Virus record (IMG/VR): IMGVR_UViG_3300043409_002109
Span: 32,001-96,000 of that record
Source of the DNA: a virus
Direction: 5' to 3' (one strand)
DNA length: 64,000 nt
The translations under genes and the position numbers were made by a program. How positions within the stretch are numbered: the first letter of the stretch is position 1; the number at the start of each line of letters is the position of its first letter. Positions 1 to 64,000 of this stretch are shown one piece after another. The notes under the pieces were generated by a model. It worked only from the letters and a program-made list of their open reading frames with translations, had not been told where the DNA came from and made no database searches.

Positions 1-2
1 AT

Positions 3-422
3 GGCGCCACTCACGGAGATAAAGAGGATTTAGAGAACGCTCGGATGATGTATCAGGGCGATACCGTGTATGAACATATGAGGAGAGTATGTCTTCGGGC
101 ATTTCCCTCTTACAAAATTGAAGATTTAGATAGGTGGACGAGACCGCTACTTCTACAAAGATTCGTTATAGCCGAACATATGCTTGCGGAGACTGGAGAA
201 TACCAGCCCATTGAACTTAAGAATATTATGACCGCCGAGCAGAAGGCCAAACACCAGAAGAGACAGGAAGCTCCTGGTGGAGGTATCGACTTTGCTCGTG
301 AGAATGCGGGGCTAAGTAAGGAGATGGCGGGGGCTGAAGGCCACGATGTATTCGACTTGCCTCCTGATCAATTCCAAAGGAAAATGAGGATCGCGCAGAG
401 AATGGACAGACAACGTGCTTAG
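3..422 (+). CDS. 5'-partial protein, possible tail assembly chaperone
   Basis: The frame is open from the window edge (GATHGDKEDLENARMM...), so the true start lies upstream. Its position directly before the tape-measure-like gene is the only functional hint. Confidence 0.35.
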   Translation, partial: GATHGDKEDLENARMMYQGDTVYEHMRRVCLRAFPSYKIEDLDRWTRPLLLQRFVIAEHMLAETGEYQPIELKNIMTAEQKAKHQKRQEAPGGGIDFARENAGLSKEMAGAEGHDVFDLPPDQFQRKMRIAQRMDRQRA

Positions 423-434
423 AGGAGATAGCAA

Positions 435-3400
435 ATGGCATTTGAATCTTATAATGCACAAGACATCTGGAGTTCTGGAGAAGCCCCCGGTAGCAGTAGT
501 AATCTACTAGCTGCTGGTAAGCTAGGCCTAGCGGCAGGGGCGGGGATAGGCGGGTTCCACTTATTGACTAAGAACCGCCCAGACGGCACTCGTGCTATCG
601 ATGACGTGTCTGCATTCCTGCGTACTGCTGGAAACCTTTCCCCATTCCAGATCGGGAATACCTTTCGTGTTCCTGAATTCCTATCCCCCTTCACTAGCCC
701 CTCCTATCAGGGCTTAAAAGGCGGGGAGCATGTATTTGAACAGAGCTTTCTGAAGACTTCTGAGACCACTCAGTACCTTCAGAAGGTCACAGGCAAAAGC
801 TATGAGGAGCTTCATGCTTTAGGCTTGAGCCAAGAGGCCCTCCTCGGCAGTGACGCTGCCGATAGTCTTGTCTACCGGGCAGGTAAGACTGGCTCTCGGG
901 GTAGTTTATTCGTAAGACGTAGAGGAGAGGAGTCTCTTCTCTCAGATGCTGTATCTCTCATGAGTAGAGATACAGAGATCGATCCTTTCGTCAGGGGAGC
1001 GAGGGCTGAGAATAAAGCATTTAAGGGCGTCCTTCAAGCCCTTGATATGTGGAAGAATGATAAGTTTGATTCAGAGAGAGTCTTAGCCTCGACAGACAAA
1101 CGATCTGAGGTCGCTTTCATCCCCTCTCTCGACGGACCTATGAAGACGAAGGGGGACTTCCTCCGACGCACTAGCTATGTTCGAGGAGTTGCGGCCTTCG
1201 AAGTCAGCAGATTCAATGACTTGATGGGCAATTATGCTCATCAGATATTTGGAGAAACTGGCGGGAACTTTACAAAGACTGTTCTAGGTATCTCCAACGA
1301 AGTTAGGCCAGGACCAGCAAGTGCCTTACTCGCAAGATATGCAGGTAGGGCGGCCATGCTCGGAGGGGCCGGGCTACTAGTTGCCCAAAGCGACTGGGTA
1401 CGCAGACAAGGGGGACTCCCAGGGCAGGCTGTGGCTGCTGCCGGGACCACTGCAGTGGGTGCATATGCCGCTTGGAAGATGGGGGCGAATAACAAGCTTG
1501 TAATGATGGGAGCCGTAGCAAGCTTCTTCGGGCAGATGACTTTACCCGGATTTGATAAGGGAATCTTCGAAGGAGTGGCTAGTACTGCTGCTGGACTAGA
1601 TGTTTTCAGAGCTAATCCCCTAAACCCATTTGGTTACTATCGTAGAACCTTAGAGGGATTTGCGCCCGGTATCTCTGATTGGAAGACTGGTGCTGTCTTA
1701 GGTCTCGGTGTTATGGCGGCTAGTGGCATGAGAATGCCCGGAACTGGTAAGAGAATTTCTGAACATCTTGTTGAGAAGCTAGGGGCAACAAGGCTCGGGC
1801 TGTCTTCTGGTGCTCTTGGCGTAGCGCCAGATGAACTACTCAGTACAAGAGATATGTTTTGGAGAGAACTAGAGGCTAGCAATAACCCCATAGCACGAAG
1901 CTCTGAAAGATGGCGCACCATGAGCGGGCGCCGGGAGATCTATGGGGAGCTAAAGGGCAGCCGCCCAGAAATACTTTCACAGATGAACAAGCACTGGCGT
2001 TCTGCCGAGGATGCGCATAGAGATATGATGCAGAAATCCTCTGAGCATGGAGCCAATAGGAAGTTGCTAGAAAGTCTCAGCGACATAGCTGATAAGTACA
2101 AGGATGGGAATGGCATTCAGAGGAAGATAATGATGCAAGTCGAAGGCTTTGCCTCTCAGACTTATCATTCTTTCTTCGGTGCTAATGCGAGCTATGACAA
2201 GGCCATGAGGTCTGAAATCCAGAAACTTGGATTTAGCGGAATCACTCCTGTGGGGAAATTCGGACGATTCGCTACACTTGGGCTGGCGGCTTTGGGCATT
2301 CAGCAGCTTGTGACTGGCGGGCTCCTTGGTTCTATGGAGTCTTCTGGAGATCTTAGCGACATCTATGCTGGACGTAAGCTAGTCGAAGTAAAGAAGAGCA
2401 GAGGGTGGGAGTCTGGCTCACAACCTTTTGGAGGTACTGAGACTTCATATTTCCGTCCTCATAGCTTGGCGTTGATGAATGCGCGCACTAGAGAAAGGGG
2501 TATCTGGGGGGAAGACGAGGATGAGATTTCTCCTATCACTAAGTTCTTCAAAAAGAACTTTACCTACGACCTAGAAAGGCAGAACTATTATGACAGGCCT
2601 TATCCTATATCCTCAGCCTTTGGTCAGGATGTCCCTATCATTGGCGGGCTGCTGGCGAGCACTGTTGGGCGAATCATCAAACCAGCTAAGTTAATGCACT
2701 CTGAAGAATGGGCAAGAGAAGGAGAAGGCGGGGCAGAGTTTAAGTCTATCTATAAAGGTAGTCGGCAAGAGCCAGCTTATGCTTTAGGAGCCCAAGGCCC
2801 TGGAACTCCAGTTAGTCCATTCGCTGCGACTGAACAAGCCATGTTTATGTCGGATCAGATGAGACAGCTCTCAGGCTTCCCGGGATTCATAAGAAATACG
2901 CTCCAGAAGATTGTTACTGGGAATCAGAATTTCATGCACAATCAGCCTGTGCTTGCTAGTTCTGGAGAGATGACTAGTCCGAGCAGAATGTTCTGGGAGA
3001 GCGAGCTTGGCGGCGGCTTCTTAACTACTGAGCTTTGGCGACGGCTATTCCCTAGAAATCAGCCGGGTTTACAGAAGGTGAACCCAATCCGAAACAATAT
3101 GCCTTACTGGATGCCAGATAAGTTCCATACTGGAGACCCCTACGCCTCGGTTCAATGGGGCGAAGCGAGACTTCCCGGAGCGGGGTACTCTGCGCTACAC
3201 CCTGAGCTTAATGGTATCGATCCAGAGGAATACCCTCTACTCGCTAGAATGGCGATCTTAGGGGATGTGGCGCCTGCCTCGGTTGAGTATAGGAGAACAC
3301 AAGAACAGGTTTATCTAAAGCGCCAAGAGGGAGGTTACTCCGAGGGCCAAAATAGACTTATTGATCAGATAGATCAACAAGTCGCTCAGCAGATGAACCA

Positions 3401-4472
3401 ATACACCTTTGAAGAACAAGATCCTAGATCTATCAATCTACCTGGAGCCGCTCCTGTTAGAGGGCTGTGGAATGGCGCTTTAACAGGTATCCGCCACCTT
3501 GCCGCGCCGGCTGAATACATGATTCCAATGGGTTTCAGACCTACTCAGAAGTTGATGTCTGACTATAGAGGCCCGATTGAGGCTTACGAACATGAGAGAT
3601 TGTATGGTACCCAAGTAGCTTTCTGGGATAAGCCCATGAGAGACTGGTTCAGACCAGCTGCTTACTCGGCGGCGCATATGATGGGTTATGATGGGAAGCC
3701 CCTTTGGAGAAGGGAAGCTGACGCAGTGGACCAGCGTTTCGATGAAATAGAATTCCATAAGTGGATGACCCTGGCCTTGCAAGCTGAGCAAGCAGGAGAC
3801 TCTGAGGGCAAGAGCCGGTATATGTGGGCAGCGTCAAATACCCGGACCGGTGTGAACCCCCAAGGCTCAGCTTTGAGCATGTACTGGACTCTTCCTGAAT
3901 CTGAAAGAAGTTTCTTCAACTCTTTCTCTGTAGCTCAAGGAGCGGATAGAAGCCGGATTCTAGAAATGGTCCCAGAGGACCAGGCCCATCTTTATCAGGC
4001 TTTATGGTCTAGGTTAGATAGCGGAGATCCCTCCGTTATGGCTGGAGGAGGACAGGGCGTCGATGAAAACTTCTTGCGCACCAAATATTATGGCCAGTCT
4101 AAAGAGGCTATGCCTTCAGAGGACTTCATTGGGTGGCACGAAGAAGTAGACCTCAGTGATATCAAAGTGCGCTATGCAGAACGCTATGCAGCTGATATCT
4201 CTGACTATGGAGTTTGGGAAAGCCAGCTGAAGAAATCAGAGGGACAAGAGTTCCTTGATGGCTCGGAGGGATATATAGGTTCGCCTAATACCATTGCGGC
4301 TCAGCAAATTAAAAGTAAAATATGGAATATGTCGGGCAGTACACAAAATAGACCTGGACTTACTTCGGTCTTTAGTTCTAATATGGGGTCTACAGTTCGT
4401 ATGACTTATAACGATCACAGAGATGGTGATATTTACAGTGTCTTCCAGAAGATGCTAAGCGGCGGCTATTAA
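435..4472 (+). CDS. tape-measure-like / ejected virion protein (1345 aa)
   Basis: AGAGGAG RBS. Gly/Ala-rich helical protein with several hydrophobic segments (GKLGLAAGAGIGGF, AAMLGGAGLLVA, FATLGLAALGIQQLVTGGLLG). Lies upstream of the hub and baseplate genes. Confidence 0.6.
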   Translation: MAFESYNAQDIWSSGEAPGSSSNLLAAGKLGLAAGAGIGGFHLLTKNRPDGTRAIDDVSAFLRTAGNLSPFQIGNTFRVPEFLSPFTSPSYQGLKGGEHVFEQSFLKTSETTQYLQKVTGKSYEELHALGLSQEALLGSDAADSLVYRAGKTGSRGSLFVRRRGEESLLSDAVSLMSRDTEIDPFVRGARAENKAFKGVLQALDMWKNDKFDSERVLASTDKRSEVAFIPSLDGPMKTKGDFLRRTSYVRGVAAFEVSRFNDLMGNYAHQIFGETGGNFTKTVLGISNEVRPGPASALLARYAGRAAMLGGAGLLVAQSDWVRRQGGLPGQAVAAAGTTAVGAYAAWKMGANNKLVMMGAVASFFGQMTLPGFDKGIFEGVASTAAGLDVFRANPLNPFGYYRRTLEGFAPGISDWKTGAVLGLGVMAASGMRMPGTGKRISEHLVEKLGATRLGLSSGALGVAPDELLSTRDMFWRELEASNNPIARSSERWRTMSGRREIYGELKGSRPEILSQMNKHWRSAEDAHRDMMQKSSEHGANRKLLESLSDIADKYKDGNGIQRKIMMQVEGFASQTYHSFFGANASYDKAMRSEIQKLGFSGITPVGKFGRFATLGLAALGIQQLVTGGLLGSMESSGDLSDIYAGRKLVEVKKSRGWESGSQPFGGTETSYFRPHSLALMNARTRERGIWGEDEDEISPITKFFKKNFTYDLERQNYYDRPYPISSAFGQDVPIIGGLLASTVGRIIKPAKLMHSEEWAREGEGGAEFKSIYKGSRQEPAYALGAQGPGTPVSPFAATEQAMFMSDQMRQLSGFPGFIRNTLQKIVTGNQNFMHNQPVLASSGEMTSPSRMFWESELGGGFLTTELWRRLFPRNQPGLQKVNPIRNNMPYWMPDKFHTGDPYASVQWGEARLPGAGYSALHPELNGIDPEEYPLLARMAILGDVAPASVEYRRTQEQVYLKRQEGGYSEGQNRLIDQIDQQVAQQMNQYTFEEQDPRSINLPGAAPVRGLWNGALTGIRHLAAPAEYMIPMGFRPTQKLMSDYRGPIEAYEHERLYGTQVAFWDKPMRDWFRPAAYSAAHMMGYDGKPLWRREADAVDQRFDEIEFHKWMTLALQAEQAGDSEGKSRYMWAASNTRTGVNPQGSALSMYWTLPESERSFFNSFSVAQGADRSRILEMVPEDQAHLYQALWSRLDSGDPSVMAGGGQGVDENFLRTKYYGQSKEAMPSEDFIGWHEEVDLSDIKVRYAERYAADISDYGVWESQLKKSEGQEFLDGSEGYIGSPNTIAAQQIKSKIWNMSGSTQNRPGLTSVFSSNMGSTVRMTYNDHRDGDIYSVFQKMLSGGY

Positions 4473-7400
4473 TGAATTTCTTGAGCAAGCTTAATGAAGA
4501 TAAAGATAAGGTCCCAGGCATTCTAGCTGGTGTTGCGGGTACGCTTCCTATTGCTTTAGCTGTAAATTATTCCTGGCGGAAAATGCAGTCTAATCAGCCT
4601 ATTTCCGCTTCCCAGATATTAGGTAATAGAAGCCCTCTTGGTGACATGGGCAGAGATATAGGGAAGGGCCTTCACGAGAGCTATGCTAAAGACAATAAGG
4701 CTGTAGATAAGATCACTGAGAAGCTCCTGAAAAGTGATGAGCTAGCCAAGATAATGGAGAAGAAGGACCAGCGGGCAGCGATTGTACAATCTATCTTGAC
4801 TACGATAGAAGATCAGAGCACTGGGCTGAATAGTGAAACTTTAGCGAAGACTAAAGAGCAACTAATGAAGATCGTCGCAGATGATGCGGACTCTCCAGAG
4901 GCTAGAGAGATTGTGAAGGCGGCTCTTACTAGTATTCAGGAAAGTGGTAGCGACCTAACACAACAGAGGTTCGCAAACCGTTTTAGAGAATTCAAGAAAC
5001 AGGGAGGTGGCCTTGTCGCTCCAGTAGCTGAGTTCAGAAGCACTCAGGCTCTGAATGTTATTAAACATGCTACGATGAAGGATCGTAGCGCTGTGCTTAA
5101 GCTCGTAGGAGGTGATGCTGGGCGTGCAGATTTCCTTCAAAGTCAGTACACCCGCATCGCTGATAGGGTTGGGAAGAAAGATCTAGAGACTGCTCTTCAG
5201 ATTGTAGAGATGGACAGTGGCATGGGACAACGAACTCTTATGGCTAGGGTCTATTCTGGAAAGAAAAAGCAATTTGCATTTCAAGTGAACCTCCTAGCAA
5301 ATGCTACTGGAGTTGATGCCCCCACTCTATACCCAATGGGAGAGAATGGGGCTACTAGGTATTTCGGCCCCGTAGGTGTTGTTGACGCAGGCGATGTTGA
5401 GAAACTGAATGCCACTCGAAAGAATAAGTGGGGACTAGAGCACCTCAGGGGTCGCTTAAAGAGGGTTGAGGCTCGCGAAATGGATATAGCCCTAAGCCTT
5501 TTAGAGAGTGACCAATTCGGTGTTCGCATGACTCAAGCGGCACGCACTGCATATAATGAGCAGCGGGCCGAGATTTTAGAGCCTGCTAGTCGTGTACTCT
5601 CTCCGGGCATGGAAAGGAGGAACAGGGGCAAGACCGCGGCTGCCTATCGCGAGCACCAGATGAGGCAGGCACGCATTACTCAGAATAAAATTGTTGTGAG
5701 TGGTCTTTTTGGTAAAGACGAAGCGGCAAAGGAAGCCTTGGCTAAAGGTGCCTTCTCTGTTGATCCCAGTGTGCTAGATAAGTTTGAGGCTGGGGAGACG
5801 AGAGTTTCCGCTCCCGTAGACGGCCGGCAGTACTTGAATCTTCAGCTTCAAAAAGACTCTGCCTTCACGGGATTCCGGGCCGGTGCTTCTGCTAATAGAA
5901 TATCTTTGCCTGTTATTGCCCGAATAGAGCAAGCTGTTGGTCGTAACGGTATGTACATATCAAGGGAGAGCGTCCCCCGGAAGATGGGAAGGCTCTCTAG
6001 GTATGACGTAGGGGCTGGCGGTGCGCCCATCGGTTGGCGAGAGCAGCACCAAGGGGGAGTTAACAGATTCGGCCTCTTCGATGCCACTGGCGGGCGCGGA
6101 AGAGGCTTCCTGGCTAAGAGCGAAGGCTCTGGTATGGCTTGGGCTCCCGGAGGTCTGGGAACATTAATGAATGACAGAACTATACCCATTCTAGATGCGA
6201 AAGAACACAACATGCTTACGACCGACTTTATGGCTCATCTTGAAGAAGAGTTTAAAGCTGGTAGAGAAATGAGTACTTATGACGTTATGGACAATGGTAA
6301 GCTAAGACATGCTACCACTGGACAGGAGTGGGATCGATGGTTAGGCCAGGGCTCAAGCGGAAATAGAGCTATCCACCTTGACCCTCAGACGAAGAGGTTC
6401 CAGATTGGCATTGCTGAGAAGAATGAGACTGGAGGCAAGAAGCAGATAAACCTAGCTATTGTGTCGGAAAGAAACATGGAGAGTGGAAAGGTCTTCGCTC
6501 CTGCCCTGAAAGCAACTCATGCTGTACCTGAACAAGGGTTCGAGGGTCGCCTAGCAAGAGACTACAAGTTAGGCACAGAGTTCTTCGCACGTCATGGTAT
6601 AAAGCTGACGGATACGATAGCTGCCTCTGGAGACCAGTACAAGAAGGCTCCTCTGTTTTTGGCAAGCCAACTTACGAGCGCTCTTGGAGCACTCGATAAC
6701 TCTGTTGATCCATTTGATTTTGTCGAAGACAGCGTTAAGGGTTATAAGGGGGACTCTCCTTTCGGAGGAAAAGATGTTGGTAAGGTAGCAGATATTGTGA
6801 TGGGTAGATTAGCCAAGGGGCATCGGGCTGGCCGGATTCATTCTCAGGATGTGGGGGCGGCGCTGGGCTTGCTCTATCAGGGCAGTGGATTAGCGAGACT
6901 GCACGACCCTAAAGGGGAGAATAGTGCCGATCCGTTGTGGCAGAGGGGAGGGAAGGAGAGCTATAAGCTTGATCCCGAGGCCCTAGAGAAGAGAATGATT
7001 CATCATTTTGGTGAAGATGCTTATAGGAATGAGCTTCTCCCACAGATGAAGACAGGACTTGCTATTCAGCCTTTGACTCTGTTTCCCGGTGAAGCCCATG
7101 GCGATTGGGGGCTCGGGAGAGGCTCGATAGAGCCACGTTTCTTGGAGTTAACCTCTGGGAAGCTAAGAGAAGCCGGTATGAATAATGCCGACGTTTCTGA
7201 GTTCATGGTAAGAGTGCTGAAGAGAAAAATTGGAGGAGAAGAGGGATTGAAGCTCGTCGCCCCCTTAGAACGGATGCAAGCTTCAGTTCTCAACAGGACT
7301 ATGCCCGGAGCAACCGGAGGTCCGACCTTTACTCTAGATCAGCTGATTGACGAGATGACAAAGCTAGGGCAGAAGACTAAAGGTAAAGGTAATTTTTCTG

Positions 7401-9688
7401 ATTTCCTCGCGACTCAGAAGGATGGCATTACTTTAGACCTGAGTGACACATCGAATAAAGCTAAAGCCGCGATCTCGCACGCCGCTGGAGAGCAGCTAGA
7501 GGGCCAGAGGTCTATCTACATGGCAGGTGGAGACGCTATGGAATTCATGAGAGGTACTGAGATTAAACAGGCTGCTGGTGAGTCTATTAAGATAGGCTCA
7601 GACTATGACAGGACAGTTAACCATTTTATTGAAGACCTTTTAAAAATGCGTACTAATGATGAGGAAGCGGCTAGATCTGCTTCCAAATCTATGCTTGAGT
7701 ATAGGAAGAATATAACTACTTTATTCTCAACTGCGTTGGTTGGCACCGCTAGAGGTAAAATAAAGGGTGCTTCATTCAGCGTAGCAGAAACATTGTTTGA
7801 TGACTTAGCTTTGACTCCTGAACAGTTCAAGTTAGCTGATCAACTTGATAGTGGTGCTAAAGGCCAAGCAGTCTTTAGAGATACTGCATCCTTCATGTCC
7901 TCCTTATCAGACTGGATGGGGAATGACAAAGGCAAGCTGGCTAGAATGTATTTTACTGGAGCAGAGAGAGCTGCAGCAACCGGCAAGATGAGTACTGGTA
8001 TATGGGGTCTGAGCACCAGAAACCCTCAGCTATTTAGACGTAGCACGAACATCACTCAAGCTTTCAGGGATCCTAGACAAGTGGCAAGAGGTGAGGCAGA
8101 CGTAGCATTCTCAAGAATCAAGAAGTATCTTCCTGGAGCTTTAGAGGAGTTGAGTAGGAAGACACAAACTGAGATAGGCGGATTCAAAGACATTGCTCTC
8201 CTAGACGATAAGGCCCATGGGAACGCTATAAATAGATTCTTCGATACTATCGCTGATCGACAGTCAGACTGGTGGCAGTCTGAGGGCGGTGGTACAGACT
8301 CGTATCTCAGAAGGGAACATGATGTCGTGATTACTGACAGTAAGGGTAATTCGCCAAAAACAATCAGGAAGGTAGACTTTGGTTTCCAAGGTGCAGCATA
8401 TCAGGACAATGACGGTGATCAGCCTCAGAATATGATTCTTGATGAAGAAGATCGAGTCAAACTCAACAAGGCATTTAAAGATAAGGAGCGAGCTGCAAAG
8501 TATTTTGCTACCGATTCACAAGGTATTGCTCAGCAGAAGATTGCTGACCACTACCTTAAGATAGGAATGGGCGGCGAGTCAGTTAGTCTCGACAGTGAGG
8601 CCCCTCCTGAGTTGCGTCAGATGAGTGAAGACTTCTTAAAGGAAAAAGCTCAAGATAGAAGTACTGGTAAGGTCAACAACGCAGTAGATAGGTTGCGTAG
8701 AGCTTTGCTTAATAATGTCGCAGGCAATGAAGATAACATCAACGAGGCAATGGCCTTTATCAACACCCTGCCAGAGCAGACTACTATCAAGTCAAAGCAG
8801 AGAACCAACTACGAAGCTCTAGCTGAAATGCTCTCTCGGGCTATTGGCGCTACGTATGATGGAGATAGCGATGCCTTACCTAATCTTTTCAAAACGACTC
8901 TATATCCTCAAGATAAGATGCCCGAGTTATATGAGGGCGTGAAGTACTCCATTCAAGGACGAAACCTGCCCAACAATGTGCAGGGTGCAGTCGGCGAAGT
9001 GAACCTAACAAGAGTTCTGGATACTATAATGCACTCAGTCCAAAACCATATTGCGATTGGTGGTGGAGAGATGGATACTCTTGGAGGCTTAACTCGGGGC
9101 CTGATGGGATCTCAGGCTGGTGTTAACTTCGATAGATATCTTGAGGGTAAGAGTGGAGTCCAGGCTGGTATTGCGGCCGGTGGAGGAAGAGGTGCCGCTC
9201 AGGATGCGGTGATTGCTGCCGAAGGTGCATTCGCAAGAGTCCGAGCAGCGGCAGGGAAAATAGACGGTAGGATGGCGGGAATAGCCACTCTAGGGCTTGG
9301 GGCAGGAGCAGCTATACTAGGCATGGCCGGGGCAGACGGGTATGACTCAGAGCCCCTAATGGCTCCTGGTGACATGCCAAGTTCTTATGTGCAGAAGGAG
9401 ATTAGCTCCTTTAACCTCCTTGATAATTCCTCTGCACGAGAGCAAGGTTCCCCTATGTCCGACCCCTATGATATGATGAACACACCTATTAATACTGGCA
9501 CCGCCTACATGAATAGACCAAATGGGTATAATATTCGTGGAGAAATTGGTAGTATGGGTGGAGTCGGTCAAGTAGGGGGTTATGTTAATAATCTAACTCG
9601 TGGTTTCGGACGAGGCTCTATTATGGTAAATGATACCAGACGACCGATAACCAGTTCCTACGTAGATCGAATGGCAGGAGAATACTAA
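4472..9688 (+). CDS. putative single-chain two-barrel (DPBB) DNA-dependent RNA polymerase, likely virion-associated (1738 aa)
   Basis: Ordered motifs: SEGSG (E551), GKVFAPALK (K673/K680), TRNPQLFRRS..TQAF (R1183), AAYQDNDGDQ (D1312-D1316), TGKVNN (~1398), EQTTIKSK (~1435). Compare beta' NRAPTLHRLGIQAF...AAYNADFDGDQ. Confidence 0.72.
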   Translation: MNFLSKLNEDKDKVPGILAGVAGTLPIALAVNYSWRKMQSNQPISASQILGNRSPLGDMGRDIGKGLHESYAKDNKAVDKITEKLLKSDELAKIMEKKDQRAAIVQSILTTIEDQSTGLNSETLAKTKEQLMKIVADDADSPEAREIVKAALTSIQESGSDLTQQRFANRFREFKKQGGGLVAPVAEFRSTQALNVIKHATMKDRSAVLKLVGGDAGRADFLQSQYTRIADRVGKKDLETALQIVEMDSGMGQRTLMARVYSGKKKQFAFQVNLLANATGVDAPTLYPMGENGATRYFGPVGVVDAGDVEKLNATRKNKWGLEHLRGRLKRVEAREMDIALSLLESDQFGVRMTQAARTAYNEQRAEILEPASRVLSPGMERRNRGKTAAAYREHQMRQARITQNKIVVSGLFGKDEAAKEALAKGAFSVDPSVLDKFEAGETRVSAPVDGRQYLNLQLQKDSAFTGFRAGASANRISLPVIARIEQAVGRNGMYISRESVPRKMGRLSRYDVGAGGAPIGWREQHQGGVNRFGLFDATGGRGRGFLAKSEGSGMAWAPGGLGTLMNDRTIPILDAKEHNMLTTDFMAHLEEEFKAGREMSTYDVMDNGKLRHATTGQEWDRWLGQGSSGNRAIHLDPQTKRFQIGIAEKNETGGKKQINLAIVSERNMESGKVFAPALKATHAVPEQGFEGRLARDYKLGTEFFARHGIKLTDTIAASGDQYKKAPLFLASQLTSALGALDNSVDPFDFVEDSVKGYKGDSPFGGKDVGKVADIVMGRLAKGHRAGRIHSQDVGAALGLLYQGSGLARLHDPKGENSADPLWQRGGKESYKLDPEALEKRMIHHFGEDAYRNELLPQMKTGLAIQPLTLFPGEAHGDWGLGRGSIEPRFLELTSGKLREAGMNNADVSEFMVRVLKRKIGGEEGLKLVAPLERMQASVLNRTMPGATGGPTFTLDQLIDEMTKLGQKTKGKGNFSDFLATQKDGITLDLSDTSNKAKAAISHAAGEQLEGQRSIYMAGGDAMEFMRGTEIKQAAGESIKIGSDYDRTVNHFIEDLLKMRTNDEEAARSASKSMLEYRKNITTLFSTALVGTARGKIKGASFSVAETLFDDLALTPEQFKLADQLDSGAKGQAVFRDTASFMSSLSDWMGNDKGKLARMYFTGAERAAATGKMSTGIWGLSTRNPQLFRRSTNITQAFRDPRQVARGEADVAFSRIKKYLPGALEELSRKTQTEIGGFKDIALLDDKAHGNAINRFFDTIADRQSDWWQSEGGGTDSYLRREHDVVITDSKGNSPKTIRKVDFGFQGAAYQDNDGDQPQNMILDEEDRVKLNKAFKDKERAAKYFATDSQGIAQQKIADHYLKIGMGGESVSLDSEAPPELRQMSEDFLKEKAQDRSTGKVNNAVDRLRRALLNNVAGNEDNINEAMAFINTLPEQTTIKSKQRTNYEALAEMLSRAIGATYDGDSDALPNLFKTTLYPQDKMPELYEGVKYSIQGRNLPNNVQGAVGEVNLTRVLDTIMHSVQNHIAIGGGEMDTLGGLTRGLMGSQAGVNFDRYLEGKSGVQAGIAAGGGRGAAQDAVIAAEGAFARVRAAAGKIDGRMAGIATLGLGAGAAILGMAGADGYDSEPLMAPGDMPSSYVQKEISSFNLLDNSSAREQGSPMSDPYDMMNTPINTGTAYMNRPNGYNIRGEIGSMGGVGQVGGYVNNLTRGFGRGSIMVNDTRRPITSSYVDRMAGEY

Positions 9689-9689
9689 A

Positions 9690-12600
9690 TTGATTTCTGA
9701 TCTTGCGAGCCCCCTTACCGCACCTGACATTGATCTCGTTCAAAGAAAAGAGATCTTTGTTATAAATGATATTGCCTTAGTGGTTCCTCCCACTTCTATC
9801 TCTGTGCAGAAGGAGGATATGACTTACACCTGGCGCACGCTGCGTACCAGAACAAGTACGAAGGTTCCTACCGGGCATGGTAATATAAATGTCGGGCTTT
9901 CTTTGGTCTTCTTAGAAGATCGTATGTTCGACCTTCATCGTTTAATCGTCCAGTTACGCTCAAGCCCTTTCTGTTATGTTGAGAATCGTTATCTACGGGA
10001 AACTATTATCCCTGAGTTTAACCTCTATCAGGCTATGGCCTTCTGTGTAGATGCTATCCAGATATCTCCTTTACCGGGAACCTCTGATGCTTGGTTGTGT
10101 CAGCTCTCTTTGAGTTGGTTCAACTATCTCCCCTATACTGCTAACTTTATGTTCAGAGAAGATTGGGAAACAGAGTGGCTTGATAGCGGGGGCACTGGCG
10201 GAGGCCAGGCTATTAAGCAGAGCATAGGCTGGAAGTGGAATAAAGAAACTGGTAAGCGAGAGTTCACTCCATCAACTACCTCTCGACGCGAAGCTGAAGG
10301 AACGAATGTAAAGGAGTGGAACCTTCAGCAAGAGGGGTATGCGGATAAGGCCAATCGCACTCTGTTCGACATGGAAGCCTTGCACCTGGGGCAAGAGTTT
10401 GACATGCTTCCCTTGCCGGGAAATATGGCTCCCTCTCAGATAGCTTTAGACCCTCGTAATAGCAGAATCTATGTGCGCTATATTAACTTACTCCAGAGGG
10501 ATGCTCTTTGGGATAATTTTGAGATAGATATTGAGCGCTTGCTGACCGATGCGCAGATACCACTAGAAGGATTCTTCGGAGTTCACGAAGAGCCTGATGG
10601 GAGTAAGCAGACTTGGGGTCTGCATTCGGGACCTACCTCCTCGAATGAGGAGCACCGAAAGGCATGGTATGGAGTGATGAGAAAGGTTACAAGAGACATG
10701 CTTTCTTACAATGGCAAGATCTCTTTAGTCTTTCAGACCTACCAGACACTCGACATGCCTAATGAATGGAGCAAGGCTTTAGGTCGGCTCTCTGCTGTTG
10801 TCAGGAAGGAGTTTAACCCAGGCGCTAGCGAGACGAACCCGCTCTATCAAGGTGATTGGGTCACAATTCATAAGTATAGTAATAATATGACGCAGGCTAT
10901 CAGGAAGCATCCTAAGAGGACGGGACTTACCAATCCTAATGGCTTCAGATCTCCTCTTGGGGCGCCAGATAGAAGATTCAGTATTAATGAACTACGGAAC
11001 GGAGTCTCTTCACGGATATGTGAGAGAAGCCCCGAGAAAGATGTAGAGCTTGGGTACCCCCCCACGGGGAGGAACGAAGGCAGAGTTCACTGGGGAACGG
11101 ACTTCGGGACCGGTAAACAAGAAGGTTGGAAAGTTTACGCCTGTCGGCCTGGGAGAGTCACTGGTGTGAACTACGGATCCGTGGATGCCAGCAAAGTCGT
11201 GTGGAAATCTTTCCGTGAAACGGATGGGAAAATCTCCCAGATAGAGGGCGGCAAACTGTATGAGGCATGGCTAAGGACCATGACTGACGCCCTCGGAGCT
11301 TCTTCTGTAGCGAAGAGCAAGAAGGTCGTGTCCCTTGCCGGTACTGCTCTCCAGCAGTACCAGAAGTTCGGGACTATAATCCAAGATGTGACTTATCCAG
11401 AGATCTACTATTTCACAGACTTAACGAGTGAAGGTGGAAACTGGATTCGAATAGAGCATAACACTGGAGGCGAGCCAGGTGTCGGGAGTTGTGATGGCGA
11501 CATCTCGGTGTATATGCATCTTCGAGAAATATTCGTAAAGGTCGGAGATATCATAGGTGGCGCGGAGGGGAACCCAGGACATGATATCGATCAACCAATT
11601 GGCATTGTAGGGCAAACTTCTACCCTTAGTCCGAAGTATATAGATTGGTTCGTAAAGAATAAGACTCGTGGCGCCCAAAGGGGTGGGCCGGCCGCCGGCC
11701 GCCACGCAGACTGGGAGAAGGGAAAGTTCCAGCAGCTAAAACCTTTTGAGTATCAAGAGATTGTCTCTGAGTTGCGGCAGTCTGGGATTCCAGATCGTAA
11801 GAATAAAGGCGGATTCACACTCCCTATCCACCTCCACTTTGAGTACTGGGAGAAGGAAGGCAACGGTGCTCCGCTTGATCGATCTGTAGATCCTTATGTG
11901 TTCAAGGATTTCTCGAACACTCCAATGGTCAAGGAAGGCTATGTAATGGTTGACCCAGTTCCTTCCTTCGAGGCCGGGTCTCAGGGTATGGAGGGTAAGG
12001 AGAACTACGTCCTCTGGATAGACAATACAGCCGCTATTGCGAAGATCTCTGCCGCTATCGTAGCCAAGGAGATAAAGAAGGATAACGGAGAGAGCTATGA
12101 GGTAGATACGGCGAAGCTCGAAGATATGATAGAGAAGATGGAGGAGCTATCTAGTCAAGGATGGTACCATTACGAGGGGGCTATGAAGCTCCCTAACGTC
12201 TGGTATAAAACTTGGATTCTCAACTACCGACATGGAAACAAAGACGAGCTTAGAGACCCTAACGTTCTCCAGAACTTTTTTAATAGCACTGATAGTGCCT
12301 ATACAGATCTGAGCACAGTTTTCACTGGGGTAAGTGGCGGGTTTACGAACATTGTTGCGCGCATTCCCATCCTCTCATATGAGTACCCGACTCTTCAGCA
12401 TCTTGGTTCTATAGAGCCTCACTACACTTTTGAGTTTACCCTATTGGATGATCGGTTTGACGAAGAGGGCGGCAAGGGTCTCCACGGTATACCTTCTAGT
12501 GGCCAGCTCTTAGAGGGTATGAGAAGTATACTCCAGAGAAATGCCCGTAAATACAGGGAAGTCAAAGATAGTTGGAGCTTAGCTACAGATACTTTTATGA

Positions 12601-15600
12601 CTAGGTTACTTGGTTCTTTCCGGGTGAGAGATGCCATCTTCAATAACACTACAACAGGTGTTGTCAATCAGGTAACTTTATTGAAGAGAACGATTATAGA
12701 ACGCTCTGACAATGGGACTGTAGAAGGTAGCCCAGGGCTGTCCTATCTATCCTTCGAGATGAGCGAGACGAACCCCTATGATGAAGAAGAATTTGTTAAT
12801 ATCAACCCTGCATTCTTTGACGTAGAGACTGCGAGGAAGGAGGCTCTGCAGGCTCTCTATAAGCTAGATATCGCTGGAGAGTTCAAGGACAGTGTTCTGC
12901 CTATTCTTATCGGGAGTCTGGCGAACAGAAATATTCTAGATCCCAATAACGAGGAGGGGTATGGCCAGTTTAGCGTTGATAGCACTAGTGATTTAGCCTA
13001 TGCCCTAGGAGGGAGCCAGAAAGTTATACTTTATCGGGGTGATGATCCCGAATTTAAAAAGGGTTTAGGCTTTCAGGACAGCTTCGTTATCCAAGATCCA
13101 GGCGGGGTCTACGAGAGGCTGCTGCGTAATGAGTTAGAAGGAGACTTCGATAAAAGTGTTACTATTAGAAATGGCTTGCTTCTCGTAAACGCTAATGAAG
13201 GAGACTACGGGGAGCCAGAGTTTTCGACCCCGTATATCGCTGAAGACTACGGAACTTTTGACGAGGGCGCCGTTTCAAACGAAACGAGGAAGCCTAGAGC
13301 TTCCTTCGATATCTCCCGGATATTAGAGTCTTCATCAGATCTCGCTCAGCTTTCTAAGTTGAACTTGCCTAAAATCGCTGACTATTGGCAGCTTCTAGAT
13401 GCAGTGCTTAAGAGTGCAGAGATATCTCTGGCTGAGGAAAAAACTCTTGTCAGTCCCAGGAGTTCGCTCTCCTACCAGACGGGAGGACTTAGCAAGGAAA
13501 GGGTACAGGCAGAGCTTTATGATCTTCCGGTAACGCCCTCCATGTGGAGACTTTGGCAGTATTACCAGATAGCTGCAGGGGCAAAGTGGATCGTAACCGC
13601 GAACAAAGTTCCTAGTGCTGGCTGGAAAACTGATATTCTCCTAGGTCCCGTTGAAAAAATGTTCTTCGCTTCTGTTACGCAAGAGAATGAATTTGATGCG
13701 ACTGGTGAGGCAGCTTTTACTGTATTGAAGAGTAACGCGGGTTGGCTTACTTGGAGCGAAGTAACGTCGGAGGCTCTTTCTCCTGAATTACTTAAGAAAG
13801 CTACTGATACACATCTTTCTTTTGGTACAGACATCTTAACCTTCGGTGGGATTGGCTTGGATAGCTTGGGCGTTGGTGCGACTCTTATTATCGATCAGGG
13901 TCGTGATGGTTGGGCTCAGGTAACTGGGGCGAAGAAAGCAGAGGATACCAAGTGGATGGGGACCTTTCTCCGAGGCGGCACTTTGGCAGCAGAAGAGAAG
14001 CTCACTGAGATATACCTTCGGCATATGTATCCTAGCAATGCCGTCTGGCTGACTGACCTCGCTAAATATTATGCGAAAGATACTCTTTTCTCTCCTATTG
14101 TTGCATTGATTAATGGGAATGAGGGGCCTCTCGCCTCGGTCCATGCCCAGCTGCAAGAGAACTTGCACAGCTGCGGGTATTGGAGCTTTGGTTTTTCAGA
14201 CAGTGCGATAGGGAAAGCTTTCGGGGCTGGGTACCCCCGCTTTACTGTGCGCAAGGAGGATTTCAAAACAACTGCCGATGGCCTCCTCTACTACGATAAT
14301 ACTTCAGGAGAGAGAACTCCATCAGGAGTTTCGGGCATAAAAGATTATGACTCTAGCTTTATCTGGCCTGTCTCTGAAGATGTTGAAATAAAGAAGCTAA
14401 GAGAATTTAAAAGCGCCCTCGCACGTCTCGCCGATGACATACTCTCTGATCCAAAGATTCTAACTGCTTTAGGTTTACAGAGATATATAAACATATTGGC
14501 GTCTCAAAAGACTATCAAGGGTACAGAGTGTTATCCTGATTTACAACTTCCTGAGCATCCTTATTACGGCGATACGAAGGATGTCTCTCCAGATTTTTAC
14601 TTCTGGAATATGTATGATGACGGACAGGCTTTTGCCCCAGAAGTTATCGAACGTATTCGGACTTCAGCCGATCACATTGTATCCAACTGTTATGAGTCAC
14701 TTCGGGTGATGCAGGGCCGGAATGATAAGGCTAATGAAATGCCTTATACAAATACTAGTATCTCTGATCAACAGATTATTACTCCATTCAGATATAATGC
14801 TGAAGCTACTGACGGTAATAGTCCCAACCCATCCAATGTCGGGCCTACTGATATCCCTTGGTATGAAAATGATGCAGCAGCAGATGCTGTAGCGAAGTTC
14901 AATGGAACTATAAAAACTGCTGGGGAGAAAAGCATTAAGGATGCCAATCAGGTTAGCGCGACTCCTCGGAGAGCGTTAAAGGTGAACAAGGCGGAAATTT
15001 CTGCTATCAACCCACCCTCTGCTTCTATGTCGGTTACCGAGGGGCAGATAGATACTGGAGATAGCAAGAACTTTAAGGGTGGCTTGCATTACCCTATGCG
15101 AGTGACCCCCGAGAAGTACACAGAACTGAGGAACCACCTTCTCTCTTCGCGGCCGATGTTTGGTAACAAAGCAGCTTACTTAGGAAAGCAATTCGAAGAG
15201 AATGCCCCTGCTCCAGAGGTAGCTCAAGTTCGGGGAACAGCGCTCCAGACGCCCCTTCAGTACACGCATTTATTCGATGAATCTTCCCTAAAACAGCTTG
15301 CTTTCGACTCTAGTAGAGATATCGTTTCTCAGAAAGTAACTATGAGGAGAGCATTCCCGACCTTCAAGCTCTTCTTTATTGAAGAAGATGAAATCGAAGA
15401 TCATCTTATCGCATATGATGATTTCCATTCTTATAATGCTGTGAAAGAATTCTCAGTAGTCCAAAGCCGCAAGATTGCGGCCGACGTAGCGATCATCACT
15501 CTACAGAACGTTTCGGGTACGCTAGATGCTACCCGCAGAGATGCTATTGCTGACGTTGACTACTTCACGAAGAAGCCTAAGAGCAAAGATAAGAACCAAA

Positions 15601-18600
15601 GCACCACCAGCGGAGAGGCCGTAGCCGAGGGCACTGATAATGAGCAGCCTTTCCAGGCTGTGCTCCTACGTCCTGGTATGAACATACAGCTTCGTAGCGG
15701 TTATAGTAACGACCCCAGAAATCTTCATGTAATGATTTCTGGTAGAGTAGTGGACATAACTTGGAATAAAGTCGGGGATATGGCCGAGATAATGGTCCAG
15801 GGATTTGGCGTTGAACTCCAGCAAGCCTACAAGGGCACAGAAGGGGATGGAACCATCTACTACACCACCCATCATCTGCTCGGAGCGATGATGCTACAGC
15901 CTGAACTAGTCCATTTTGGGAGGTGGGAACGTGGACAATTATTCCAAGAGGGAGAGTCTCAAGACTCTAGGTTGGACTTCTATGATTATTCTAGAGAAGG
16001 ATTCATGGGAAGATTCTCTATGACGACAGCGATCACTTCTTGGCTAGCGGCGCATCCTATTATTACTATTGTAGGTATGCTCGGTCTCGGTGCTCTGAAC
16101 CTATATACCCCGGGCGCAGGGAAGCTCACTGCTGGAGCAGCAAAACCCGGGTTTCTTTCTAGAGTCTTTAGCTCTTTAGCTAGAGTAGGAGAGAAGCCTA
16201 CGGTCCTTAAGGCGACAGAATATGCCACGACAGGAGCTTTTAGAAAGATTCTTCCTGAAGCGATTGAAGCAGAGCTAAAGACAGCCGGTGGGTGGAAAGG
16301 ACTAAGTGATGCTTCTAAAATCGCTGTGGTCAAACTGATATTGGGAAAGCAAAGAGAAGCCTACCGACTTCTGAAGTCAACTTCGAGCTGGACCCTAGCC
16401 CATAGCAAGGAGGCTACTCGTTTAAGAAAGATAACTCATGAAGCTATCGCAAAAGCAGAGACTATTGAAGATGTTCTGGCAGCAGGAGCCTCCCATGTGA
16501 GAGGCTTGAATTACACTCTCCTAAAGGGAGGTATGTTAGGGAACCCAGCCTACTCGCTACTCACTAGCCCTCTTGGCTTCTTGGGTTGGCACCAGGTGAA
16601 AACCATGAGTTCATTTGGAATAAGGTCTTATTTAGTCGGTACTGGAAAGGTCGCTGGAGGAGCATTACTAACCGGTTTAGTATTGGATGCTCTTGGGGTA
16701 CCTATTCGAGCGGCTTATGACGCAACTGCCGGCAGAATCCAAAGATGGTTCTCGACTGCTCAAGTCTCTCTAATGATCAGCCCTCAAGATGACAACTTAT
16801 TCTGTCCTCACCCTAAAGACTATATGGATATGTCAGAAAAGAGCTATACACAGGTATTTGAAGAGTGGCTTACAGTTAGTGCCGGAGATCTTGTTGCCGG
16901 CACTAACCAAGGTTATAAGTTCTCTAGGTGGCTTCACTTGGAGACGATCTTTGATAAGAGAGTCCTTCCTCAGTCTTGTCAGTATCAAATAGATACTTCT
17001 ACTATCTGGGATATTTTCCATGAGATGTCTTTACGTCATCCTGGCTGGATCTATGGGGTACGGCCCTACGGCCATGCATTCAGGAATACGATGTTCTTCG
17101 GCGTTCCCAGTCAGCGCTATTGGTCAAAGCCTGCAAGTAATGAATTCATCCAGCGTGTTAACACCCTCAGCAGATTTCTTGCGAATGACGAAATAGATGA
17201 AACAGAATATGAATTGTTATACGGTGATAATATAGATGGGAAAACTATAGCCGAGTATAAAGAACAACTCACCTTCTCTGCTAGGCTTAAGCTTCAGACT
17301 CACTCTTCTGAATCCCCGCCAGTAGGGGTCGTCTATGGTCCGCAGACTAAAGCTGAAGCAGAGCTGAATCCCCCACCAGCCTACGACCCTAGAGTAGAGA
17401 AGGAAGTTCAAGCCCAATTAAAGGCGCGACTATCGGCCCCGGCCATCAAGGAGTACCTACGAGGTCTTGAGTTAAGGTTCGTCCCTTTCCGGAATCACCA
17501 TATGGTGAGTAGTACTCGTGATCTCATTTGGAATGGGATAATGAGTAGTGAAAATGCAGCTTATAATGCTGTGTCTGTAACTTATTTTGATGAGACTTCA
17601 GGAGCGAGCAAGTCTTCAGAGACTACGACAGAGATATTCAAGGCTCATTCATTTATACCTGAGCATATGGTTCGAGTTCTACCCCTCCCGGTATATAGGA
17701 ATTGTATTAGCTATCCAATGGCTATTAGATACGCCATGGGAACGCTAATGGATACAATGAAAGATATGTACCGGGGTGAGATTATTGTTACTGGGAACCC
17801 TAGACTGCGGCCCTATGATATCTGCATTCTTACTGATGACTATAACGATATGGTTGGTCCAATAGAAATAGAGCAGGTTGTTCATACTTTCTCTCATGAG
17901 ACTGGGTTCATTACAGAAATTAAGCCTTCAGCAGTTGTCATAGCAAACGAGATTAGTTCGTGGCCTCTGATAGAGGCGGCTAAGCTTTGGACCTTAGCGG
18001 TAAGAGATATAGAAGCTAAGTACGCAATAGGGCCAGGTCAAACTGGCCTGATGGGAGATATTGCCAGTGTGTTGGCTTCGACTCTCAGTGAAGCTGATTC
18101 AAAAACTTTAGAGAAGAAATATCAAACTATGTATGGTGGTGAGATACCATTCATACAAGACCTGGCTGAAGATAAGGCTCTCTCTGAATCGCTAGAAGCT
18201 TGGGATAAAGATATCGCTCTTGCTGTTGCTGGAATGAGAACGGCGAGCGTTGGGATCCTTGGAGGTACTGCCGCTGCTGCGGCGCTGGTAGGAGCCGGAA
18301 TAGCTGCGAGAGTGCCTGGTGGGAGGATCCTAGGTTCAATTGGTCTTCTTGGCGCGGTACCTCTCGCCCTCACTGCCGGAGCTTTACACATTGCCCTGCA
18401 GACTCCTCCGAGCTTGAAGATGCTCATAGGTGGGACTGTACTCTTCGCCCAGATGGCAAGAGAAGAATCTATTATTCTTGTTCCTTTGATGAAGAATGGG
18501 CAGCCCATTGTCTCTGGATTGAATATCCAAGATCCTTCTATGATGTGGACCCACTTCAAGGGGAACTTGAGGCGTATGGTGTCAGACATAACTGAGGGCA

Positions 18601-18734
18601 CAGAAGATCTAATGAGAGTCTGGGATGAGCACAAGACCGGCGCGTGGGATAAGATATGGGAAGCATATGATGACTCTGGTAAGATGGATCCTAAGACAAG
18701 AGTAGTTAACACTAATCTCACAGGAGAGGAATAA
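9690..18734 (+). CDS. giant baseplate hub / tail lysin with M23 metallopeptidase domain (3014 aa)
   Basis: M23 motifs HWGTD (~11088), YMHL (~11511) and HLHFE (~11829). C-terminal hub-like YRGEIIVTGNPRLRPYD...IEQVVHTFS..GFIT motif. Precedes the gp25-like and J-like genes. The TTG start is uncertain. Confidence 0.7.
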   Translation: MISDLASPLTAPDIDLVQRKEIFVINDIALVVPPTSISVQKEDMTYTWRTLRTRTSTKVPTGHGNINVGLSLVFLEDRMFDLHRLIVQLRSSPFCYVENRYLRETIIPEFNLYQAMAFCVDAIQISPLPGTSDAWLCQLSLSWFNYLPYTANFMFREDWETEWLDSGGTGGGQAIKQSIGWKWNKETGKREFTPSTTSRREAEGTNVKEWNLQQEGYADKANRTLFDMEALHLGQEFDMLPLPGNMAPSQIALDPRNSRIYVRYINLLQRDALWDNFEIDIERLLTDAQIPLEGFFGVHEEPDGSKQTWGLHSGPTSSNEEHRKAWYGVMRKVTRDMLSYNGKISLVFQTYQTLDMPNEWSKALGRLSAVVRKEFNPGASETNPLYQGDWVTIHKYSNNMTQAIRKHPKRTGLTNPNGFRSPLGAPDRRFSINELRNGVSSRICERSPEKDVELGYPPTGRNEGRVHWGTDFGTGKQEGWKVYACRPGRVTGVNYGSVDASKVVWKSFRETDGKISQIEGGKLYEAWLRTMTDALGASSVAKSKKVVSLAGTALQQYQKFGTIIQDVTYPEIYYFTDLTSEGGNWIRIEHNTGGEPGVGSCDGDISVYMHLREIFVKVGDIIGGAEGNPGHDIDQPIGIVGQTSTLSPKYIDWFVKNKTRGAQRGGPAAGRHADWEKGKFQQLKPFEYQEIVSELRQSGIPDRKNKGGFTLPIHLHFEYWEKEGNGAPLDRSVDPYVFKDFSNTPMVKEGYVMVDPVPSFEAGSQGMEGKENYVLWIDNTAAIAKISAAIVAKEIKKDNGESYEVDTAKLEDMIEKMEELSSQGWYHYEGAMKLPNVWYKTWILNYRHGNKDELRDPNVLQNFFNSTDSAYTDLSTVFTGVSGGFTNIVARIPILSYEYPTLQHLGSIEPHYTFEFTLLDDRFDEEGGKGLHGIPSSGQLLEGMRSILQRNARKYREVKDSWSLATDTFMTRLLGSFRVRDAIFNNTTTGVVNQVTLLKRTIIERSDNGTVEGSPGLSYLSFEMSETNPYDEEEFVNINPAFFDVETARKEALQALYKLDIAGEFKDSVLPILIGSLANRNILDPNNEEGYGQFSVDSTSDLAYALGGSQKVILYRGDDPEFKKGLGFQDSFVIQDPGGVYERLLRNELEGDFDKSVTIRNGLLLVNANEGDYGEPEFSTPYIAEDYGTFDEGAVSNETRKPRASFDISRILESSSDLAQLSKLNLPKIADYWQLLDAVLKSAEISLAEEKTLVSPRSSLSYQTGGLSKERVQAELYDLPVTPSMWRLWQYYQIAAGAKWIVTANKVPSAGWKTDILLGPVEKMFFASVTQENEFDATGEAAFTVLKSNAGWLTWSEVTSEALSPELLKKATDTHLSFGTDILTFGGIGLDSLGVGATLIIDQGRDGWAQVTGAKKAEDTKWMGTFLRGGTLAAEEKLTEIYLRHMYPSNAVWLTDLAKYYAKDTLFSPIVALINGNEGPLASVHAQLQENLHSCGYWSFGFSDSAIGKAFGAGYPRFTVRKEDFKTTADGLLYYDNTSGERTPSGVSGIKDYDSSFIWPVSEDVEIKKLREFKSALARLADDILSDPKILTALGLQRYINILASQKTIKGTECYPDLQLPEHPYYGDTKDVSPDFYFWNMYDDGQAFAPEVIERIRTSADHIVSNCYESLRVMQGRNDKANEMPYTNTSISDQQIITPFRYNAEATDGNSPNPSNVGPTDIPWYENDAAADAVAKFNGTIKTAGEKSIKDANQVSATPRRALKVNKAEISAINPPSASMSVTEGQIDTGDSKNFKGGLHYPMRVTPEKYTELRNHLLSSRPMFGNKAAYLGKQFEENAPAPEVAQVRGTALQTPLQYTHLFDESSLKQLAFDSSRDIVSQKVTMRRAFPTFKLFFIEEDEIEDHLIAYDDFHSYNAVKEFSVVQSRKIAADVAIITLQNVSGTLDATRRDAIADVDYFTKKPKSKDKNQSTTSGEAVAEGTDNEQPFQAVLLRPGMNIQLRSGYSNDPRNLHVMISGRVVDITWNKVGDMAEIMVQGFGVELQQAYKGTEGDGTIYYTTHHLLGAMMLQPELVHFGRWERGQLFQEGESQDSRLDFYDYSREGFMGRFSMTTAITSWLAAHPIITIVGMLGLGALNLYTPGAGKLTAGAAKPGFLSRVFSSLARVGEKPTVLKATEYATTGAFRKILPEAIEAELKTAGGWKGLSDASKIAVVKLILGKQREAYRLLKSTSSWTLAHSKEATRLRKITHEAIAKAETIEDVLAAGASHVRGLNYTLLKGGMLGNPAYSLLTSPLGFLGWHQVKTMSSFGIRSYLVGTGKVAGGALLTGLVLDALGVPIRAAYDATAGRIQRWFSTAQVSLMISPQDDNLFCPHPKDYMDMSEKSYTQVFEEWLTVSAGDLVAGTNQGYKFSRWLHLETIFDKRVLPQSCQYQIDTSTIWDIFHEMSLRHPGWIYGVRPYGHAFRNTMFFGVPSQRYWSKPASNEFIQRVNTLSRFLANDEIDETEYELLYGDNIDGKTIAEYKEQLTFSARLKLQTHSSESPPVGVVYGPQTKAEAELNPPPAYDPRVEKEVQAQLKARLSAPAIKEYLRGLELRFVPFRNHHMVSSTRDLIWNGIMSSENAAYNAVSVTYFDETSGASKSSETTTEIFKAHSFIPEHMVRVLPLPVYRNCISYPMAIRYAMGTLMDTMKDMYRGEIIVTGNPRLRPYDICILTDDYNDMVGPIEIEQVVHTFSHETGFITEIKPSAVVIANEISSWPLIEAAKLWTLAVRDIEAKYAIGPGQTGLMGDIASVLASTLSEADSKTLEKKYQTMYGGEIPFIQDLAEDKALSESLEAWDKDIALAVAGMRTASVGILGGTAAAAALVGAGIAARVPGGRILGSIGLLGAVPLALTAGALHIALQTPPSLKMLIGGTVLFAQMAREESIILVPLMKNGQPIVSGLNIQDPSMMWTHFKGNLRRMVSDITEGTEDLMRVWDEHKTGAWDKIWEAYDDSGKMDPKTRVVNTNLTGEE

Positions 18735-19159
18735 TGCCAGCGCCAGCAAGTAAGCTCCAGAACAGACTTCATCATATTCAGGTAGAGGGGGTTCGAGCAG
18801 ATCCTTTGGCAAGGAATATGGTGCGCGGTCTAATCATGGAAGTCTATGATAGAGCTACCAGAGAGGCTGGGGTGCCAGAGGAGATAGCAGCTACCCTCGT
18901 GCAGACTCCAGGTACCGTTATGGCAAAAGTTCTTTTACTAGGAGGGGGAGAGGTCTACGTGCCCCTTGCCATCTCAGCTGATGAGCGGCATCTGCTATAC
19001 GGTAACAACAAAAACATGATTGGAAGACCAGTAGAAATAGAGTATAAAGGAAAGAAGATCAGTCGCGGACTAGCCCATATCAGAGCAGATGCTCTTAACC
19101 TTGGGGTGCGAGAAGATCAAATCCTAAATCCTTTTGATATCAGTGGAACGATACTATAA
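18734..19159 (+). CDS. baseplate-associated protein, possible spike OB-fold part
   Basis: TAATG-coupled to the hub gene; occupies the usual spike position. Confidence 0.35.
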   Translation: MPAPASKLQNRLHHIQVEGVRADPLARNMVRGLIMEVYDRATREAGVPEEIAATLVQTPGTVMAKVLLLGGGEVYVPLAISADERHLLYGNNKNMIGRPVEIEYKGKKISRGLAHIRADALNLGVREDQILNPFDISGTIL

Positions 19160-19518
19160 TGGTTAGACCTTCAAAGTCTTTAAGACTCAACTATTGGCAG
19201 CTTACACCTGAGTTTGGTGCATGTATCGGCGTACTCGGAGGCCCCAACGAAGTCCTTCTACAGGCTTCTCAAAAGGCTTTCATTAGTGTAAAAGAAGATG
19301 TTGTTAGTATCTCCGGGGGATTCCCGAGTAAGATTAACATTCAGGGTATGTCGGATTCGTTCAGGTACGCGGGGATGCTGCAGGATCTGCCCTTCCCTCT
19401 TACTCTTATCCCTAGCACCCTAGCTACTCCGTTACCAAAGCAACTTTTCGTACCTCCTTTCATGGGGTTGCTACCTCAACTTTCTCAACTAGGCGCAATC
19501 GCTAGTATTATCTTATAG
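19159..19518 (+). CDS. baseplate-associated protein, possible spike beta-strand part
   Basis: TAATG-coupled. Short beta-strand run EVLLQA/AFISVK/DVVSISG followed by a Pro-rich C-terminus. Confidence 0.35.
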   Translation: MVRPSKSLRLNYWQLTPEFGACIGVLGGPNEVLLQASQKAFISVKEDVVSISGGFPSKINIQGMSDSFRYAGMLQDLPFPLTLIPSTLATPLPKQLFVPPFMGLLPQLSQLGAIASIIL

Positions 19519-19525
19519 GATATAT

Positions 19526-19948
19526 ATGCCAGTAAAAGATATAGATATATATTGGAGCACGGAAGGAGACTTCGTTCTGGGGAATAAAGGAGATTTCAAG
19601 AGTACGGTCGATGTTCAGTCCAGAACGATGATACAGAAAGTGCTTAAAAGGCTTATGAGTTCGCCTGGAGACTGGGCTGTTGCCCCTGAGATAGGCGTGC
19701 ACTGGGAGCGGATTCTAGGAAAACCAAATAAATCAGAGACTGGTAGGCTACTTGAGATAATGATAAGCTCTGAGCTGACGAGAGGAGGCTTCCTCTCAAG
19801 TTCTGAATTCACTGTAAGAGTTTTCCCTGCGAGTCTTAATCAGTTAGGGGTTTTATTAAACATAACCCCTAGAGATGTTCGGGGTGAAACAACCCTAACT
19901 TTTGTTTATGACATGAGAGATAACAGAATCATCCCTAGGACTGTATAA
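19526..19948 (+). CDS. baseplate wedge protein, gp25/GPW-like
   Basis: GDFVLG..GD, IQKVLKRLMSSPGDWAVAPEIG, ILGKPN pattern typical of the gp25 family; lies immediately before baseplate J. Confidence 0.8.
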   Translation: MPVKDIDIYWSTEGDFVLGNKGDFKSTVDVQSRTMIQKVLKRLMSSPGDWAVAPEIGVHWERILGKPNKSETGRLLEIMISSELTRGGFLSSSEFTVRVFPASLNQLGVLLNITPRDVRGETTLTFVYDMRDNRIIPRTV

Positions 19949-21180
19949 TGGCCACTGCACCAGAACTTAAAAACCCCTTGGAACTGATTAAAGACTGGCG
20001 CGCTCGCATTGGGTCAAGAACAGGTATAACTAACTTCTCGTCAGATTCTTCGATGAGATCCCTTATGGACGTTCTTGCTAAAGAGGTGTCCTCTCTCAGG
20101 GAGAGCCAGATTAATAGCTTCTATTCTGGGCAACTTTCTAGAGCGCGAGGAGCGGATTTAGACAAAATCGGGCAGGATATGAATCTGCCCAGACTCCAAT
20201 CTACCTTCGCCAGCTCAAATGCCAGGGAGCAGAATGGTGCTTTCTACGTGGATAGCGGTACTTTCGGAGACCTTAATGCTGCAGCGGATATCGTCATCCC
20301 CGCTGGGGCTACGGTTTATTCTGATGAAAGGCAGAACGAGCTTGGGGCTAGAATTGAATACGTTACTACCTCTCAGGTAACCCTACCTGCTGGAGATGCG
20401 GTCGGTTATGTTTCAACTAAAGCTGCAGGGGCTGGTCAGAACTTTAACGTTGGCGCAGGTGTTCTGAGGAACCATGATTTTGCTGACTACGCCTTAGCTA
20501 GTGCTGGCGGCCTCAAGTTCACTAACTTCTTTGCAATTCTAAATGCACGCTCTCAGGAAGACGATACCTCTTATCGATTCCGACTAACGAAATACTACGA
20601 TAAGCTAGTGTCCAGGAACGATACGAAGGTCCTCGTTAATGCACTCCAAATTCCTGGTGTTATCAATTTGAAGATGATCCCAGGGTATTATGGTATAGGT
20701 ACTACAGGGGTCGTTGTTCTAGGGGCCGATTATGAGTCCTCTGATTCCCTAGTCTCCTCTGTACAAACTCAATTGAATAGCTTGTCTATCCCAGGACTAA
20801 ACTTGGTAGCTGTTTCTGCGACCAAGGTTACAGTAGACCTTGAGTTACTAATAGGTACGACTCGAAACCTGACTACCGCCGGACAGAGACAGTTTGAAGT
20901 AGAAATTAGAAGAGTTGTCAAAGAGTTTCTCCGCAACATCCAGATTGGGGGTAGCCTAGATCTGTCAGAATTAGAAGTAGTTTTGAAAGAGAAAACGAAC
21001 TCTGCTATTCGTATCGGAAGAAGAATAGGAGGCGTCCAAAAAGTCTTCAAAAAAGTTTATCTTCGTAGAAGCGCAGCGACATCTCTTTCCAGCGAGAGAG
21101 AGCAATTAATATCCTCAACATTATCTTTGGAAACAAGCGAGTTCCTTGATCTTGGCACCATAGACTTTTCCTACGAGTAA
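19948..21180 (+). CDS. baseplate J-like protein
   Basis: ITNFSSDS, ARGADLDKIG, IPAGATV, GQNFNV, EDDTSYRFRL and LQIPGV are baseplate J family motifs. Confidence 0.85.
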   Translation: MATAPELKNPLELIKDWRARIGSRTGITNFSSDSSMRSLMDVLAKEVSSLRESQINSFYSGQLSRARGADLDKIGQDMNLPRLQSTFASSNAREQNGAFYVDSGTFGDLNAAADIVIPAGATVYSDERQNELGARIEYVTTSQVTLPAGDAVGYVSTKAAGAGQNFNVGAGVLRNHDFADYALASAGGLKFTNFFAILNARSQEDDTSYRFRLTKYYDKLVSRNDTKVLVNALQIPGVINLKMIPGYYGIGTTGVVVLGADYESSDSLVSSVQTQLNSLSIPGLNLVAVSATKVTVDLELLIGTTRNLTTAGQRQFEVEIRRVVKEFLRNIQIGGSLDLSELEVVLKEKTNSAIRIGRRIGGVQKVFKKVYLRRSAATSLSSEREQLISSTLSLETSEFLDLGTIDFSYE

Positions 21181-21189
21181 GGACCCACG

Positions 21190-22761
21190 ATGAGCTTTCT
21201 TACTCAACGAATTGCCAATCGATTTCCCCATTGGTCGAAAGTCCGTAGAGACCCATCCTCTCTAGGGCAGCGAAGTGTTTCTACTTTTGCTGAGACCTTT
21301 GAGGCGATGTATGCCAATCAATATCGTTTTGACTGGGAGAACCACCTATGTAAACCTTGGCTAGGCTTGGGCTCTCTGCACGCCATCACCTTAGAGGAGG
21401 AAGACTTCTTTCCCACAACGAGAAGTATCTCGGGTGGTATAACCTACACCTATCCCGATCTTGTGGGCGACGCCATCTCGCTGTCTCAGGTAGACACCTT
21501 AGAAGATATGATCTATGGAATGCCAACGAGAATGGAAGCAGTAGAAGATGTCGAATCAACCTCTTATCTTGTTTGGGATAGTGATTCGCCGACAGTGTTC
21601 AATTCCATTCCAGATGCACAGGCTCTGTATGTGCTGATTACCGATTCTGATGAATGGCTCAAGAAGACTGAGAGCCGGAATCCTCTGTTCGGAGAAGTAG
21701 CTTTTATACGAATAACTGGCGTAGATATTAACGATATCATCCAGTCAGAAGTTCTGTCTCCTAAAGATGATGGCCTTTATCGTGGTAGCTGTTTCTTTAA
21801 AGAAGTGACCGCTGTGGAGACAGAAGGCTGGACAGGTAGGACGAGAGTATACTGGAGCAGCGCCAACCAGAGCACACACACAGACCCCTATAAGGTCGTG
21901 GTCTTTGAGGACTTTGAGGCTCCTCTGAAGTATCAGATGTCACTTAATACGGTAGATGGCACTGAGTATTCTTTCCTGTCTATCATCGGGCAGCGATTTA
22001 ATAATGGGGTTGACTACCGCCGTCCCAATGTCGAAGATATGGAAAGTGAGGAAGAGCTGACAAAGCTTGTTCTTCTCGATGATGCCGGCGCTGAATACTC
22101 CTACGTAGATTTTTGTCTGTCATCATTCAATAGCTTCTTATATGTCTTAGATGATACTGGGAAGGTGCACGTTTATGATGTAAGCCTCCCGAACTTTACT
22201 GTTTCTCAATTAAGCACCTCATTATCTGCAGATCCTTACATGAGGGTAGATCCTTTAAATCCCTACCCTGTCTTTGGTGATACTGAGAAGTTATTCACTT
22301 CTTTATTCCGGCCTAGATGGCCAGTAAACTATGTCATCATCAAAAGAGTAAGCCCTACGGGTGTAACACGGTACCTCCAATCCGATAAGACTTGGGGAGT
22401 AGGATCTGCTCAGCTCACGAGTGGCTTAGTGCAAGACCCTCTGCTCTGGCAAGAGATTACATTCGAATCCGAATATGACGAGATGGGGCAGTGGGAGTAC
22501 TGGGTTACATGCGCGACGGAGCATGATTCTACCGTGAACTATACAGCGGTGATAGCAGGCTCTCTTACCGCTTCTATATCCTTAGCTTCTGGGGTAGCCA
22601 GTCCGCTGTCCCTCTCTATAGACAGGAAGGATCAACTACAGATTGGCGATGGTTCTGATGTCTACAGATTCTCTCTTCACAAAGATTGCTGGATACCAAG
22701 AGACGAAACGAATCAGATAGTTCTCCGCGAAGAATACTCCTCCATAGAGGTAACTTATTAA
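21190..22761 (+). CDS. baseplate wedge / virion structural protein
   Basis: Follows baseplate J. N-terminal FPHWSKVRRDPSSLGQ; acidic and beta-rich. Confidence 0.5.
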   Translation: MSFLTQRIANRFPHWSKVRRDPSSLGQRSVSTFAETFEAMYANQYRFDWENHLCKPWLGLGSLHAITLEEEDFFPTTRSISGGITYTYPDLVGDAISLSQVDTLEDMIYGMPTRMEAVEDVESTSYLVWDSDSPTVFNSIPDAQALYVLITDSDEWLKKTESRNPLFGEVAFIRITGVDINDIIQSEVLSPKDDGLYRGSCFFKEVTAVETEGWTGRTRVYWSSANQSTHTDPYKVVVFEDFEAPLKYQMSLNTVDGTEYSFLSIIGQRFNNGVDYRRPNVEDMESEEELTKLVLLDDAGAEYSYVDFCLSSFNSFLYVLDDTGKVHVYDVSLPNFTVSQLSTSLSADPYMRVDPLNPYPVFGDTEKLFTSLFRPRWPVNYVIIKRVSPTGVTRYLQSDKTWGVGSAQLTSGLVQDPLLWQEITFESEYDEMGQWEYWVTCATEHDSTVNYTAVIAGSLTASISLASGVASPLSLSIDRKDQLQIGDGSDVYRFSLHKDCWIPRDETNQIVLREEYSSIEVTY

Positions 22762-23639
22762 TGGCTACCTATACTTCAAGTAAAGTTCTTCTGCCTACGG
22801 GCTTCGATGAGATTGGACTTAAATTATCTCTACAAAGATTCGAGGCTGAGGCTTTAGATGATTACCGCCGTAGACTCTTGCTTGAAACGGCTCAGCCTGC
22901 GGGCAGTTCGTTCAGTCGATTCTCTGCTTCTGTCTCTAGAAAGGTGGGGCTCTTTGATACTCCAGTGATTCGACTTGATATCGTTCTTGATGGCGATGGA
23001 GAACCCCTAGCTGCTGATCCAGTCATTGTCATTACTGCTTCGAAGCTCTATGCCTATCAAGATTACTCCGCTGGTACTGTTGAGATAGAGCTGCTACTTA
23101 CCGACAGGGATGGAGAGTGGTTCATTCAGGATGTTGTTGATGCTTTCAGTGGAAGCACTTATTTTACCTGCACGCTTTTAGACAGCGCCTTTGCCTATAA
23201 GTTGTCCCAGCAGTTAGCTGCTGGTTCTAATATCAAGTTCAAGGAAGTCTATCGTCTATCGCCCCGCGAGGTTCATGACTTTAACGTTCAAAATCTAAGA
23301 GAAGTTCTTTTCTCAGACCCTTTACTTTTCAAAACTGAGGTGGCGACCCCTGGAGACATCGAAGAGTATGGGGATTACTACCTCGATAGGCTTCAAGGAG
23401 CAGTCCAGGCTTATAGCTCCATGGGCGGCGGAGCGGTTGCTGAGTATGTAGAGTTCCCTTTTGAAGTTCGGTACCAGTCTGTTCGAAGCTATGAATTCAA
23501 AGATGAAGATGTAAACCATATTATTTATGATAATCTTTTATCAACTGACGGCTCTGAAAGTAGATTGCTTCTGAACTCTGTCGGGGCGAAAATGGTTAAT
23601 GAGATTCTTGCGGTACATCCGTTAGAGTGGGGAGAATAG
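22761..23639 (+). CDS. baseplate/structural protein (start re-called to ATG 22761)
   Basis: TAATG overlap with the upstream stop. FDEIGLKLSLQRFEAEALDDYRRRL resembles a baseplate wedge (gpI/J-type) motif. Confidence 0.55.
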   Translation: MATYTSSKVLLPTGFDEIGLKLSLQRFEAEALDDYRRRLLLETAQPAGSSFSRFSASVSRKVGLFDTPVIRLDIVLDGDGEPLAADPVIVITASKLYAYQDYSAGTVEIELLLTDRDGEWFIQDVVDAFSGSTYFTCTLLDSAFAYKLSQQLAAGSNIKFKEVYRLSPREVHDFNVQNLREVLFSDPLLFKTEVATPGDIEEYGDYYLDRLQGAVQAYSSMGGGAVAEYVEFPFEVRYQSVRSYEFKDEDVNHIIYDNLLSTDGSESRLLLNSVGAKMVNEILAVHPLEWGE

Positions 23640-26111
23640 ATGTCTCTAGTAGAATTACCAGTAGAATGTTTTGTGAAGGAGACAGATAGCTACCAACCTC
23701 TGACTGGGGTTTTTGCTACAGAGGAGTCTATTCCTGGATGGAGATGGGATAGAAGAATCTTGCCCAGCGAGACGAAGGTAGACACAAGATATAATACTTT
23801 TCTCGGTGGCCATTCGGCGGGACTAAGAGACGGAACTAAGCTGAGTGATTGGCAAAGTGGGACTCTGAGCGGTTGTGGATATGAGCAGATTCTTCTGCAG
23901 CAGAAGAACGATAGCCTTCAGTGGGTGCCTCAGGTCTCTACTGGGGAGTACGCCGTCCGGTGGGATAAGCGCCCGCTCTTCTCGGATCAGTCTGTGAGCT
24001 TTAATCTTAGTACAGATGTCACTATGGATGATCGCTATATTGCTCAGCTTCAAAGTGAAGAGTACCAAACAGCTTTAACAGGATCCCTATTTGTAGCTAT
24101 CTGGAGACGCTTAGAAGATTTCTCTATTATGACTGCGATTCCATTCCAGTATGTAGATGAGTTTACTCCACTTCCCGAGTATACAACGACTGTTGATGAT
24201 GATGGGAGCGTAATCTGGGCGCAAGTTTCAGATGTCCACAATGAATATCTTGTAGATGAGGACCGATTAGTTCTTTTTAATAATCTTAAAACTATTGAAG
24301 TTGCAACTGGAGATCGGTATGAAGATTATATCGTTGACAGCTGGGAATCGAAGGGTCCGGGTAGTGCCGATGGTAGAACTCTATTTGCTAATTACTTCCC
24401 CTTTGACTTTAATAGCCTAAGGGTAGCTTCTGTAGATAGCTTTGGGAACCACATTCTATGGGAAGAGGTTTCGAGTTTTAGGAACTCTAGCGCCACAGAC
24501 TATCATTATACGGCAAATTATGATCTTGGGACTATAGAGATGGGAGGCTTCCAGGCTCCTAATCTTAAACTCAAGACAGCTATTAATGCCTTCGCAGATG
24601 AAATTGAAGTGTTCGTGGAGCCAGATATCTTCGACGACTATCTAGACCAAGGGGTTCTTAGAATAGGGAGTGAAAAGATCTTCTACGCAGAGAAGACTTA
24701 TACTGGATTCCGTAATCTAACTCGCGGGTATGACTTTACCTCAGCTGCAGCCCATTTGGTAGGAGCTAACGTCCGAGATACTCAGCATGGTGCCGGTACT
24801 ACAGACGAATTGTATATTTCTTATCGTGCTGTCCCGAGAGTTGACGTAGAGAGTTCTCTCCACACCCGTCGTACTGCGAATAAAACTGGATGGCTGAACA
24901 TAGTTTCTTCTGCAAATGCTGAGACTAATAATATCCTCCAGATATTATCAGCAAACATTAACTTAGCTGAGCTTGTTCTGGAGATTGACCGGCCAATTTT
25001 AGGAGGCAACATTTACGGCCCCGTTTATTATGGGACTGATACCGCTCGTTTGACTGCTCGTGGCCTTGATGCAAATGGGAATCCAGTTGAAGATGTTGAT
25101 ATTACCGTTGAGATTATGAGTGGGGTTGGCTATTTAGATGGCACAAGTGAAGAGGTAACCAAGAGCAGCAACTCTCTCGGTGAGACTTATACAGCTTTTC
25201 ATGCCCCATATTCAGATGCTGAAGTAGCCTACAGAGTATCCTCTGTATCTCATGATGCTGGAGATACCTTAATGAGCGTCTCTGGTTTACCAAGAGGAGT
25301 TTCAGTTGAAGATATCTGGGTCTTCCAAGTTCTGAAGAGAGATCCTTTTAGAGGTACTGTTGGCAAACCAAGTACCGTTCTCTCTAGCGGTGCCAGCAGC
25401 GCACCCAATGGCGATTCATATCTAATTTTGGATGGTCGGATAGATGATAATCTTAGGGGCGGTAAAATATATGTTCTAACTACTACCGGTGTAAAGAGGA
25501 GTCATGTTATCGTTTATTCTGAGGTGTACACTGATCTAGTAACTGGGCATGTCAATACTAAATTGTATGTAGGGGGTCCTCTGGTCCCCGCTTACAATGA
25601 CGGGCAGCCTTGCTGGGTGCTTACTGAGGAGGACATAGAATGGGATCCAATTGCTAAGAGAGGCCAGCGCGTTGTCGTCTATGAGTGGTCTGCTTCTGCT
25701 GCCCATCCTCTTACTGGCGATCCTGGTGCTTATACTCCTGTGCATCCGAACAGTATTAGTGCGGGGGTCTTAAGATTTACTGGAAGAGAATTCCCCTTAC
25801 CCGATGCTAATGATGATGAAGTTGAACTAGGCGCTTATGTTATAATAGCTCCAGGTGAAACAAGAATCAGAGCTGTGGCCCAAGATCCTTTTACAAATCA
25901 AACTGTTACTTCTAATCAATTGAGAGTAAGAATAAGTCTTCCTCAATACCTACTGGGTGTTGATTCTAGTGGTGCTTTACCTGTACCATATGGTTTCAAG
26001 TTCGCGACTGAAGAGTTCAATGTTGGCGCAGGCATAGGCGGAGCAAACTTTCTTACTATCAATCCGAAAGCTTCGGGAATAAATCAATTTAGTATCACAG
26101 GATTAATCTAA
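23640..26111 (+). CDS. virion structural protein with Ig-like (Big_1-type) domain
   Basis: ARLTARGLDANGNPVEDVDITVEI...SNSLGETYTAFHAP; acidic and beta-rich. Confidence 0.55.
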   Translation: MSLVELPVECFVKETDSYQPLTGVFATEESIPGWRWDRRILPSETKVDTRYNTFLGGHSAGLRDGTKLSDWQSGTLSGCGYEQILLQQKNDSLQWVPQVSTGEYAVRWDKRPLFSDQSVSFNLSTDVTMDDRYIAQLQSEEYQTALTGSLFVAIWRRLEDFSIMTAIPFQYVDEFTPLPEYTTTVDDDGSVIWAQVSDVHNEYLVDEDRLVLFNNLKTIEVATGDRYEDYIVDSWESKGPGSADGRTLFANYFPFDFNSLRVASVDSFGNHILWEEVSSFRNSSATDYHYTANYDLGTIEMGGFQAPNLKLKTAINAFADEIEVFVEPDIFDDYLDQGVLRIGSEKIFYAEKTYTGFRNLTRGYDFTSAAAHLVGANVRDTQHGAGTTDELYISYRAVPRVDVESSLHTRRTANKTGWLNIVSSANAETNNILQILSANINLAELVLEIDRPILGGNIYGPVYYGTDTARLTARGLDANGNPVEDVDITVEIMSGVGYLDGTSEEVTKSSNSLGETYTAFHAPYSDAEVAYRVSSVSHDAGDTLMSVSGLPRGVSVEDIWVFQVLKRDPFRGTVGKPSTVLSSGASSAPNGDSYLILDGRIDDNLRGGKIYVLTTTGVKRSHVIVYSEVYTDLVTGHVNTKLYVGGPLVPAYNDGQPCWVLTEEDIEWDPIAKRGQRVVVYEWSASAAHPLTGDPGAYTPVHPNSISAGVLRFTGREFPLPDANDDEVELGAYVIIAPGETRIRAVAQDPFTNQTVTSNQLRVRISLPQYLLGVDSSGALPVPYGFKFATEEFNVGAGIGGANFLTINPKASGINQFSITGLI

Positions 26112-26112
26112 G

Positions 26113-27870
26113 ATGTCAGACTCACTACAGCCTGGAGTTAAAGTAGCTCCGATATTTGTTGATGGAGAAGCTTCCCCGGCGGCTAAGTTCACTGCTATTG
26201 GAGCACAGCTTTCACGAGCCACACGAAAACTAGAGGCAGCCGTTGGGGATATCCATGATGAGTCATATCCTTATAGCTCCCTTAATGATGCTCGACTGTC
26301 TGTAGAGTGGGGCCGGTCCAAGACAACTGATGCTGCACTTACTGGAACAGCTACTCGATCTTTAGATATTGCGAATCTTGCTAGGTTAATTGGCCCATCA
26401 TCCAATTTGAATCCTAAGCTTCCGGCAGGCACTGTAACAGTAACGGAAGATATCCCGGCTGGTGTCCACGAATTCACTTTGCAGTTTCCCCCTTTAGCTC
26501 TCGTGAGTAGCACTGACGCTGCTGTTGTTATTGCTAATAGTCAGGTAGCCCCAACTACAGTCAGCGGCACAGGCGATTTCCATAGAAGCGGAAGCACTAT
26601 CTATACTTTCGATGCCACCGCCGGTGATACCATTACCTATACACTTACCCCAAGTGTTTGGGGTAGTGGACCGAACTATACGGGAGGTACATTCAATGTT
26701 ATCCCTGACCTGAACCAGCTTGAAGCTGGTGGTGATGGCTGTGTGGCAGTGCTTGATGGCGATGGCCGCTATAGCATTACCCTTCCACTCTGCACCCATC
26801 TATCTTCGAATATAGGCGGAACTGTTATTGCATTAACTGCAGCTGATCCCCTCTATAACGAGCAGCTTATTCTTCCTAGAGTTCTAGTAGACAACTATGT
26901 TTCCGATGAAGTGATTCCTGGTGGGTTCTTGTACCTTCGGAACTGGACTACTGGTGAGGTCTATGATGATGCTACTTATTACTATTCGGCTAACGATACT
27001 ATTATCGTTGGGGGTATAGACCTTGATGATGCGATAGCGGACGGTGATCTCTTAGCCATTGTTACAGTAGGGACTGATATCACTACTACCTTAGATGATC
27101 TGCGCCAGAAATTTGCTTACCACAAGCATGACCGTAGCCGTGGGGAAATGGCAATTGAAGCTGAAGATATAGTAGGCTGGACAAAGGAGCCAGGCGCTAG
27201 TGGTATCTTCACAAAGAGTGTGATGCCTGGAAACTATGCCCCGCAGTATCTTCATAGAGATGGTTTCGAATCGAGTGAGGATGGTCTTAACGACAATAAC
27301 ATCATGAGAGGGGACCTCGGACTTGGAGCTGCGTTCTCTGATCCTGGTGATTTTACTGACACAACTAGTGGAAGGGTCTCTCAGTCCCTTCTATTCTTTG
27401 GAGGAACGGGAGGTGACACAGCTAGTATAAGAAGAGGTGCTACAGGGAACTTAGAAATAGAGGCCGGAGCTTCCAAATATATCGAGACTGAATCAACAGT
27501 TTCTTTGAAGGAAGGTCTGCGAGGAGATGATGGAGATTTAACTGCTGGGCTTTATACAGCGAAGCTGTTCGTCTATCCAATAAATAATGTAACATATGCT
27601 TCTGGTATAACTGTAGATCTAGATGCGTTAAATGCTACTTCAGGTCTAAGTTCAATCGCTACGATTTTACATGGCTTGCAAGTAATGATAAAATTGAGCA
27701 CAGAAGATCGCTGGTATGGCGTGATCAACAATTCCCTTGTTGGAGCCCGCGATTGGGGATGGAGTTTTAATCAAGCGAATTGGACTTTATCCATTGTGCT
27801 CGGCGGTGGAGCAGATTGGGGTTCTGGACCAGACATAGATATCCGAATTATGGGCTGGTATGGAGTCTAA
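26113..27870 (+). CDS. tail fibre/baseplate structural protein
   Basis: Thr/Gly/Asp-rich, with HKHD and PQYLHRDG fibre-type motifs; inside the structural operon. Confidence 0.5.
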   Translation: MSDSLQPGVKVAPIFVDGEASPAAKFTAIGAQLSRATRKLEAAVGDIHDESYPYSSLNDARLSVEWGRSKTTDAALTGTATRSLDIANLARLIGPSSNLNPKLPAGTVTVTEDIPAGVHEFTLQFPPLALVSSTDAAVVIANSQVAPTTVSGTGDFHRSGSTIYTFDATAGDTITYTLTPSVWGSGPNYTGGTFNVIPDLNQLEAGGDGCVAVLDGDGRYSITLPLCTHLSSNIGGTVIALTAADPLYNEQLILPRVLVDNYVSDEVIPGGFLYLRNWTTGEVYDDATYYYSANDTIIVGGIDLDDAIADGDLLAIVTVGTDITTTLDDLRQKFAYHKHDRSRGEMAIEAEDIVGWTKEPGASGIFTKSVMPGNYAPQYLHRDGFESSEDGLNDNNIMRGDLGLGAAFSDPGDFTDTTSGRVSQSLLFFGGTGGDTASIRRGATGNLEIEAGASKYIETESTVSLKEGLRGDDGDLTAGLYTAKLFVYPINNVTYASGITVDLDALNATSGLSSIATILHGLQVMIKLSTEDRWYGVINNSLVGARDWGWSFNQANWTLSIVLGGGADWGSGPDIDIRIMGWYGV

Positions 27871-29975
27871 TGTCTAAGATTACTCTAGAGCTATTAGCTA
27901 ACTACGAAAACGGAGGGGATCCCTATGTCTGGGAAATCCCTCTGCATGTTCATGTGCATAATAGGATAGAGCAGTTTGTTTATTTCAATGAGATAAAAGA
28001 CGGCGCAGCCCCTATCGCTTACCTTGAGAATCAAGCTTTAGACAGTCGGCGCAACTTGCATGTAGTTAACAGAAGCTATCAGATTCCTGGCAACGCCATC
28101 AACAAGATCTATCAATTGTCTAGCTGGGATAAGGTCTCATCCTCTTCTTATTCTTCTATGTATAAGAATATTCTTGCTACCCATAAGACTTATGTAGATG
28201 AGAATGGTAAGACTCAACCTCTGTTCTGGAAGCATGTCCTGCCTGCTGATACTACAGTAGCAAAGTTGCAAGTAATTAGTCTTGGCGAGCGACTGCCTGT
28301 TGAGTCGGGTTATTTATTCGAGGTCGCAGATGGGGCAATCTATACTAACTATCAGAACATATTTGATCAGGACACTGGCGCCTATAAGCTGTACTTTGTG
28401 CAGTCGAGCACTTCAGCAGGCGCCACCTCTCATGTTCTTTTAAACCCAGAGCCTACCGTTAGCGAAGGCACTTGGGAAGATATCGATCTAGATACTGGTG
28501 ACTGGATAGAAGGTAAAGTCGTATTCTCTCGGTCTACTGGAACATCAGGGACAACGTTTTATTTTAGCGAAGCTCATACTTATTATATTAAGCCTTTTGA
28601 AACCTCACTTATTCAGCCTCGACTACCTAATGGTAGACTCCCCACTGACCCCTGGTATTTAAGATTCAGTGCCGGCGATTTAACTGCCTATGTAAACTCT
28701 TCGGCAAGAAGATACTCTGTTCCTGAATTCGAGCTGCAGAATTTCGCGCCCTCGAAGCCCTATATCTATTCACCTTATGAGCACATGAGCTACGTGAACG
28801 AGCGGGTGCTTGCGGCAAACAGAGGCTCATTAAAGATAGATCCAACGAATTCCTTACATATGGAACTGTTCATCTATGATGTTGAAGGTGTGCTTATTCG
28901 AGTACTTTCTACTAACACTGGCTTAGAAGCCACTCGTTATTCTACCACTGATGTATTCTATGAGACTGATAAGATTCTTTCTTGGGATGAGTACAGTGGA
29001 AAGGTCTCTCTAGGCATAAAGCTTCTACCGAGCTGGACTATCAAGGCGCGCTACTACTATGAAGCTGACGACTATCAGTATAGTGGTATTGATTTGAATC
29101 CTCTTTCTAATAAGTCTATACGCAACAAGACAGTTGTGTTCTATATCGTCCCGAATGTGGACGATGAGGACCATGCCATTCATCATCTTGTAGTAGACAT
29201 GGCAGGTATGATTGTTGAGTGTAGTCAGGGTGCTGGCTATGTGCATCCCAACCTACAGCTTCTTACTCCAGTCGGCACTTACAACTCGAATACTGTCATA
29301 GGTAAGCCTTACATATCTGAGACAGGTGATGACAGCTTTGTGTCCCTCTATACAGCGGGAGCTGCGAATACCTACGGTTATTCCGTCCTCGCAGAAGTCT
29401 CATTCGTAGAAAAGAATTTCCCCGAGAATCAAATCGTCTATGATGTAAGGCGCCCCGGGGCCGTCATTAGTCCGTCTAGATTCGAAGATGTAATCCAAGC
29501 TAATCCTAAGATCCTACAGAGTCTTCTGGGGTATGGAGAGTTCGGAGAAGAGGTTCCTCGTAATGGCGTTGTTGTCTTGAAGCCGCCCCTGACTCTACTC
29601 TCCGACTACGGAGGGGAGCTAACAGAGGAAGGCGTGAAAGCTCTTATCACTCAACACCTGGACTCTGCTGTTTATCCTATTATTCAGTATCAATATCCTG
29701 TTAGTGAGTTGGACGTAGATTCTACTGTCGTTGAGGAGCTGACATTGACTTGGACCTGGGAAGGTCCGGATCAGACGTATGAGCTTTTGAGAAGAGAGAG
29801 TCCTGCTGGGCAGTGGGAGGTAATTGATACTCAAGTATCCCCCGCAAGAGGGGTTCTGACTTATAACGATGTTGGATTAACCGCTGATGCAGTATACTAT
29901 TACACAGTAAGAATTACTGAGGATGGCATTACATTCCCAAATGGTAACAGCGTAGCAGCTAAGGTGAGAGCATGA
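27870..29975 (+). CDS. virion structural protein with C-terminal fibronectin type III domain (start re-called to ATG 27870)
   Basis: TAATG coupling. C-terminal LTLTWTW...YELLRR...YNDVGLTADAVYYYTVR fits FN3. Confidence 0.6.
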   Translation: MSKITLELLANYENGGDPYVWEIPLHVHVHNRIEQFVYFNEIKDGAAPIAYLENQALDSRRNLHVVNRSYQIPGNAINKIYQLSSWDKVSSSSYSSMYKNILATHKTYVDENGKTQPLFWKHVLPADTTVAKLQVISLGERLPVESGYLFEVADGAIYTNYQNIFDQDTGAYKLYFVQSSTSAGATSHVLLNPEPTVSEGTWEDIDLDTGDWIEGKVVFSRSTGTSGTTFYFSEAHTYYIKPFETSLIQPRLPNGRLPTDPWYLRFSAGDLTAYVNSSARRYSVPEFELQNFAPSKPYIYSPYEHMSYVNERVLAANRGSLKIDPTNSLHMELFIYDVEGVLIRVLSTNTGLEATRYSTTDVFYETDKILSWDEYSGKVSLGIKLLPSWTIKARYYYEADDYQYSGIDLNPLSNKSIRNKTVVFYIVPNVDDEDHAIHHLVVDMAGMIVECSQGAGYVHPNLQLLTPVGTYNSNTVIGKPYISETGDDSFVSLYTAGAANTYGYSVLAEVSFVEKNFPENQIVYDVRRPGAVISPSRFEDVIQANPKILQSLLGYGEFGEEVPRNGVVVLKPPLTLLSDYGGELTEEGVKALITQHLDSAVYPIIQYQYPVSELDVDSTVVEELTLTWTWEGPDQTYELLRRESPAGQWEVIDTQVSPARGVLTYNDVGLTADAVYYYTVRITEDGITFPNGNSVAAKVRA

Positions 29976-30430
29976 GCATTCAGGATTTAGAATTTGAGAT
30001 TGTATCTTCAGGCGATACTATTTATGACCCGCTTACGCTAGTTTCTAGTGTGGTGATGGAACTAAGAGTAACGAATATGGGAGACGAGGACTTAACTGAT
30101 CTTGGCTTCTATCTCGTCCCCTCAACCGATATCGGAGATGTGGATAATCCCTCTGAGGTTCCTGCCGAAACAGATTTCCAGGATGTTCTTTCTTGGGGGC
30201 AGGCGGTCTTTCTTGGAGAGGAAGTCGCTGGTGGAATAAAGATAACCTGTGATCCTGACGGAAGCGGCGATGAAACCACCTACTTCACTCGTGCCGCTGG
30301 TGCCTCAGGCGCAACCAAGATCCCACTTTTAGATTTAGATAGTGGAGATAATGCTCTCTTCTCTCTTGAGTTAGAGACTCCCCCAGGCGTTCCTTCTCGC
30401 AGGCTCTACGTAGACTTAGTTTTGGAGTAA
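29972..30430 (+). CDS. small Ig-like structural protein
   Basis: ATGA overlap; LRVTNMGDEDLTDL beta-sandwich pattern. Confidence 0.45.
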   Translation: MSIQDLEFEIVSSGDTIYDPLTLVSSVVMELRVTNMGDEDLTDLGFYLVPSTDIGDVDNPSEVPAETDFQDVLSWGQAVFLGEEVAGGIKITCDPDGSGDETTYFTRAAGASGATKIPLLDLDSGDNALFSLELETPPGVPSRRLYVDLVLE

Positions 30431-30433
30431 AGA

Positions 30434-32533
30434 ATGTCTCTGAAATTAAAAGAAGCAACAGACTTTATTCTGAACGAGAGGAAGGCTGCCCGTAGACGGG
30501 CAGCGGATACCCCACACGTTGAGATAGAAGAGAAGAGGCTAGATAGCCTAGAGCAAAGAACCATTGAGCTGAAGAGCCTCCTAGAGGCTCAGAGATCTAT
30601 TCGTGGCGGGGGGCTAATGACCTCTGCCAGTGAAGTGAACTTTATCAAGAATGCGAAATATCAGGCAGCCCTAATGGCTGACAAGACGAACACTCTGGGA
30701 GAGAGAATCCAGCACAATGTTCACGAAGGCTTTTCTATCATTGAGGGGATAGAGAGATCCCTTGCCTCTCTTGAATCAGATATAAAAGAGAGTGAGCTTG
30801 AGTTTAAGAACGGCTACACAAAGGTTCATTTTAATAGCTTCGTTCGACACATAGACATGGATGAGGATTTTGAAACCACCCCTGTCCGAAGGGATCCTAA
30901 AACAGACATCCCTTACATCTCTAGTAGTATCTGTGAGATTGTTCCTGGAGTAGGCGTTACCCTTCCTTTGCTTCACGAAGAATCTATAGCATTCATTGAT
31001 GCAAGTTTAGTCTCAGAAGGTACGGACCGAGGGGATACAGAGAATCCCCTGATTCAAACAAGCCCAAGGAATGTGCTCTTACCTAATGGCTTGTTTAGAT
31101 ACTACATTGTGAAGAGAGAGTTCGATGAGACTTCGCGTCTATACAAGGCTGGAGATGTGACTTGTACTTTGCAACTTGAACTCTCTGGACTGCAGCTTAT
31201 TAACACACTAGTTATAGAGCCAGTATCTAGTTCAAGTATCTTCCTGACTAATCTTAAATGTGTCTCTGATAATGGAACAGAGATAACTATTGAAATAGAG
31301 CCCCAAGAGTTAATAAAAAAGACCACTCTTCTTTTTGGCGCTATTCGAGCTAGGTATATAATCTTCACCTTTAAGCAGTATGCTCCGGTAGAGCGCACCC
31401 AAATCTCTATGGGTAATAGTTATGCAGAGAAATTCAACGAACTGTTAGAGTCATCTGGGCTCACCCCGACTCTTTCTGAAAGCAAAGAGCTTGTCTATGG
31501 GGCGGCTTATGACTTCTCTTTGAAATCCATTAAAGGCTTTTTCAGAGAATACAACTCCACAGGCGTCTTTACTTCAGGTCCCATTCGCGCGAAGAACCTG
31601 ATTTCATTATCTTTAAATGAGAATACCGAGACTCCTAGCTATGTAGAAGATCAGTACCTGTATGGCAACACTATTGAAACGCCCTCTATAGAGAGATATG
31701 TTCACGCAGATGTGAAGACTCCTACAGGGCAGCTTTGTGTTACTGGGTTAATCCCGCTGAGAGATAGTTCGAACCTGCAGAATGAGTCTTTGCCTTTGTT
31801 CGGAAAGATATCTCGCCTAAAGTTTTTCCCAGATATATATAAGGACCTTTCTAAAGGGCGCTGTACAGCTACTTATAACGGGAGTCTTAATCTCTGGGTT
31901 GTTACTTGTGCAGATGGTATACCTGGATTGAGTTCCAAGACCACAGGAGTCCTTTATACTGACAGTGACCTTAGGTTCATTGGCGCAGATGGATCGGAGC
32001 TTGTAGCGGGTCCTGCCAATTATGTTAAGCTCACTGCAACATCTTTGTGGGTCGCGCCCTTCGGAACGGGGAATAGAGACAGAATTACATCAGTGTCTCT
32101 TCCTTATCTCTATGGCTTCTTTGTCTCTGAGCAAACTAATTCTATTGTTGTTTCTGATTCCGGGGCAGAGTTAGTTCTTGGTACAGATTATCAGCTCTCT
32201 TTTGATCGAGGTTCAACTTGGGTCTCGGTTCTGCCTTGGGGGGTAGCTACACTAGGCCAAGAGATGGCTGGTGATGTCTGGGTAAAGTTCCTTTCTCCTG
32301 ACTATACTGAGCGCTACTCAGTGGAGTATCCTGTCTTGAAGAACCAATGGCTTGAGCAGACTAAGACTTTCAGGATGAAGAACTATCGGATTACGGTTGC
32401 GCCAGAAAAGAAACACAACATATGTTCTCTTAGAAGCGTCTACGTTATCCGAGCGTCGAGCGAAAGCACTTATTACACTCCGGTTATACAGAATTATTCT
32501 TTGAACCTGAGAGAGTTGAATGTCAATAAGTAA
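30434..32533 (+). CDS. structural protein, paralog 1 of 3 (coiled coil + jelly-roll)
   Basis: N-terminal coiled coil; shares ordered motifs with the next two ORFs. Confidence 0.55.
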   Translation: MSLKLKEATDFILNERKAARRRAADTPHVEIEEKRLDSLEQRTIELKSLLEAQRSIRGGGLMTSASEVNFIKNAKYQAALMADKTNTLGERIQHNVHEGFSIIEGIERSLASLESDIKESELEFKNGYTKVHFNSFVRHIDMDEDFETTPVRRDPKTDIPYISSSICEIVPGVGVTLPLLHEESIAFIDASLVSEGTDRGDTENPLIQTSPRNVLLPNGLFRYYIVKREFDETSRLYKAGDVTCTLQLELSGLQLINTLVIEPVSSSSIFLTNLKCVSDNGTEITIEIEPQELIKKTTLLFGAIRARYIIFTFKQYAPVERTQISMGNSYAEKFNELLESSGLTPTLSESKELVYGAAYDFSLKSIKGFFREYNSTGVFTSGPIRAKNLISLSLNENTETPSYVEDQYLYGNTIETPSIERYVHADVKTPTGQLCVTGLIPLRDSSNLQNESLPLFGKISRLKFFPDIYKDLSKGRCTATYNGSLNLWVVTCADGIPGLSSKTTGVLYTDSDLRFIGADGSELVAGPANYVKLTATSLWVAPFGTGNRDRITSVSLPYLYGFFVSEQTNSIVVSDSGAELVLGTDYQLSFDRGSTWVSVLPWGVATLGQEMAGDVWVKFLSPDYTERYSVEYPVLKNQWLEQTKTFRMKNYRITVAPEKKHNICSLRSVYVIRASSESTYYTPVIQNYSLNLRELNVNK

Positions 32534-35477
32534 CATAAAGGAACGTCTGAACGATATTGAGATCGCGGGCTTTAAAGCTATACTTCCTCAATATGCATTC
32601 CGTCGTCAGCTAGCCTCTACCGCTGAGGCCAGACAGCTGGCCGAGAGCGAAGCTATCGTTTGGATGGAGTCTCTTCTTGAGACCACGACTAGACCCCTGG
32701 AAGTGAAGAAGGGCGATGCTCTCTTTGCACAAGACCTGGCTGCGGACTACTCAAGATACTCTAGCCTGAGCACCTTGCTAAGGGCTAACTTCCAGGCGCT
32801 CGCTGATCTATATATTGAGTATGAGAACACTAAGAAGCTCAAACTTCTTGAACTGACCGCGAAATTGCGTAGAGTTCATCAAAAGAAATCTTCCTTGTCT
32901 CTAGGTAATGAGGAATATAGATACTCTTTAGTTGACTCTTTCCTCAATCAGGATTGGCTTCTTTCGAAGTTTCTTTCCGGGAAGGTCTGCTCGGTCTCTC
33001 CTGAGCAAGGCATAGTAACTCTTCCGGTTTTGTCTCAGACTAATATCCGCATCAAAGGTGTAGTAATAGCTAGTGGCTCAAATGGCCGAGCAGGAAACTC
33101 AGATACGGAAGTTGATGTCAATGTAAGCCAGTCCCTCAATATGCTTGATGGGTCGGATGATAGCTGGTTCGAGTATGAAAGACTTGATACGGGCCCATGT
33201 GAACTCGTATTAAATTTTGAGCTTGAGTCTTCTCAGATAGTAAACTCTATGCAGCTTCTTGGGGCGAACCTTTCTGGACTTTCAAGCTTTGAAATAAAGG
33301 ATATACTTTTTTCTGATGTCGGATTGGATTCGATCAGTGTTAAAGATCTAGTTAATCAAGATCTCCCTCAGTCTTTTTGGACTTGTAATGGAATCTCTGC
33401 AGACGGGACATGGAATGTGGTCTTCCTTCCTGTAAGAGCCCGGACCATCTCCCTTAAGTTAAGCCAGAGGAGTTCAACTCAAATTGTTACCCTCTCCGCT
33501 GATAGCAGAGAGGTCACGCGAGATCGGTATGGTATTGGAATAAAGGAGATTAGAGTATTCCAAAACAAGTATGCGGGGAAGGGTGAGATAGGGAGTACTG
33601 CTCGGGAGTACCCGGCTGGGCTCTATACTGGAATAGCTGAAGCTGAAGTTCATCCACCTAGTCCAGACCTATACGATCTGAACTTTGAGTTTAGCTTGGA
33701 TCGAGGAAGCAGTTGGTCTTCACGACAGAATATAGACAAAGAAAGGTCTAAGACCTTTCTGCTAGATGGCCTTGGTGGAGACTATACTTGGAGAGCGAGC
33801 CTTGAGAGACAAGATGATAGCTTCCAGCACCTTGAGACTATGTTCCAGAAAGAGAAGGCCACCAAAGTAATTGAGAGCTTAGCTAAGACTTTCTCCAGAT
33901 TCAACTCCCCTATGAGTATTGCGCTTAAAGAAAAACCAGCTTTTGACAAAGTGTTTCTTCTTCAGCCTAAGATTGCTAGAAGAGGAGACCGGCTTTCAGC
34001 TACTCCTATCTCAAGAAACTTCGGGGTAACTTCTGCTATAGAGTCTCCAGTAGACTTCCTATCCATGGCAATAGATACAGAGTCATTCCATCTTTATATT
34101 AACGGTTCTGAGTACACCCAGACTGAAGACAATTCTACCATAGAGGCAGGTGAGTGGGCTTTCTCTGATGACTATAGGCAGATGCTTTTAGCCGAAGACC
34201 TCCCCATCAGTAGCCAGGTTAAGTTTGTTCTAGATCCAGAACTCATGTCTTTTAAAGAACGTTCCGATGGTTATTACCATCAGATGGAGTTCCTTTTTGA
34301 TCCGGATAAGAAGAATATCAAGATTACGTTCCTCTCGAAGGACGTGAAGAAGTTGAATAAGCTTCTTCCTCGGGACAAAAGAATCATCCCCCTGGGAGTT
34401 TCCTTTATCGAAAGTGAAAGTGTTGTGTTGACTTCTTCTGATGGGACGGCTCTCGCTTCTGTAGCGAGTAAGGACCTAGTTCTATCTGCAACAGACTTTT
34501 ATATCGACTGTATCAACGGGGTCCTTTACCTTGAGTCTGAATCAGCGAACGATCAGCATCGCATATCTCTTAGGCATCACACGCCAGTAGCTCTAAGCCC
34601 TGAAGACTACAGTGTTGTTTTTGAGAAGATGAAGCCTGTAGGTATCTTGATCCATCGCAATGCTTTTGAAGCAAAAGCCTATACCCAGACTACAGATAAT
34701 GTTACAGAAAAGACCATGGACCTTATCTCTGGTTCATACTCTGAGCGAGACTCTTTGTTCACTGGAACTATTGACGCTTTAACTCTGAACCAATTTCCTA
34801 TCATAGAAGGCAGCGTCTCTGTCGCTTCTGACTTCCTGGAGGACAGTTCTGTGCCAGAGGAAATTCCTTTTCTCGATGGCCACAGTGAGTTCCTTGGACT
34901 TATAGAGATGAAGAAGGAAACTACATCTGCTGCTGCTGCAGATGTCAATGATCTAGTCATATTCAACCTTGCTGCCGGAGCAACATGGTTCTCCGATTAC
35001 CCTGTTGTATTTGATAACACAACCCTCTTCAGTACTCTTGTAGCCACCTTAGGAGATGTAACGACCACTGGTGAGTACTTCGTAAGTACCAGCGGAGAGG
35101 TAACTCTCTTCTGCGCGGCGGGGATACCAGCTTCTACTTATAGCTACTTTTATAGAGACCCTTCTTTTAATCCAGATAGAAAATTTTCTGTTGACTATAA
35201 GAAGGGGCGGGTGTATTCCTTTGCTGCTATCAATAGTAGTTCTTCTATTTCTTATAAGGTTGCGACTTATATCGCATCTTATGATATAGCTTCTCAGATT
35301 GATGACTTCACTTATGATAGCAAAACTAATACGGTTTCCGTCCGGACAGAGAATCTAAAAGATTTTAATAGTTCTATCAAAGTGTTCTGGGAGAAAATAG
35401 ATAAAGCTCAGAATCTTGAACAACTAAGAGAGTTCTTCTCTCCTCTGTTAACTGCTATGAAGATAAGGTTTGCCTAA
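32520..35477 (+). CDS. structural protein, paralog 2 of 3
   Basis: Coiled coil followed by a discoidin-like NMLDGSDDSWFEY...VRARTISLKL segment and repeated D/E-Y-x-V-D-xxx-G motifs. Confidence 0.55.
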   Translation: MSISNIKERLNDIEIAGFKAILPQYAFRRQLASTAEARQLAESEAIVWMESLLETTTRPLEVKKGDALFAQDLAADYSRYSSLSTLLRANFQALADLYIEYENTKKLKLLELTAKLRRVHQKKSSLSLGNEEYRYSLVDSFLNQDWLLSKFLSGKVCSVSPEQGIVTLPVLSQTNIRIKGVVIASGSNGRAGNSDTEVDVNVSQSLNMLDGSDDSWFEYERLDTGPCELVLNFELESSQIVNSMQLLGANLSGLSSFEIKDILFSDVGLDSISVKDLVNQDLPQSFWTCNGISADGTWNVVFLPVRARTISLKLSQRSSTQIVTLSADSREVTRDRYGIGIKEIRVFQNKYAGKGEIGSTAREYPAGLYTGIAEAEVHPPSPDLYDLNFEFSLDRGSSWSSRQNIDKERSKTFLLDGLGGDYTWRASLERQDDSFQHLETMFQKEKATKVIESLAKTFSRFNSPMSIALKEKPAFDKVFLLQPKIARRGDRLSATPISRNFGVTSAIESPVDFLSMAIDTESFHLYINGSEYTQTEDNSTIEAGEWAFSDDYRQMLLAEDLPISSQVKFVLDPELMSFKERSDGYYHQMEFLFDPDKKNIKITFLSKDVKKLNKLLPRDKRIIPLGVSFIESESVVLTSSDGTALASVASKDLVLSATDFYIDCINGVLYLESESANDQHRISLRHHTPVALSPEDYSVVFEKMKPVGILIHRNAFEAKAYTQTTDNVTEKTMDLISGSYSERDSLFTGTIDALTLNQFPIIEGSVSVASDFLEDSSVPEEIPFLDGHSEFLGLIEMKKETTSAAAADVNDLVIFNLAAGATWFSDYPVVFDNTTLFSTLVATLGDVTTTGEYFVSTSGEVTLFCAAGIPASTYSYFYRDPSFNPDRKFSVDYKKGRVYSFAAINSSSSISYKVATYIASYDIASQIDDFTYDSKTNTVSVRTENLKDFNSSIKVFWEKIDKAQNLEQLREFFSPLLTAMKIRFA

Positions 35478-37490
35478 ATGAAGATATCGAAAGAGTACAG
35501 AGACGCTATAAAAAGGCGGATAGTAGTAGATTTCATAAAGGACCAGCAACGCTCGCCTACCCCGTCTGAGTTATTAGAGCTTTTAAATACAGCTTATAAA
35601 AAGTATGAGGCTATAGATGAGGTCGGTTTCTGTGGGTTCGATTTAGAAAGACCGAGTTATAGTGACAGTAGTTCTGCTGCTTTAGAGATGCTCAATAAAG
35701 AGACTATGGCTAGAGACCAGGAAGTGCTTCAGGCGCGATTAAAGAGCCTGTCTTCTTCTATGGAAGAGTCATTTCGCTCTTTCATCTCATCTATAAATAG
35801 AAACTATAAGTATCTAACCAAGATTGAAAGTCGGGTAGATTCTTTATTACTACTTAACGGGCAGAGTGATATCTTCCTCAATGGGATAGAAGAGACTTTT
35901 GACAATCATCAACATGTAGATTATGAACTGACAGATGCTACAGTCGCTGACGGCTATGTTACGATTGGGCGTGGCGGTTATCGCCTAGCAGATCTAACTA
36001 CCGCCAACCTAAAGCATATGGTTATTGCCCCTCAAGGTATTCTTTCTAAAAGGATTAGCTCTTCCATCGATAGCCTGATAGAGGATGATGGGAAGTTCTG
36101 GGAGTACATACTTTATACTGATTATGAGACAGGAAGAATCTCTCTCGTTCTTGAGATAGAGTTCCAAGAGCCTACGTATGTTTCTGATATCAGACTAGGT
36201 ATCGCACCGTCTTCTGTCTCGAAACAAATGACGGCAAATTTTTTTGCATCTTTAGATGGGAAAGTATTTAACCTTATAGGTGATCCTGAGTTACCTATAA
36301 CTCAACAGTCTTTTCTGTTGAATGTAGGGTTAGATGAAGTTAAGAAGCTTCAAATTCTCTTATCTAAGGATGCATTTGATACGAAGAGCGCTGATAATAA
36401 GCAGAATGTCTATACGTTCTCTTTAGATTCGCTTAAGCTGTATACAGACCCTTATAAGAACTTGGTCTCGACTGTTGTCTGCGGCCCTTATCCGGTAATA
36501 GACGCAGAAGATTCAGAAATCAATTTCACTAAAGCTAAGCTTTCTGCTTGTACTATAGAGCCAATCGGAACCTCTATAGATTTTTATTTATCAAATGACG
36601 GTGAGACCTGGACACATGCTTCTCACGATAATAGTTCTAGCAATCTAGTCTTGTTTGGAACTTCTGAAGTAGGCAACTCTATTGGCTATATAGACGGGGC
36701 AGTAACTGCTGGAGTCTTAGTCGAATCATCCGATGATGTTGAGGCGCTAGAGTTTGCTACAGAAGCACTTCTAAACGGCTATATTACTGGCTCGGCGGCA
36801 GCAGAGGTAGCAATTGAAACCATAGTCCTAAAGCGCAATATAAATACAGACTATGATTCTTCTACTGTGCTCTCAGCTGAACGAGGGTGGAAGCTTGATA
36901 CTAAGACTAACCGATACAGTACTACTATTTACATCGACGCCCTAGAGGGGAGGTCAATAGATTTTGGTCCGAAACCGGTTCTTATAAATGGTAGAGAGTG
37001 CACCGGATTAATCAAGCTGAATCAGGGGTACTCTGTTGTTGAAGTTTCTGATGCTAGTTTCGGGATAGTTATTGGAGGGCTGACTACACTAGCAGAGCTG
37101 AAGACTGCGGACCCCCTCTATCCATACAATCATAAACTCCTTATCTCTGGGTATGATTACCCAGGTTCTTTCTCAGAGGATAGGGTATATCTTGGAGCTG
37201 ACGAATTCTTCGCAACGAAGATGCGGTATATAGCTCCAGACTTTTTTGCTTTCATAGAGCCTACTGAAAAAAACTATTATGATGTTTTTACTCTGGAGGA
37301 TGTAGATGGTACACTCTATTTCAAAGTAAAAGTAAATAAAACTGATGCCTCTTGGTCTGAAGAACTTTTCAGCATGACCTGGCTAAGACAAACTACTAAT
37401 ACAAATCAATTATGGGTTAAGGCGCTATTGTCTACGGACAGTGTACAAAACTCTCCTAAGTTAGAATCTTTTTCTGTTCAAGTGATATAG
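35478..37490 (+). CDS. structural protein, paralog 3 of 3
   Basis: Coiled coil, SLIEDDGKFWEY, FYLSNDGETW, C-terminal SPKLESFSV. Confidence 0.55.
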   Translation: MKISKEYRDAIKRRIVVDFIKDQQRSPTPSELLELLNTAYKKYEAIDEVGFCGFDLERPSYSDSSSAALEMLNKETMARDQEVLQARLKSLSSSMEESFRSFISSINRNYKYLTKIESRVDSLLLLNGQSDIFLNGIEETFDNHQHVDYELTDATVADGYVTIGRGGYRLADLTTANLKHMVIAPQGILSKRISSSIDSLIEDDGKFWEYILYTDYETGRISLVLEIEFQEPTYVSDIRLGIAPSSVSKQMTANFFASLDGKVFNLIGDPELPITQQSFLLNVGLDEVKKLQILLSKDAFDTKSADNKQNVYTFSLDSLKLYTDPYKNLVSTVVCGPYPVIDAEDSEINFTKAKLSACTIEPIGTSIDFYLSNDGETWTHASHDNSSSNLVLFGTSEVGNSIGYIDGAVTAGVLVESSDDVEALEFATEALLNGYITGSAAAEVAIETIVLKRNINTDYDSSTVLSAERGWKLDTKTNRYSTTIYIDALEGRSIDFGPKPVLINGRECTGLIKLNQGYSVVEVSDASFGIVIGGLTTLAELKTADPLYPYNHKLLISGYDYPGSFSEDRVYLGADEFFATKMRYIAPDFFAFIEPTEKNYYDVFTLEDVDGTLYFKVKVNKTDASWSEELFSMTWLRQTTNTNQLWVKALLSTDSVQNSPKLESFSVQVI

Positions 37491-37499
37491 GTGATATAA

Positions 37500-38990
37500 A
37501 TGGCTATTCTTTCCGAGCAACTTCAGACTCTTGTGCAACGGGTAGGCGCGAATGCAGGAAAGCTTCGTACAGAGACTGAACGTGCCGCCTTTGTATCTAA
37601 TGTAAGAGCAGACTTATCTAATATCATCAGTATGTACAACGATATTATTACGCCTATTCTTTCTACTTTGCCTGAGGAAGTTCTAACTGCCGGGCTGAAT
37701 GGCGCGCATCTACCTACTTACTATGAAGCTACAGCAGCAGATTCTGCAGCCTTTTACTCTTCCAGCTTAGGAAGAGCCCTAACCGTAAAGGAGAGTATAG
37801 ACGTTTTAATATCAGAGATAAGTCGTATCGAGAATGAAATAGGTAGTATAGATGAGGCTGCAGTCTACGATGATTCGGCTTTAGTGTCTGCTGTTAATAC
37901 TCTAGAGCAGGATATAACTCAGTTAACAGAAGATATTATGGGAGCAAACTATACCCTAGATGGCGATGGAAGTCCTAATCTAAGCTATCCTCTTTCTCAG
38001 ATTGTTGATGCCCTCGGGGCTTTCTTTGCTGGTTACACTCCTACGGGGAACACTTATTCTGGATCTTATCCTGCTATTAGTTTCTCTGGAGGAACTCTTC
38101 AGGGGGCCTATACTGCTGGTACAACCGGAGCAGGGGACGTAGAGCTAGAGAATGCCAAGGGGCATATAGTAATAAAGGATGACCCCATTACCCCGATTGA
38201 AGTTTATCTAGAGTGGCAAGATGATGGAGCAGTTTCCTTAGGCGAGATCGGCGCAGATGGCATATATCTGAAGACTGACGCTGGAGCTTATAAGCTAACC
38301 AAGACTGCCGCAGCCCCAGCTGCAGCGGCGAATACTGGTGCGATCATTGTCATGGATGATGCTGTGACTAGTGATGCTGAGTTGCACTATCGGAATGACG
38401 AAGCGGCAGATGACCCTGCTCAGATAACTAGAGCTGGTCGAGTCAAAGAGCTTGAAATGGGATCTGAGTGGGTAACCCCAGTGGCAATGATCCAGACCTC
38501 TGCGCCTCCGACTCGTAATAATATTGTCTTAGGTGTAGCCCCTAACACTGATATGGAATATGCTGCTGTGCAGCTTCCTGATGCAGCCAACACCCTTCTC
38601 TACGTTACCACCTCCATGCCTGTCGATGAGGATGGATTAAATCCTGGTAGTGCTTTTATCCAAGTATTCTCTGCTCCGACTACGAACCCTGGGGCAGGAC
38701 CGTATACGTACGAATTAGTGTTACATGCTAATGACACTGGAACGTCTCCTATTGTTGCAGCAGGAGGTACGCTTATACCTACGGTATGGTCTTCTCTTGG
38801 AATAAGCGCGTCTCCGGCAATAGCTATGCCGGCTAATCTTAATCGACTAGACGAGCATCATTGGACTCTTCCACTCTCTGACATGGCAGGGGTACTCCCC
38901 CTTAAGATTGAGCGGAATACGGCTTCCGGCGGGGACACCTACGTAGGAACAGTTTCTATTATTGGAATGAAAATTACTTGGTATCGCTAA
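37500..38990 (+). CDS. tail fibre-like structural protein
   Basis: N-terminal helical/coiled region, TLQGAY motif, Ala/Thr/Pro-rich beta C-terminus; GGTG RBS. Confidence 0.45.
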   Translation: MAILSEQLQTLVQRVGANAGKLRTETERAAFVSNVRADLSNIISMYNDIITPILSTLPEEVLTAGLNGAHLPTYYEATAADSAAFYSSSLGRALTVKESIDVLISEISRIENEIGSIDEAAVYDDSALVSAVNTLEQDITQLTEDIMGANYTLDGDGSPNLSYPLSQIVDALGAFFAGYTPTGNTYSGSYPAISFSGGTLQGAYTAGTTGAGDVELENAKGHIVIKDDPITPIEVYLEWQDDGAVSLGEIGADGIYLKTDAGAYKLTKTAAAPAAAANTGAIIVMDDAVTSDAELHYRNDEAADDPAQITRAGRVKELEMGSEWVTPVAMIQTSAPPTRNNIVLGVAPNTDMEYAAVQLPDAANTLLYVTTSMPVDEDGLNPGSAFIQVFSAPTTNPGAGPYTYELVLHANDTGTSPIVAAGGTLIPTVWSSLGISASPAIAMPANLNRLDEHHWTLPLSDMAGVLPLKIERNTASGGDTYVGTVSIIGMKITWYR

Positions 38991-39755
38991 GTGTACAATT
39001 ATCTTCTGGGTAACCCTGAGGCTAATTGTCTTGTAGTTAAGAGAGGAGGAGGTCTGGGAGATTCTCTGATGTTAGAGTTCTCTATCGGCTTTCTCAGGCA
39101 GCAGTTTCCAGAGGCTAAGGTAACTGTAGCCTATGGTACGGAGAAAGAGGCCGCCTACTTCAGCGGGAGTCTTGCTGATTACCTGGACCCCAGAGATTTT
39201 GATAAAGTGGTTGACGTTAGCTCTTGCTCTGTGGCTTATGAGCGGCCGGGCTCCCTCATCAAGAACAGAATAGACATCTATAAGAATAGATTGTCGTGCC
39301 CTGGGATTCTTTATCCGCAGCTGAAGCAGAAAGAAACTGCTTGCCCCTCTGAATTTATCACTGTGCACTGTACTTCTGAAGATCCTAATCGCTCTTGGCC
39401 ATTATCTAATGTGGTTAATCTTAGCAAGGTCTTTTCTGACGAGCGGTTCAAAGTTCTGGATACGGGGTACTCTCTTGAAGAGGCCGCGTATTTGATAAAT
39501 AAATCTAAACTTTTTATTGGTGTCGATTCCCTGTTCATGCATATGGCTGGGATACTAGGGCGTCGCGCCATAGTACTCTTTGGACCTTCTGTTCCTTCTT
39601 CAAGGCTTGCATATTACCCTACCCATACACCTCTATATGATCCTTCCTGTCGGCATTGTTGGCATCAAGAATGCTTGCTAAAAAGAAGCTGTATGAATAG
39701 AATCCCTTTAGATACCGTTAGTGCTCAGCTTGAAAAGATTCTTGCTGAGATTTAA
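38991..39755 (+). CDS. glycosyltransferase family 9 (heptosyltransferase-like)
   Basis: GGLGDSL, RSWP, LFIGVDSLFMHMAGILGRRAIVLFGPS and C-terminal CxxC..C..C. Confidence 0.85.
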   Translation: MYNYLLGNPEANCLVVKRGGGLGDSLMLEFSIGFLRQQFPEAKVTVAYGTEKEAAYFSGSLADYLDPRDFDKVVDVSSCSVAYERPGSLIKNRIDIYKNRLSCPGILYPQLKQKETACPSEFITVHCTSEDPNRSWPLSNVVNLSKVFSDERFKVLDTGYSLEEAAYLINKSKLFIGVDSLFMHMAGILGRRAIVLFGPSVPSSRLAYYPTHTPLYDPSCRHCWHQECLLKRSCMNRIPLDTVSAQLEKILAEI

Positions 39756-39773
39756 TTATCTTAAGGAGTTTTT

Positions 39774-40229
39774 ATGTCGGAGGGAAGTAAGTTATTAGAG
39801 CTGGAGATGGAGATGCTGGATATTACTCGCCGGCTGGATAGACTCTCGGGAGATTATTCTAATATGAGTTCTAGTCTCAAAACAATTCAAGATGATCTGG
39901 GCTTAGTGAAGGGAAATTTAAATAGATTCTTTGAACATGAGTGGCCGGCAGTAGACAAAGCTATTACTCAAACCAATAGACAGCTTGGAGATATGGCAGA
40001 AGCTGCTGTAGCTGAAAGAATAAAGGCCGCTGTTCATGCTGTTCAGCTAGTCTATGAGAGCAAAGAGCGGGAAAAGGAAAGTCTCTTCTTCAAGCAAGAG
40101 ATTGCAAAAAATAAAGCCGAGATGGAAAGGCAAAAGAATACCATAATCAAAATTGCTTTGATTGCACTTGCCAGTGGTGGTGCGGGATCGGCAGTAATAC
40201 AGGGGCTTAGCGCCTTATTAGGTGGATAA
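39774..40229 (+). CDS. coiled-coil protein with C-terminal TM segment (holin/XhlA-like candidate)
   Basis: AAGGAG RBS; heptad pattern; IIKIALIALASGGAGSAVIQGLSALLGG tail. Confidence 0.4.
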   Translation: MSEGSKLLELEMEMLDITRRLDRLSGDYSNMSSSLKTIQDDLGLVKGNLNRFFEHEWPAVDKAITQTNRQLGDMAEAAVAERIKAAVHAVQLVYESKEREKESLFFKQEIAKNKAEMERQKNTIIKIALIALASGGAGSAVIQGLSALLGG

Positions 40230-40457
40230 ATGGCAGTTACTGATAGTCAATACGCTTCTCTTCTATCTCGACTTACGAAGATAGAACGTGTTATGAATGA
40301 CCTAATCACTGCTCAAGGCAATCTCGTGTCAGCATTACAGGTCAATGAAGTATTCACTGTGCTTCAGCAAGAGATGGATTCACTTAGTTCTGATGTGGAG
40401 GCTCTAACTAGTCGAGTGGAGACCATCGAGAATGAGCCTTACGATGAGAATGGGTAG
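40230..40457 (+). CDS. small coiled-coil protein
   Basis: Abuts the upstream stop; heptad repeat LSSDVEALTSRVETIE. Confidence 0.5.
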   Translation: MAVTDSQYASLLSRLTKIERVMNDLITAQGNLVSALQVNEVFTVLQQEMDSLSSDVEALTSRVETIENEPYDENG

Positions 40458-40462
40458 GGCGG

Positions 40463-40495
40463 AAAAAGAGAAGGGCGCCGTGAGGCGCCCTTTAG
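40463..40495. terminator. intrinsic terminator between convergent operons (probably bidirectional)
   Basis: Hairpin AAGGGCGCC-GTGA-GGCGCCCTT (40471-40492). U-rich tail TTCTCTTTTT on the - strand and TTT on the + strand. Confidence 0.8.
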
Positions 40496-40511
40496 CTTAG
40501 TAGCTTAAAGG

Positions 40512-40754
40512 CTACTCTTCCGGATTCCTGATAAAGGAAACAGCTGCTGGAAGTTTTGGGTTGGAAGCTTTGTATCTCTTCTCTACTGAACTCAATAGGG
40601 TTGGATTAGCCACTCTGCTTGCTGTCTCTAAGCTCGTAATTCGAGATTCGAGTTTAGATATTACACTTCTGAGAGTTTTGTTTTCTGCGTGGAGAACTTC
40701 TATCTCGGTAAAGATAGCATCTATATCTGCATCATTAACTGCGGTAGACGGCAT
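40512..40754 (-). CDS. hypothetical coiled-coil protein
   Basis: Last ORF of the - strand operon; overlaps the upstream gene. Confidence 0.55.
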   Translation of the reverse strand: MPSTAVNDADIDAIFTEIEVLHAENKTLRSVISKLESRITSLETASRVANPTLLSSVEKRYKASNPKLPAAVSFIRNPEE

Positions 40755-41265
40755 ATTCGCCTTTGGCTCTGTAGTTAGGTAGGAATTCTACATAAGGCTC
40801 CCAGTCTGCGGACTCTATTCCAAAAGAGTTAGACTCATCAGTTGTTACGCTGATACCGGTTTTGGTGACATCTACTGCTACAACGTTGTTATGATCGAAG
40901 ATTATATCGGCAATTTTCTCAGCTAAGAAATATTTTCTAGCTGGATGTATCTGCCAGATAGGAGAACCGTCTGGGGTCGCATCGAAGTCTACAACCTTAG
41001 AGGTTCTAGTTTTCATTTTATGAGCTGGGTTTGCAAAGCCTACCCGTACTTCATTGAAGAAGCGGGTATGCCGAAGCCACGTATACACAGCCTCTACGAG
41101 GTGCTCTTTAGTCTGGATTGATCCAGTATCTTTCTTCATCATATCTCGACCGCCTGGGATCAGGAATTTCTGACGCCGTTTGGGAGAAGGTAATGTCTTC
41201 TTTACTAAGGCCTGCTGATGCTGTATGCCGGAGTCTTTGGCTATGTCGTGTTTAGTCGCTTCCAT
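40735..41265 (-). CDS. hypothetical protein
   Basis: Coupled ORF in the - strand operon. Confidence 0.55.
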   Translation of the reverse strand: MEATKHDIAKDSGIQHQQALVKKTLPSPKRRQKFLIPGGRDMMKKDTGSIQTKEHLVEAVYTWLRHTRFFNEVRVGFANPAHKMKTRTSKVVDFDATPDGSPIWQIHPARKYFLAEKIADIIFDHNNVVAVDVTKTGISVTTDESNSFGIESADWEPYVEFLPNYRAKGEYAVYRS

Positions 41266-41918
41266 AGTTCTTGTTGCTCTTGTCTTATGATGTGTTGAGG
41301 GTAGTGAGAGTACGTCATCATCTCTTCTCTGTTGTATCCTCTCTTGTACATTTCGAAGATATAACTGTTCCAGGATGACAAGCCTAGATTCTCTATGAGT
41401 AGTGTATCTACCTCAGAGTCTATCCACGGCTGTGTATACTCTTCTATATCCACCACAGGAACGTAGTCAACCTTAGAGTTGGTCTGGGTTATAAGATTCC
41501 TAATTTTATATCTATAAAGCGTTGCTACTACCTGTGCGCAGCACCTGGGGTTTAAAAATCCCATTTTAGCAATCCAGTATTTGGATCTAACTAATTCTAT
41601 TAATAACACTTCTAGTTCTTCTTTCAGGGTGCCACCGGAGTTATCTATCTGTTTAAGCCAATACTCTATTAGCCCTCTTGGTTCTCCTGCGGGCTCAAGG
41701 CTCATCAGAAGGAACTGAGTTTGATGTCGAGGAAAAGGCTGAGCTATTTCTAGCTCAGCCTTCCACTCTTCTAGCCATGGGTCACAAAGGAAAAGCATGT
41801 AAGACAAATCTTTTGCTTTGTCTTCTTTTAGTTTTGTCCATTCTTCCTGCAGGTCTAAATAAGAACCGTTAAGAGGAATGATCTTCTTCGGATACTTCCT
41901 TTGTAAATATTGATGCAT
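41241..41918 (-). CDS. divergent sigma70/ECF-like factor
   Basis: C-terminal LSSWNSYIFEMYKRGYNREEMM...IIRQEQQELWKRL matches the spacing of the sigma region 4 HTH. EELEVLLIELV...LYRYKIRNLI resembles region 2. Confidence 0.5.
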   Translation of the reverse strand: MHQYLQRKYPKKIIPLNGSYLDLQEEWTKLKEDKAKDLSYMLFLCDPWLEEWKAELEIAQPFPRHQTQFLLMSLEPAGEPRGLIEYWLKQIDNSGGTLKEELEVLLIELVRSKYWIAKMGFLNPRCCAQVVATLYRYKIRNLITQTNSKVDYVPVVDIEEYTQPWIDSEVDTLLIENLGLSSWNSYIFEMYKRGYNREEMMTYSHYPQHIIRQEQQELWKRLNTT

Positions 41919-42303
41919 CGAAACTCTTGGTATCTCCCTTTTCTAATCTAGAAGCTACATAGAGATTGAACAATACGATCCAATCTCTATATGGCATAGT
42001 CACTAACATTTCTTCTCGATCATCTTTAGTAATTACTACTAAAGAACGGTCCTGTAAAGAAGTTTTAATATCATGCTTACCTTGACGTATTGCTTCTTTA
42101 ATGTTGCAACGTATCTGGCGTTTGCATTCGATATGTATGTCCTCTAACAGGGGAGAGTAGACATCGGCGTTCTCAGAGCCACCGGCACGAGCTTGACCCA
42201 GCCCTCTTTTGAAGGGAATGTTTGTGTTTTCGGTTAATAGGTTGGCCACTTCTCTTTCGAAATTATGGCCTTTTAACCTTGCTCCTTTTCCTGGGGAAGC
42301 CAT
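41869..42303 (-). CDS. Holliday junction resolvase (PD-(D/E)xK, Hjc-like)
   Basis: KGHNFEREVA...ADV...IHIECKR. Confidence 0.8.
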   Translation of the reverse strand: MASPGKGARLKGHNFEREVANLLTENTNIPFKRGLGQARAGGSENADVYSPLLEDIHIECKRQIRCNIKEAIRQGKHDIKTSLQDRSLVVITKDDREEMLVTMPYRDWIVLFNLYVASRLEKGDTKSFDASIFTKEVSEEDHSS

Positions 42304-42956
42304 TAGAAGCCTTCTAGTTTAATCTTAGGCTTCTTCTGGTATTCGAGAATATCATCAATGATATTTAGTTCCTTCGCTTCCTTGGCGCTAAAGAATATTG
42401 AAGTCTGACCAGCAAAGTATTTTGCCCAATTGGTTTTATTCATCTTGGTTCGCTTACGAATTATCTCATTCATAGTATCAAGGCCCCAGTTGTAGCACTT
42501 AACATGAGAATCTAATTCGACTACAGAGCTTATCTGAGTTTCAGAGATAGGCTCGTGATAGAAGAGGCGGGCACTAGGGAATGCCACTCTAATGTCGCCA
42601 GCCTGCATCAGGAGGAATCCTCCTGAATAAGCCATACCTTGTACTACCGTGATGATAGGACAGTCTACGGCGCGCAAGGTGTCGTAGATAGCTAGGGTTT
42701 GGACTACATCTCCACCGGGGCTGTTTATCATAACCTTAATCGGTGCACTGTCCTCAGCTGCTAGATATTCTATCTGAGAACATATGGCAGACCCTAAGGT
42801 AGGTTCTATCTCTCCTCCGATAAGTATAGTTCTTGTATTTGCGCCGAAGCCGGCGAGAGAGTGAGGAGTCCAAGAGTTAGCAGCACTATCGTGCTCTTCG
42901 TCCTCTTCTTCGGATTCCTCCTTGATATAAAAATTGTTCATTGTATTCAGTATCAT
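42303..42956 (-). CDS. clpP: ClpP-like protease
   Basis: INSPGGDV, GMAYSGG (catalytic Ser), FYHEP (His), SAKEAKELNIIDDI. Confidence 0.85.
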   Translation of the reverse strand: MILNTMNNFYIKEESEEEDEEHDSAANSWTPHSLAGFGANTRTILIGGEIEPTLGSAICSQIEYLAAEDSAPIKVMINSPGGDVVQTLAIYDTLRAVDCPIITVVQGMAYSGGFLLMQAGDIRVAFPSARLFYHEPISETQISSVVELDSHVKCYNWGLDTMNEIIRKRTKMNKTNWAKYFAGQTSIFFSAKEAKELNIIDDILEYQKKPKIKLEGF

Positions 42957-43384
42957 TCGTCGTCCTCATTTGTAAGTATAAACTTTTTAAGTTTCTCAGC
43001 TGTAAGCTTTTTTGCTTCTTTATATGAGATGACTTTATAGATTAGACCTTGTTTAATTGCTGCTGTGTATTTATCGTGATCTCTCACTTTACCTTTAAGA
43101 AACTCTCTCTGAGCTTGTTCGAATTGAACATTGCCTCTGTTGGTAAAGCTGTAGTGTTGCGCACCATGTAACTCTAAGACTATCCCAAGATCTTCTATAT
43201 ACCAATCGAACCTATGTAGGTTGGTATGATACTCAGGGCAAATATCTTTTACTGGCACTTCCTGAAAGCATTTGAGTCTTGAAAAGAAGGGGTCTTTTGT
43301 AAAGATAACTCTCACTTCGTTATGGAAGTTAGAGTTGCCTTCGATTATTTGGAATTGGTTTTTCCATTTAGTTCGAGGGGGCAT
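42953..43384 (-). CDS. DUF559/Vsr-like PD-(D/E)xK endonuclease
   Basis: QEVP...RFDWYI...VLELHGAQHY...RDHDK. Confidence 0.7.
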   Translation of the reverse strand: MPPRTKWKNQFQIIEGNSNFHNEVRVIFTKDPFFSRLKCFQEVPVKDICPEYHTNLHRFDWYIEDLGIVLELHGAQHYSFTNRGNVQFEQAQREFLKGKVRDHDKYTAAIKQGLIYKVISYKEAKKLTAEKLKKFILTNEDDE

Positions 43385-43673
43385 TGGCTAACTTGAAGTC
43401 TCCAATTAGTAAGCACCCTCTATCTTTTAAAAATAGGTATAGGTCTTGCCATAACGCATCGTCTTCTATTTTCTTGAAGGCGCCTGGAGTATGTATATCA
43501 ATTTCCTCTATGTAGGTTTTGTTGTGTCTTAGTTTGTGAGTAAAGCATACGTATTCATTGAAGCCACGCTTAACAGTAGCTAAGTGGATCCAGGGACCTC
43601 CGCTAAAGGTATTGGTGGGAAGTTCTTGGCGCACGTCAGTTACTAGTATGAAGTCTGTTCCGAACGAATTCAT
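43368..43673 (-). CDS. hypothetical protein
   Basis: Coupled ORF. Confidence 0.5.
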   Translation of the reverse strand: MNSFGTDFILVTDVRQELPTNTFSGGPWIHLATVKRGFNEYVCFTHKLRHNKTYIEEIDIHTPGAFKKIEDDALWQDLYLFLKDRGCLLIGDFKLANAPSN

Positions 43674-44412
43674 CTTTTCTTCCTGGGAAGCAATTTGTTT
43701 TAAAGGGACACCTATATGAACAAGGTGTTATAGGGTAGTGATAACCAGACTCTAACGCCTGAACAAGAGAGTTCACTGAACTCAACTGCTCACCAGTATA
43801 AGAAGTATCTGAAACTTCTAATATGGTTACCTCACCTTTGTCTGCTATATGCATGACAAGAGCGGTGACAGTCGGGCGGGCCCAATGTTTGACCCCTAAC
43901 TGAGAGATCAACTGCATCTGCAAATGCAGAACAGGATCTGTCTCAGCTGAATGAAGGAGGCCATAGGGAGTGAAGAAAGGCAGAATCAATTCTTTGGTCT
44001 TCTTTCTTCTCATTAGACCTGAGATATGTAGGTCTATAGGGGTCTTGCTCACTTTCATTCTATGAGGAAGCGCGCCACTTACCGTGTAGAACTCTGTAGG
44101 GTCTAGTATTTTCCAGACCTTATTCAATGCGTAGGTACAGCATCTTAGTATCTCTTGGAGTTCAGTAGGAGTGTACTTCTCATCTATATTCTCTGCTACC
44201 CATATTCTTCTAAGAGCTTTCTGGAAGGTAATAGCAGGATTAGAAATCTCTTCTTTAATAGAGAAGGCCAACATGTATTCAACAGTTTTCCTTACTATAG
44301 ATTGAACTAAAGTCTCTTCGACTAAGCCCCCATAATGAAAGAACTGAGAACATTTTACGAATGCCCTCAGTTCCTGTTCTGTTAAGACTGAACCTAAAGT
44401 AATAGGTTGCAC
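43636..44412 (-). CDS. Cas4/AddB-like Fe-S protein, catalytic motif apparently degenerate (GTG start at 44412 preferred)
   Basis: N-terminal KCSQF plus C-terminal CSYRCPFKTNC give four Cys. No clear D..ExK motif. Confidence 0.5.
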   Translation of the reverse strand: MQPITLGSVLTEQELRAFVKCSQFFHYGGLVEETLVQSIVRKTVEYMLAFSIKEEISNPAITFQKALRRIWVAENIDEKYTPTELQEILRCCTYALNKVWKILDPTEFYTVSGALPHRMKVSKTPIDLHISGLMRRKKTKELILPFFTPYGLLHSAETDPVLHLQMQLISQLGVKHWARPTVTALVMHIADKGEVTILEVSDTSYTGEQLSSVNSLVQALESGYHYPITPCSYRCPFKTNCFPGRKDEFVRNRLHTSN

Positions 44413-44413
44413 T

Positions 44414-44737
44414 TTACCCCCAGGGGTTCTTCTTGGCTTTGACTTTCGTTTTCTCTTCAGCAAGGATTGTAGTGGCCACATGCTCATTAATGAATACCCT
44501 TTCAATGGGGTACTCTTTTTCTTGAGCTAGCTCTAGGTTCATATCTAGATATGGCTCTTCTCCTTTAATAGTTTTCTGTCTTACCTTGTAAGACAGAATG
44601 TTTCTACTCATGAGAACGCTTCTGAGTTTATCTCCCGAGAACTTGAGATGAGTTGGGCCAGTCTCAAGCCAATAAAATGTTTTATTTGCCCGGACCCATA
44701 TACCCCAGATCTTAGAAGGAGGTTGACTGCCAATCAT
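44414..44737 (-). CDS. hypothetical protein
   Basis: ATGA-coupled ORF. Confidence 0.5.
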   Translation of the reverse strand: MIGSQPPSKIWGIWVRANKTFYWLETGPTHLKFSGDKLRSVLMSRNILSYKVRQKTIKGEEPYLDMNLELAQEKEYPIERVFINEHVATTILAEEKTKVKAKKNPWG

Positions 44738-45255
44738 TTTTCACTCAGGATGATAAAGTCATCTGTTAAATTACTGTTAGAGATAGAGATAAATTCTGCT
44801 TCAAGATCGGCCAGAAGCCGATGAGGAGTTCCTCTTGGAATACACCAACCGACACCACAGCCTATCCTATACCTTGAGAATTTAGATTCAAGATACACTT
44901 CGAGTATAAGCACGCCTCTAGTCACTATCAACTGTAAATCAGTATCAGTATGCAATATTAATGGAGTCGTAGCCCCAGAAACAAACTTATTGAAAACGAT
45001 ATTGGTAGTGCCGGTGTTCTCAGCATAGAGAAGAGAGAACCCCTGGGGGCTCTCTTCGAAGATGGGAAGAATCTTACCAAGGAGGCGATGGCCTATAAAG
45101 TGAGTAGCCTTAACCCCAGGCGAACAAGAGGTGAGTGCGGACTCGTCTACTATATCGCTAGGATTAACCACCTCTATCCCCTCAATTAATAAAGAAGCAT
45201 CATTGAAGATGTCCTGAGAAGGAGTAAGATTTAGCATAAGAACATGCCCTGACAT
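44734..45255 (-). CDS. cupin-fold protein
   Basis: ILHTDTDLQLIVTRG...GVGWCIPRGTPHRL cupin motifs. Confidence 0.55.
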   Translation of the reverse strand: MSGHVLMLNLTPSQDIFNDASLLIEGIEVVNPSDIVDESALTSCSPGVKATHFIGHRLLGKILPIFEESPQGFSLLYAENTGTTNIVFNKFVSGATTPLILHTDTDLQLIVTRGVLILEVYLESKFSRYRIGCGVGWCIPRGTPHRLLADLEAEFISISNSNLTDDFIILSEK

Positions 45256-45587
45256 ATGAGACTACGATTACCAATTAGGGGTAACCGGTCGTTATCAGAG
45301 AAGAGAACAAAGGACTTGAAATCTGAAGTTGGCACACAGTCAGCAACTTTTCCGTCTCGCTCCAAGATATAGACATCTACTTCTCGCACTTCTATATAAC
45401 CAGCGACCTTCTTCTTTACCAAGGTTCTAGTTGGACTAGCAACCCAGACTTGATCTCCAACATATACGGTTCTGCCAAGAAAATCTTCGCATACCCATTG
45501 AGAGGTAGTGAAAAATTCATGATCTGTATGACCATCACTCATGTTCGTACTCACATATGATTTCGACATCGCGAATTTGGACATCAA
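45231..45587 (-). CDS. hypothetical protein
   Basis: DFLGRTVYVGDQV pattern common in small phage proteins; start uncertain. Confidence 0.45.
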   Translation of the reverse strand: MMSKFAMSKSYVSTNMSDGHTDHEFFTTSQWVCEDFLGRTVYVGDQVWVASPTRTLVKKKVAGYIEVREVDVYILERDGKVADCVPTSDFKSFVLFSDNDRLPLIGNRSLICQGMFLC

Positions 45588-45720
45588 CGAGGTGGTCTAA
45601 GTTGTTACATTCTAGGCGCACAAGATCTCTAGCAAGGCCCAAGGCCTCACCTTCAGATTCAGCTTCTATAGTTACATCTCTATAGCCTATTACCTTGACA
45701 CTTATTTCAAAGGTTTTCAT
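45535..45720 (-). CDS. small phage protein (V-x-I-E-A-E-S-x-x-E-A motif)
   Basis: VTIEAESEGEALGLAR; similar to the neighbouring ORF. Confidence 0.5.
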   Translation of the reverse strand: MKTFEISVKVIGYRDVTIEAESEGEALGLARDLVRLECNNLDHLVDVQIRDVEIICEYEHE

Positions 45721-46021
45721 CGTCTTCCTCTAAAGTTAAATCGCTTTCTCTTAATATATTCTGTATGTGTTGAGGCGCGGGCGTGTGCTCAAGTCCGTAG
45801 AAGTCAACGGAAAGTTGACCATCTTTCTTTTGTAAAGTGGGGACATAGCTATCTGCCGAGTGAATAGAAGATAGAAGCGTATTGTCGTAATTGATACGCT
45901 CTCTTTCGTAGACCCTTCGGAGTTCTGTAGCTAGTAGTTTCTCAGCTTCCTCTTCTGTCTCTGCTTTGATAGAGATGCGTCTCTCGTCCTTCCTCCAGCA
46001 TTCGAATGTGTATACGTTCAT
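45707..46021 (-). CDS. small phage protein (same motif)
   Basis: ISIKAETEEEAEKLLA. Confidence 0.5.
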   Translation of the reverse strand: MNVYTFECWRKDERRISIKAETEEEAEKLLATELRRVYERERINYDNTLLSSIHSADSYVPTLQKKDGQLSVDFYGLEHTPAPQHIQNILRESDLTLEEDDENL

Positions 46022-46305
46022 CCTTCAACTCCTTGGATCCAGTAGCCAAGTGCCATTAGGCGCGCTTGGTATCGCTCTTGGATTATCTTCTCTATGTTTA
46101 AGACCTTCTCTTCAGATAGAGTCTCGGGGGCATACGTTATGCCTTCTACATCTTCTCGGTAATCCCAGATACCACCTAGGGTATACTCTCCGTTATCATC
46201 TACCACTACCTCTAGAGCAAGCCCCAAGGGGTGTAAGAATAACCTGTTGAGTTCATGGAGGTAGCCTTCATTTCGGAACTCTTCGATATTAATATAATTT
46301 GGCAT
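46018..46305 (-). CDS. hypothetical phage protein
   Basis: Coupled ORF, EFRNEGYLHELNRLFLHPLGLALEV. Confidence 0.55.
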   Translation of the reverse strand: MPNYINIEEFRNEGYLHELNRLFLHPLGLALEVVVDDNGEYTLGGIWDYREDVEGITYAPETLSEEKVLNIEKIIQERYQARLMALGYWIQGVEG

Positions 46306-46306
46306 T

Positions 46307-46414
46307 TTATAAGCCTATCTTTATATCTCTGAGCATCGACCATAGTAGGGCTAGGCTAAAACCCGAGGCGACACCAACGAGAAAGCAAAGTGAGCCAATT
46401 AAAATATTAGTCAT
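46307..46414 (-). CDS. 35-aa single-TM peptide (not in ORF track)
   Basis: MTNILIGSLCFLVGVASGFSLALLWSMLRDIKIGL. TAATG-coupled upstream; stop lies 1 nt before the next ATG. Confidence 0.55.
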   Translation of the reverse strand: MTNILIGSLCFLVGVASGFSLALLWSMLRDIKIGL

Positions 46415-46509
46415 TAGAAATCTCTACGAAAAAAGTAGTATAGAGCATAGAAGCCCAGGCCTATGGAAACACTCCCGGCGCAACAGAGCCCTGCTAAAAA
46501 TTCAAACAT
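46414..46509 (-). CDS. 31-aa single-TM peptide (not in ORF track)
   Basis: MFEFLAGLCCAGSVSIGLGFYALYYFFRRDF; GGAG RBS upstream. Confidence 0.55.
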   Translation of the reverse strand: MFEFLAGLCCAGSVSIGLGFYALYYFFRRDF

Positions 46510-46744
46510 TTATTTTCTCCAACAGCCCTTGTATTAAAGGGGCTATAATAAGTTTACGTTGATGACGTGCTTGTTCAGGGGTCATCTCTTCTATCTCCTC
46601 TAAGGTAAAAGTGTTACTCAAAGAGAATTTATCTTTACCAAAGATGATCTTGCATGTGACTCGGATCTTATCTTTGTCTAGAGTCGGGTCAATATCTATC
46701 TGAGTAAAGGGGCTCATAAGATCCAAGAATTCAGATCTGTCCAT
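46502..46744 (-). CDS. hypothetical protein
   Basis: ORF in a tightly packed small-gene array. Confidence 0.5.
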   Translation of the reverse strand: MDRSEFLDLMSPFTQIDIDPTLDKDKIRVTCKIIFGKDKFSLSNTFTLEEIEEMTPEQARHQRKLIIAPLIQGLLEKINV

Positions 46745-46755
46745 TTTGTTTATCC

Positions 46756-47004
46756 TTATCCATCTTCTGGATCCTCTGGTAATGCTTCCGATCTGCGTCT
46801 GGCTAATTTTGCTATTTTTTGGAGTTGATAACTATGGGAAGCTAATCTCCCAATCGTATCTTCAATACTAGCCCTTCTGGGTTTGCTATCTTCCCACCAC
46901 TGAATTTCTGCTTCTACCGAAAGCACTAGCAGATCTAGCTCGGCGGCTAGAGATGTAAGACCATCTCTATTGCCTCTTTGATACCTAGTCAGAACAGGAT
47001 TCAT
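46756..47004 (-). CDS. hypothetical protein
   Basis: AGGAG RBS. Confidence 0.5.
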   Translation of the reverse strand: MNPVLTRYQRGNRDGLTSLAAELDLLVLSVEAEIQWWEDSKPRRASIEDTIGRLASHSYQLQKIAKLARRRSEALPEDPEDG

Positions 47005-47164
47005 AACGCTCTCCTAATTCCATTCGGCGAAGAATTTCCTCGTGTAAGTCAGAGAAAGATATACTGAGGTTATGGTTGCCCTCGAATGGGCAGTAGGTAT
47101 TACAAGAGACTTGTTCTTCTAGGTAGTCTAGGAGTTCTGTATTAGTTAAATCTTTTGGGCTCAT
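46985..47164 (-). CDS. 59-aa hypothetical protein (not in ORF track)
   Basis: MSPKDLTNTELLDYLEEQ...; ATGA overlap with the upstream stop, and it fills the gap between neighbours. Confidence 0.45.
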   Translation of the reverse strand: MSPKDLTNTELLDYLEEQVSCNTYCPFEGNHNLSISFSDLHEEILRRMELGERYESCSD

Positions 47165-47598
47165 TGTGAGTGCTCTATTCGATAATGATCTTTACAGATA
47201 TTGCAGATGTAATAATCACAACAATCATTAGAACAGCTTCCATTGTCTGTAGAATCAGGGTGTACCCAAATGCCAGGTTCACCTTTTGTATAGGGGCGCT
47301 CCTCTGTACAGATAAAGGCGCCACTTATTATGTCTAGGGTAGGAGTAATATCTGTTTCAGTGTTCATGTGGACCTTAAGAGGCTTGAATATTACTGCATC
47401 ATCTGGAAGCTCCTGAGCAAGAACATAAGGTCCACTGTTGGTAAACCACCGTGCCACAGGTTCATAGCCTGTACCGTCATCATATTTTTTGACTATGTAG
47501 AACATATGTCTTGCTTTGCTGTAAGCCTGAGTGCCTTCGAGGTGGCGCCTTGGATCCCTCAACTCTGAAACCTCGCACTTCATTTCGTTAAATTGCAT
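47161..47598 (-). CDS. hypothetical protein with Cys-rich (Zn-binding-like) C-terminus
   Basis: CSNDCCDYYICNIC. Confidence 0.5.
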   Translation of the reverse strand: MQFNEMKCEVSELRDPRRHLEGTQAYSKARHMFYIVKKYDDGTGYEPVARWFTNSGPYVLAQELPDDAVIFKPLKVHMNTETDITPTLDIISGAFICTEERPYTKGEPGIWVHPDSTDNGSCSNDCCDYYICNICKDHYRIEHSQ

Positions 47599-47819
47599 TA
47601 TGGTATCTCCGGCAATTCTAAATACCAGCTAGGAGGAAATAGAGTGTACCCATCATCAGAAGATATATCTGAAGCATAAAGCCATTGCCCCTCTCCGTTG
47701 GCTTCTTCATCCTGTTGCCAAGAACGCCAGCCCACTATAGCTTCGTCAATTGCTCTTGATCGCGCAAATACCACTACCTCACCCTCTAGGGGCTCGGTTT
47801 CTGTTATTCGTTTCCACAT
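47598..47819 (-). CDS. DUF551-like small protein
   Basis: MWKRITETEP..VVV...WYLELPEIP; start re-called to ATG 47819. Confidence 0.45.
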   Translation of the reverse strand: MWKRITETEPLEGEVVVFARSRAIDEAIVGWRSWQQDEEANGEGQWLYASDISSDDGYTLFPPSWYLELPEIP

Positions 47820-48034
47820 GTAATTTCCAAATAAAAAGTGTCTGGGGGGAGATCTACGCAGCCTTCCCCTGCAGGGTATGTTATCCAACGACGCCCGGGA
47901 GGTGTGTCTGTCACGGCTAAACGATAAAAAGCTTTAGCTGTCTCAGAGTAGGCTATAGTGTTCAAAGGGAGAGAAAGCATGATGCTCTCCTCATAAGCAC
48001 CATACCAATGTAAACTATTCTGATGAAAGGACAT
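47804..48034 (-). CDS. hypothetical protein
   Basis: Coupled ORF. Confidence 0.4.
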   Translation of the reverse strand: MSFHQNSLHWYGAYEESIMLSLPLNTIAYSETAKAFYRLAVTDTPPGRRWITYPAGEGCVDLPPDTFYLEITCGNE

Positions 48035-48246
48035 CAGCCGCCACCATTAGGAGCCGAGACATCATGGAAGTGGTAGACTACGTTAGAGAAGGAGTTCGGG
48101 CCAAGTAGCTGATCTAGAAGATCGGCGGCCGGGAGAATAGGGTGAACTAAACAATTATGAACTGCACACCAGAAGTACCATGTGAAGTCGCGCGAGTTAC
48201 TCATAAAACACCATAACAAATAAAGAATCCACACCAAGAAAAACAT
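48034..48246 (-). CDS. hypothetical protein
   Basis: HNCLVHP motif; start uncertain. Confidence 0.4.
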   Translation of the reverse strand: MFFLVWILYLLWCFMSNSRDFTWYFWCAVHNCLVHPILPAADLLDQLLGPNSFSNVVYHFHDVSAPNGGG

Positions 48247-48433
48247 CTATAATGTGAATGTGATTTAGGAAGAATCTTAGAAACATATTGAGGATAGAGA
48301 GATAAAGGCATCTCATGATCGTGGCCCCAACCACCAACTACAGCCCAACCTTTTGTGGGGTTGCCTATACCGCAAGAGGCTTCCCATGCACCGCCCTTGT
48401 TAGGGCCAAAGGCGTAGAGGAGTCTGTAATCAC

Positions 48434-48712
48434 TTAACATGGTTGCACTTCTTTTTCTAAATATATTTTCATAATATCAAGCAATTGGTTATAGTCCATT
48501 TCTGGAATAGCTTGTAGTTCTTTTACGAAGAACTGTTCATCACAGAAATCGCTAGAGAGATATTCGCTAATCACTTCGACTTCTTTAGGAGTTAGCATCT
48601 CTCTGAAATAGGAGACTACAATCACTTTCCTTGCGGTATCAAGACCAGGAACGACTACTCTAATTTTTGTTTTTGTAACTGTAATAGTATCTACGGAGTA
48701 TGGGTAACTCAT
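48434..48712 (-). CDS. hypothetical protein
   Basis: ATGA-coupled to the exonuclease gene. Confidence 0.5.
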   Translation of the reverse strand: MSYPYSVDTITVTKTKIRVVVPGLDTARKVIVVSYFREMLTPKEVEVISEYLSSDFCDEQFFVKELQAIPEMDYNQLLDIMKIYLEKEVQPC

Positions 48713-49251
48713 ATTAATCCTTGTTCTTTATAGAATCTTTCAACTACTTCTATTTGCGCTTTGCAATCTGCTAAGGGATTATGCAGATTGGGATTCCTCG
48801 GGAAAGTTTTATCCTTTAAGAATTCTCTGATAGTTCGAATATCGCGCCATTCGCGGAATTTCCACGGAGGGGCTATGGAGAACTCTCTGTAAAGCCCGGT
48901 CATGATTGTCTCATCGAAGTTAGGTGAGTTCCCCCACCATATAGCTTGTTCCCAGCTTAGTCCAGAAGATGAACTGGCCATCCACTTTAGTTCCTTAAGA
49001 GCGGTCAAAGTTGGAAGACGCTCTTGGGGGTGCACCCAATGGGCTGCAGCTTCTGGCTTCTGAGTCATCCACCAGCGGATAGTATCAAAGTCCGCCTTCC
49101 GTTCTCGCTGATCCTCAGGGTCAAGTATCCATAGCATTTCCCATTGGGTTTCTTTTCCTGGTTTGAAGGCTACTACAGCAACAGAGACAACAGGGGCATT
49201 TGGCAACTGACCTAGTGTTTCTATATCTAACATAAAATGTTGTGTTGTCAT
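48709..49251 (-). CDS. DEDDh 3'-5' exonuclease (RNase AS/DUF5051-like)
   Basis: MLDIETLG...WGNSPNFD...RDIRT...HNPLADC. Confidence 0.85.
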   Translation of the reverse strand: MTTQHFMLDIETLGQLPNAPVVSVAVVAFKPGKETQWEMLWILDPEDQRERKADFDTIRWWMTQKPEAAAHWVHPQERLPTLTALKELKWMASSSSGLSWEQAIWWGNSPNFDETIMTGLYREFSIAPPWKFREWRDIRTIREFLKDKTFPRNPNLHNPLADCKAQIEVVERFYKEQGLI

Positions 49252-49505
49252 ATTATTGGTTCTTCTATTTTTATATGTTTTGTGTAATCAGGATGTTCGC
49301 TAAGCTTGTAATATCTTCTTGCATTTCTGAGTGGTTCTGTTGTGTACCAGAGTTCTCCTGCGCCGCCGCCCCTAATCACATGGAGGATCATCTTGAAAGA
49401 ATGAAAGCCCGCAACATTGTGTGTAGTAGCGAATGTGTCCTCACAGAGGATCCAGTAGTAGCCGGGAGATGTTGGTGGTCCTTCAATCCATTCTGAATTT
49501 TGCAA
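49248..49505 (-). CDS. hypothetical protein
   Basis: WIEGPPTSPGYYW motif common in small phage proteins. Confidence 0.45.
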   Translation of the reverse strand: MQNSEWIEGPPTSPGYYWILCEDTFATTHNVAGFHSFKMILHVIRGGGAGELWYTTEPLRNARRYYKLSEHPDYTKHIKIEEPII

Positions 49506-50331
49506 TGAATTCCTCTTGTTCTCTTCTGTTAGAGATTTGACTAGCAGCGGCGCTCTCTACACAGTATTCCTCAGGAAAGGAGAGCATCAGCTTTAATGCG
49601 CTGTACTCACGGGCACTTAACACCACCCTATTCAATTGATAATCTCTAAATGCTTCCATAGATATAGGAAAGAGTTGGTTTAGTATCTGCTGAATAGCCT
49701 CAGCATAGACACGAATCTCTTGCTGAGCATGGCTATCAAGGCGCTGCTTTAGGAGCAACATCCAATCACCAAGATTAGCTGTTACAACGCCTTCTGTGTA
49801 CTGGCCCTGAGGGAGTACGGTGCGCGCCTGCTCTCTACAGACACCAAGCCCAAGAAGCTCCTGATAATCAAGTTGGGCGCGATGATTAGAAGATTCAACA
49901 GCAATGAAGGCGTCCTCTTCGGCAGCTTCACTCAATTTGCCAGAGCCAACCTGTTTGTTGCCAGAACCCTGCCCACGAATATCATCAGGAAGGATAGGCT
50001 GCCACTTCTCATCAGGCATAACTGAGTAACGACCACTCATCATATTCCAGGAAAATCTATCGTGCCTAATGAATTGTGCATGTACGAACAAGGGAAGTCT
50101 CAAATGAAACTTAACCTGAGCCATACTGAAGGGACTATAGTGTTCGTGGCGCATGAGGAATCTAATGAGATCGCGATCTTCAGACACCTTACGAGTACCC
50201 TTAGCATAGCTAACTCTTGCTGCCTGGCTAATTGATTCGTCAGTGCCCATAAAATCAATTATCTGGACGAATCCTGAGTTTAAAACTTCTACTTTTCTAT
50301 TCCACTCGGATGTGTTTCCAAGTTCTTTCAT
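49483..50331 (-). CDS. thyX: FAD-dependent thymidylate synthase ThyX
   Basis: AARVSY, RHEHYSPF, RHDRFSWNMMSGRY (RHRx7S-type signature), EQARTVLP, HAQQEIR. Confidence 0.92.
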   Translation of the reverse strand: MKELGNTSEWNRKVEVLNSGFVQIIDFMGTDESISQAARVSYAKGTRKVSEDRDLIRFLMRHEHYSPFSMAQVKFHLRLPLFVHAQFIRHDRFSWNMMSGRYSVMPDEKWQPILPDDIRGQGSGNKQVGSGKLSEAAEEDAFIAVESSNHRAQLDYQELLGLGVCREQARTVLPQGQYTEGVVTANLGDWMLLLKQRLDSHAQQEIRVYAEAIQQILNQLFPISMEAFRDYQLNRVVLSAREYSALKLMLSFPEEYCVESAAASQISNRREQEEFIAKFRMD

Positions 50332-51064
50332 ATTTTATATCTCCTATACTGCTGATACTGATGTTATATTTGCGAGCCAATTCGGCAGAGCCACTACCAT
50401 TTTGCAGGGCTTTTTTGATCTCATAAGCTATTTCATTAGTGATCTTATGATTATGATGTTGTTCTCCAGATGGAGTGCCTATTTCTAAAGGGATGCCCCC
50501 GGTAATATCAGAGAAACTACGACCTCTAGCAATATCGCAAATAGTTGTTCTTGATACTTTATATTCCTTAGCAATATTTAACTCTCTTTCTCCAGCTTGA
50601 AGACGAGCATAGATAATGACAGCTTGCTCAGCGCTCAGATATGCACGCTTTTCTCTAGCTTGTAAGAGACCATTTTTGATACTTGTTCGATGCTCTATAG
50701 ATAGTTTTCTACCTTTAAGTCTTTCAGACTGGGCCACTCTTTGTTCCTCGGTCCATGACCTTCCAGGGCAGTCGGCGCCGGCTCCATTAATGTTATAACC
50801 AATTTTAGGATTCATAGTATCTAGGCGGGAGATCCACTCATGCTCTCTGAACCTCAAGATTTGGAAATCTTCTACCACTTCTAGAATCGAAAAACTAAAA
50901 GACCCACATCCATATTTATTCCATGCTCTTTGTAAGTGTGGATTCTGATGTGTTCCTTTTTTCAAATACCCTAAGTGGTCAGACCACCTTTTTGCAAGAG
51001 CGATAGTTGAACCGACATAAAGTTTTTGGTTGATATTACATTTGATAAGATAAATACATTGCAT
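50297..51064 (-). mobile_element. free-standing GIY-YIG homing endonuclease gene
   Basis: CIYLIKC..NQKLYVGS..RWSDH...HQNPHLQRAWNKYG...RE..WI...GYNI, then a NUMOD3-like segment and two HTH repeats (IAKEYKVSRTTICDI, LARKYNISISSIGDI). Confidence 0.9.
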
Positions 51065-51089
51065 AGTCTACACCTTTGGATACTTTGGC

Positions 51090-51118
51090 AGTATACTCTA
51101 GTGCTTTTTGACTTGCAA
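51090..51118 (-). promoter_or_regulatory. sigma70-type promoter for the endonuclease gene
   Basis: TTGCAA (51118-51113), 17 nt, TATACT (51095-51090), then AAAGGTG RBS and ATG at 51064. Confidence 0.65.
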
Positions 51119-51247
51119 TACAAATCCATCGTTAAGAACTGGGATTGGTTTCTCAAGTTCGTCTATATCTATTTGCATTTGTTCTATCACTTTGTTTAAG
51201 TCCAAACCTTTGTAAATACCAATAGGCTGGGGTAGTTCACTTTCCAT
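51098..51247 (-). pseudogene. orphaned 5' fragment of thyX (49 aa)
   Basis: MESELPQPIGIYKGLDLNKVIEQMQIDIDELEKPIPVLNDGFV|LQVKKH*. KPIPVLNDGFV is a ThyX N-terminal motif, duplicated downstream as KVEVLNSGFV. Confidence 0.7.
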
Positions 51248-51527
51248 GTTGTTTCACTGCTGAGGGAGGCCAAGGTAGATTATTCGTGGCAGCAAAGACC
51301 TTGAGCTTCTCTACGTGACGATAGACCTTAGTTGTGCCTGCGGCCATCACTTGTAAATAATGTGTGCGTGTGCGCTCGGTTTGTCGTTCTTCATAGATGT
51401 CCCAGACATTACGCCCGTTATACTTGATACGAAGTAAGCGCGCGTTCTCTCTACTGCAATTAAGAATCTGAGATAGTTCTTCATTCGTGTATTGGCTCAT
51501 CAAGCCAATGTAGTTTTGTTCATTCAT
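51237..51527 (-). CDS. small HTH protein
   Basis: YTNEELSQILNCSRENARLLR. Confidence 0.5.
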   Translation of the reverse strand: MNEQNYIGLMSQYTNEELSQILNCSRENARLLRIKYNGRNVWDIYEERQTERTRTHYLQVMAAGTTKVYRHVEKLKVFAATNNLPWPPSAVKQHGK

Positions 51528-52149
51528 CTTCTTTCTCTATGTTGAAAGTTATATCTATTGTCTTGATCGGGGACAGTCGAATTGAGATTGGTACAACGCT
51601 ACCCATTTGATAGATGTTTTGTATTTCATACTGAGTAGTTTTCGGCCCCGCTGAAGGAGCATCTATTTGTGGGTTAACCCAATCTACAGTCTCTATATCG
51701 TTATCCAGGTCAGATATTTTAAAGGAAGGTATTGACACTGGTTCGATACTAAGTTGTTCTACTTTGGATGGGGATTGACCCTGGTATTCATCCCTCACTG
51801 TAGATATGCGATATTTGCTCAGAACGCCAATCTGGCCCATTTCGTAGATAGGAAGTTTTTCCCGAGTAACTTTGTAAGGCAGAGGATCATAAGAAGTGAT
51901 TTTTCCTGGTAATTTTTCCCAAGGAAGGTAAGTCCTTTTAGGCCTTGGTAGATCACTTTCAACTATGCGTTGCCAATCAATTGGTTTGCAATTATCTTTA
52001 TTGATTTTGCAGCCAAAGAAATCTAAATATTCTTTTGGTTTGTAGGTTGGAGTTTCGGGCGCCATTGTTATCAATAGCACAATGCCGATATCAAAATCTC
52101 TTTCTATTAATTCTTGTATATAGAAAGGTATATCTGAATAGGGGTTCAT
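51520..52149 (-). CDS. hypothetical protein
   Basis: ATGA-coupled ORF. Confidence 0.5.
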   Translation of the reverse strand: MNPYSDIPFYIQELIERDFDIGIVLLITMAPETPTYKPKEYLDFFGCKINKDNCKPIDWQRIVESDLPRPKRTYLPWEKLPGKITSYDPLPYKVTREKLPIYEMGQIGVLSKYRISTVRDEYQGQSPSKVEQLSIEPVSIPSFKISDLDNDIETVDWVNPQIDAPSAGPKTTQYEIQNIYQMGSVVPISIRLSPIKTIDITFNIEKEDE

Positions 52150-52445
52150 GAGGAGACTACTCCGCTTTTTACTTGAGCTAAAGAAATTGAGTATGAGCGC
52201 TCAACTTCATCAAGCATTTGGTAGTAAAAACTTCTTGTTAGCGCTTTCAGTTCAATAATGAATATCTCTTCTGTGTAATATTTTAGATTGGTATCTGAAT
52301 ATACTTTTAAGATGTTGATTCTTTGAAAATTCATTCGCTCTCTTAACTCGATAACGAGAGAACCTGTATTCAAGTCTATTCTTAGGTTTTTAACATTTGT
52401 AGGTAAGTATGCATCTGCTAAAACATATGCTTGTTCGGCGTTCAT
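52146..52445 (-). CDS. hypothetical protein
   Basis: ATGA-coupled ORF. Confidence 0.5.
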   Translation of the reverse strand: MNAEQAYVLADAYLPTNVKNLRIDLNTGSLVIELRERMNFQRINILKVYSDTNLKYYTEEIFIIELKALTRSFYYQMLDEVERSYSISLAQVKSGVVSS

Positions 52446-52684
52446 TGTTTTGTTACCACTATTGCGAATTGATATGGATCAGAATATCTGTCCCAGATTA
52501 TTCTAATTCGAGGACAAGGCGACACCATTCTAACGCTATATTTTTCAAATAAGTGATGGAGTTCTGTCTCAAGCATATCTCTGTGGTATTGAGTAGAGTT
52601 TTTACCCTCATACTTGCCAATGACCTGGTATGCTTCTTTTACATAAATATTCCATTGCTCTTCATATTCAGTCAGAGAGACCAT
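52442..52684 (-). CDS. hypothetical protein
   Basis: GAGG RBS; coupled ORF. Confidence 0.5.
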   Translation of the reverse strand: MVSLTEYEEQWNIYVKEAYQVIGKYEGKNSTQYHRDMLETELHHLFEKYSVRMVSPCPRIRIIWDRYSDPYQFAIVVTKQ

Positions 52685-52758
52685 AGGCTACCTCTGTCGC
52701 TTGCACTAAGACATAAAAATGATTGTTTAATTCGTTATTGTTCATATTTTTTCCATGT

Positions 52759-52780
52759 AAATAAGGCCCACGAATGGGCC
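52759..52780 (-). terminator. intrinsic terminator
   Basis: On the - strand, GGCCCA-TTCG-TGGGCC followed by TTATTT, just after the stop at 52788. Confidence 0.65.
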
Positions 52781-52787
52781 AGTTAGT

Positions 52788-53021
52788 TTAAATTTCTACA
52801 GAGACTTGATAAGGTCTACCAGTTACTACACTGGGAATCTCAGCATCTTCTAGATGTTTTTCTATCTTGCGTCGTACCCATTCTATTTCTGACTGGATAC
52901 TTTCGAAGATATTTTGTTCATCTTTAACAGGATCTCCAGTGAGATCTGTTTCAGCTTCGATAGGTCTATCGATCTTTAGTTTGAATTCTATTTCTTTTGA
53001 AATGTATTTTGTGTTGTTCAT
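52788..53021 (-). CDS. hypothetical protein
   Basis: ATGA-coupled to the primase-helicase gene. Confidence 0.5.
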   Translation of the reverse strand: MNNTKYISKEIEFKLKIDRPIEAETDLTGDPVKDEQNIFESIQSEIEWVRRKIEKHLEDAEIPSVVTGRPYQVSVEI

Positions 53022-55501
53022 GCTTCAGCCTCTACATAGTAAAGTTCTTCTTGCTCTGCTTCGATCTCTTGCTCGGTATCAATCGCTATTCCGCTTTCTC
53101 TCCGTGCCTCATTCAGATCTTTCTCTATTAAAGTCACAGTTGAGGGATCGAGATCCATCATAATTTTATTCTCTGGGCTCTTGAAAGAAGTAATTTTGTT
53201 TTTACCGAAGACTAACATTAAGCGGGGGCAAAGAGTTTTAGTCTCTTTGTTCACCCAATGAATCGTAGCATCTTGGCCACGATCATTTAGATCGTTATAA
53301 ACATGAATAATAATGTTGGGTCGGTACATCATGGCTCTAGCGTCAGCGATATCATCGTTGACAGGCAATTTCATCTTGCTAGTGTCCATAGGCATGTTCT
53401 TTCTGTATTCAACAGTGGCGAACATTGCACAATGATATTTAGCAGTCATATTCTTTTGTGATGTCGCGATATTACGCATACGACTAGTTTGGTCTAGCCC
53501 AGGATAGTCGGCGTAGTTTGCTGTGTTATCGGCAACTACTAGGATCTTTCTATCAGGATATTTGGTTCGAGCATATTTCAGTTGTTTCTCTAGAGGAGTA
53601 AGCGTGTTGCCATCCTCAGAGTCAATCAGAATTAAACGCTCCTCGCCTAGGAGATGCCTAAAGATATCAGCTGCTCGCTGATACACTATCCAAGTCTCTT
53701 TACTCTTTATATTCCTGTAGGGGTTAGCGGCTTCACCGATAGTTAGCCTAGACTCTTCTGGCTGCCGAATCATATCTGCTATTGTAGTTATGATTCTTGG
53801 AGCTACCTGTGTGTAGGCATCATCAGTCCAGTGCATAATTACCATGGCGAAGAGATCGTGCATTGCTACATCGATTCCTAAAGATGTGGTAACTGCTGTC
53901 TTACCTGCGTTTGCGCGGCCACCAAAGTAAACTAAGTTACCATCAGTAGCGCTCATACCACCCGCTAAAGCGGCGCCAAACATTCTATAAAATCCGAATT
54001 GGAACTCTGAGAGATTCTTATCTGTAGCTGAAGTTGCCTTGATCTCTTCTAGTGCATCGAATCTACCTACCTGGTGATTTGCTCCCATGATAGTTTTTTC
54101 GTACTCTCTATTGATATCTTCAATGTCAGCTTCGTGTTGAGTCAAAGCCGAAAGAAGATTAGTAGGATCGGCGGAAACTGCTCTCATATATTTTTGAGCA
54201 GCGCCCTCTAAGCGCTCACGACGCTCTTGTTCCTTGCCATCACGTATAGCTGCTACGTCCTGAGTGATACTCTGATAGCTTATGCCCGTGAAGTCAGACA
54301 GTTGCTTCGTTAGAAGCTCTCTCCGTATCGCGCTTGTTTCGGCTGCTATAAGAGGAACCATACTGGAGCATACTTCGTCAGCTGCAGCTTTGTCTGAGAT
54401 GCGTCCGAGGACCCATTCAAACGCTGGCACCTTTTGAAGATCGGTAAATGGTTTACCAGTCTTCTCATTAGCAATGAGTTCGCTGGGATCTTTGGCCTCT
54501 GTGTCTCCAGGAATGACAACAGAGCAGCTTACTCCGGGGGCGAACTTAATTTCATTCATTAGAATGCGCTCAGTGGCCCCTGTGCCGGCTTCGTCCCAGT
54601 CTAGGCAGAAGTATGCCTGACGGATTCCAAGCATCTTCAGTAGAGCCAGGTGCTCACCGGTGAAGGCAGTGCCACAGACAGCTGCTACGTTAAAGATCCC
54701 GACTCTATGTAGTGCGGCCAAGTCTCCAGGGCCTTCTACAATATAGAGTCCATCTTTTTTCGCGCCAGCCTTAAGAGCAATATCGATACCTAATAGAATC
54801 TTCTTCTTTTCATAGATAGCTGATTCATGGGAGTTGATGTATTTCGGGCCGCTGTTTCCCAGATTACGGCTAATGAAACCGACAGGGCGTCCTCTATAGT
54901 CTTTGACTACGAAAGTTAATAGCTCAGAGTCTATGAATTTAGTTGTACTCGTTCGAATCATCATACTACTGATGATATCTGTCTGAGACCAACCTTGCTC
55001 TTGTAGTCTTGAGCTTAACTCTCCAGAGTCTATTGAGCCTATAGTAAGACGATCTCTAGACCATCCTCTTTCCTTGCAGTAAGCTGTACCCTCTTCTGAA
55101 GCGTGAGCTTCTAAGATGTTGCTAATGTCATTAGCTAGTTTTAAGAGCTTAGCTTTCTCTTTCTCAGCGGGGCTTATAGCGCCCATCTGCACTTCGAGCC
55201 CCATCTGCTCAGCTAATGCGGGGAGTGTTTCTGTTATAAACTCTGGCCCGCTTATAGGCAGGTTCTCGATAACAGAAGCGGCGCGAAAGATATCGAAATC
55301 TCCGCAGCCGCTCCAGCATCTAAAAGTCTGATAACCACTCTTCGGATTATATGAGCAGCTTGGAGTTTTATCTTCATGAGAGATGCAATGAAACTTTGCT
55401 TTAACATTACCTGCCTCTGCACCTAAATGTTTTTCTAAATAATTGGTTAACCGTGGGCGTAGCTCCGCCACAAGTTCATTTACGTTACTGATATATGACA
55501 T
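53018..55501 (-). CDS. DnaG-type primase fused to DnaB-like helicase
   Basis: Zn finger CISHEDKTPS..CWSGC; KYINS; TOPRIM IVEGPGD and CLDWDEAG; Walker A GGRANAGKT; KNK near the C-terminus. Confidence 0.9.
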   Translation of the reverse strand: MSYISNVNELVAELRPRLTNYLEKHLGAEAGNVKAKFHCISHEDKTPSCSYNPKSGYQTFRCWSGCGDFDIFRAASVIENLPISGPEFITETLPALAEQMGLEVQMGAISPAEKEKAKLLKLANDISNILEAHASEEGTAYCKERGWSRDRLTIGSIDSGELSSRLQEQGWSQTDIISSMMIRTSTTKFIDSELLTFVVKDYRGRPVGFISRNLGNSGPKYINSHESAIYEKKKILLGIDIALKAGAKKDGLYIVEGPGDLAALHRVGIFNVAAVCGTAFTGEHLALLKMLGIRQAYFCLDWDEAGTGATERILMNEIKFAPGVSCSVVIPGDTEAKDPSELIANEKTGKPFTDLQKVPAFEWVLGRISDKAAADEVCSSMVPLIAAETSAIRRELLTKQLSDFTGISYQSITQDVAAIRDGKEQERRERLEGAAQKYMRAVSADPTNLLSALTQHEADIEDINREYEKTIMGANHQVGRFDALEEIKATSATDKNLSEFQFGFYRMFGAALAGGMSATDGNLVYFGGRANAGKTAVTTSLGIDVAMHDLFAMVIMHWTDDAYTQVAPRIITTIADMIRQPEESRLTIGEAANPYRNIKSKETWIVYQRAADIFRHLLGEERLILIDSEDGNTLTPLEKQLKYARTKYPDRKILVVADNTANYADYPGLDQTSRMRNIATSQKNMTAKYHCAMFATVEYRKNMPMDTSKMKLPVNDDIADARAMMYRPNIIIHVYNDLNDRGQDATIHWVNKETKTLCPRLMLVFGKNKITSFKSPENKIMMDLDPSTVTLIEKDLNEARRESGIAIDTEQEIEAEQEELYYVEAEA

Positions 55502-55510
55502 GTGTTTTCC

Positions 55511-56605
55511 TTACTTTAGATTCATATGATCTAGACTTTCTCTTCGACCTGCTGATGTTATCCGAATAAAGGTAACATTGTCCGGGTGTAAATCTGCTAA
55601 AGTGACGAGTCCTAGATATGAAATAGCACTCTGGACGCCCTCTCTATATCTCATTATAAGAGTTTCGACAGTCTCTCCATCCCAGTACATATCTTTTGAG
55701 CTGGCCCCTTCGGGGCACCAGCTCGCTTGGCCTTTATAGTCTTTCTGGAACTCGGCGCTAGCCTGACCTCTGTAGACCTTTTTGTAAACCTGAGGCATAG
55801 CCTCAGCCTGTGGACCGCATATAAGAAGGCCTCCTTGATAAGAGTTGTCAACTTCCCATCCTGGAGCTTCAAAGGTCTTTGAGAACTCATGGCCCATCAT
55901 AATACCCTTAGCCCCAGCGGCAAGATACTTTACAGCATCTCCAGAATTTTTAATGCCACCATCGGCAATCACAATAGCTTTTGGATTATGATTGGCTACA
56001 TTATATACAGCTTCAAGCTGTGGAACGCCAATACCAGTTACAATTCTAGTTGTGCAGGCGGCTCCAGAACCTATACCTACTCTAAGGTGAGTAGCTCCAC
56101 TATCGAAACAGTGTCTACCTGCGCTAGAGCTAGCTATAGATCCAGACATTATGCTTTTTATGAATGTAAGTTCTTTTCGTAAAAATCTAATAGCATTTAA
56201 GCCCAGAACAGAATGTCCGTGGGCTATGTCTATTGCGACGTTTACGAAGAAGTCTTTTTCATTCGAAACAGGAACTTCTTCTAGCTCTTTTATGAAGTCT
56301 TGAAGATGCTCAGGAGTCCCCCCGACTGCAAAGAAAGCTTCCGTAGAGTGAAAGTCTCGGAGACATCTTGCTCTTTCTTCCTTCGAGAGGAAGCGGCTTA
56401 CAACAGGGATTTCGTTTAGTTCAAGCATTCGCTTTGTAAGCCAATAACCTGTCACTCTATCCATAGGAGCAGAGTAAATAAAAGGATTCAATGTTGCGTC
56501 TCGCCTTGATGCGAGTATCCCCTTCTGGGGTACAAGCAGTACGTCATCGGCTGATAAGAGTGTGTCTTCGTTTCTAAGTAAGCTCTTCATAGTATCTCGT
56601 TCCAT
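55511..56605 (-). CDS. GMP reductase / IMP dehydrogenase family, no CBS domains
   Basis: [34 protein letters not shown] (catalytic Cys), IADGGI, YRGQAS, PEG. Confidence 0.88.
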
Positions 56606-56849
56606 TTATATTTGGTATGTCTTTAGCTCTTATTCCAATGTCGATCCATCCTCCTTCGCGAGGAAGAACTTCCATAACACAGGCTTGATATGGTTTTGAA
56701 CAGTAAATATTTTCAGTTTCTAAGAGTAGCTCTGTGTACTCTAGCATGACTGAACATGCTTCTGAAAAACTTAGATAAGGTCCATAGGTCTTCGTTATGG
56801 TATTTACTTCAGTTGTTGCTTCAACGTAAATTAAGAAAAATGTATCCAT
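56574..56849 (-). CDS. hypothetical protein
   Basis: Coupled ORF. Confidence 0.45.
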   Translation of the reverse strand: MDTFFLIYVEATTEVNTITKTYGPYLSFSEACSVMLEYTELLLETENIYCSKPYQACVMEVLPREGGWIDIGIRAKDIPNINGTRYYEELT

Positions 56850-57914
56850 TTAAATCTCGTTTGGTGTTCCGTCTTTGTTGTAGCAAGTGTTTCTATGAGG
56901 ACACCATCCACAGTTGAAATCACCTTTAACAGGCAATTTCAATTCTACTTTAGGCTTTAAGTCCATAGACTCTCTTTCAAGATTTTCTTGCTCTCTCTCT
57001 CTTATTTTTTCTAATTGCGTTCGATCTGTTTTATTTAAGCTATCGAAAATTTCTGGCGAATCAAAATCTTCTCTTGTGTACTGAAGTTTAAAATCTCTAT
57101 TCGGGATTTCTTGTTTCATAACATAAGAAGCAATCACACTATATTGTTCCAAGATGCTGTTAATAGTAATTAGAGATTTAGTCCATTTAGTTTTAAGAGG
57201 ACTAACTCCTCTGTACCAAATATAGATTAAACCATCTTCATCTTCTTCAGTCCGAACCAAGTACTCTGCGTATTTGCCGCCACCACGATCTCCATAGACT
57301 AGTCTACTTGGGCCGTAAGCCTCATCATTGGATGCTACCCACCAGTGGTAGAGCGCAATCTGCATAAGGTTCTTGTCTCTTGGAGAGCCAAGTTGTCCTT
57401 TTCGATGGTCGGCGTCGGTTCCGATAACTTTGTCCGCTCCGTAGGAGTAGACTGATTTCGCCTCTACTATACTCAATTTGTTTGTTTCTATATCTATGAT
57501 AACAATGTCCTCTTTACCAGAGACATTATGGCTTTTAATATAGACAGGTACTTGAGTATAGACGAAGATTCCTGAATTCTTGCACTGTTCAATGAGGTAC
57601 TCTTCATAGAGTTCTCCCATTGCCCATATGAATCTCATATAATTCGAGACAGGAATTTCTTCCTCTTTTAAACGTTCAACTAATTCTTTTGATTTTTCAA
57701 ATCTGATTGGATCATATTTGTAGTTCTCTTTCAGAAGTCTGAAGAAAGCCTGTCTGCGACACTGCCCTACTACCTGTTCTTGACCATTCGTAGAAATAAT
57801 AGCAGTGGCCTCCGAGGGCCACTGCGTTGGTTCCTTGCTGTCGCCAGGGCGAGGGCGAGAAATATTATTTAAGATATGATCAAGGACAGCGAAATTACTG
57901 TCCTTGTGTGTCAT
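56850..57914 (-). CDS. Cas4-like PD-(D/E)xK exonuclease with Fe-S cluster
   Basis: CRRQ, SGKEDIV, IVEAKS, QIALY, CGWCPHRNTC. Confidence 0.8.
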   Translation of the reverse strand: MTHKDSNFAVLDHILNNISRPRPGDSKEPTQWPSEATAIISTNGQEQVVGQCRRQAFFRLLKENYKYDPIRFEKSKELVERLKEEEIPVSNYMRFIWAMGELYEEYLIEQCKNSGIFVYTQVPVYIKSHNVSGKEDIVIIDIETNKLSIVEAKSVYSYGADKVIGTDADHRKGQLGSPRDKNLMQIALYHWWVASNDEAYGPSRLVYGDRGGGKYAEYLVRTEEDEDGLIYIWYRGVSPLKTKWTKSLITINSILEQYSVIASYVMKQEIPNRDFKLQYTREDFDSPEIFDSLNKTDRTQLEKIREREQENLERESMDLKPKVELKLPVKGDFNCGWCPHRNTCYNKDGTPNEI

Positions 57915-58191
57915 CTAAATTTACGCCCTTATTTTCCATCGCACTGCGAATACGGGAAACCTCTTCATCAATTTCTGCGGATCGTCGTTCGGCGAATTCT
58001 AAGAATTCATTTTCGAGATCTAAGACTATAAGAGGATTCCCCTCGGAATCTCTGGCGGCCTTAATTTTCTCAATTAAGTATTCCATATGAAGACCTAACT
58101 GGACTACATTCTGTCCCATATAATTCAGGCGCTGATCTAGCTTACCGAATGCTCCGATAAGCTGCTGGTCTGTTAACATTCTTTCTGACAT
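57895..58191 (-). CDS. hypothetical helical protein
   Basis: GAGGA RBS. Confidence 0.55.
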   Translation of the reverse strand: MSERMLTDQQLIGAFGKLDQRLNYMGQNVVQLGLHMEYLIEKIKAARDSEGNPLIVLDLENEFLEFAERRSAEIDEEVSRIRSAMENKGVNLDDTQGQ

Positions 58192-58227
58192 CTATTCCTC
58201 TTTTAATTTTAGCCTTTAGCGGCTTGT

Positions 58228-59328
58228 TTATATGACACTTTTCTTTGGCGGCATTACGTAGCCCAAGTACACAGGGCCGCTCTTATTGAAATCACAGTTG
58301 CCTTCTTCATCCTGGTAAACAACAGCATAACCATTAACGGCGCCACCGAAGAACTCCAGCTTTGGACTATGAGCATAAGTCATAAGTCCAGAAAGGCAAC
58401 CCTGTTCGATAAGAAGCTGCTGGGCATGAATCCCCTTGTAGAACTTATGTACATGGCCTATTACTACACAGTCAATAGCACCATGCTGATAGCGGCTATT
58501 AAAATAGTTAGCTACAGTCTGAACTGTAGCTCCCGGCTTTCCGCCACCACGACCATGAGGATGTGCGAAGATTGTTCTGCCTATCCGAAGGTACCAAGAC
58601 TCCCTCTGGTCATAGAAGACGTTAGAGAAGTCTTTCCGATCTACTAAGAGTCCTGTTTCATCTAGCATCTCGCCATTGGCAAGTCTAGCTAATAGGTCCG
58701 GGCGGAATATCTGAGAGGCCTCTTGTTCAAAACCTTCTCTGGCAAGAGCTTTCGCTGAGCGTACATCGTGGTTACCTGCTATGAGATAAACCTTAGGGAA
58801 TAGCTCGGCGCAAAGATTCACGAATTCAAAAGCTGCCTGGTACTCATGCAGGGCAGCAATTCTCTTGTGCTTCTCAAATGTACTGAACACATGGCCCTCA
58901 AAGATATCTCCATTGAGAACACAGATGTCAGCATCTTCATGAGCTTTAACAGCTTCCATTAGATAATCAACACGAGCATAAGGGAAATGAATATCACTTA
59001 AGGTGAGTATCTTTACGCCTGCACTAGTCGGGCGGCCTACGTTATAGTCTTCTGACTCGTCCTCATACTCTTTCTGAATAGCAGCTATCTTTCTAGCCCG
59101 CTCTGTTAGCGGGTTAATCGTTCTGTATTCTTTGAAAGTGACTGGATTTAAGGCTTCACGAGAAATCTTTTTGCGGATAGCCTCTTCTGTTCTTTCACAA
59201 GGAAAGCCAGGGAGGCCCTGATCGTGTCGTCGATTAATCTGCTCTGCGATCTCTCTTTGAGAATTTGTAGGAAGAAGTATTCTTAGGAGATGCTCTTCTT
59301 CAGGGCGCCATTTGAATGTTGTATTCAT
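58228..59328 (-). CDS. calcineurin-like metallophosphoesterase with N-terminal HTH/Myb-like domain
   Basis: LSDIHFP, LNGDIFE, GNHD, FAHPH, IGHVH; N-terminal WRPEEE...REIAEQIN...RTEEAIRKK. Confidence 0.85.
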   Translation of the reverse strand: MNTTFKWRPEEEHLLRILLPTNSQREIAEQINRRHDQGLPGFPCERTEEAIRKKISREALNPVTFKEYRTINPLTERARKIAAIQKEYEDESEDYNVGRPTSAGVKILTLSDIHFPYARVDYLMEAVKAHEDADICVLNGDIFEGHVFSTFEKHKRIAALHEYQAAFEFVNLCAELFPKVYLIAGNHDVRSAKALAREGFEQEASQIFRPDLLARLANGEMLDETGLLVDRKDFSNVFYDQRESWYLRIGRTIFAHPHGRGGGKPGATVQTVANYFNSRYQHGAIDCVVIGHVHKFYKGIHAQQLLIEQGCLSGLMTYAHSPKLEFFGGAVNGYAVVYQDEEGNCDFNKSGPVYLGYVMPPKKSVI

Positions 59329-59330
59329 TA

Positions 59331-61493
59331 TTAACCTTTATATATGTCTATAGTATCTGCAAATATTTCAATGATTGGAGCTTCTTGAGAAACTTTACCT
59401 GAGACTTTTATTAAATCTTTTACCTCTGGTAGTGCTCGGTATTTAATAATTTGAGCATAACTTCTAGGGAATAGAATTATCTTTGCAGTTGCTGTGCCAT
59501 CGCCTATTTCTAGAATAGCCATAGGTTGGCCTTTTTTTGTTTTCATATCTCTTACTTCTATTACCATTCCGCAAACCACTGCGTTAACACCTTCAAAGAC
59601 GTTAACTAAAGCTTCTGCTTCGGAGTAGATCATTCGTGCAGGGTGTCTCCCTAAGAAGCACCCTATGTATTCTTGTTGAATCATCATTTGATGTAAGGTG
59701 ATAGGTATTTTACTATGTCTCTCTAGGGTTGGCATAGTAGGAAACTCTTTTTCTTTTAAGCTAACTTTCTTTCGAAGGTTTGAAGTTGTTTCTAAGAACT
59801 CTAACTCTTCTGCTGTAAGTTCTCTATCCTTCTTTCTTGCCTCTATCTTTTTAAGTTCAGTTCGGCGCGCGATCAAGGGCTCCAGTTCAAGATTCTCTTT
59901 TTCTCTGATTTTAATCTCTGCTTTTCTTTCATAAAATTCTTGGAGTTCTGTTTTGAAATCATAGAGTTTATGCATTTGAGCAAGTAGGTCTTGTCTGAGG
60001 TAGCCCATAGTATCGAAGGCTCCTGCATTCACTAGAGATTCAAAGACTTTGGTATTTATTTTCTGGGTATTTACTCTTTCAATGAAATCGTTAATATCTT
60101 TAAAAGGGAGTTTACCTCTAGCTGATATGATTGCTTGAGAAGCGGTCTTACCGCAAGAACGGATACCGTTCAACCCAAAATATATTTCTCCCTCGGCCAC
60201 AATATGAAAGCCAAGGTAAGATTTCTGTACTGAGGGCGGTGAGATTCTAATTCCTAATTCTCTTGCTTCAATAATATATTCAGGAGCTTTGGCGGCCCAA
60301 TCTTTAGGCATCATATCTTCTGATCTTACGCTCATTAAAGAGCAAAAGAATTCAGTAGGATAGTTCGCTTTAAAGTAGGCACAGAGGTAGGAAACGTAAC
60401 TGTAGGCTACGGCATGTGATTTGTTAAATAAATATTCTCCGCACCCAAGAATAATTGCCCAGAGATAATCTATCTGATGATCGTTGAGCCCATATCTTTG
60501 ACAACCTTTTTTAAAGGGCTCTGTTATAGTGGCGAGGTATTTGAGATCTTTCTTCCCTATCGCTCTTCTGGCTAAATCGGAATCAACTAGGTCTAGCCCT
60601 GCTATTTCTACGAACAATAGCATGAGCTGTTCTTGGTAGACCAATACATTCCTTGTGTCTTTCCAAAGGGTTTGAATCGCTTCAGGTATTTCGGGATCAG
60701 GATCATTGTTTAGATACCTATCTAGGAATCCTGCTGATGATGGCCCAGGCCGAACAAGTGATGTTATATCACTCAGCTCTCCTATACTTTTAGGCTGAGC
60801 TTGCAATGAGGCGCGTTTGATAGAAGCTGATTCTTCGAACTGGAACACTCCAGTCAAGTGACCATCAGCAAATAATTTATAAGCTTTTGGATCTCCGTCA
60901 GGAACAGTATAAATATCGTATACCTTATTGTGTCGCTCGCGTATAAGTTTCACACATCTCTTTAGGATATCTAAGTTCTTGATAACCAGGAAGTCGAATT
61001 TAATGAGACCTTGAGCTTCGGTATCTCCCATTTCAAACTGAGTTATTCTTTCATAGTCTTTATTTCTCCAGACAGGAACGTGATTCGCTATAGGAGTATT
61101 GTTTATCACCATGCCAGCCGCGTGAACCCCATAGTTAGATACCATACCTTCTAACTGGTAACAGAAATCATGCCAATCTTTATATTTGCCGATAGTGAGT
61201 TCAGGTTGCTCTGGGTAATTTTTGTCTGGATTACCTTCTATGATTTCTTTGAATGTGGCTTCTTTCCCGAATAAGGGTGGCGGTATTTTTCCCAGGATTG
61301 TTTGCATGAGACTATAATGGGTCTCTCTCTCAGCAGGGTTCTCTGGCTCGGTTAGTTTGAAGTAGCGGCGCGTTAAGCTCTTAGTCCCGAATGTTCCTTG
61401 AGTACCTATGTTAGCTACATTGTCGCGGCCCCACTCTTCTACTATCCATTCTAGGACTTTCTCTCGACCTTCTCCATCAAAGTCCATGTCAAT
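59331..61493 (-). CDS. dnaE: DNA polymerase III alpha (DnaE), exon 2
   Basis: IDMDF, HAAGMVI, KFDFL, GVFQFE, RPGP, VYQEQLM, FNKSHAVAY, GLNGIR (HhH), AGAFD and a C-terminal OB fold. Confidence 0.92.
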   Translation of the reverse strand: MDMDFDGEGREKVLEWIVEEWGRDNVANIGTQGTFGTKSLTRRYFKLTEPENPAERETHYSLMQTILGKIPPPLFGKEATFKEIIEGNPDKNYPEQPELTIGKYKDWHDFCYQLEGMVSNYGVHAAGMVINNTPIANHVPVWRNKDYERITQFEMGDTEAQGLIKFDFLVIKNLDILKRCVKLIRERHNKVYDIYTVPDGDPKAYKLFADGHLTGVFQFEESASIKRASLQAQPKSIGELSDITSLVRPGPSSAGFLDRYLNNDPDPEIPEAIQTLWKDTRNVLVYQEQLMLLFVEIAGLDLVDSDLARRAIGKKDLKYLATITEPFKKGCQRYGLNDHQIDYLWAIILGCGEYLFNKSHAVAYSYVSYLCAYFKANYPTEFFCSLMSVRSEDMMPKDWAAKAPEYIIEARELGIRISPPSVQKSYLGFHIVAEGEIYFGLNGIRSCGKTASQAIISARGKLPFKDINDFIERVNTQKINTKVFESLVNAGAFDTMGYLRQDLLAQMHKLYDFKTELQEFYERKAEIKIREKENLELEPLIARRTELKKIEARKKDRELTAEELEFLETTSNLRKKVSLKEKEFPTMPTLERHSKIPITLHQMMIQQEYIGCFLGRHPARMIYSEAEALVNVFEGVNAVVCGMVIEVRDMKTKKGQPMAILEIGDGTATAKIILFPRSYAQIIKYRALPEVKDLIKVSGKVSQEAPIIEIFADTIDIYKG

Positions 61494-61781
61494 CGTTGTG
61501 TTTGGATAGATCGTTATTCTATCACTCTGTATATTTCTATACAGACCAGACTATATCATCACCCTTTTCAGGGTGTCACACACTTCGACCTCACTTAAGG
61601 CCTACTCCCGCTCCCGGGATAGTCGTTGAACCTTCAAGAATATTTCTATTCAAGCTCGGCTGCTGATTGCCCAATCCTGAAGATTATTACTCGGTGAGTA
61701 CTTCAGGCTCTAAGGGGTTTCCAGCAATTCGTGTAATTTTTCGAATATCCTTTTCGGATATAAGGGACTGTGCATATCGCA
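61494..61781 (-). ncRNA. group I self-splicing intron (IA2-like, no ORF), 288 nt
   Basis: Core elements P AATTGCTGGAAA, Q AATCAGCAG, R TTCAACGACTA and S GATATAGTCT. The 5' exon ends in U, pairing with IGS GUCC, and the intron ends in G. Removal restores the in-frame PPD-IDMDF. Confidence 0.92.
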
Positions 61782-62033
61782 ATCCGGAGGACTTCCGCCA
61801 GTACTCTCTGATCGTTCCTTTTTTAGATCAATAGAATCTGTTAATCCGCTTGTATATAGCAATAAGCTATTGTAAGGATTAGCTTTAAAGAATTTATTTT
61901 CTTTAATGCATTTAAGGATGAATTCTAGATCACTATCTTTTGCTTTCTCTAACTCGAAAGACAAGAAATCTAAATCTACTTCATCTATTCGCTCTGTATA
62001 AAGACACTCTTTAACCTGTTGTCTTAGGTTCAT
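61782..62033 (-). CDS. dnaE: DnaE exon 1 (84 aa); spliced product 804 aa without PHP domain
   Basis: GGAG RBS; NSLLLYTSGLTD (compare GSLVAYALGITD) and ...GGSPPD. Confidence 0.85.
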
Positions 62034-62060
62034 TTAATACTCCGTGACCGGGTTGTTAAC

Positions 62061-62089
62061 TTGCAGAAACTGCAAATTTAATTGATAAT
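62061..62089 (+). promoter_or_regulatory. possible sigma70-type promoter overlapped by a palindrome in the divergent intergenic region
   Basis: TTGCAG-17nt-GATAAT; inverted repeat TTGCAG-AAA-CTGCAA at 62061-62075. Confidence 0.35.
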
Positions 62090-62136
62090 TCTTTTAGAAG
62101 ACCGGGCTTGATGCCCATTACCTTATGGATGAGAAC

Positions 62137-62550
62137 ATGGCTACTTATACTTCTGTTGCAAAAGTGCACCCTAGTTCGGCGCGGGTACTTTCAATTGCTG
62201 ATGTTAGCGACGGCGATCGAATTGACTTTATTGAGGCCTTAGGTCGCCCAGCCAGAAAGGTCCAGTTCTACATGACTGATGCCGCTGATGAGGTAGGGTA
62301 CACTCTTAACTCATTAAAGAAACTACGCACTGGACGTGAACACGAGATAGTTCTGTCTCAAGCAGAGCGATTCTTTGGAACCTACAACACAGAAGTTGTT
62401 GAGGTATGGTCAGGGGCAGCCTCCTTTCCGAGCCTTACTAGCACTGGCGCAACTACCTTAGAAACTGCTGATGGTATTTCTATTCACAGTATTCAGATTG
62501 ATTCCTTGACTCTTTCTGTTGGAACTACAATTTCAATCGTGGTGTGGTAA
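62137..62550 (+). CDS. hypothetical, probably virion protein
   Basis: Beta-rich; TAATG-coupled to the Gly-rich gene. Start 62137 preferred over 62125. Confidence 0.5.
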   Translation: MATYTSVAKVHPSSARVLSIADVSDGDRIDFIEALGRPARKVQFYMTDAADEVGYTLNSLKKLRTGREHEIVLSQAERFFGTYNTEVVEVWSGAASFPSLTSTGATTLETADGISIHSIQIDSLTLSVGTTISIVVW

Positions 62551-63506
62551 TGCCAGGGCCTATGTCTTTGAGTACGCTGCTTCGTAGTCAAATATCAACA
62601 GTATCTAATACTGTTGATACGTTAGCTGTTGATGCTGCTGAGATTATTGTAAATGACCCCTATGCTTGGGGGACCGGAGCAGATGGTAATATCTCATTAG
62701 ATGGTATAACTACTGTTACTATTGGTGGGGTAAGTCATGCACCGTCAGGAAGCACTTATACTTTGACTCGGCCTTTGAACGCTAGAGTGCTTACTATTAG
62801 CAATGGTGTAGCTTTAAATTCTTCAGGCTTCTTAGTCCATTGTTGGGAATTAGCAGGTACCGGTACTATAAAAGATCGAGGAGCTAATGCCTCTGGCGGT
62901 ACAGCGGGGATGGGTCTTACTGCGAGTGGGACGACTCAAAGAACTTCTGGTAACGGTGGGGCTGGGGTATCTTCACCTGGCGCTGGTCAAGCGGGTTCAG
63001 CAATCACTAGCGCCCTTGGTGGTGGAGGAATGTCTGGAGGCACCGCAGGTGCTAACCCTGGTGGTGGAGGGGGCTCTCCAACTGTGCCTACTGCAGCTGT
63101 AGGGTTTCCTTCTTCTTCGATCTCTACTTGGGCGTTTCTAAAAGGTGTCAATGGTACTGCTTACGCAGGTGGTTCCGGTGGTGGTTCAGGGGCTATCGCT
63201 GTTGGCGCCTCTGGAACTTCTGGTGGCGGTGGTGGCGGTGGTGGGGTGATAGGTGTATTCGCACGGAAATCAGTAAGTACCATTACGATTAACGTCGGTG
63301 GGGGTAACGGGGGGAATGGGACTTCCAGCAGTGGTCAGGTCGGTGGTGGCGGTGGTGGTGGCGGTGGGTATGTTCTTTGCGTATACAAGGATGGCGCAGC
63401 TCCCACCATTACTGTGGGTGGCGGTACCGCTGGCTCTGCTGCTGGAGGCGCGAGCGCTGCTTCGAACGGTTCTTCTGGCAGCAGCACTGTAATACAGATG
63501 TCTTAG
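62550..63506 (+). CDS. glycine-rich virion/fibre protein
   Basis: WGTGADG followed by poly-Gly tracts (GGGGGGGGVI, GGGGGGGGGYV), typical of phage Gly-rich domains. Confidence 0.65.
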   Translation: MPGPMSLSTLLRSQISTVSNTVDTLAVDAAEIIVNDPYAWGTGADGNISLDGITTVTIGGVSHAPSGSTYTLTRPLNARVLTISNGVALNSSGFLVHCWELAGTGTIKDRGANASGGTAGMGLTASGTTQRTSGNGGAGVSSPGAGQAGSAITSALGGGGMSGGTAGANPGGGGGSPTVPTAAVGFPSSSISTWAFLKGVNGTAYAGGSGGGSGAIAVGASGTSGGGGGGGGVIGVFARKSVSTITINVGGGNGGNGTSSSGQVGGGGGGGGGYVLCVYKDGAAPTITVGGGTAGSAAGGASAASNGSSGSSTVIQMS

Positions 63507-63535
63507 GCTGGCAGCCTATCCCCCTTATTCAGTCG

Positions 63536-64000
63536 TTATGAGGCTGCTTTAAGCATTAGTCCGTCTGCTACTGCTGATGTATCCGTGCTTATGCAATGGT
63601 ATAGATCCGTAGCGCCGCTACGGATTGTCTTACCGCTCTGGAAGGACCCCGAGGGATAGATTCCGCGCAACATTCCCATCCGGGAACCGTTAGGCGATAC
63701 AGATCCGGAGTTGCGGTGGAAGGCCATAAGGTCCCCTACGAACATCCCGGCTGGAGTCGTGGTAGCTGCCACTGCAGTGCCTGCCTGCATCGTGTGCTTC
63801 CGGCCACCCGTGTATAGGGTGGAGGTCCCCGGTTGCCACACCATCCCGTGACAGGCTCCAGCTGTGGTGCCGTGGCCAAAAGGGGCTTGTGTAGCATTCG
63901 AATTGAGCCACGCATTAGTCATGATCCCGCTTCCACCCGTAGCCCACATTCCGTAGAGTCGATCGTCTGTCTCCGCGTCAAGCCCCCCGCTTGCAGCGTT
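63536..64000 (-). CDS. 5'-partial protein, possibly virion/fibre component
   Basis: The frame is open to the window edge (NAASGGLDAETDDRLYGMWATGG...); GC-rich. Confidence 0.5.
   Translation of the reverse strand, partial: NAASGGLDAETDDRLYGMWATGGSGIMTNAWLNSNATQAPFGHGTTAGACHGMVWQPGTSTLYTGGRKHTMQAGTAVAATTTPAGMFVGDLMAFHRNSGSVSPNGSRMGMLRGIYPSGSFQSGKTIRSGATDLYHCISTDTSAVADGLMLKAAS

Follow-up and report, generated by a model that had tools for sequence, protein, structure and literature searches.

In the literature that we searched, virion-delivered single-chain two-barrel RNA polymerases (RNAPs) are described from crAss-like phages and from one lineage of Thermus siphoviruses. Phage phi14:2, which is crAss-like, packages gp66 (PDB 6VR4), a single-chain two-barrel enzyme that is flanked by other giant virion proteins. 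In the Thermus phage P23-45, gp96 (PDB 8H2M/8H2N) is a tape measure protein whose N-terminal part is a two-barrel virion RNAP and which also has membrane segments and a metallopeptidase (Chaban et al. 2024, PMC10770324, which catalogues 23 families). Phage-borne polymerases decide whether the host transcription machinery is needed by a phage at entry, and they offer new minimal enzymes for structural and evolutionary study of the origin of cellular RNAPs.

Here we describe P0001, a predicted single-chain, cell-type RNAP that probably travels in the virion and enters the cell along with the DNA to start phage transcription. It is encoded by an uncultured contractile-tailed phage with a genome of ∼150 kb (IMG/VR record IMGVR_UViG_3300043409_002109); the window analysed here is the 64,000-nt stretch at positions 32,001–96,000 of that record. 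The gene is a genuine open reading frame, open throughout and ending in a stop after its last residue (Table 1). An exhaustive profile search collected a family of 162 homologue cluster representatives (50% identity), nearly all 1,650–1,830 aa long, from groundwater, marine, and other metagenomes. The family is highly diverged, with a mean per-column identity of only ∼13%. Conservation counts given below refer to 109 full-length homologues.

Table 1. Features of the P0001 locus (window positions; residue numbers are those of P0001, model residues those of the predicted core).
Feature	Position	Strand	Details
Upstream giant gene	435..4472	+	1345 aa; precedes the polymerase gene in 7/7 related contigs
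P0001, single-chain two-barrel RNA polymerase candidate	4472..9688	+	open frame, 1738 aa
N-terminal Gly/Ala-rich hydrophobic segment, residues 13–31	4508..4564	+	Kyte-Doolittle window 1.64
N-terminal region, residues 32–469	4565..5878	+	alignable family-wide
Beta/Rpb2-like module, residues 470–883	5879..7120	+	holds predicted first barrel (DPBB-B); model residues 1–414
PVIARIEQAVGR	5909..5944	+	R484 98%, Q487 99% conserved
GKVFAPALK, lysines K673 and K680	6485..6511	+	adjacent strands of predicted first barrel
EPRF, end of beta-like module	7130..7141	+	E887 92%, R889 99%
Beta'/Rpb1-like module, residues 940–1488	7289..8935	+	helical clamp-like part, predicted second barrel (DPBB-A), long helices
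STRNPQLFRRSTNITQAF, RxP motif, putative counterpart of beta' NRAPTLH	8012..8065	+	strand-turn-strand in model
DNDGD, predicted metal-binding Asp triad D1312/D1314/D1316	8405..8419	+	each Asp 109/109
35-residue helix, residues 1379–1413	8606..8710	+	contains TGKVNN; model helix 910–944
EQTTIKSK, putative trigger-loop-like element	8774..8797	+	short helices, model 964–974
C-terminal Gly/Ala-rich hydrophobic segment, residues 1601–1619	9272..9328	+	Kyte-Doolittle 1.70; conserved in alignment
Strongly conserved C-terminal domain, ends ...VNDTRRPITSSYVDRMAGEY	9329..9685	+	D1721 100%, R1723 97%, P1725 92%
Downstream giant gene	9690..18734	+	3014 aa; peptidase/lysin-like parts, five hydrophobic segments

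The P0001 family is invisible to sequence annotation. Pfam returned no family at E ≤ 0.1, including PF00623, PF00562, PF05183, and PF00940, and PHROGs returned none. A phmmer search of PDB sequences found nothing relevant, tblastn against 50,697 phage records gave no match, and a 121-sequence family profile retrieved only designed helical proteins from the PDB sequences. Profile–profile comparison by hhalign was likewise negative: a 52-sequence family profile aligned to residues 1–1200 of gp96 only through an irrelevant 27-column match (probability 0.4, E 0.14), and probabilities stayed below 1% against ME3_36 of Acinetobacter phage ME3 and gp095 of Bacillus phage WH1. The strings GDFDGD and RRPIT are absent from the supplements of PMC10770324. 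Language-model Atlas look-ups with P0001 and the upstream giant scored 0.78–0.81 and were uninformative.

Structure prediction places P0001 among the two-barrel polymerases. We modelled residues 470–1500 with AlphaFold, template-free, from a 52-sequence alignment (pLDDT 89.2, pTM 0.87); the model predicts a compact globular core. It supersedes an earlier 8-sequence model (pLDDT 66), in which K673 and K680 lie in a low-confidence loop; the matches of that independent model, from a shallow alignment, belong to the same family. The best 21 matches in an exhaustive VIA search of 48,161 PDB chains are all RNAPs, with a top score of Z 11.0 for the beta-like half and 7.6 for the beta'-like half. A second structure search found 195 PDB chains at Z ≥ 8; its 50 best matches are Rpb2-type subunits without exception. 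Foldseek against the PDB gave no match at E ≤ 0.001 with either model, and the composition of its hit list alone is informative: RNAP large subunits make up 48 of the 50 matches listed, each with an E-value of only 0.02–0.15. The best ESM Atlas match, a bacterial single-chain cluster with Rpb2_6 and Rpb1_2 domains, aligns over 536 residues that cover both halves (TM 0.42).

Each half of the model matches the corresponding RNAP subunit. The beta-like half aligns with residues 671–1043 of vaccinia Rpo132 (6ric_B; Z 11.5, 269 aligned, rmsd 4.6) and residues 705–1060 of human Rpb2 (Z 11.4), followed by bacterial beta (6j9e_C, Z 8.7) and the phage subunits of AR9 (7s00_C, Z 8.4) and phiKZ (7ogp_C, Z 8.0). 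The beta'-like half (model residues 471–1019) aligns with human Pol I A190 (7ob9_A; Z 7.6, 350 aligned), Drosophila Rpb1 (Z 7.5), archaeal A' (Z 7.4), and Mycobacterium tuberculosis beta' (Z 6.7). Matches to Rpb1-type chains reach model residues 1010–1020, and residues 630–855, inside this match, resemble isolated DPBB domains (Z 5–5.6). Single-chain enzymes match the core as a whole: QDE-1 (7y7p_A; Z 9.6, 420 aligned, rmsd 8.8), RDR2 (ZmRDR2, 7w84_A; Z 9.2, 337 aligned, rmsd 4.0), P74-26 gp62 (Z 8.6, 304 aligned, rmsd 4.2), and P23-45 gp96 (Z 6.8, 332 aligned across both barrels, rmsd 4.7). Although individual scores are moderate (Z 7–11.5), the agreement of halves and whole supports the sequence-only reading of this gene as a single-chain two-barrel RNAP. 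With high confidence, the model predicts that residues ∼470–883 are the counterpart of the second-largest subunit's hybrid-binding part and residues ∼940–1488 the counterpart of the largest subunit.

All seven motifs that the sequence-only reading had listed are present at the positions it gave: SEGSG (residues 550–554), GKVFAPALK (672–680), RGKIKG (1094–1099), STRNPQLFRRSTNITQAF (1181–1198), AAYQDNDGDQ (1308–1317), TGKVNN (1398–1403), and EQTTIKSK (1435–1442). A single DxDGD is not improbable by chance, with an estimated ∼0.6 occurrences expected per 46,000 aa. Because a lone motif carries so little weight in a genome of this size, conservation is the deciding test. Each of D1312, D1314, and D1316 is invariant among the full-length homologues, and the triad falls in a predicted loop that connects a helix with a second-barrel strand. 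The family consensus is GDFDGD; residue 1315 is G in 85 and A in 21 homologues. The second position varies freely (F in 49/109), so the description of DNDGD as an unusual centre does not hold. R1183 (108/109), P1185 (109/109), and R1199 (104/109) are similarly conserved, as are K673 (105/109) and K680 (104/109), which fall in model strands 203–207 and 210–215 within the Rpb2/beta-matching region.

Two marks of the two-barrel superfamily are a barrel A with an invariant DxDxD triad and a barrel B with two conserved lysines. P0001 has both, the first through the invariant triad and the DPBB matches and the second through K673 and K680. P0001 passed the test that the sequence-only reading had set for itself: the aspartates are invariant, and the high-confidence model has a beta-like half with K673/K680 and a beta'-like half with R1183/P1185 and DNDGD. 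The alignments that span both halves, the fused ESM Atlas match among them, are consistent with two barrels that may face each other to form one active site. K673 and K680 are predicted active-site lysines on the first double-psi beta-barrel; R1183, P1185, and the triad, the last on the predicted second barrel, lie in the largest-subunit half. The catalytic centre is predicted to be intact.

Other conserved elements are less firmly placed. G1095 in RGKIKG is conserved in 101/109 homologues. The long helix that contains TGKVNN is a candidate bridge helix: G1399 is conserved in 106/109, residue 1402 is D in 90/109, and the family consensus GxLDV resembles beta' GLADTAL. EQTTIKSK may form a trigger-loop-like element (E1435 108/109, K1440 102/109, K1442 108/109). 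R484 and Q487, invariant together with R491 in the 8-sequence alignment, and E887 and R889 of EPRF have roles that we can only infer. Two further proposals of the sequence-only reading are not upheld. E551 of SEGSG had been suggested as a metal-B ligand; that position is L in 39, E in 18, and A in 12 of the 109 homologues and only G554 of the motif is conserved, and E551 is therefore rejected as a metal-B ligand. A special insert of ∼110 aa had also been proposed between the RxP motif and DxDGD. The actual spacing of 129 aa resembles that of cellular beta', which is ∼110 aa, and thus there is no special insert.

The fold alone leaves room for a two-barrel enzyme with another substrate, namely an RNA-dependent RNA polymerase (RdRP) like QDE-1 or RDR2, a primase-like replication enzyme, or a DNA polymerase of the archaeal PolD kind. 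QDE-1 and RDR2 are the best whole-core matches among single-chain enzymes. In beta', an asparagine stands before DFDGD (NADFDGD) and makes contact with the ribose of the NTP; this residue is not conserved in the P0001 family (position 1310 is I, F, G, or Y). Yet each half fits DNA-dependent polymerases best (Z up to 11.5), and no PolD chain is among the structure matches listed. Moreover, the phage already encodes its own DNA polymerase and primase-helicase, and no requirement for an RdRP is known in dsDNA phages. QDE-1 itself also works on DNA templates (PMC9508822). We regard a different substrate as improbable.

Residues 32–469 yielded neither a family nor a fold assignment. An N-terminal hydrophobic stretch comparable to that of P0001 is visible in the aligned homologues, and conservation is higher in the C-terminal domain than in the catalytic core. 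By hhalign, this domain aligns colinearly but weakly with the C-terminal end of the upstream giant (E 0.0045, probability 8%). The upstream giant, which has no Pfam or PHROG match, carries a C-terminal ND.R signature and a visible Gly/Ala-rich hydrophobic N-terminus that lies under the window threshold used.

P0001 sits in a conserved tail module. As the sequence-only reading proposed, the tail is contractile, with a sheath gene upstream (phrog_16991, E 1e-41), and the gene is translationally coupled to its neighbour through a TAATG at 4470–4474 (1-nt stop/start overlap). The order runs from the sheath through tube-like genes and three giant genes to gp25-like and gp6-like baseplate genes, and is kept, with the three-giant block, in seven related contigs. 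The downstream giant starts with TTG, 9 nt after an AGGAG, and matches phrog_20474 ‘endolysin’ (E 1e-49) and, weakly, Peptidase_M23, which is also recorded on its homologues. By position it may be the equivalent of a baseplate hub, as its ME3 counterpart is annotated. The upstream giant had been named the tape measure, a naming that the analysis does not support.

This location raises the question of whether P0001 itself serves mainly as a structural part of the tail, either a tape measure or an ejected channel-former, that descends from a polymerase but no longer polymerises. Hardies et al. (PMC2147016) assigned its slot to the tape measure in phage 0305phi8-36, in which conservation is limited to the final 60 residues; the position, hydrophobic segments, and conserved C-terminus of P0001 all fit such a role. 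Searches for a tape measure family in Pfam or PHROGs gave no match, and residues 470–1500 are predicted to fold compactly into a globular core instead of an extended ruler. A dead enzyme, moreover, would not retain three aspartates in 109/109 homologues, two lysines, RxP, and the trigger-like E/K residues at 95–100% when overall identity is so low. A purely structural role is thus quite unlikely.

A stronger alternative, although still an unlikely one, is that P0001 is an active two-barrel polymerase that works inside the cell, in middle or late transcription or another task, and that its place among tail genes reflects operon organisation. Non-virion single-chain relatives are known (P23-45 gp64 and YonO), and the genome shows no further recognisable phage polymerase whose launch would call for a virion enzyme: PF00940 and PF00623 have no match across the 150 kb, and the only other DxD[GAST]D in its ORFs of at least 250 aa belongs to an AAA ATPase. 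Against an intracellular enzyme stand the translational coupling within a conserved structural block between sheath/tube and baseplate genes, and the annotation of the counterpart block in phage WH1 as virion structural proteins. Furthermore, hydrophobic segments at both ends and a C-terminus conserved above the core typify ejected tail proteins rather than cytoplasmic enzymes.

The most probable reading is the virion-carried polymerase. Gene position, the hydrophobic segments, and the precedent of P23-45 together suggest that P0001 is packaged in the tail and injected. It would be made late with the tail proteins and enter the virion beside its two giant neighbours. Sheath contraction would expel it, and its two hydrophobic segments would lodge in the cytoplasmic membrane. 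The conserved C-terminal domain would remain at the tail tip, with the polymerase core facing the cytoplasm at the site of DNA entry, where it could transcribe the earliest-entering genes with no need of the host polymerase. A folded core of ∼110 kDa would not obviously pass through a tail tube, which is a difficulty for this model. Another is that the 50 intergenic regions compared yielded no candidate promoter motif: no exact 10- to 14-mer occurred in the required 3–5 regions (depending on word length), and when two mismatches were allowed, just a GC hairpin resembling a terminator and an AT-rich word recurred.

Cultured phages offer a way forward. In Acinetobacter phage ME3 (vB_AbaM_ME3) the three-giant block recurs, and the middle giant there, ME3_36, matches the P0001 model significantly in structure (Foldseek E 3.7e-7). 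Searching the ME3 genome with a P0001 family profile gave no hit, and the strict DxDGD pattern occurs there only in two small unrelated annotated CDSs; ME3_36 carries GDHDQD. Because this structural match occupies the same position, the hypothesis can be tested in a cultured phage. We tentatively conjecture that, in a very broad group of phages with large genomes and contractile tails, the middle gene of the three-giant block may encode a membrane-tethered RNAP and not (only) a tape measure. That group might, again with some doubt, take in the P0001 family, ME3, and perhaps the 0305phi8-36-like Bacillus phages. Placed at the DNA exit port, such an enzyme would link the entry of the genome to the earliest round of transcription. 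If this is true, tail-delivered cell-type polymerases would be a common myovirus strategy rather than a curiosity of Thermus phages, and, if it is confirmed, genes labelled ‘hypothetical’ or ‘tape measure’ in many large myoviruses would need reannotation.

Among known systems, the multisubunit RNAP core (beta/Rpb2 and beta'/Rpb1) gives the highest structure scores of all, and the P0001 motifs resemble its GDK..NKG, NRAPTLH, and NADFDGD, with lysine spacing and AAY–DxDGD spacing each one residue shorter. Unlike these enzymes, P0001 is one chain, has no Rpb1 or Rpb2 Pfam match, and lacks most peripheral domains. QDE-1, RDR2, and the YonO-type enzymes share its single chain, with the lysine barrel first and the aspartate barrel second. 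P0001 differs from them in the absence of PF05183, about twice the length, hydrophobic termini, and tail-gene context, and its beta-like half fits Rpb2-type subunits (Z 11.5) better than it fits these single-chain enzymes. The crAss-like gp66 matched the 8-sequence model (Z 6.6) and lies outside the top 50 matches for the 52-sequence model; phi14:2 is short-tailed whereas the P0001 phage is contractile-tailed, and no sequence relation between the two proteins is known.

The closest precedent for virion delivery is the tape-measure-fused polymerase of P23-45. Like gp96, P0001 combines a single-chain two-barrel core and DxDGD triad with a tail-module gene, membrane segments, and a nearby metallopeptidase, and lacks sequence similarity to annotated polymerases; the two have no detectable sequence relation to each other. 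The P0001 halves match cellular subunits better than gp96, and the beta'-like half starts with a helical part that aligns, weakly (Z 6.7), to the cellular clamp, which gp96 lacks. The tail is contractile in the P0001 phage and long and non-contractile in P23-45. P0001 does not show the gp96-type fusion of polymerase, tape measure, and metallopeptidase: the gp96 RNAP is the N-terminus of a 5002-aa protein, whereas P0001 is a separate protein and the peptidase-like part lies in the separate 3014-aa ORF. The parts that are joined in gp96 are thus spread over adjacent genes in the P0001 phage.

P0001 is encoded by a single open frame, the middle one of three co-directional giant genes (see table), in a virus record of 150,205 bp that CheckV rates complete and of which the window covers bases 32001–96000. 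The upstream giant and P0001 genes meet in a TAATG stop/start overlap, and an AGGAG lies 9 nt 5′ of the TTG start of the downstream giant. Ahead of the giants lie the terminase and portal genes and a gene for a tail sheath of 778 aa (phrog_16991, E 1e-41), after which come three consecutive genes for small tube-like paralogs; gp25-like and gp6-like baseplate genes lie downstream. From these sheath, tube-like, and baseplate genes we conclude, in agreement with the sequence-only reading, that the virus is contractile-tailed and that the P0001 gene belongs to its tail module. All seven related contigs that were retrieved have the three-giant block too, its genes similar in size and arranged in this order. 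The tube-like paralogs all match phrog_9206, ‘major head protein’, and stand directly 3′ of the sheath gene, the expected place of tube proteins. The upstream giant of one related contig reaches 1760 aa, against the usual ∼1345 aa, and has a weak LAGLIDADG_3 match, which suggests an intein or homing-endonuclease insertion. Other genes of this genome specify a nicotinamide phosphoribosyltransferase, an RNA-ligase-like protein, and an RlaP-type nucleotidyltransferase, and a Pol III alpha-type PHP/NTPase fragment has an ORF of its own.

Features of P0001, its genome, and its relatives. Positions are in the window unless marked; L010–L013 are other stretches of the same genome, L006 a related contig, L018 and L036 phage ME3, L037 phage WH1. 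Residues are those of P0001, with conservation in a MAFFT alignment of 109 members.
Feature	Position	Strand	Remarks
Upstream giant	435..4472	+	1345 aa
P0001 ORF	4472..9688	+	1738 aa
Downstream giant	9690..18734	+	3014 aa
D1312, D1314, D1316			109/109; commonest form GDFDGD
P1185			109/109
R1183			108/109
K673 / K680			105/109 / 104/109
G1399			106/109
E1435 / K1442 / K1440			108/109 / 108/109 / 102/109
R484 / Q487 / R889			98% / 99% / 99%; absent from the sequence-only reading
D1721			100%; absent from the sequence-only reading
Tube-like paralogs	L010:10643-12919 (genome 28643-30922, just 5′ of the window)		218, 265, 232 aa
Longer upstream giant	L006:4719-10001		related contig
PHP/NTPase fragment	L011:3551-4807		419 aa
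Nicotinamide phosphoribosyltransferase	L012:12754-14247		
RNA-ligase-like protein	L012:17367-18770		
RlaP-type nucleotidyltransferase	L013:11652-12803		
Six GC-rich hairpins	L012:3790, 5993, 7062, 12718; L013:5009, 5295 (genome 116790-136295, outside the window)	−	
ME3 three-giant block	L036:9382-24989 (record 29381-44988)		after sheath gene
ME3_309	L018:9454-11850		798 aa
WH1 gp095	L037:3007-10554		2515 aa

The seven motifs from which P0001 had been called a divergent two-barrel RNA polymerase are all present at the residues named. Because a DxDGD string by itself is weak evidence, we tested conservation. A word-indexed search returned only seven relatives (22–45% identity), among which the key residues are already invariant. 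When 1.84 billion representatives were searched exhaustively with an HMMER profile of residues 470–1500, 162 proteins emerged, of which 148 have E ≤ 1e-10 and 125 have E ≤ 1e-30; almost all of the 162 are 1,650–1,830 aa long. Conservation was counted over those 109 that are 1300 aa or longer. The aspartate triad, on whose conservation the earlier claim had been staked, is invariant. Two details of that claim did not survive: the position of E551, proposed as a metal-B ligand, varies (L in 39 and E in 18 of the 109 members), and the asparagine of the supposedly unusual DNDGD centre is one of many residues at a freely varying position. That P0001 is a catalytically dead structural protein is very unlikely, as its active-site residues are kept at 95–100% though the alignment averages 13% identity per column.

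Structure prediction, proposed with the original claim as a check, points the same way. A first AlphaFold model of residues 470–1500 from eight sequences was mediocre (pLDDT 66), and an exhaustive structural search with it against 48,161 PDB chains ranked two-barrel polymerases at the top (ZmRDR2 Z 9.0, QDE-1 8.8, P74-26 gp62 7.4, ASFV 6.8, phi14:2 gp66 6.6). With 52 sequences the model reached pLDDT 89.2 and pTM 0.87, and polymerases filled 21 of the 21 top rows against the same chains. Its beta-like half (protein residues 470–883, model 1–414) matches second-largest subunits, among them vaccinia Rpo132 (Z 11.0, 271 aligned), those of Pol I, Pol III, and Pol IV, plastid and bacterial beta, and the beta-like subunits of phages AR9 and phiKZ. 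The beta′-like half (940–1488, model 471–1019) matches largest subunits, for instance A190 of human Pol I (Z 7.6, 350 aligned), Rpb1, archaeal A′, and mycobacterial beta′. As a whole, the core matches the single-chain enzymes QDE-1 (Z 9.6, 420 aligned) and RDR2 (Z 9.2, 337 aligned, rmsd 4.0), and among phage enzymes gp62 (Z 8.6) and P23-45 gp96, which is fused to a tape measure (Z 6.8, 332 aligned); the second barrel alone (model 630–855) matches designed and VAT-N double-psi barrels. Foldseek against the PDB gave no significant E-value, and of the 50 matches listed, 48 are large subunits of polymerases, with both classes represented. Re-scoring of Foldseek candidates left 195 chains at Z ≥ 8, the best 50 of which are all Rpb2-type subunits aligning at ∼705–1060 of human Rpb2. 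The ESM Atlas gave as its best match a bacterial cluster of 1006 aa in which Rpb2_6, Rpb1_2, and Rpb2_3 domains share a single chain (TM 0.42/0.43, with 536 aligned residues spanning query 1–947); viral Rpb1-like proteins and baculovirus LEF-9 come next.

In the 52-sequence model, the conserved residues fall at the expected places on the predicted secondary structure. The first barrel carries K673 and K680 on neighbouring strands, R1183/P1185 are found at a strand-turn-strand, and the aspartate triad is in a loop leading into a second-barrel strand; G1399 sits within a 35-residue helix, a bridge-helix candidate, followed by short helices carrying E1435/K1440/K1442, a trigger-loop candidate. 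What is predicted with high confidence is a two-barrel polymerase fold whose catalytic set is intact and strongly conserved. A two-barrel enzyme with another substrate (an RdRP, a primase, or a PolD-like enzyme) is improbable: no PolD chain is among the structural matches listed, and the phage encodes its own DNA polymerase and primase-helicase.

The family is invisible to sequence methods. Pfam and PHROGs gave nothing meaningful for P0001, nor did phmmer against PDB sequences, tblastn against 50,697 phage genomes, a 121-sequence family profile against PDB sequences, or hhalign of the family against gp96. This agrees with the published absence of significant sequence similarity among two-barrel polymerase families outside the DxDxD region (PMC10770324).

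P0001 carries Gly/Ala-rich hydrophobic segments at residues 13–31 and 1601–1619, and the C-terminal domain after the second is conserved more strongly than the enzyme core. Across related contigs, the upstream giant and P0001 have in common a Gly/Ala-rich hydrophobic N-terminus and a C-terminal ending ...ND.R(D/R)...Y....G(G/E)Y; profile comparison of the C-termini is colinear and weak (E 0.0045, probability 8%). These common ends may be an assembly or docking signal. The 3014-aa giant, with an M23-like region near 580–622, an endolysin-like region at 2572–2750, and five hydrophobic segments (1382–2898), corresponds by position to an enlarged baseplate hub.

We propose that P0001 performs DNA-dependent RNA synthesis. 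It would be built into the tail or virion together with both giant neighbours and expelled upon contraction; its two hydrophobic segments would insert into the membrane, while the core would stay cytoplasmic, at the entry port, and transcribe the first genes entering the cell. An active polymerase working outside the virion is unlikely, as it fits poorly with the hydrophobic ends and with the position within a structural operon. No other recognisable phage polymerase was found in the same genome, and later transcription would therefore fall to the host enzyme. No repeated promoter-like motif was found in the genome. Elsewhere it contains six GC-rich hairpins of nearly identical sequence, GGGGCGCC-TAT-GGCGCCCC, in many cases with TTTCGCTTTG after them. 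Minus-strand genes directly flank at least four of the hairpins, and two share a single long non-coding stretch. They resemble terminators, and processing or polymerase recognition sites are possible.

Structural matches extend to cultured phages. Foldseek against predicted viral structures gave significant matches to an uncultured phage's ‘minor tail protein’ (E 3e-8, 1085 columns) and to two proteins of the cultured Acinetobacter phage vB_AbaM_ME3 (E 3.7e-7 and 1.7e-6). ME3 shares the three-giant block, which there comes just after the sheath gene. One of the two matches, ME3_36 (1603 aa, annotated as hypothetical), has GDHDQD near residue 1221 and is the middle giant, flanked by ME3_35 (‘virion structural protein’) and ME3_37 (‘baseplate hub protein’). 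The second match, ME3_309 (714 columns, E 1.7e-6), has a KAVTKGK lysine motif without DxDxD, is located among small early-type genes, and may be a beta-like subunit or non-virion partner. The ME3 annotation ties the neighbours of ME3_36 to Bacillus phage 0305phi8-36, whose middle gene, orf146, was called tape measure from tail length and is conserved only in its last 60 residues; an enlarged gp27-type hub with wall-degrading domains follows it (PMC2147016). In the 0305phi8-36-like Bacillus phage vB_BceM_WH1, gp095, second in a row of three giants annotated as ‘virion structural proteins’, contains NRYPT at residue 1958 and ADHDGD at 1996, ∼40 residues apart, and ends ...VNDN...FTY. Since hhalign found no similarity between the P0001 family and gp095, these motifs are a lead only; they hint that the ‘tape measure’ gene of this lineage may also contain a polymerase barrel.

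Our literature searches found no description of two-barrel polymerases in myovirus tail modules, and by sequence criteria P0001 belongs to none of the described families. In its proposed function it resembles gp96 and crAss-like gp66, and in the predicted structure its halves are nearest to subunits of cellular and NCLDV enzymes and to beta-beta′ fusion proteins. The tape measure protein of P23-45, 5002 aa long, unites polymerase, membrane segments, and metallopeptidase; this protein is present in virions and transcribes the pre-early genes (PMC10770324). Here, predicted polymerase, hydrophobic segments, and peptidase-like region are spread over adjacent genes of a contractile-tailed phage: unlike gp96, P0001 is a stand-alone protein bounded by hydrophobic segments, with the peptidase in a separate gene next to it and a possible clamp-like helical part.

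What the first reader, a model, noticed from the sequence alone, without database searches (positions are those of the whole stretch)
4380..9688. Tape-measure-like protein and putative RNAP share a C-terminal signature
Seen: the 1345-aa protein ends ...STVRMTYNDHRDGDIYSVFQKMLSGGY and the 1738-aa protein ends ...GSIMVNDTRRPITSSYVDRMAGEY. Both show beta-strand, NDxR, about 9 residues, (K/R)M..GxY at the C-terminus. Inference: a shared hub-docking or packaging signal, suggesting the RNAP is loaded and ejected by the same route as the tape measure, possibly unfolded inside the tail tube.
Basis: partly seen in the sequence, partly recalled or inferred. Interest (0 to 1): 0.7.

Follow-up and report, generated by a model that had tools for sequence, protein, structure and literature searches.

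The report
Shared tail-anchor ending on two giants
Two neighbouring giant tail proteins of an uncultured contractile-tailed phage, one of which hides a cell-type RNA polymerase, end in the same conserved ~70-residue piece, most likely a common anchor that loads both into the tail for injection.

Summary
Both C-termini read as quoted. The core (strand, N-D-x-R, about 16 residues to the end) is conserved in both families: R 100% and D 93% of 107 relatives of the 1345-aa protein, D 100% and R 96% of 113 relatives of the 1738-aa protein. Profile comparison aligns the last ~67 columns of both, co-terminally (hhalign E 3.8e-6, score 30.3; reversed and shuffled controls at most 16.5).

The 1738-aa protein is very probably a single-chain two-barrel RNA polymerase. 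A confident model (pLDDT 80.5) matches QDE-1, RDR2, Rpb1/beta-prime, crAss gp66 and P23-45 gp96. K673, K680, R1183, P1185 and D1312-x-DGD are invariant.

By synteny with Bacillus phage 0305phi8-36, the polymerase protein itself sits in the tape-measure slot (gp146). The 1345-aa protein is the gp145 family, a virion protein of unknown fold. So the labels are partly swapped.

Hub docking is an inference from known tape-measure C-termini and was not tested. The closest precedent is the tape-fused virion polymerase of Thermus phage P23-45. This scan already noted a similar pair in another genome (e1-5684265).

The parts
3..422 (+). C-terminal part of a 228-aa ORF (genome 31736-32422), the last of the small ORFs between the tube genes and the giants. 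It is the positional counterpart of the 0305phi8-36 tail chaperonins gp143/gp144.
   Evidence: ORF map; 0305phi8-36 order; same order in relatives. The assignment is positional only: no PHROG hit.
435..4472 (+). Slot-1 giant, 1345 aa (P0001). It belongs to the gp145 family of 0305phi8-36-like myoviruses. The core at residues ~630-1260 is strongly conserved and its fold is unknown.
   Evidence: more than 100 relatives, some with inteins; gp145 is a virion protein by MS; conservation; no Pfam, PHROG or PDB sequence match.
4254..4469 (+). C-terminal module of the slot-1 protein (residues 1274-1345), including the strand, N-D-H-R at 1326-1329 and the terminal GGY.
4470..4474 (+). TAATG overlap of the slot-1 stop codon and the slot-2 start codon (translational coupling).
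   Evidence: The same tight junction (-8 to +1 nt) is seen in relatives.
4472..9688 (+). Slot-2 giant, 1738 aa (P0002). It is the positional counterpart of the 0305phi8-36 'hypothetical tape measure' gp146 and carries an embedded two-barrel RNA polymerase.
   Evidence: 208 representative clusters; synteny.
4511..4567 (+). N-terminal Gly/Ala-rich hydrophobic helix (residues 14-32).
6149..9247 (+). Predicted RNA polymerase core (residues 560-1592).
   Evidence: pLDDT 80.5, pTM 0.76; model residues 1-1033 confident. (QDE-1 Z 9.7, RDR2 9.2, Rpo147 7.7, Rpb1 7.5, P74-26 gp62 7.4, gp66 5.6, gp96 5.5).
6488..6511 (+). K673 and K680 (KVFAPALK), the invariant basic pair in the first beta-rich barrel (DPBB-B-like).
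   Evidence: That part of the model aligns with the DPBB-B side of QDE-1, gp96 and gp66 (ranges only).
8018..8026 (+). R1183-N-P1185, the invariant RxP strand of the beta-prime-like barrel.
8405..8419 (+). D1312-N-D-G-D1316, the invariant metal-binding loop.
9272..9328 (+). Gly/Ala-rich hydrophobic helix (residues 1601-1619) between the polymerase core and the C-terminal module.
   Evidence: The region has low model confidence.
9488..9685 (+). C-terminal module of the slot-2 protein (residues 1673-1738), including the strand, N-D-T-R at 1720-1723, RPIT and the terminal GEY.
   Evidence: It is unstructured in the monomer model.
9690..18734 (+). 3014-aa baseplate hub fusion with weak M23-peptidase signals and several hydrophobic helices. 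It is the candidate docking partner.
   Evidence: It is the positional counterpart of the gp147 hub. W- and J-like baseplate genes follow it.

Best explanation
The window carries the tail module of a ~150-kb myovirus of the 0305phi8-36 lineage. After the sheath, tube and chaperone-like genes come two translationally coupled giants and then a giant hub.

The first giant (1345 aa) belongs to the gp145 family. The second (1738 aa) sits in the tape-measure slot. It consists of an N-terminal ~560 residues beginning with a hydrophobic helix, a ~1030-residue single-chain two-barrel RNA polymerase, a second hydrophobic helix and a C-terminal module.

Both giants end in a homologous ~65-70-residue module: a loosely conserved stretch, a beta-strand, N-D-x-R, then a ~15-residue helix-like tail that often ends G-x-Y.

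I propose that this module is the common anchor by which both proteins are fixed at the hub/spike end of the tail lumen during tail assembly. Tape-measure C-termini are fixed in this way in phages 80alpha and T5 and in diffocin. Both proteins would then be built into the tail, probably in equal numbers, and expelled first on contraction. The hydrophobic helices would enter the membrane and the polymerase would reach the incoming DNA.

Shown: the module, its conservation and homology, the polymerase fold and motifs, and the synteny.
Inferred: docking to the hub, residence in the lumen, ejection and polymerase activity.
For: - Module homology: hhalign E 3.8e-6 over 67 co-terminal columns, against controls of at most 16.5. 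It is the only notable similarity between the full-length profiles.
- D and R are invariant in 12 paired sequences from 6 phages. They are 93-100% conserved in about 110 members of each family.
- The pattern persists in distant clades: 62-67% of the giants against 2.4% of other ORFs in 79 loci. It is also seen in cultured relatives (gp145, gp146, MTATph1, Edson, KLEB27-3). The polymerase-family module profile hits the gp146 C-terminus (E 2e-4).
- Hardies et al. found that only the last 60 residues of gp146 align with its BtI1/BwK1 counterpart (PMC2147016).
- gp145 and gp146 are virion proteins by mass spectrometry.
- Tape-measure C-termini are anchored on the spike or hub in solved structures (PMC11329794).
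- The module is disordered in the monomer model, as expected for a piece that folds on a partner.
- The gene junctions are tightly coupled in all relatives examined.
- Polymerase identity rests.
- There is a precedent for a tape-fused virion polymerase (PMC10770324).
- It is the only DxDGD protein in the genome and lies in a late structural operon.
Against: - No partner was identified and no complex could be modelled.
- The hub is expected to be trimeric, so two proteins with the same anchor must either share three sites or use six. This is unresolved.
- A folded ~115-kDa polymerase core should not fit a tail-tube lumen, the same puzzle as in P23-45.
- In some clades one giant has lost the D-x-R pattern while the other keeps it (15 + 3 of 56 pairs). 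The two ends are therefore not strictly co-dependent.
- Virion presence is known only for distant counterparts, and gp146 shows no detectable similarity to this polymerase outside the C-terminus.
- The module profile found no third family and no classical tape measure carrying it (gp96 negative).
Confidence: 0.5

Rival explanations
1. The module is the recognition site for the tail assembly chaperones, the two or three small proteins encoded just upstream (counterparts of gp143/gp144). The chaperones would hold both giants in an extended state while the tube polymerises. The module would not be a hub anchor.
For: - Chaperone-like ORFs directly precede the giants in every relative.
- The lineage has a split two-gene chaperonin (PMC2147016), which could match two clients.
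Against: In lambda-like systems the chaperones coat the tape measure along its length rather than at a terminal peptide (my own knowledge, not tested here). The strict co-terminal position fits an end-anchoring role better.
Confidence: 0.15
2. The two modules bind each other. They would form a hetero-oligomer, for example a 3+3 ring, that joins the two giants into one heteromeric tape. Any contact with the hub would be secondary.
For: - Homologous modules on two translationally coupled neighbours.
- Both trimeric and sixfold tape-measure assemblies are reported (PMC11329794).
Against: - The motif is lost in one partner while the other keeps it in 18 of 56 pairs.
- Covariation of the terminal residues is weak.
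- The N-terminal ends show no profile similarity here.
Confidence: 0.15
3. The similarity is only a relic of an old duplication of a tape-measure gene. The C-terminus is kept in each copy for separate reasons, and the polymerase protein is a non-virion enzyme that happens to be encoded in the tail operon.
For: - No experimental data exist for this clade.
- 0305phi8-36 has a separate YonO-like polymerase, and its gp146 lacks DxDxD (PMC7824862).
Against: - The C-terminal D and R are among the very few invariant residues of the polymerase protein, alongside the catalytic residues. This argues for strong, shared selection.
- The protein has hydrophobic helices at both ends and occupies the slot of a protein found in virions.
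- A polymerase made only late, with no other phage polymerase in the genome, makes most sense if it is packaged.
Confidence: 0.1
4. The module acts after ejection. As the first part to leave the tube, it would insert into or bind a host envelope component to start channel formation.
For: - In tape measures the C-terminus points to the tail tip and leaves first (PMC11329794).
- A hydrophobic helix lies just upstream of the module in the polymerase protein.
Against: - The module itself is polar.
- No hydrophobic helix precedes it in the 1345-aa protein.
- This role is not exclusive of hub docking.
Confidence: 0.1

Closest known systems
Thermus phage P23-45 gp96, a tape measure protein with a fused virion two-barrel RNA polymerase (Chaban et al. 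2024, PMC10770324; PDB 8h2m, 8h2n)
   Same: Both are single-chain two-barrel polymerases with RxP...DxDGD inside the giant protein of the tape-measure slot, presumed to be delivered through the tail. The structures match weakly: Z 5.5, 273 residues aligned.
   Different: - gp96 belongs to a siphovirus, has 5002 residues and carries the polymerase at the N-terminus, followed by a long tape with a metallopeptidase.
- Here the phage is a myovirus, the protein has 1738 residues, and the polymerase fills the middle and most of the length.
- There is no sequence similarity beyond the motifs.
- The gp96 C-terminus does not match the module.
- gp96 has no partner protein with the same ending.
Bacillus phage 0305phi8-36 gp145 (virion structural protein) and gp146 (hypothetical tape measure protein), followed by hub gp147 (Hardies et al. 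2007, PMC2147016)
   Same: - Same gene order.
- gp145 is a sequence homolog of the 1345-aa protein.
- The gp146 C-terminus matches the module profile.
- Both end with a strand plus D-x-R-type motif.
- Both were detected in virions.
   Different: - gp146 has no DxDxD and no detectable similarity to the polymerase core.
- That phage has a separate YonO-like polymerase (PMC7824862).
- The sharing of the ending between gp145 and gp146 was not found described in the passages of that paper I searched.
Tape-measure C-termini anchored in the hub or spike (phages 80alpha and T5; diffocin CD1366; PMC11329794)
   Same: A short C-terminal piece at the distal end of the tail lumen holds the protein to the spike or hub. 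It is the best conserved part of an otherwise fast-evolving protein.
   Different: Those systems have one tape-measure species forming a homotrimer. Here two different giants carry homologous endings. No sequence relation to those termini was tested, because their sequences were not at hand.
QDE-1 / RDR / YonO / crAss gp66 clade of single-chain two-barrel polymerases
   Same: These are the best structural matches: QDE-1 Z 9.7, RDR2 Z 9.2, gp66 Z 5.6. Both barrels lie in one chain.
   Different: - No sequence-level match to any Pfam or PDB family.
- A ~400-residue helical connector lies between the barrels.
- Extra terminal regions carry hydrophobic helices and the shared module.

Membership tests
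Two-barrel (DPBB) RNA polymerases | Beta-prime-like barrel with an RxP strand and a DxDxD metal loop | tested here: met
   R1183, P1185 and D1312-x-D-G-D1316 are invariant in 52 diverse members. That part of the model (residues 534-798) matches DPBB domains and the PhiKZ/AR9 polymerase cores.
Two-barrel (DPBB) RNA polymerases | Second barrel supplying two conserved basic residues | tested here: met
   K673 and K680 are invariant. They lie in the beta-rich model residues 1-125, which fall in the ranges aligned to QDE-1, gp96 and gp66 upstream of their catalytic barrels. The ranges were seen, not a residue-by-residue superposition.
Two-barrel (DPBB) RNA polymerases | Overall fold match to solved polymerases | tested here: met
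   The model has pLDDT 80.5. The nine best VIA matches are all polymerases, Z 7.2-9.7 with 261-376 residues aligned. Foldseek against PDB gave only weak rows (E at least 0.13), though many were beta-prime/Rpb1 chains.
Two-barrel (DPBB) RNA polymerases | Template-dependent RNA synthesis | not testable with these tools
   Needs a biochemical assay.
Tail tape measure proteins | Gene between the tail chaperones and the hub | tested here: met
   Both giants lie there. The 1738-aa protein is the direct neighbour of the hub, like gp146.
Tail tape measure proteins | Long, mostly helical, fast-evolving chain whose length sets the tail length | tested here: inconclusive
   - The tail length is unknown.
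- The 1738-aa protein is mostly a globular polymerase in the model. Family length varies from 1640 to 3265 aa through one insertion site.
- The 1345-aa protein has a tightly conserved core and a narrow length range.
Tail tape measure proteins | Presence in the virion, inside the tube, with the C-terminus at the hub | not testable with these tools
   There is only indirect evidence: gp145 and gp146 are virion proteins by mass spectrometry.
Tape-fused virion RNA polymerase of P23-45 type | Homology to the gp96 polymerase | tested here: inconclusive
   VIA Z 5.1-5.5 to 8h2m and 8h2n. hhalign is not significant, though its three best hits are colinear.
Tape-fused virion RNA polymerase of P23-45 type | Polymerase at the N-terminus of a very long tape with a metallopeptidase | tested here: not met
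   The polymerase occupies residues 560-1592 of 1738. There is no peptidase in this protein; the weak M23 signals are in the next gene.

The most novel reading that the evidence does not exclude
In a large, mostly uncultured group of contractile-tailed phages the tail lumen holds two different giant proteins, docked side by side at the hub through paralogous C-terminal modules (for example 3+3). One of them is a complete RNA polymerase that doubles as the length ruler, its ruler segment being a variable insertion inside the catalytic barrel. This would be a heteromeric, enzyme-bearing tape measure, an arrangement not described for any tail.
Probability: 0.25. Interest if true: 0.8.

Novelty: new variant of a known kind. 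Interest (0 to 1): 0.6.

Why it matters
How large enzymes are loaded into phage tails and delivered into cells is largely unknown. The one studied case, P23-45, left the loading mechanism open. A short, conserved and transferable ending shared by a polymerase-bearing protein and its neighbour gives a concrete handle to mutate, to use in pull-downs and to look for in cryo-EM maps. It would also help annotate two giant gene families, hundreds of metagenomic members each, that no library recognises. It further suggests that the 'tape measure' of this lineage may be a two-protein device. Cultured relatives exist for the tests: Acinetobacter phage ME3 and Bacillus phages Edson, WH1, KLEB27-3 and 0305phi8-36.

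Tried and rejected
- Direct BLASTP of the two proteins shows nothing. The similarity is visible only with family profiles.
- Pfam and PHROGs gave no hit for either giant.
- PDB sequence profiles gave no meaningful hit.
- The ESM Atlas gave no usable lead.
- The first fold, with 6 sequences, was unusable (pLDDT 45) and was discarded.
- Foldseek against PDB gave no significant row.
- A mixed module profile searched against longer proteins found only the two families. That search is word-limited, so this is weak evidence that no other family has the module.
Both proteins do start with a polar leader and a Gly/Ala-rich hydrophobic helix.
- The gp96 C-terminus does not match the module.
- Covariation of the last residue between partners is weak and confounded by relatedness.
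- One large alignment call failed, and one contig look-up had to be repeated.
Full report
**What is there.** The window is bases 32001-96000 of a single 150,205-bp contig. Its left part is a myovirus tail module on the + strand. Upstream in the genome lie a 778-aa sheath-sized ORF, a 218-aa tube-sized ORF and four ORFs of 228-265 aa. Then come three giants: 435-4472 (1345 aa), 4472-9688 (1738 aa) and 9690-18734 (3014 aa). They are followed by small ORFs and baseplate W/gp25-like and J/gp6-like genes. Replication genes lie on the other strand further right.

**The observation.** A direct BLASTP of the two proteins shows nothing, so a single pair could have been chance. Three tests say it is not.

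1. In the whole genome, [NDSH]D.R lying 8-30 residues from a C-terminus occurs in only 3 of 562 six-frame ORFs. Two of the three are these neighbours.
2. Both families conserve the motif.
   - The 1345-aa protein has more than 100 relatives. The 1738-aa protein has 7 by word-based search and 208 representative clusters by profile search.
   - In the last 80 residues, N-D-x-R reads N 72%, D 93%, R 100% in 107 relatives of the first protein, and N 76%, D 100%, R 96% in 113 relatives of the second. Both have alternating hydrophobic residues before it and 15-16 residues after it.
   - The terminal G-x-Y is only about half conserved.
3. Profile-profile comparison of the last 80 residues gives Prob 87%, E 3.8e-6 over 67 columns, ending together.
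   - The score is 30.3. Controls gave 9.9 for a reversed alignment, at most 16.5 for 20 column shuffles, and 7-9 for N- versus C-terminal cross comparisons.
   - With full-length profiles the only notable hit is again C-terminus to C-terminus: P 0.0077, with the next best at 0.27.

In an alignment of the paired endings from six phages, D and R are the only invariant columns.

**Breadth.** A scan of IMG/VR with the conserved core of the first giant returned 79 loci. I read the two giants in each.
- A pattern of hydrophobic-x-hydrophobic-x(1-2)-[DN]xR lying 10-22 residues from the end occurs in 43/69 slot-1 proteins, 37/55 slot-2 proteins and 14/575 other ORFs of the same loci.
- Of 56 complete pairs, both have [DN]xR in 33, only slot-2 in 15, only slot-1 in 3 and neither in 5.

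Cultured relatives show the same picture:
- 0305phi8-36 gp145 ends ...NMNIAHDRRDDVQKIINRDGHYML, and gp146 carries ...NANISDDRS... 28 residues from its end.
- The slot-1 proteins of MTATph1, Edson and KLEB27-3 end with a strand plus DR[ST]E.
- The polymerase-family module profile hits the gp146 C-terminus (residues 2456-2526, E 2e-4).

**What the two proteins are: the 1738-aa protein.** Across 52 diverse members only twelve columns are invariant. They are K673, K680, R889, R1183, P1185, D1312, D1314, G1315, D1316, E1435, and D1721 and R1723 of the C-terminal motif. An RxP strand, a DxDGD loop and a basic pair are the hallmarks of two-barrel polymerases, as summarised in PMC7824862.

A first model built from six sequences was useless (pLDDT 45). 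With 52 sequences the model reached pLDDT 80.5 and pTM 0.76. It is confident for residues 560-1592 and disordered for 1593-1738.

Foldseek found nothing significant in PDB, though many weak rows were beta-prime/Rpb1 chains. The exhaustive VIA search gave these matches:

| Match | Z |
|---|---|
| QDE-1 (314 residues aligned) | 9.7 |
| Maize RDR2 | 9.2 |
| Vaccinia Rpo147 | 7.7 |
| Pol II Rpb1 | 7.5 |
| P74-26 gp62 | 7.4 |
| Archaeal, Pol I, Pol III, mycobacterial, ASFV, AR9 and PhiKZ polymerases | 6.5-7.3 |
| crAss phi14:2 gp66 | 5.6 |
| P23-45 gp96 | 5.5 |
| Isolated DPBB domains | 5.2-5.6 |

Each Z is modest. The consistency of the list, together with the invariant residues, makes a polymerase core very likely.

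In BFVD the model matches a protein of Acinetobacter phage ME3 (E 8e-8). ME3 gene 36, in the same slot, carries REP...GGDHDQD. The slot-2 proteins of Edson and KLEB27-3 carry NRYPTIN...AD[HY]DGD. In IMG/VR, 53 of 56 slot-2 proteins have [RK]xP...DxDxD.

No other ORF of this genome has DxDGD.

**What the two proteins are: the 1345-aa protein.** It is a homolog of 0305phi8-36 gp145 and ME3 gene 35. Its residues ~630-1260 are strongly conserved. Homologs carry inteins at four or more different sites. It has no Pfam, PHROG or PDB sequence match.

**Which one is the tape measure.** In 0305phi8-36 the order is chaperonins gp143/gp144, gp145, gp146, hub gp147. gp146 was assigned as the tape measure from the tail length. 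Only its last 60 residues aligned with the BtI1/BwK1 counterpart (PMC2147016). gp145 and gp146 were both found in virions by mass spectrometry.

By position the polymerase protein is therefore the tape-slot protein, and the 1345-aa protein is the extra conserved virion protein.

The known precedent is P23-45 gp96, a 5002-residue tape measure whose N-terminal 1200 residues are an active virion polymerase (PMC10770324). The list of polymerase-bearing viruses in that paper contains none of ME3, Acinetobacter, Metrivirus, MaMV or 0305phi8.

**How it most likely works.** In solved tails and tailocins the tape-measure C-terminus is anchored on the spike or hub, and the last 20-35 residues are the part seen in maps (PMC11329794).

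Several features here fit a common end-anchor used in tail assembly:
- the strict co-terminal position of the module;
- its disorder in the monomer model;
- its conservation on a par with the catalytic residues;
- its presence on both translationally coupled giants (TAATG at 4470-4474; junctions of -8 to +1 nt in relatives).

The most probable site is the hub. Both proteins have Gly/Ala-rich hydrophobic helices, as tape measures and ejection proteins often do. The hub has several such helices plus weak M23-peptidase signals.

I therefore read the three giants as one envelope-crossing set. The polymerase, made late and alone of its kind in the genome, would be carried in for the next infection.

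Not shown: the partner, the stoichiometry, residence in the lumen, the folding state, ejection and enzyme activity. The rival readings are a chaperone-binding site, a module-to-module heteromer, a duplication relic with a non-virion enzyme, and a post-ejection role. Each is listed with its test.

**Earlier notes of this scan.** Several follow-ups on other genomes reached the same reading of a polymerase in the tape slot. One noted a pair of giants sharing signatures at both ends (e1-5684265). I confirm the C-terminal sharing here independently. I did not find significant N-terminal profile similarity.

**Verdict.** This is a new variant of a known kind: tape-measure end-anchoring and a tape-associated virion polymerase, here with two different giants sharing the anchor.

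Noticed in passing
window 435-4472 (homologs P0011, P0013, P0061, P0063, P0065, P0088): Homologs of the 1345-aa protein carry inteins at four or more different sites (after residues 659, 815, 863 and 1235), some with two inteins. This is unusual for a virion structural protein and points to a very conserved, perhaps enzymatic, core.
   Followed up: partly
window 8027-8404 (between RxP and DNDGD); P0229, P0231, P0232, P0248: Long members of the polymerase family (2650-3265 aa) have 950-1400 extra residues inserted exactly between the RxP strand and the DxDGD loop of the catalytic barrel. This protein has an insert of only ~85 residues there. The length variation of the tape-slot protein is concentrated at this one site.
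   Followed up: partly
L012-L090 (IMG/VR loci), slot-2 proteins: Distant clades replace DxDGD by DKDAD, DFDKD, DFDDD, DFDAD or DYDAD. ME3 gene 36 has DHDQD. 0305phi8-36 gp146 has no DxDxD at all, and that phage has a separate YonO-like polymerase.
   Followed up: partly
window 9690-18734: The 3014-aa hub starts with TTG, one base after the polymerase gene's stop codon. It has only weak M23-peptidase signals (Pfam E 0.062), matches to PHROG 'endolysin' families in its C-terminal part, and about six hydrophobic helices.
   Followed up: no
window 4511-4567 and 9272-9328: The polymerase core is bracketed by two Gly/Ala-rich hydrophobic helices (residues 14-32 and 1601-1619).
   Followed up: partly
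BFVD hit A0A075BUT7_2: The polymerase model also matches a large uncharacterised protein of Microcystis phage MaMV-DC (E 3.5e-5). The tail-slot polymerase may therefore extend to Ma-LMM01-like cyanophages.
   Followed up: no
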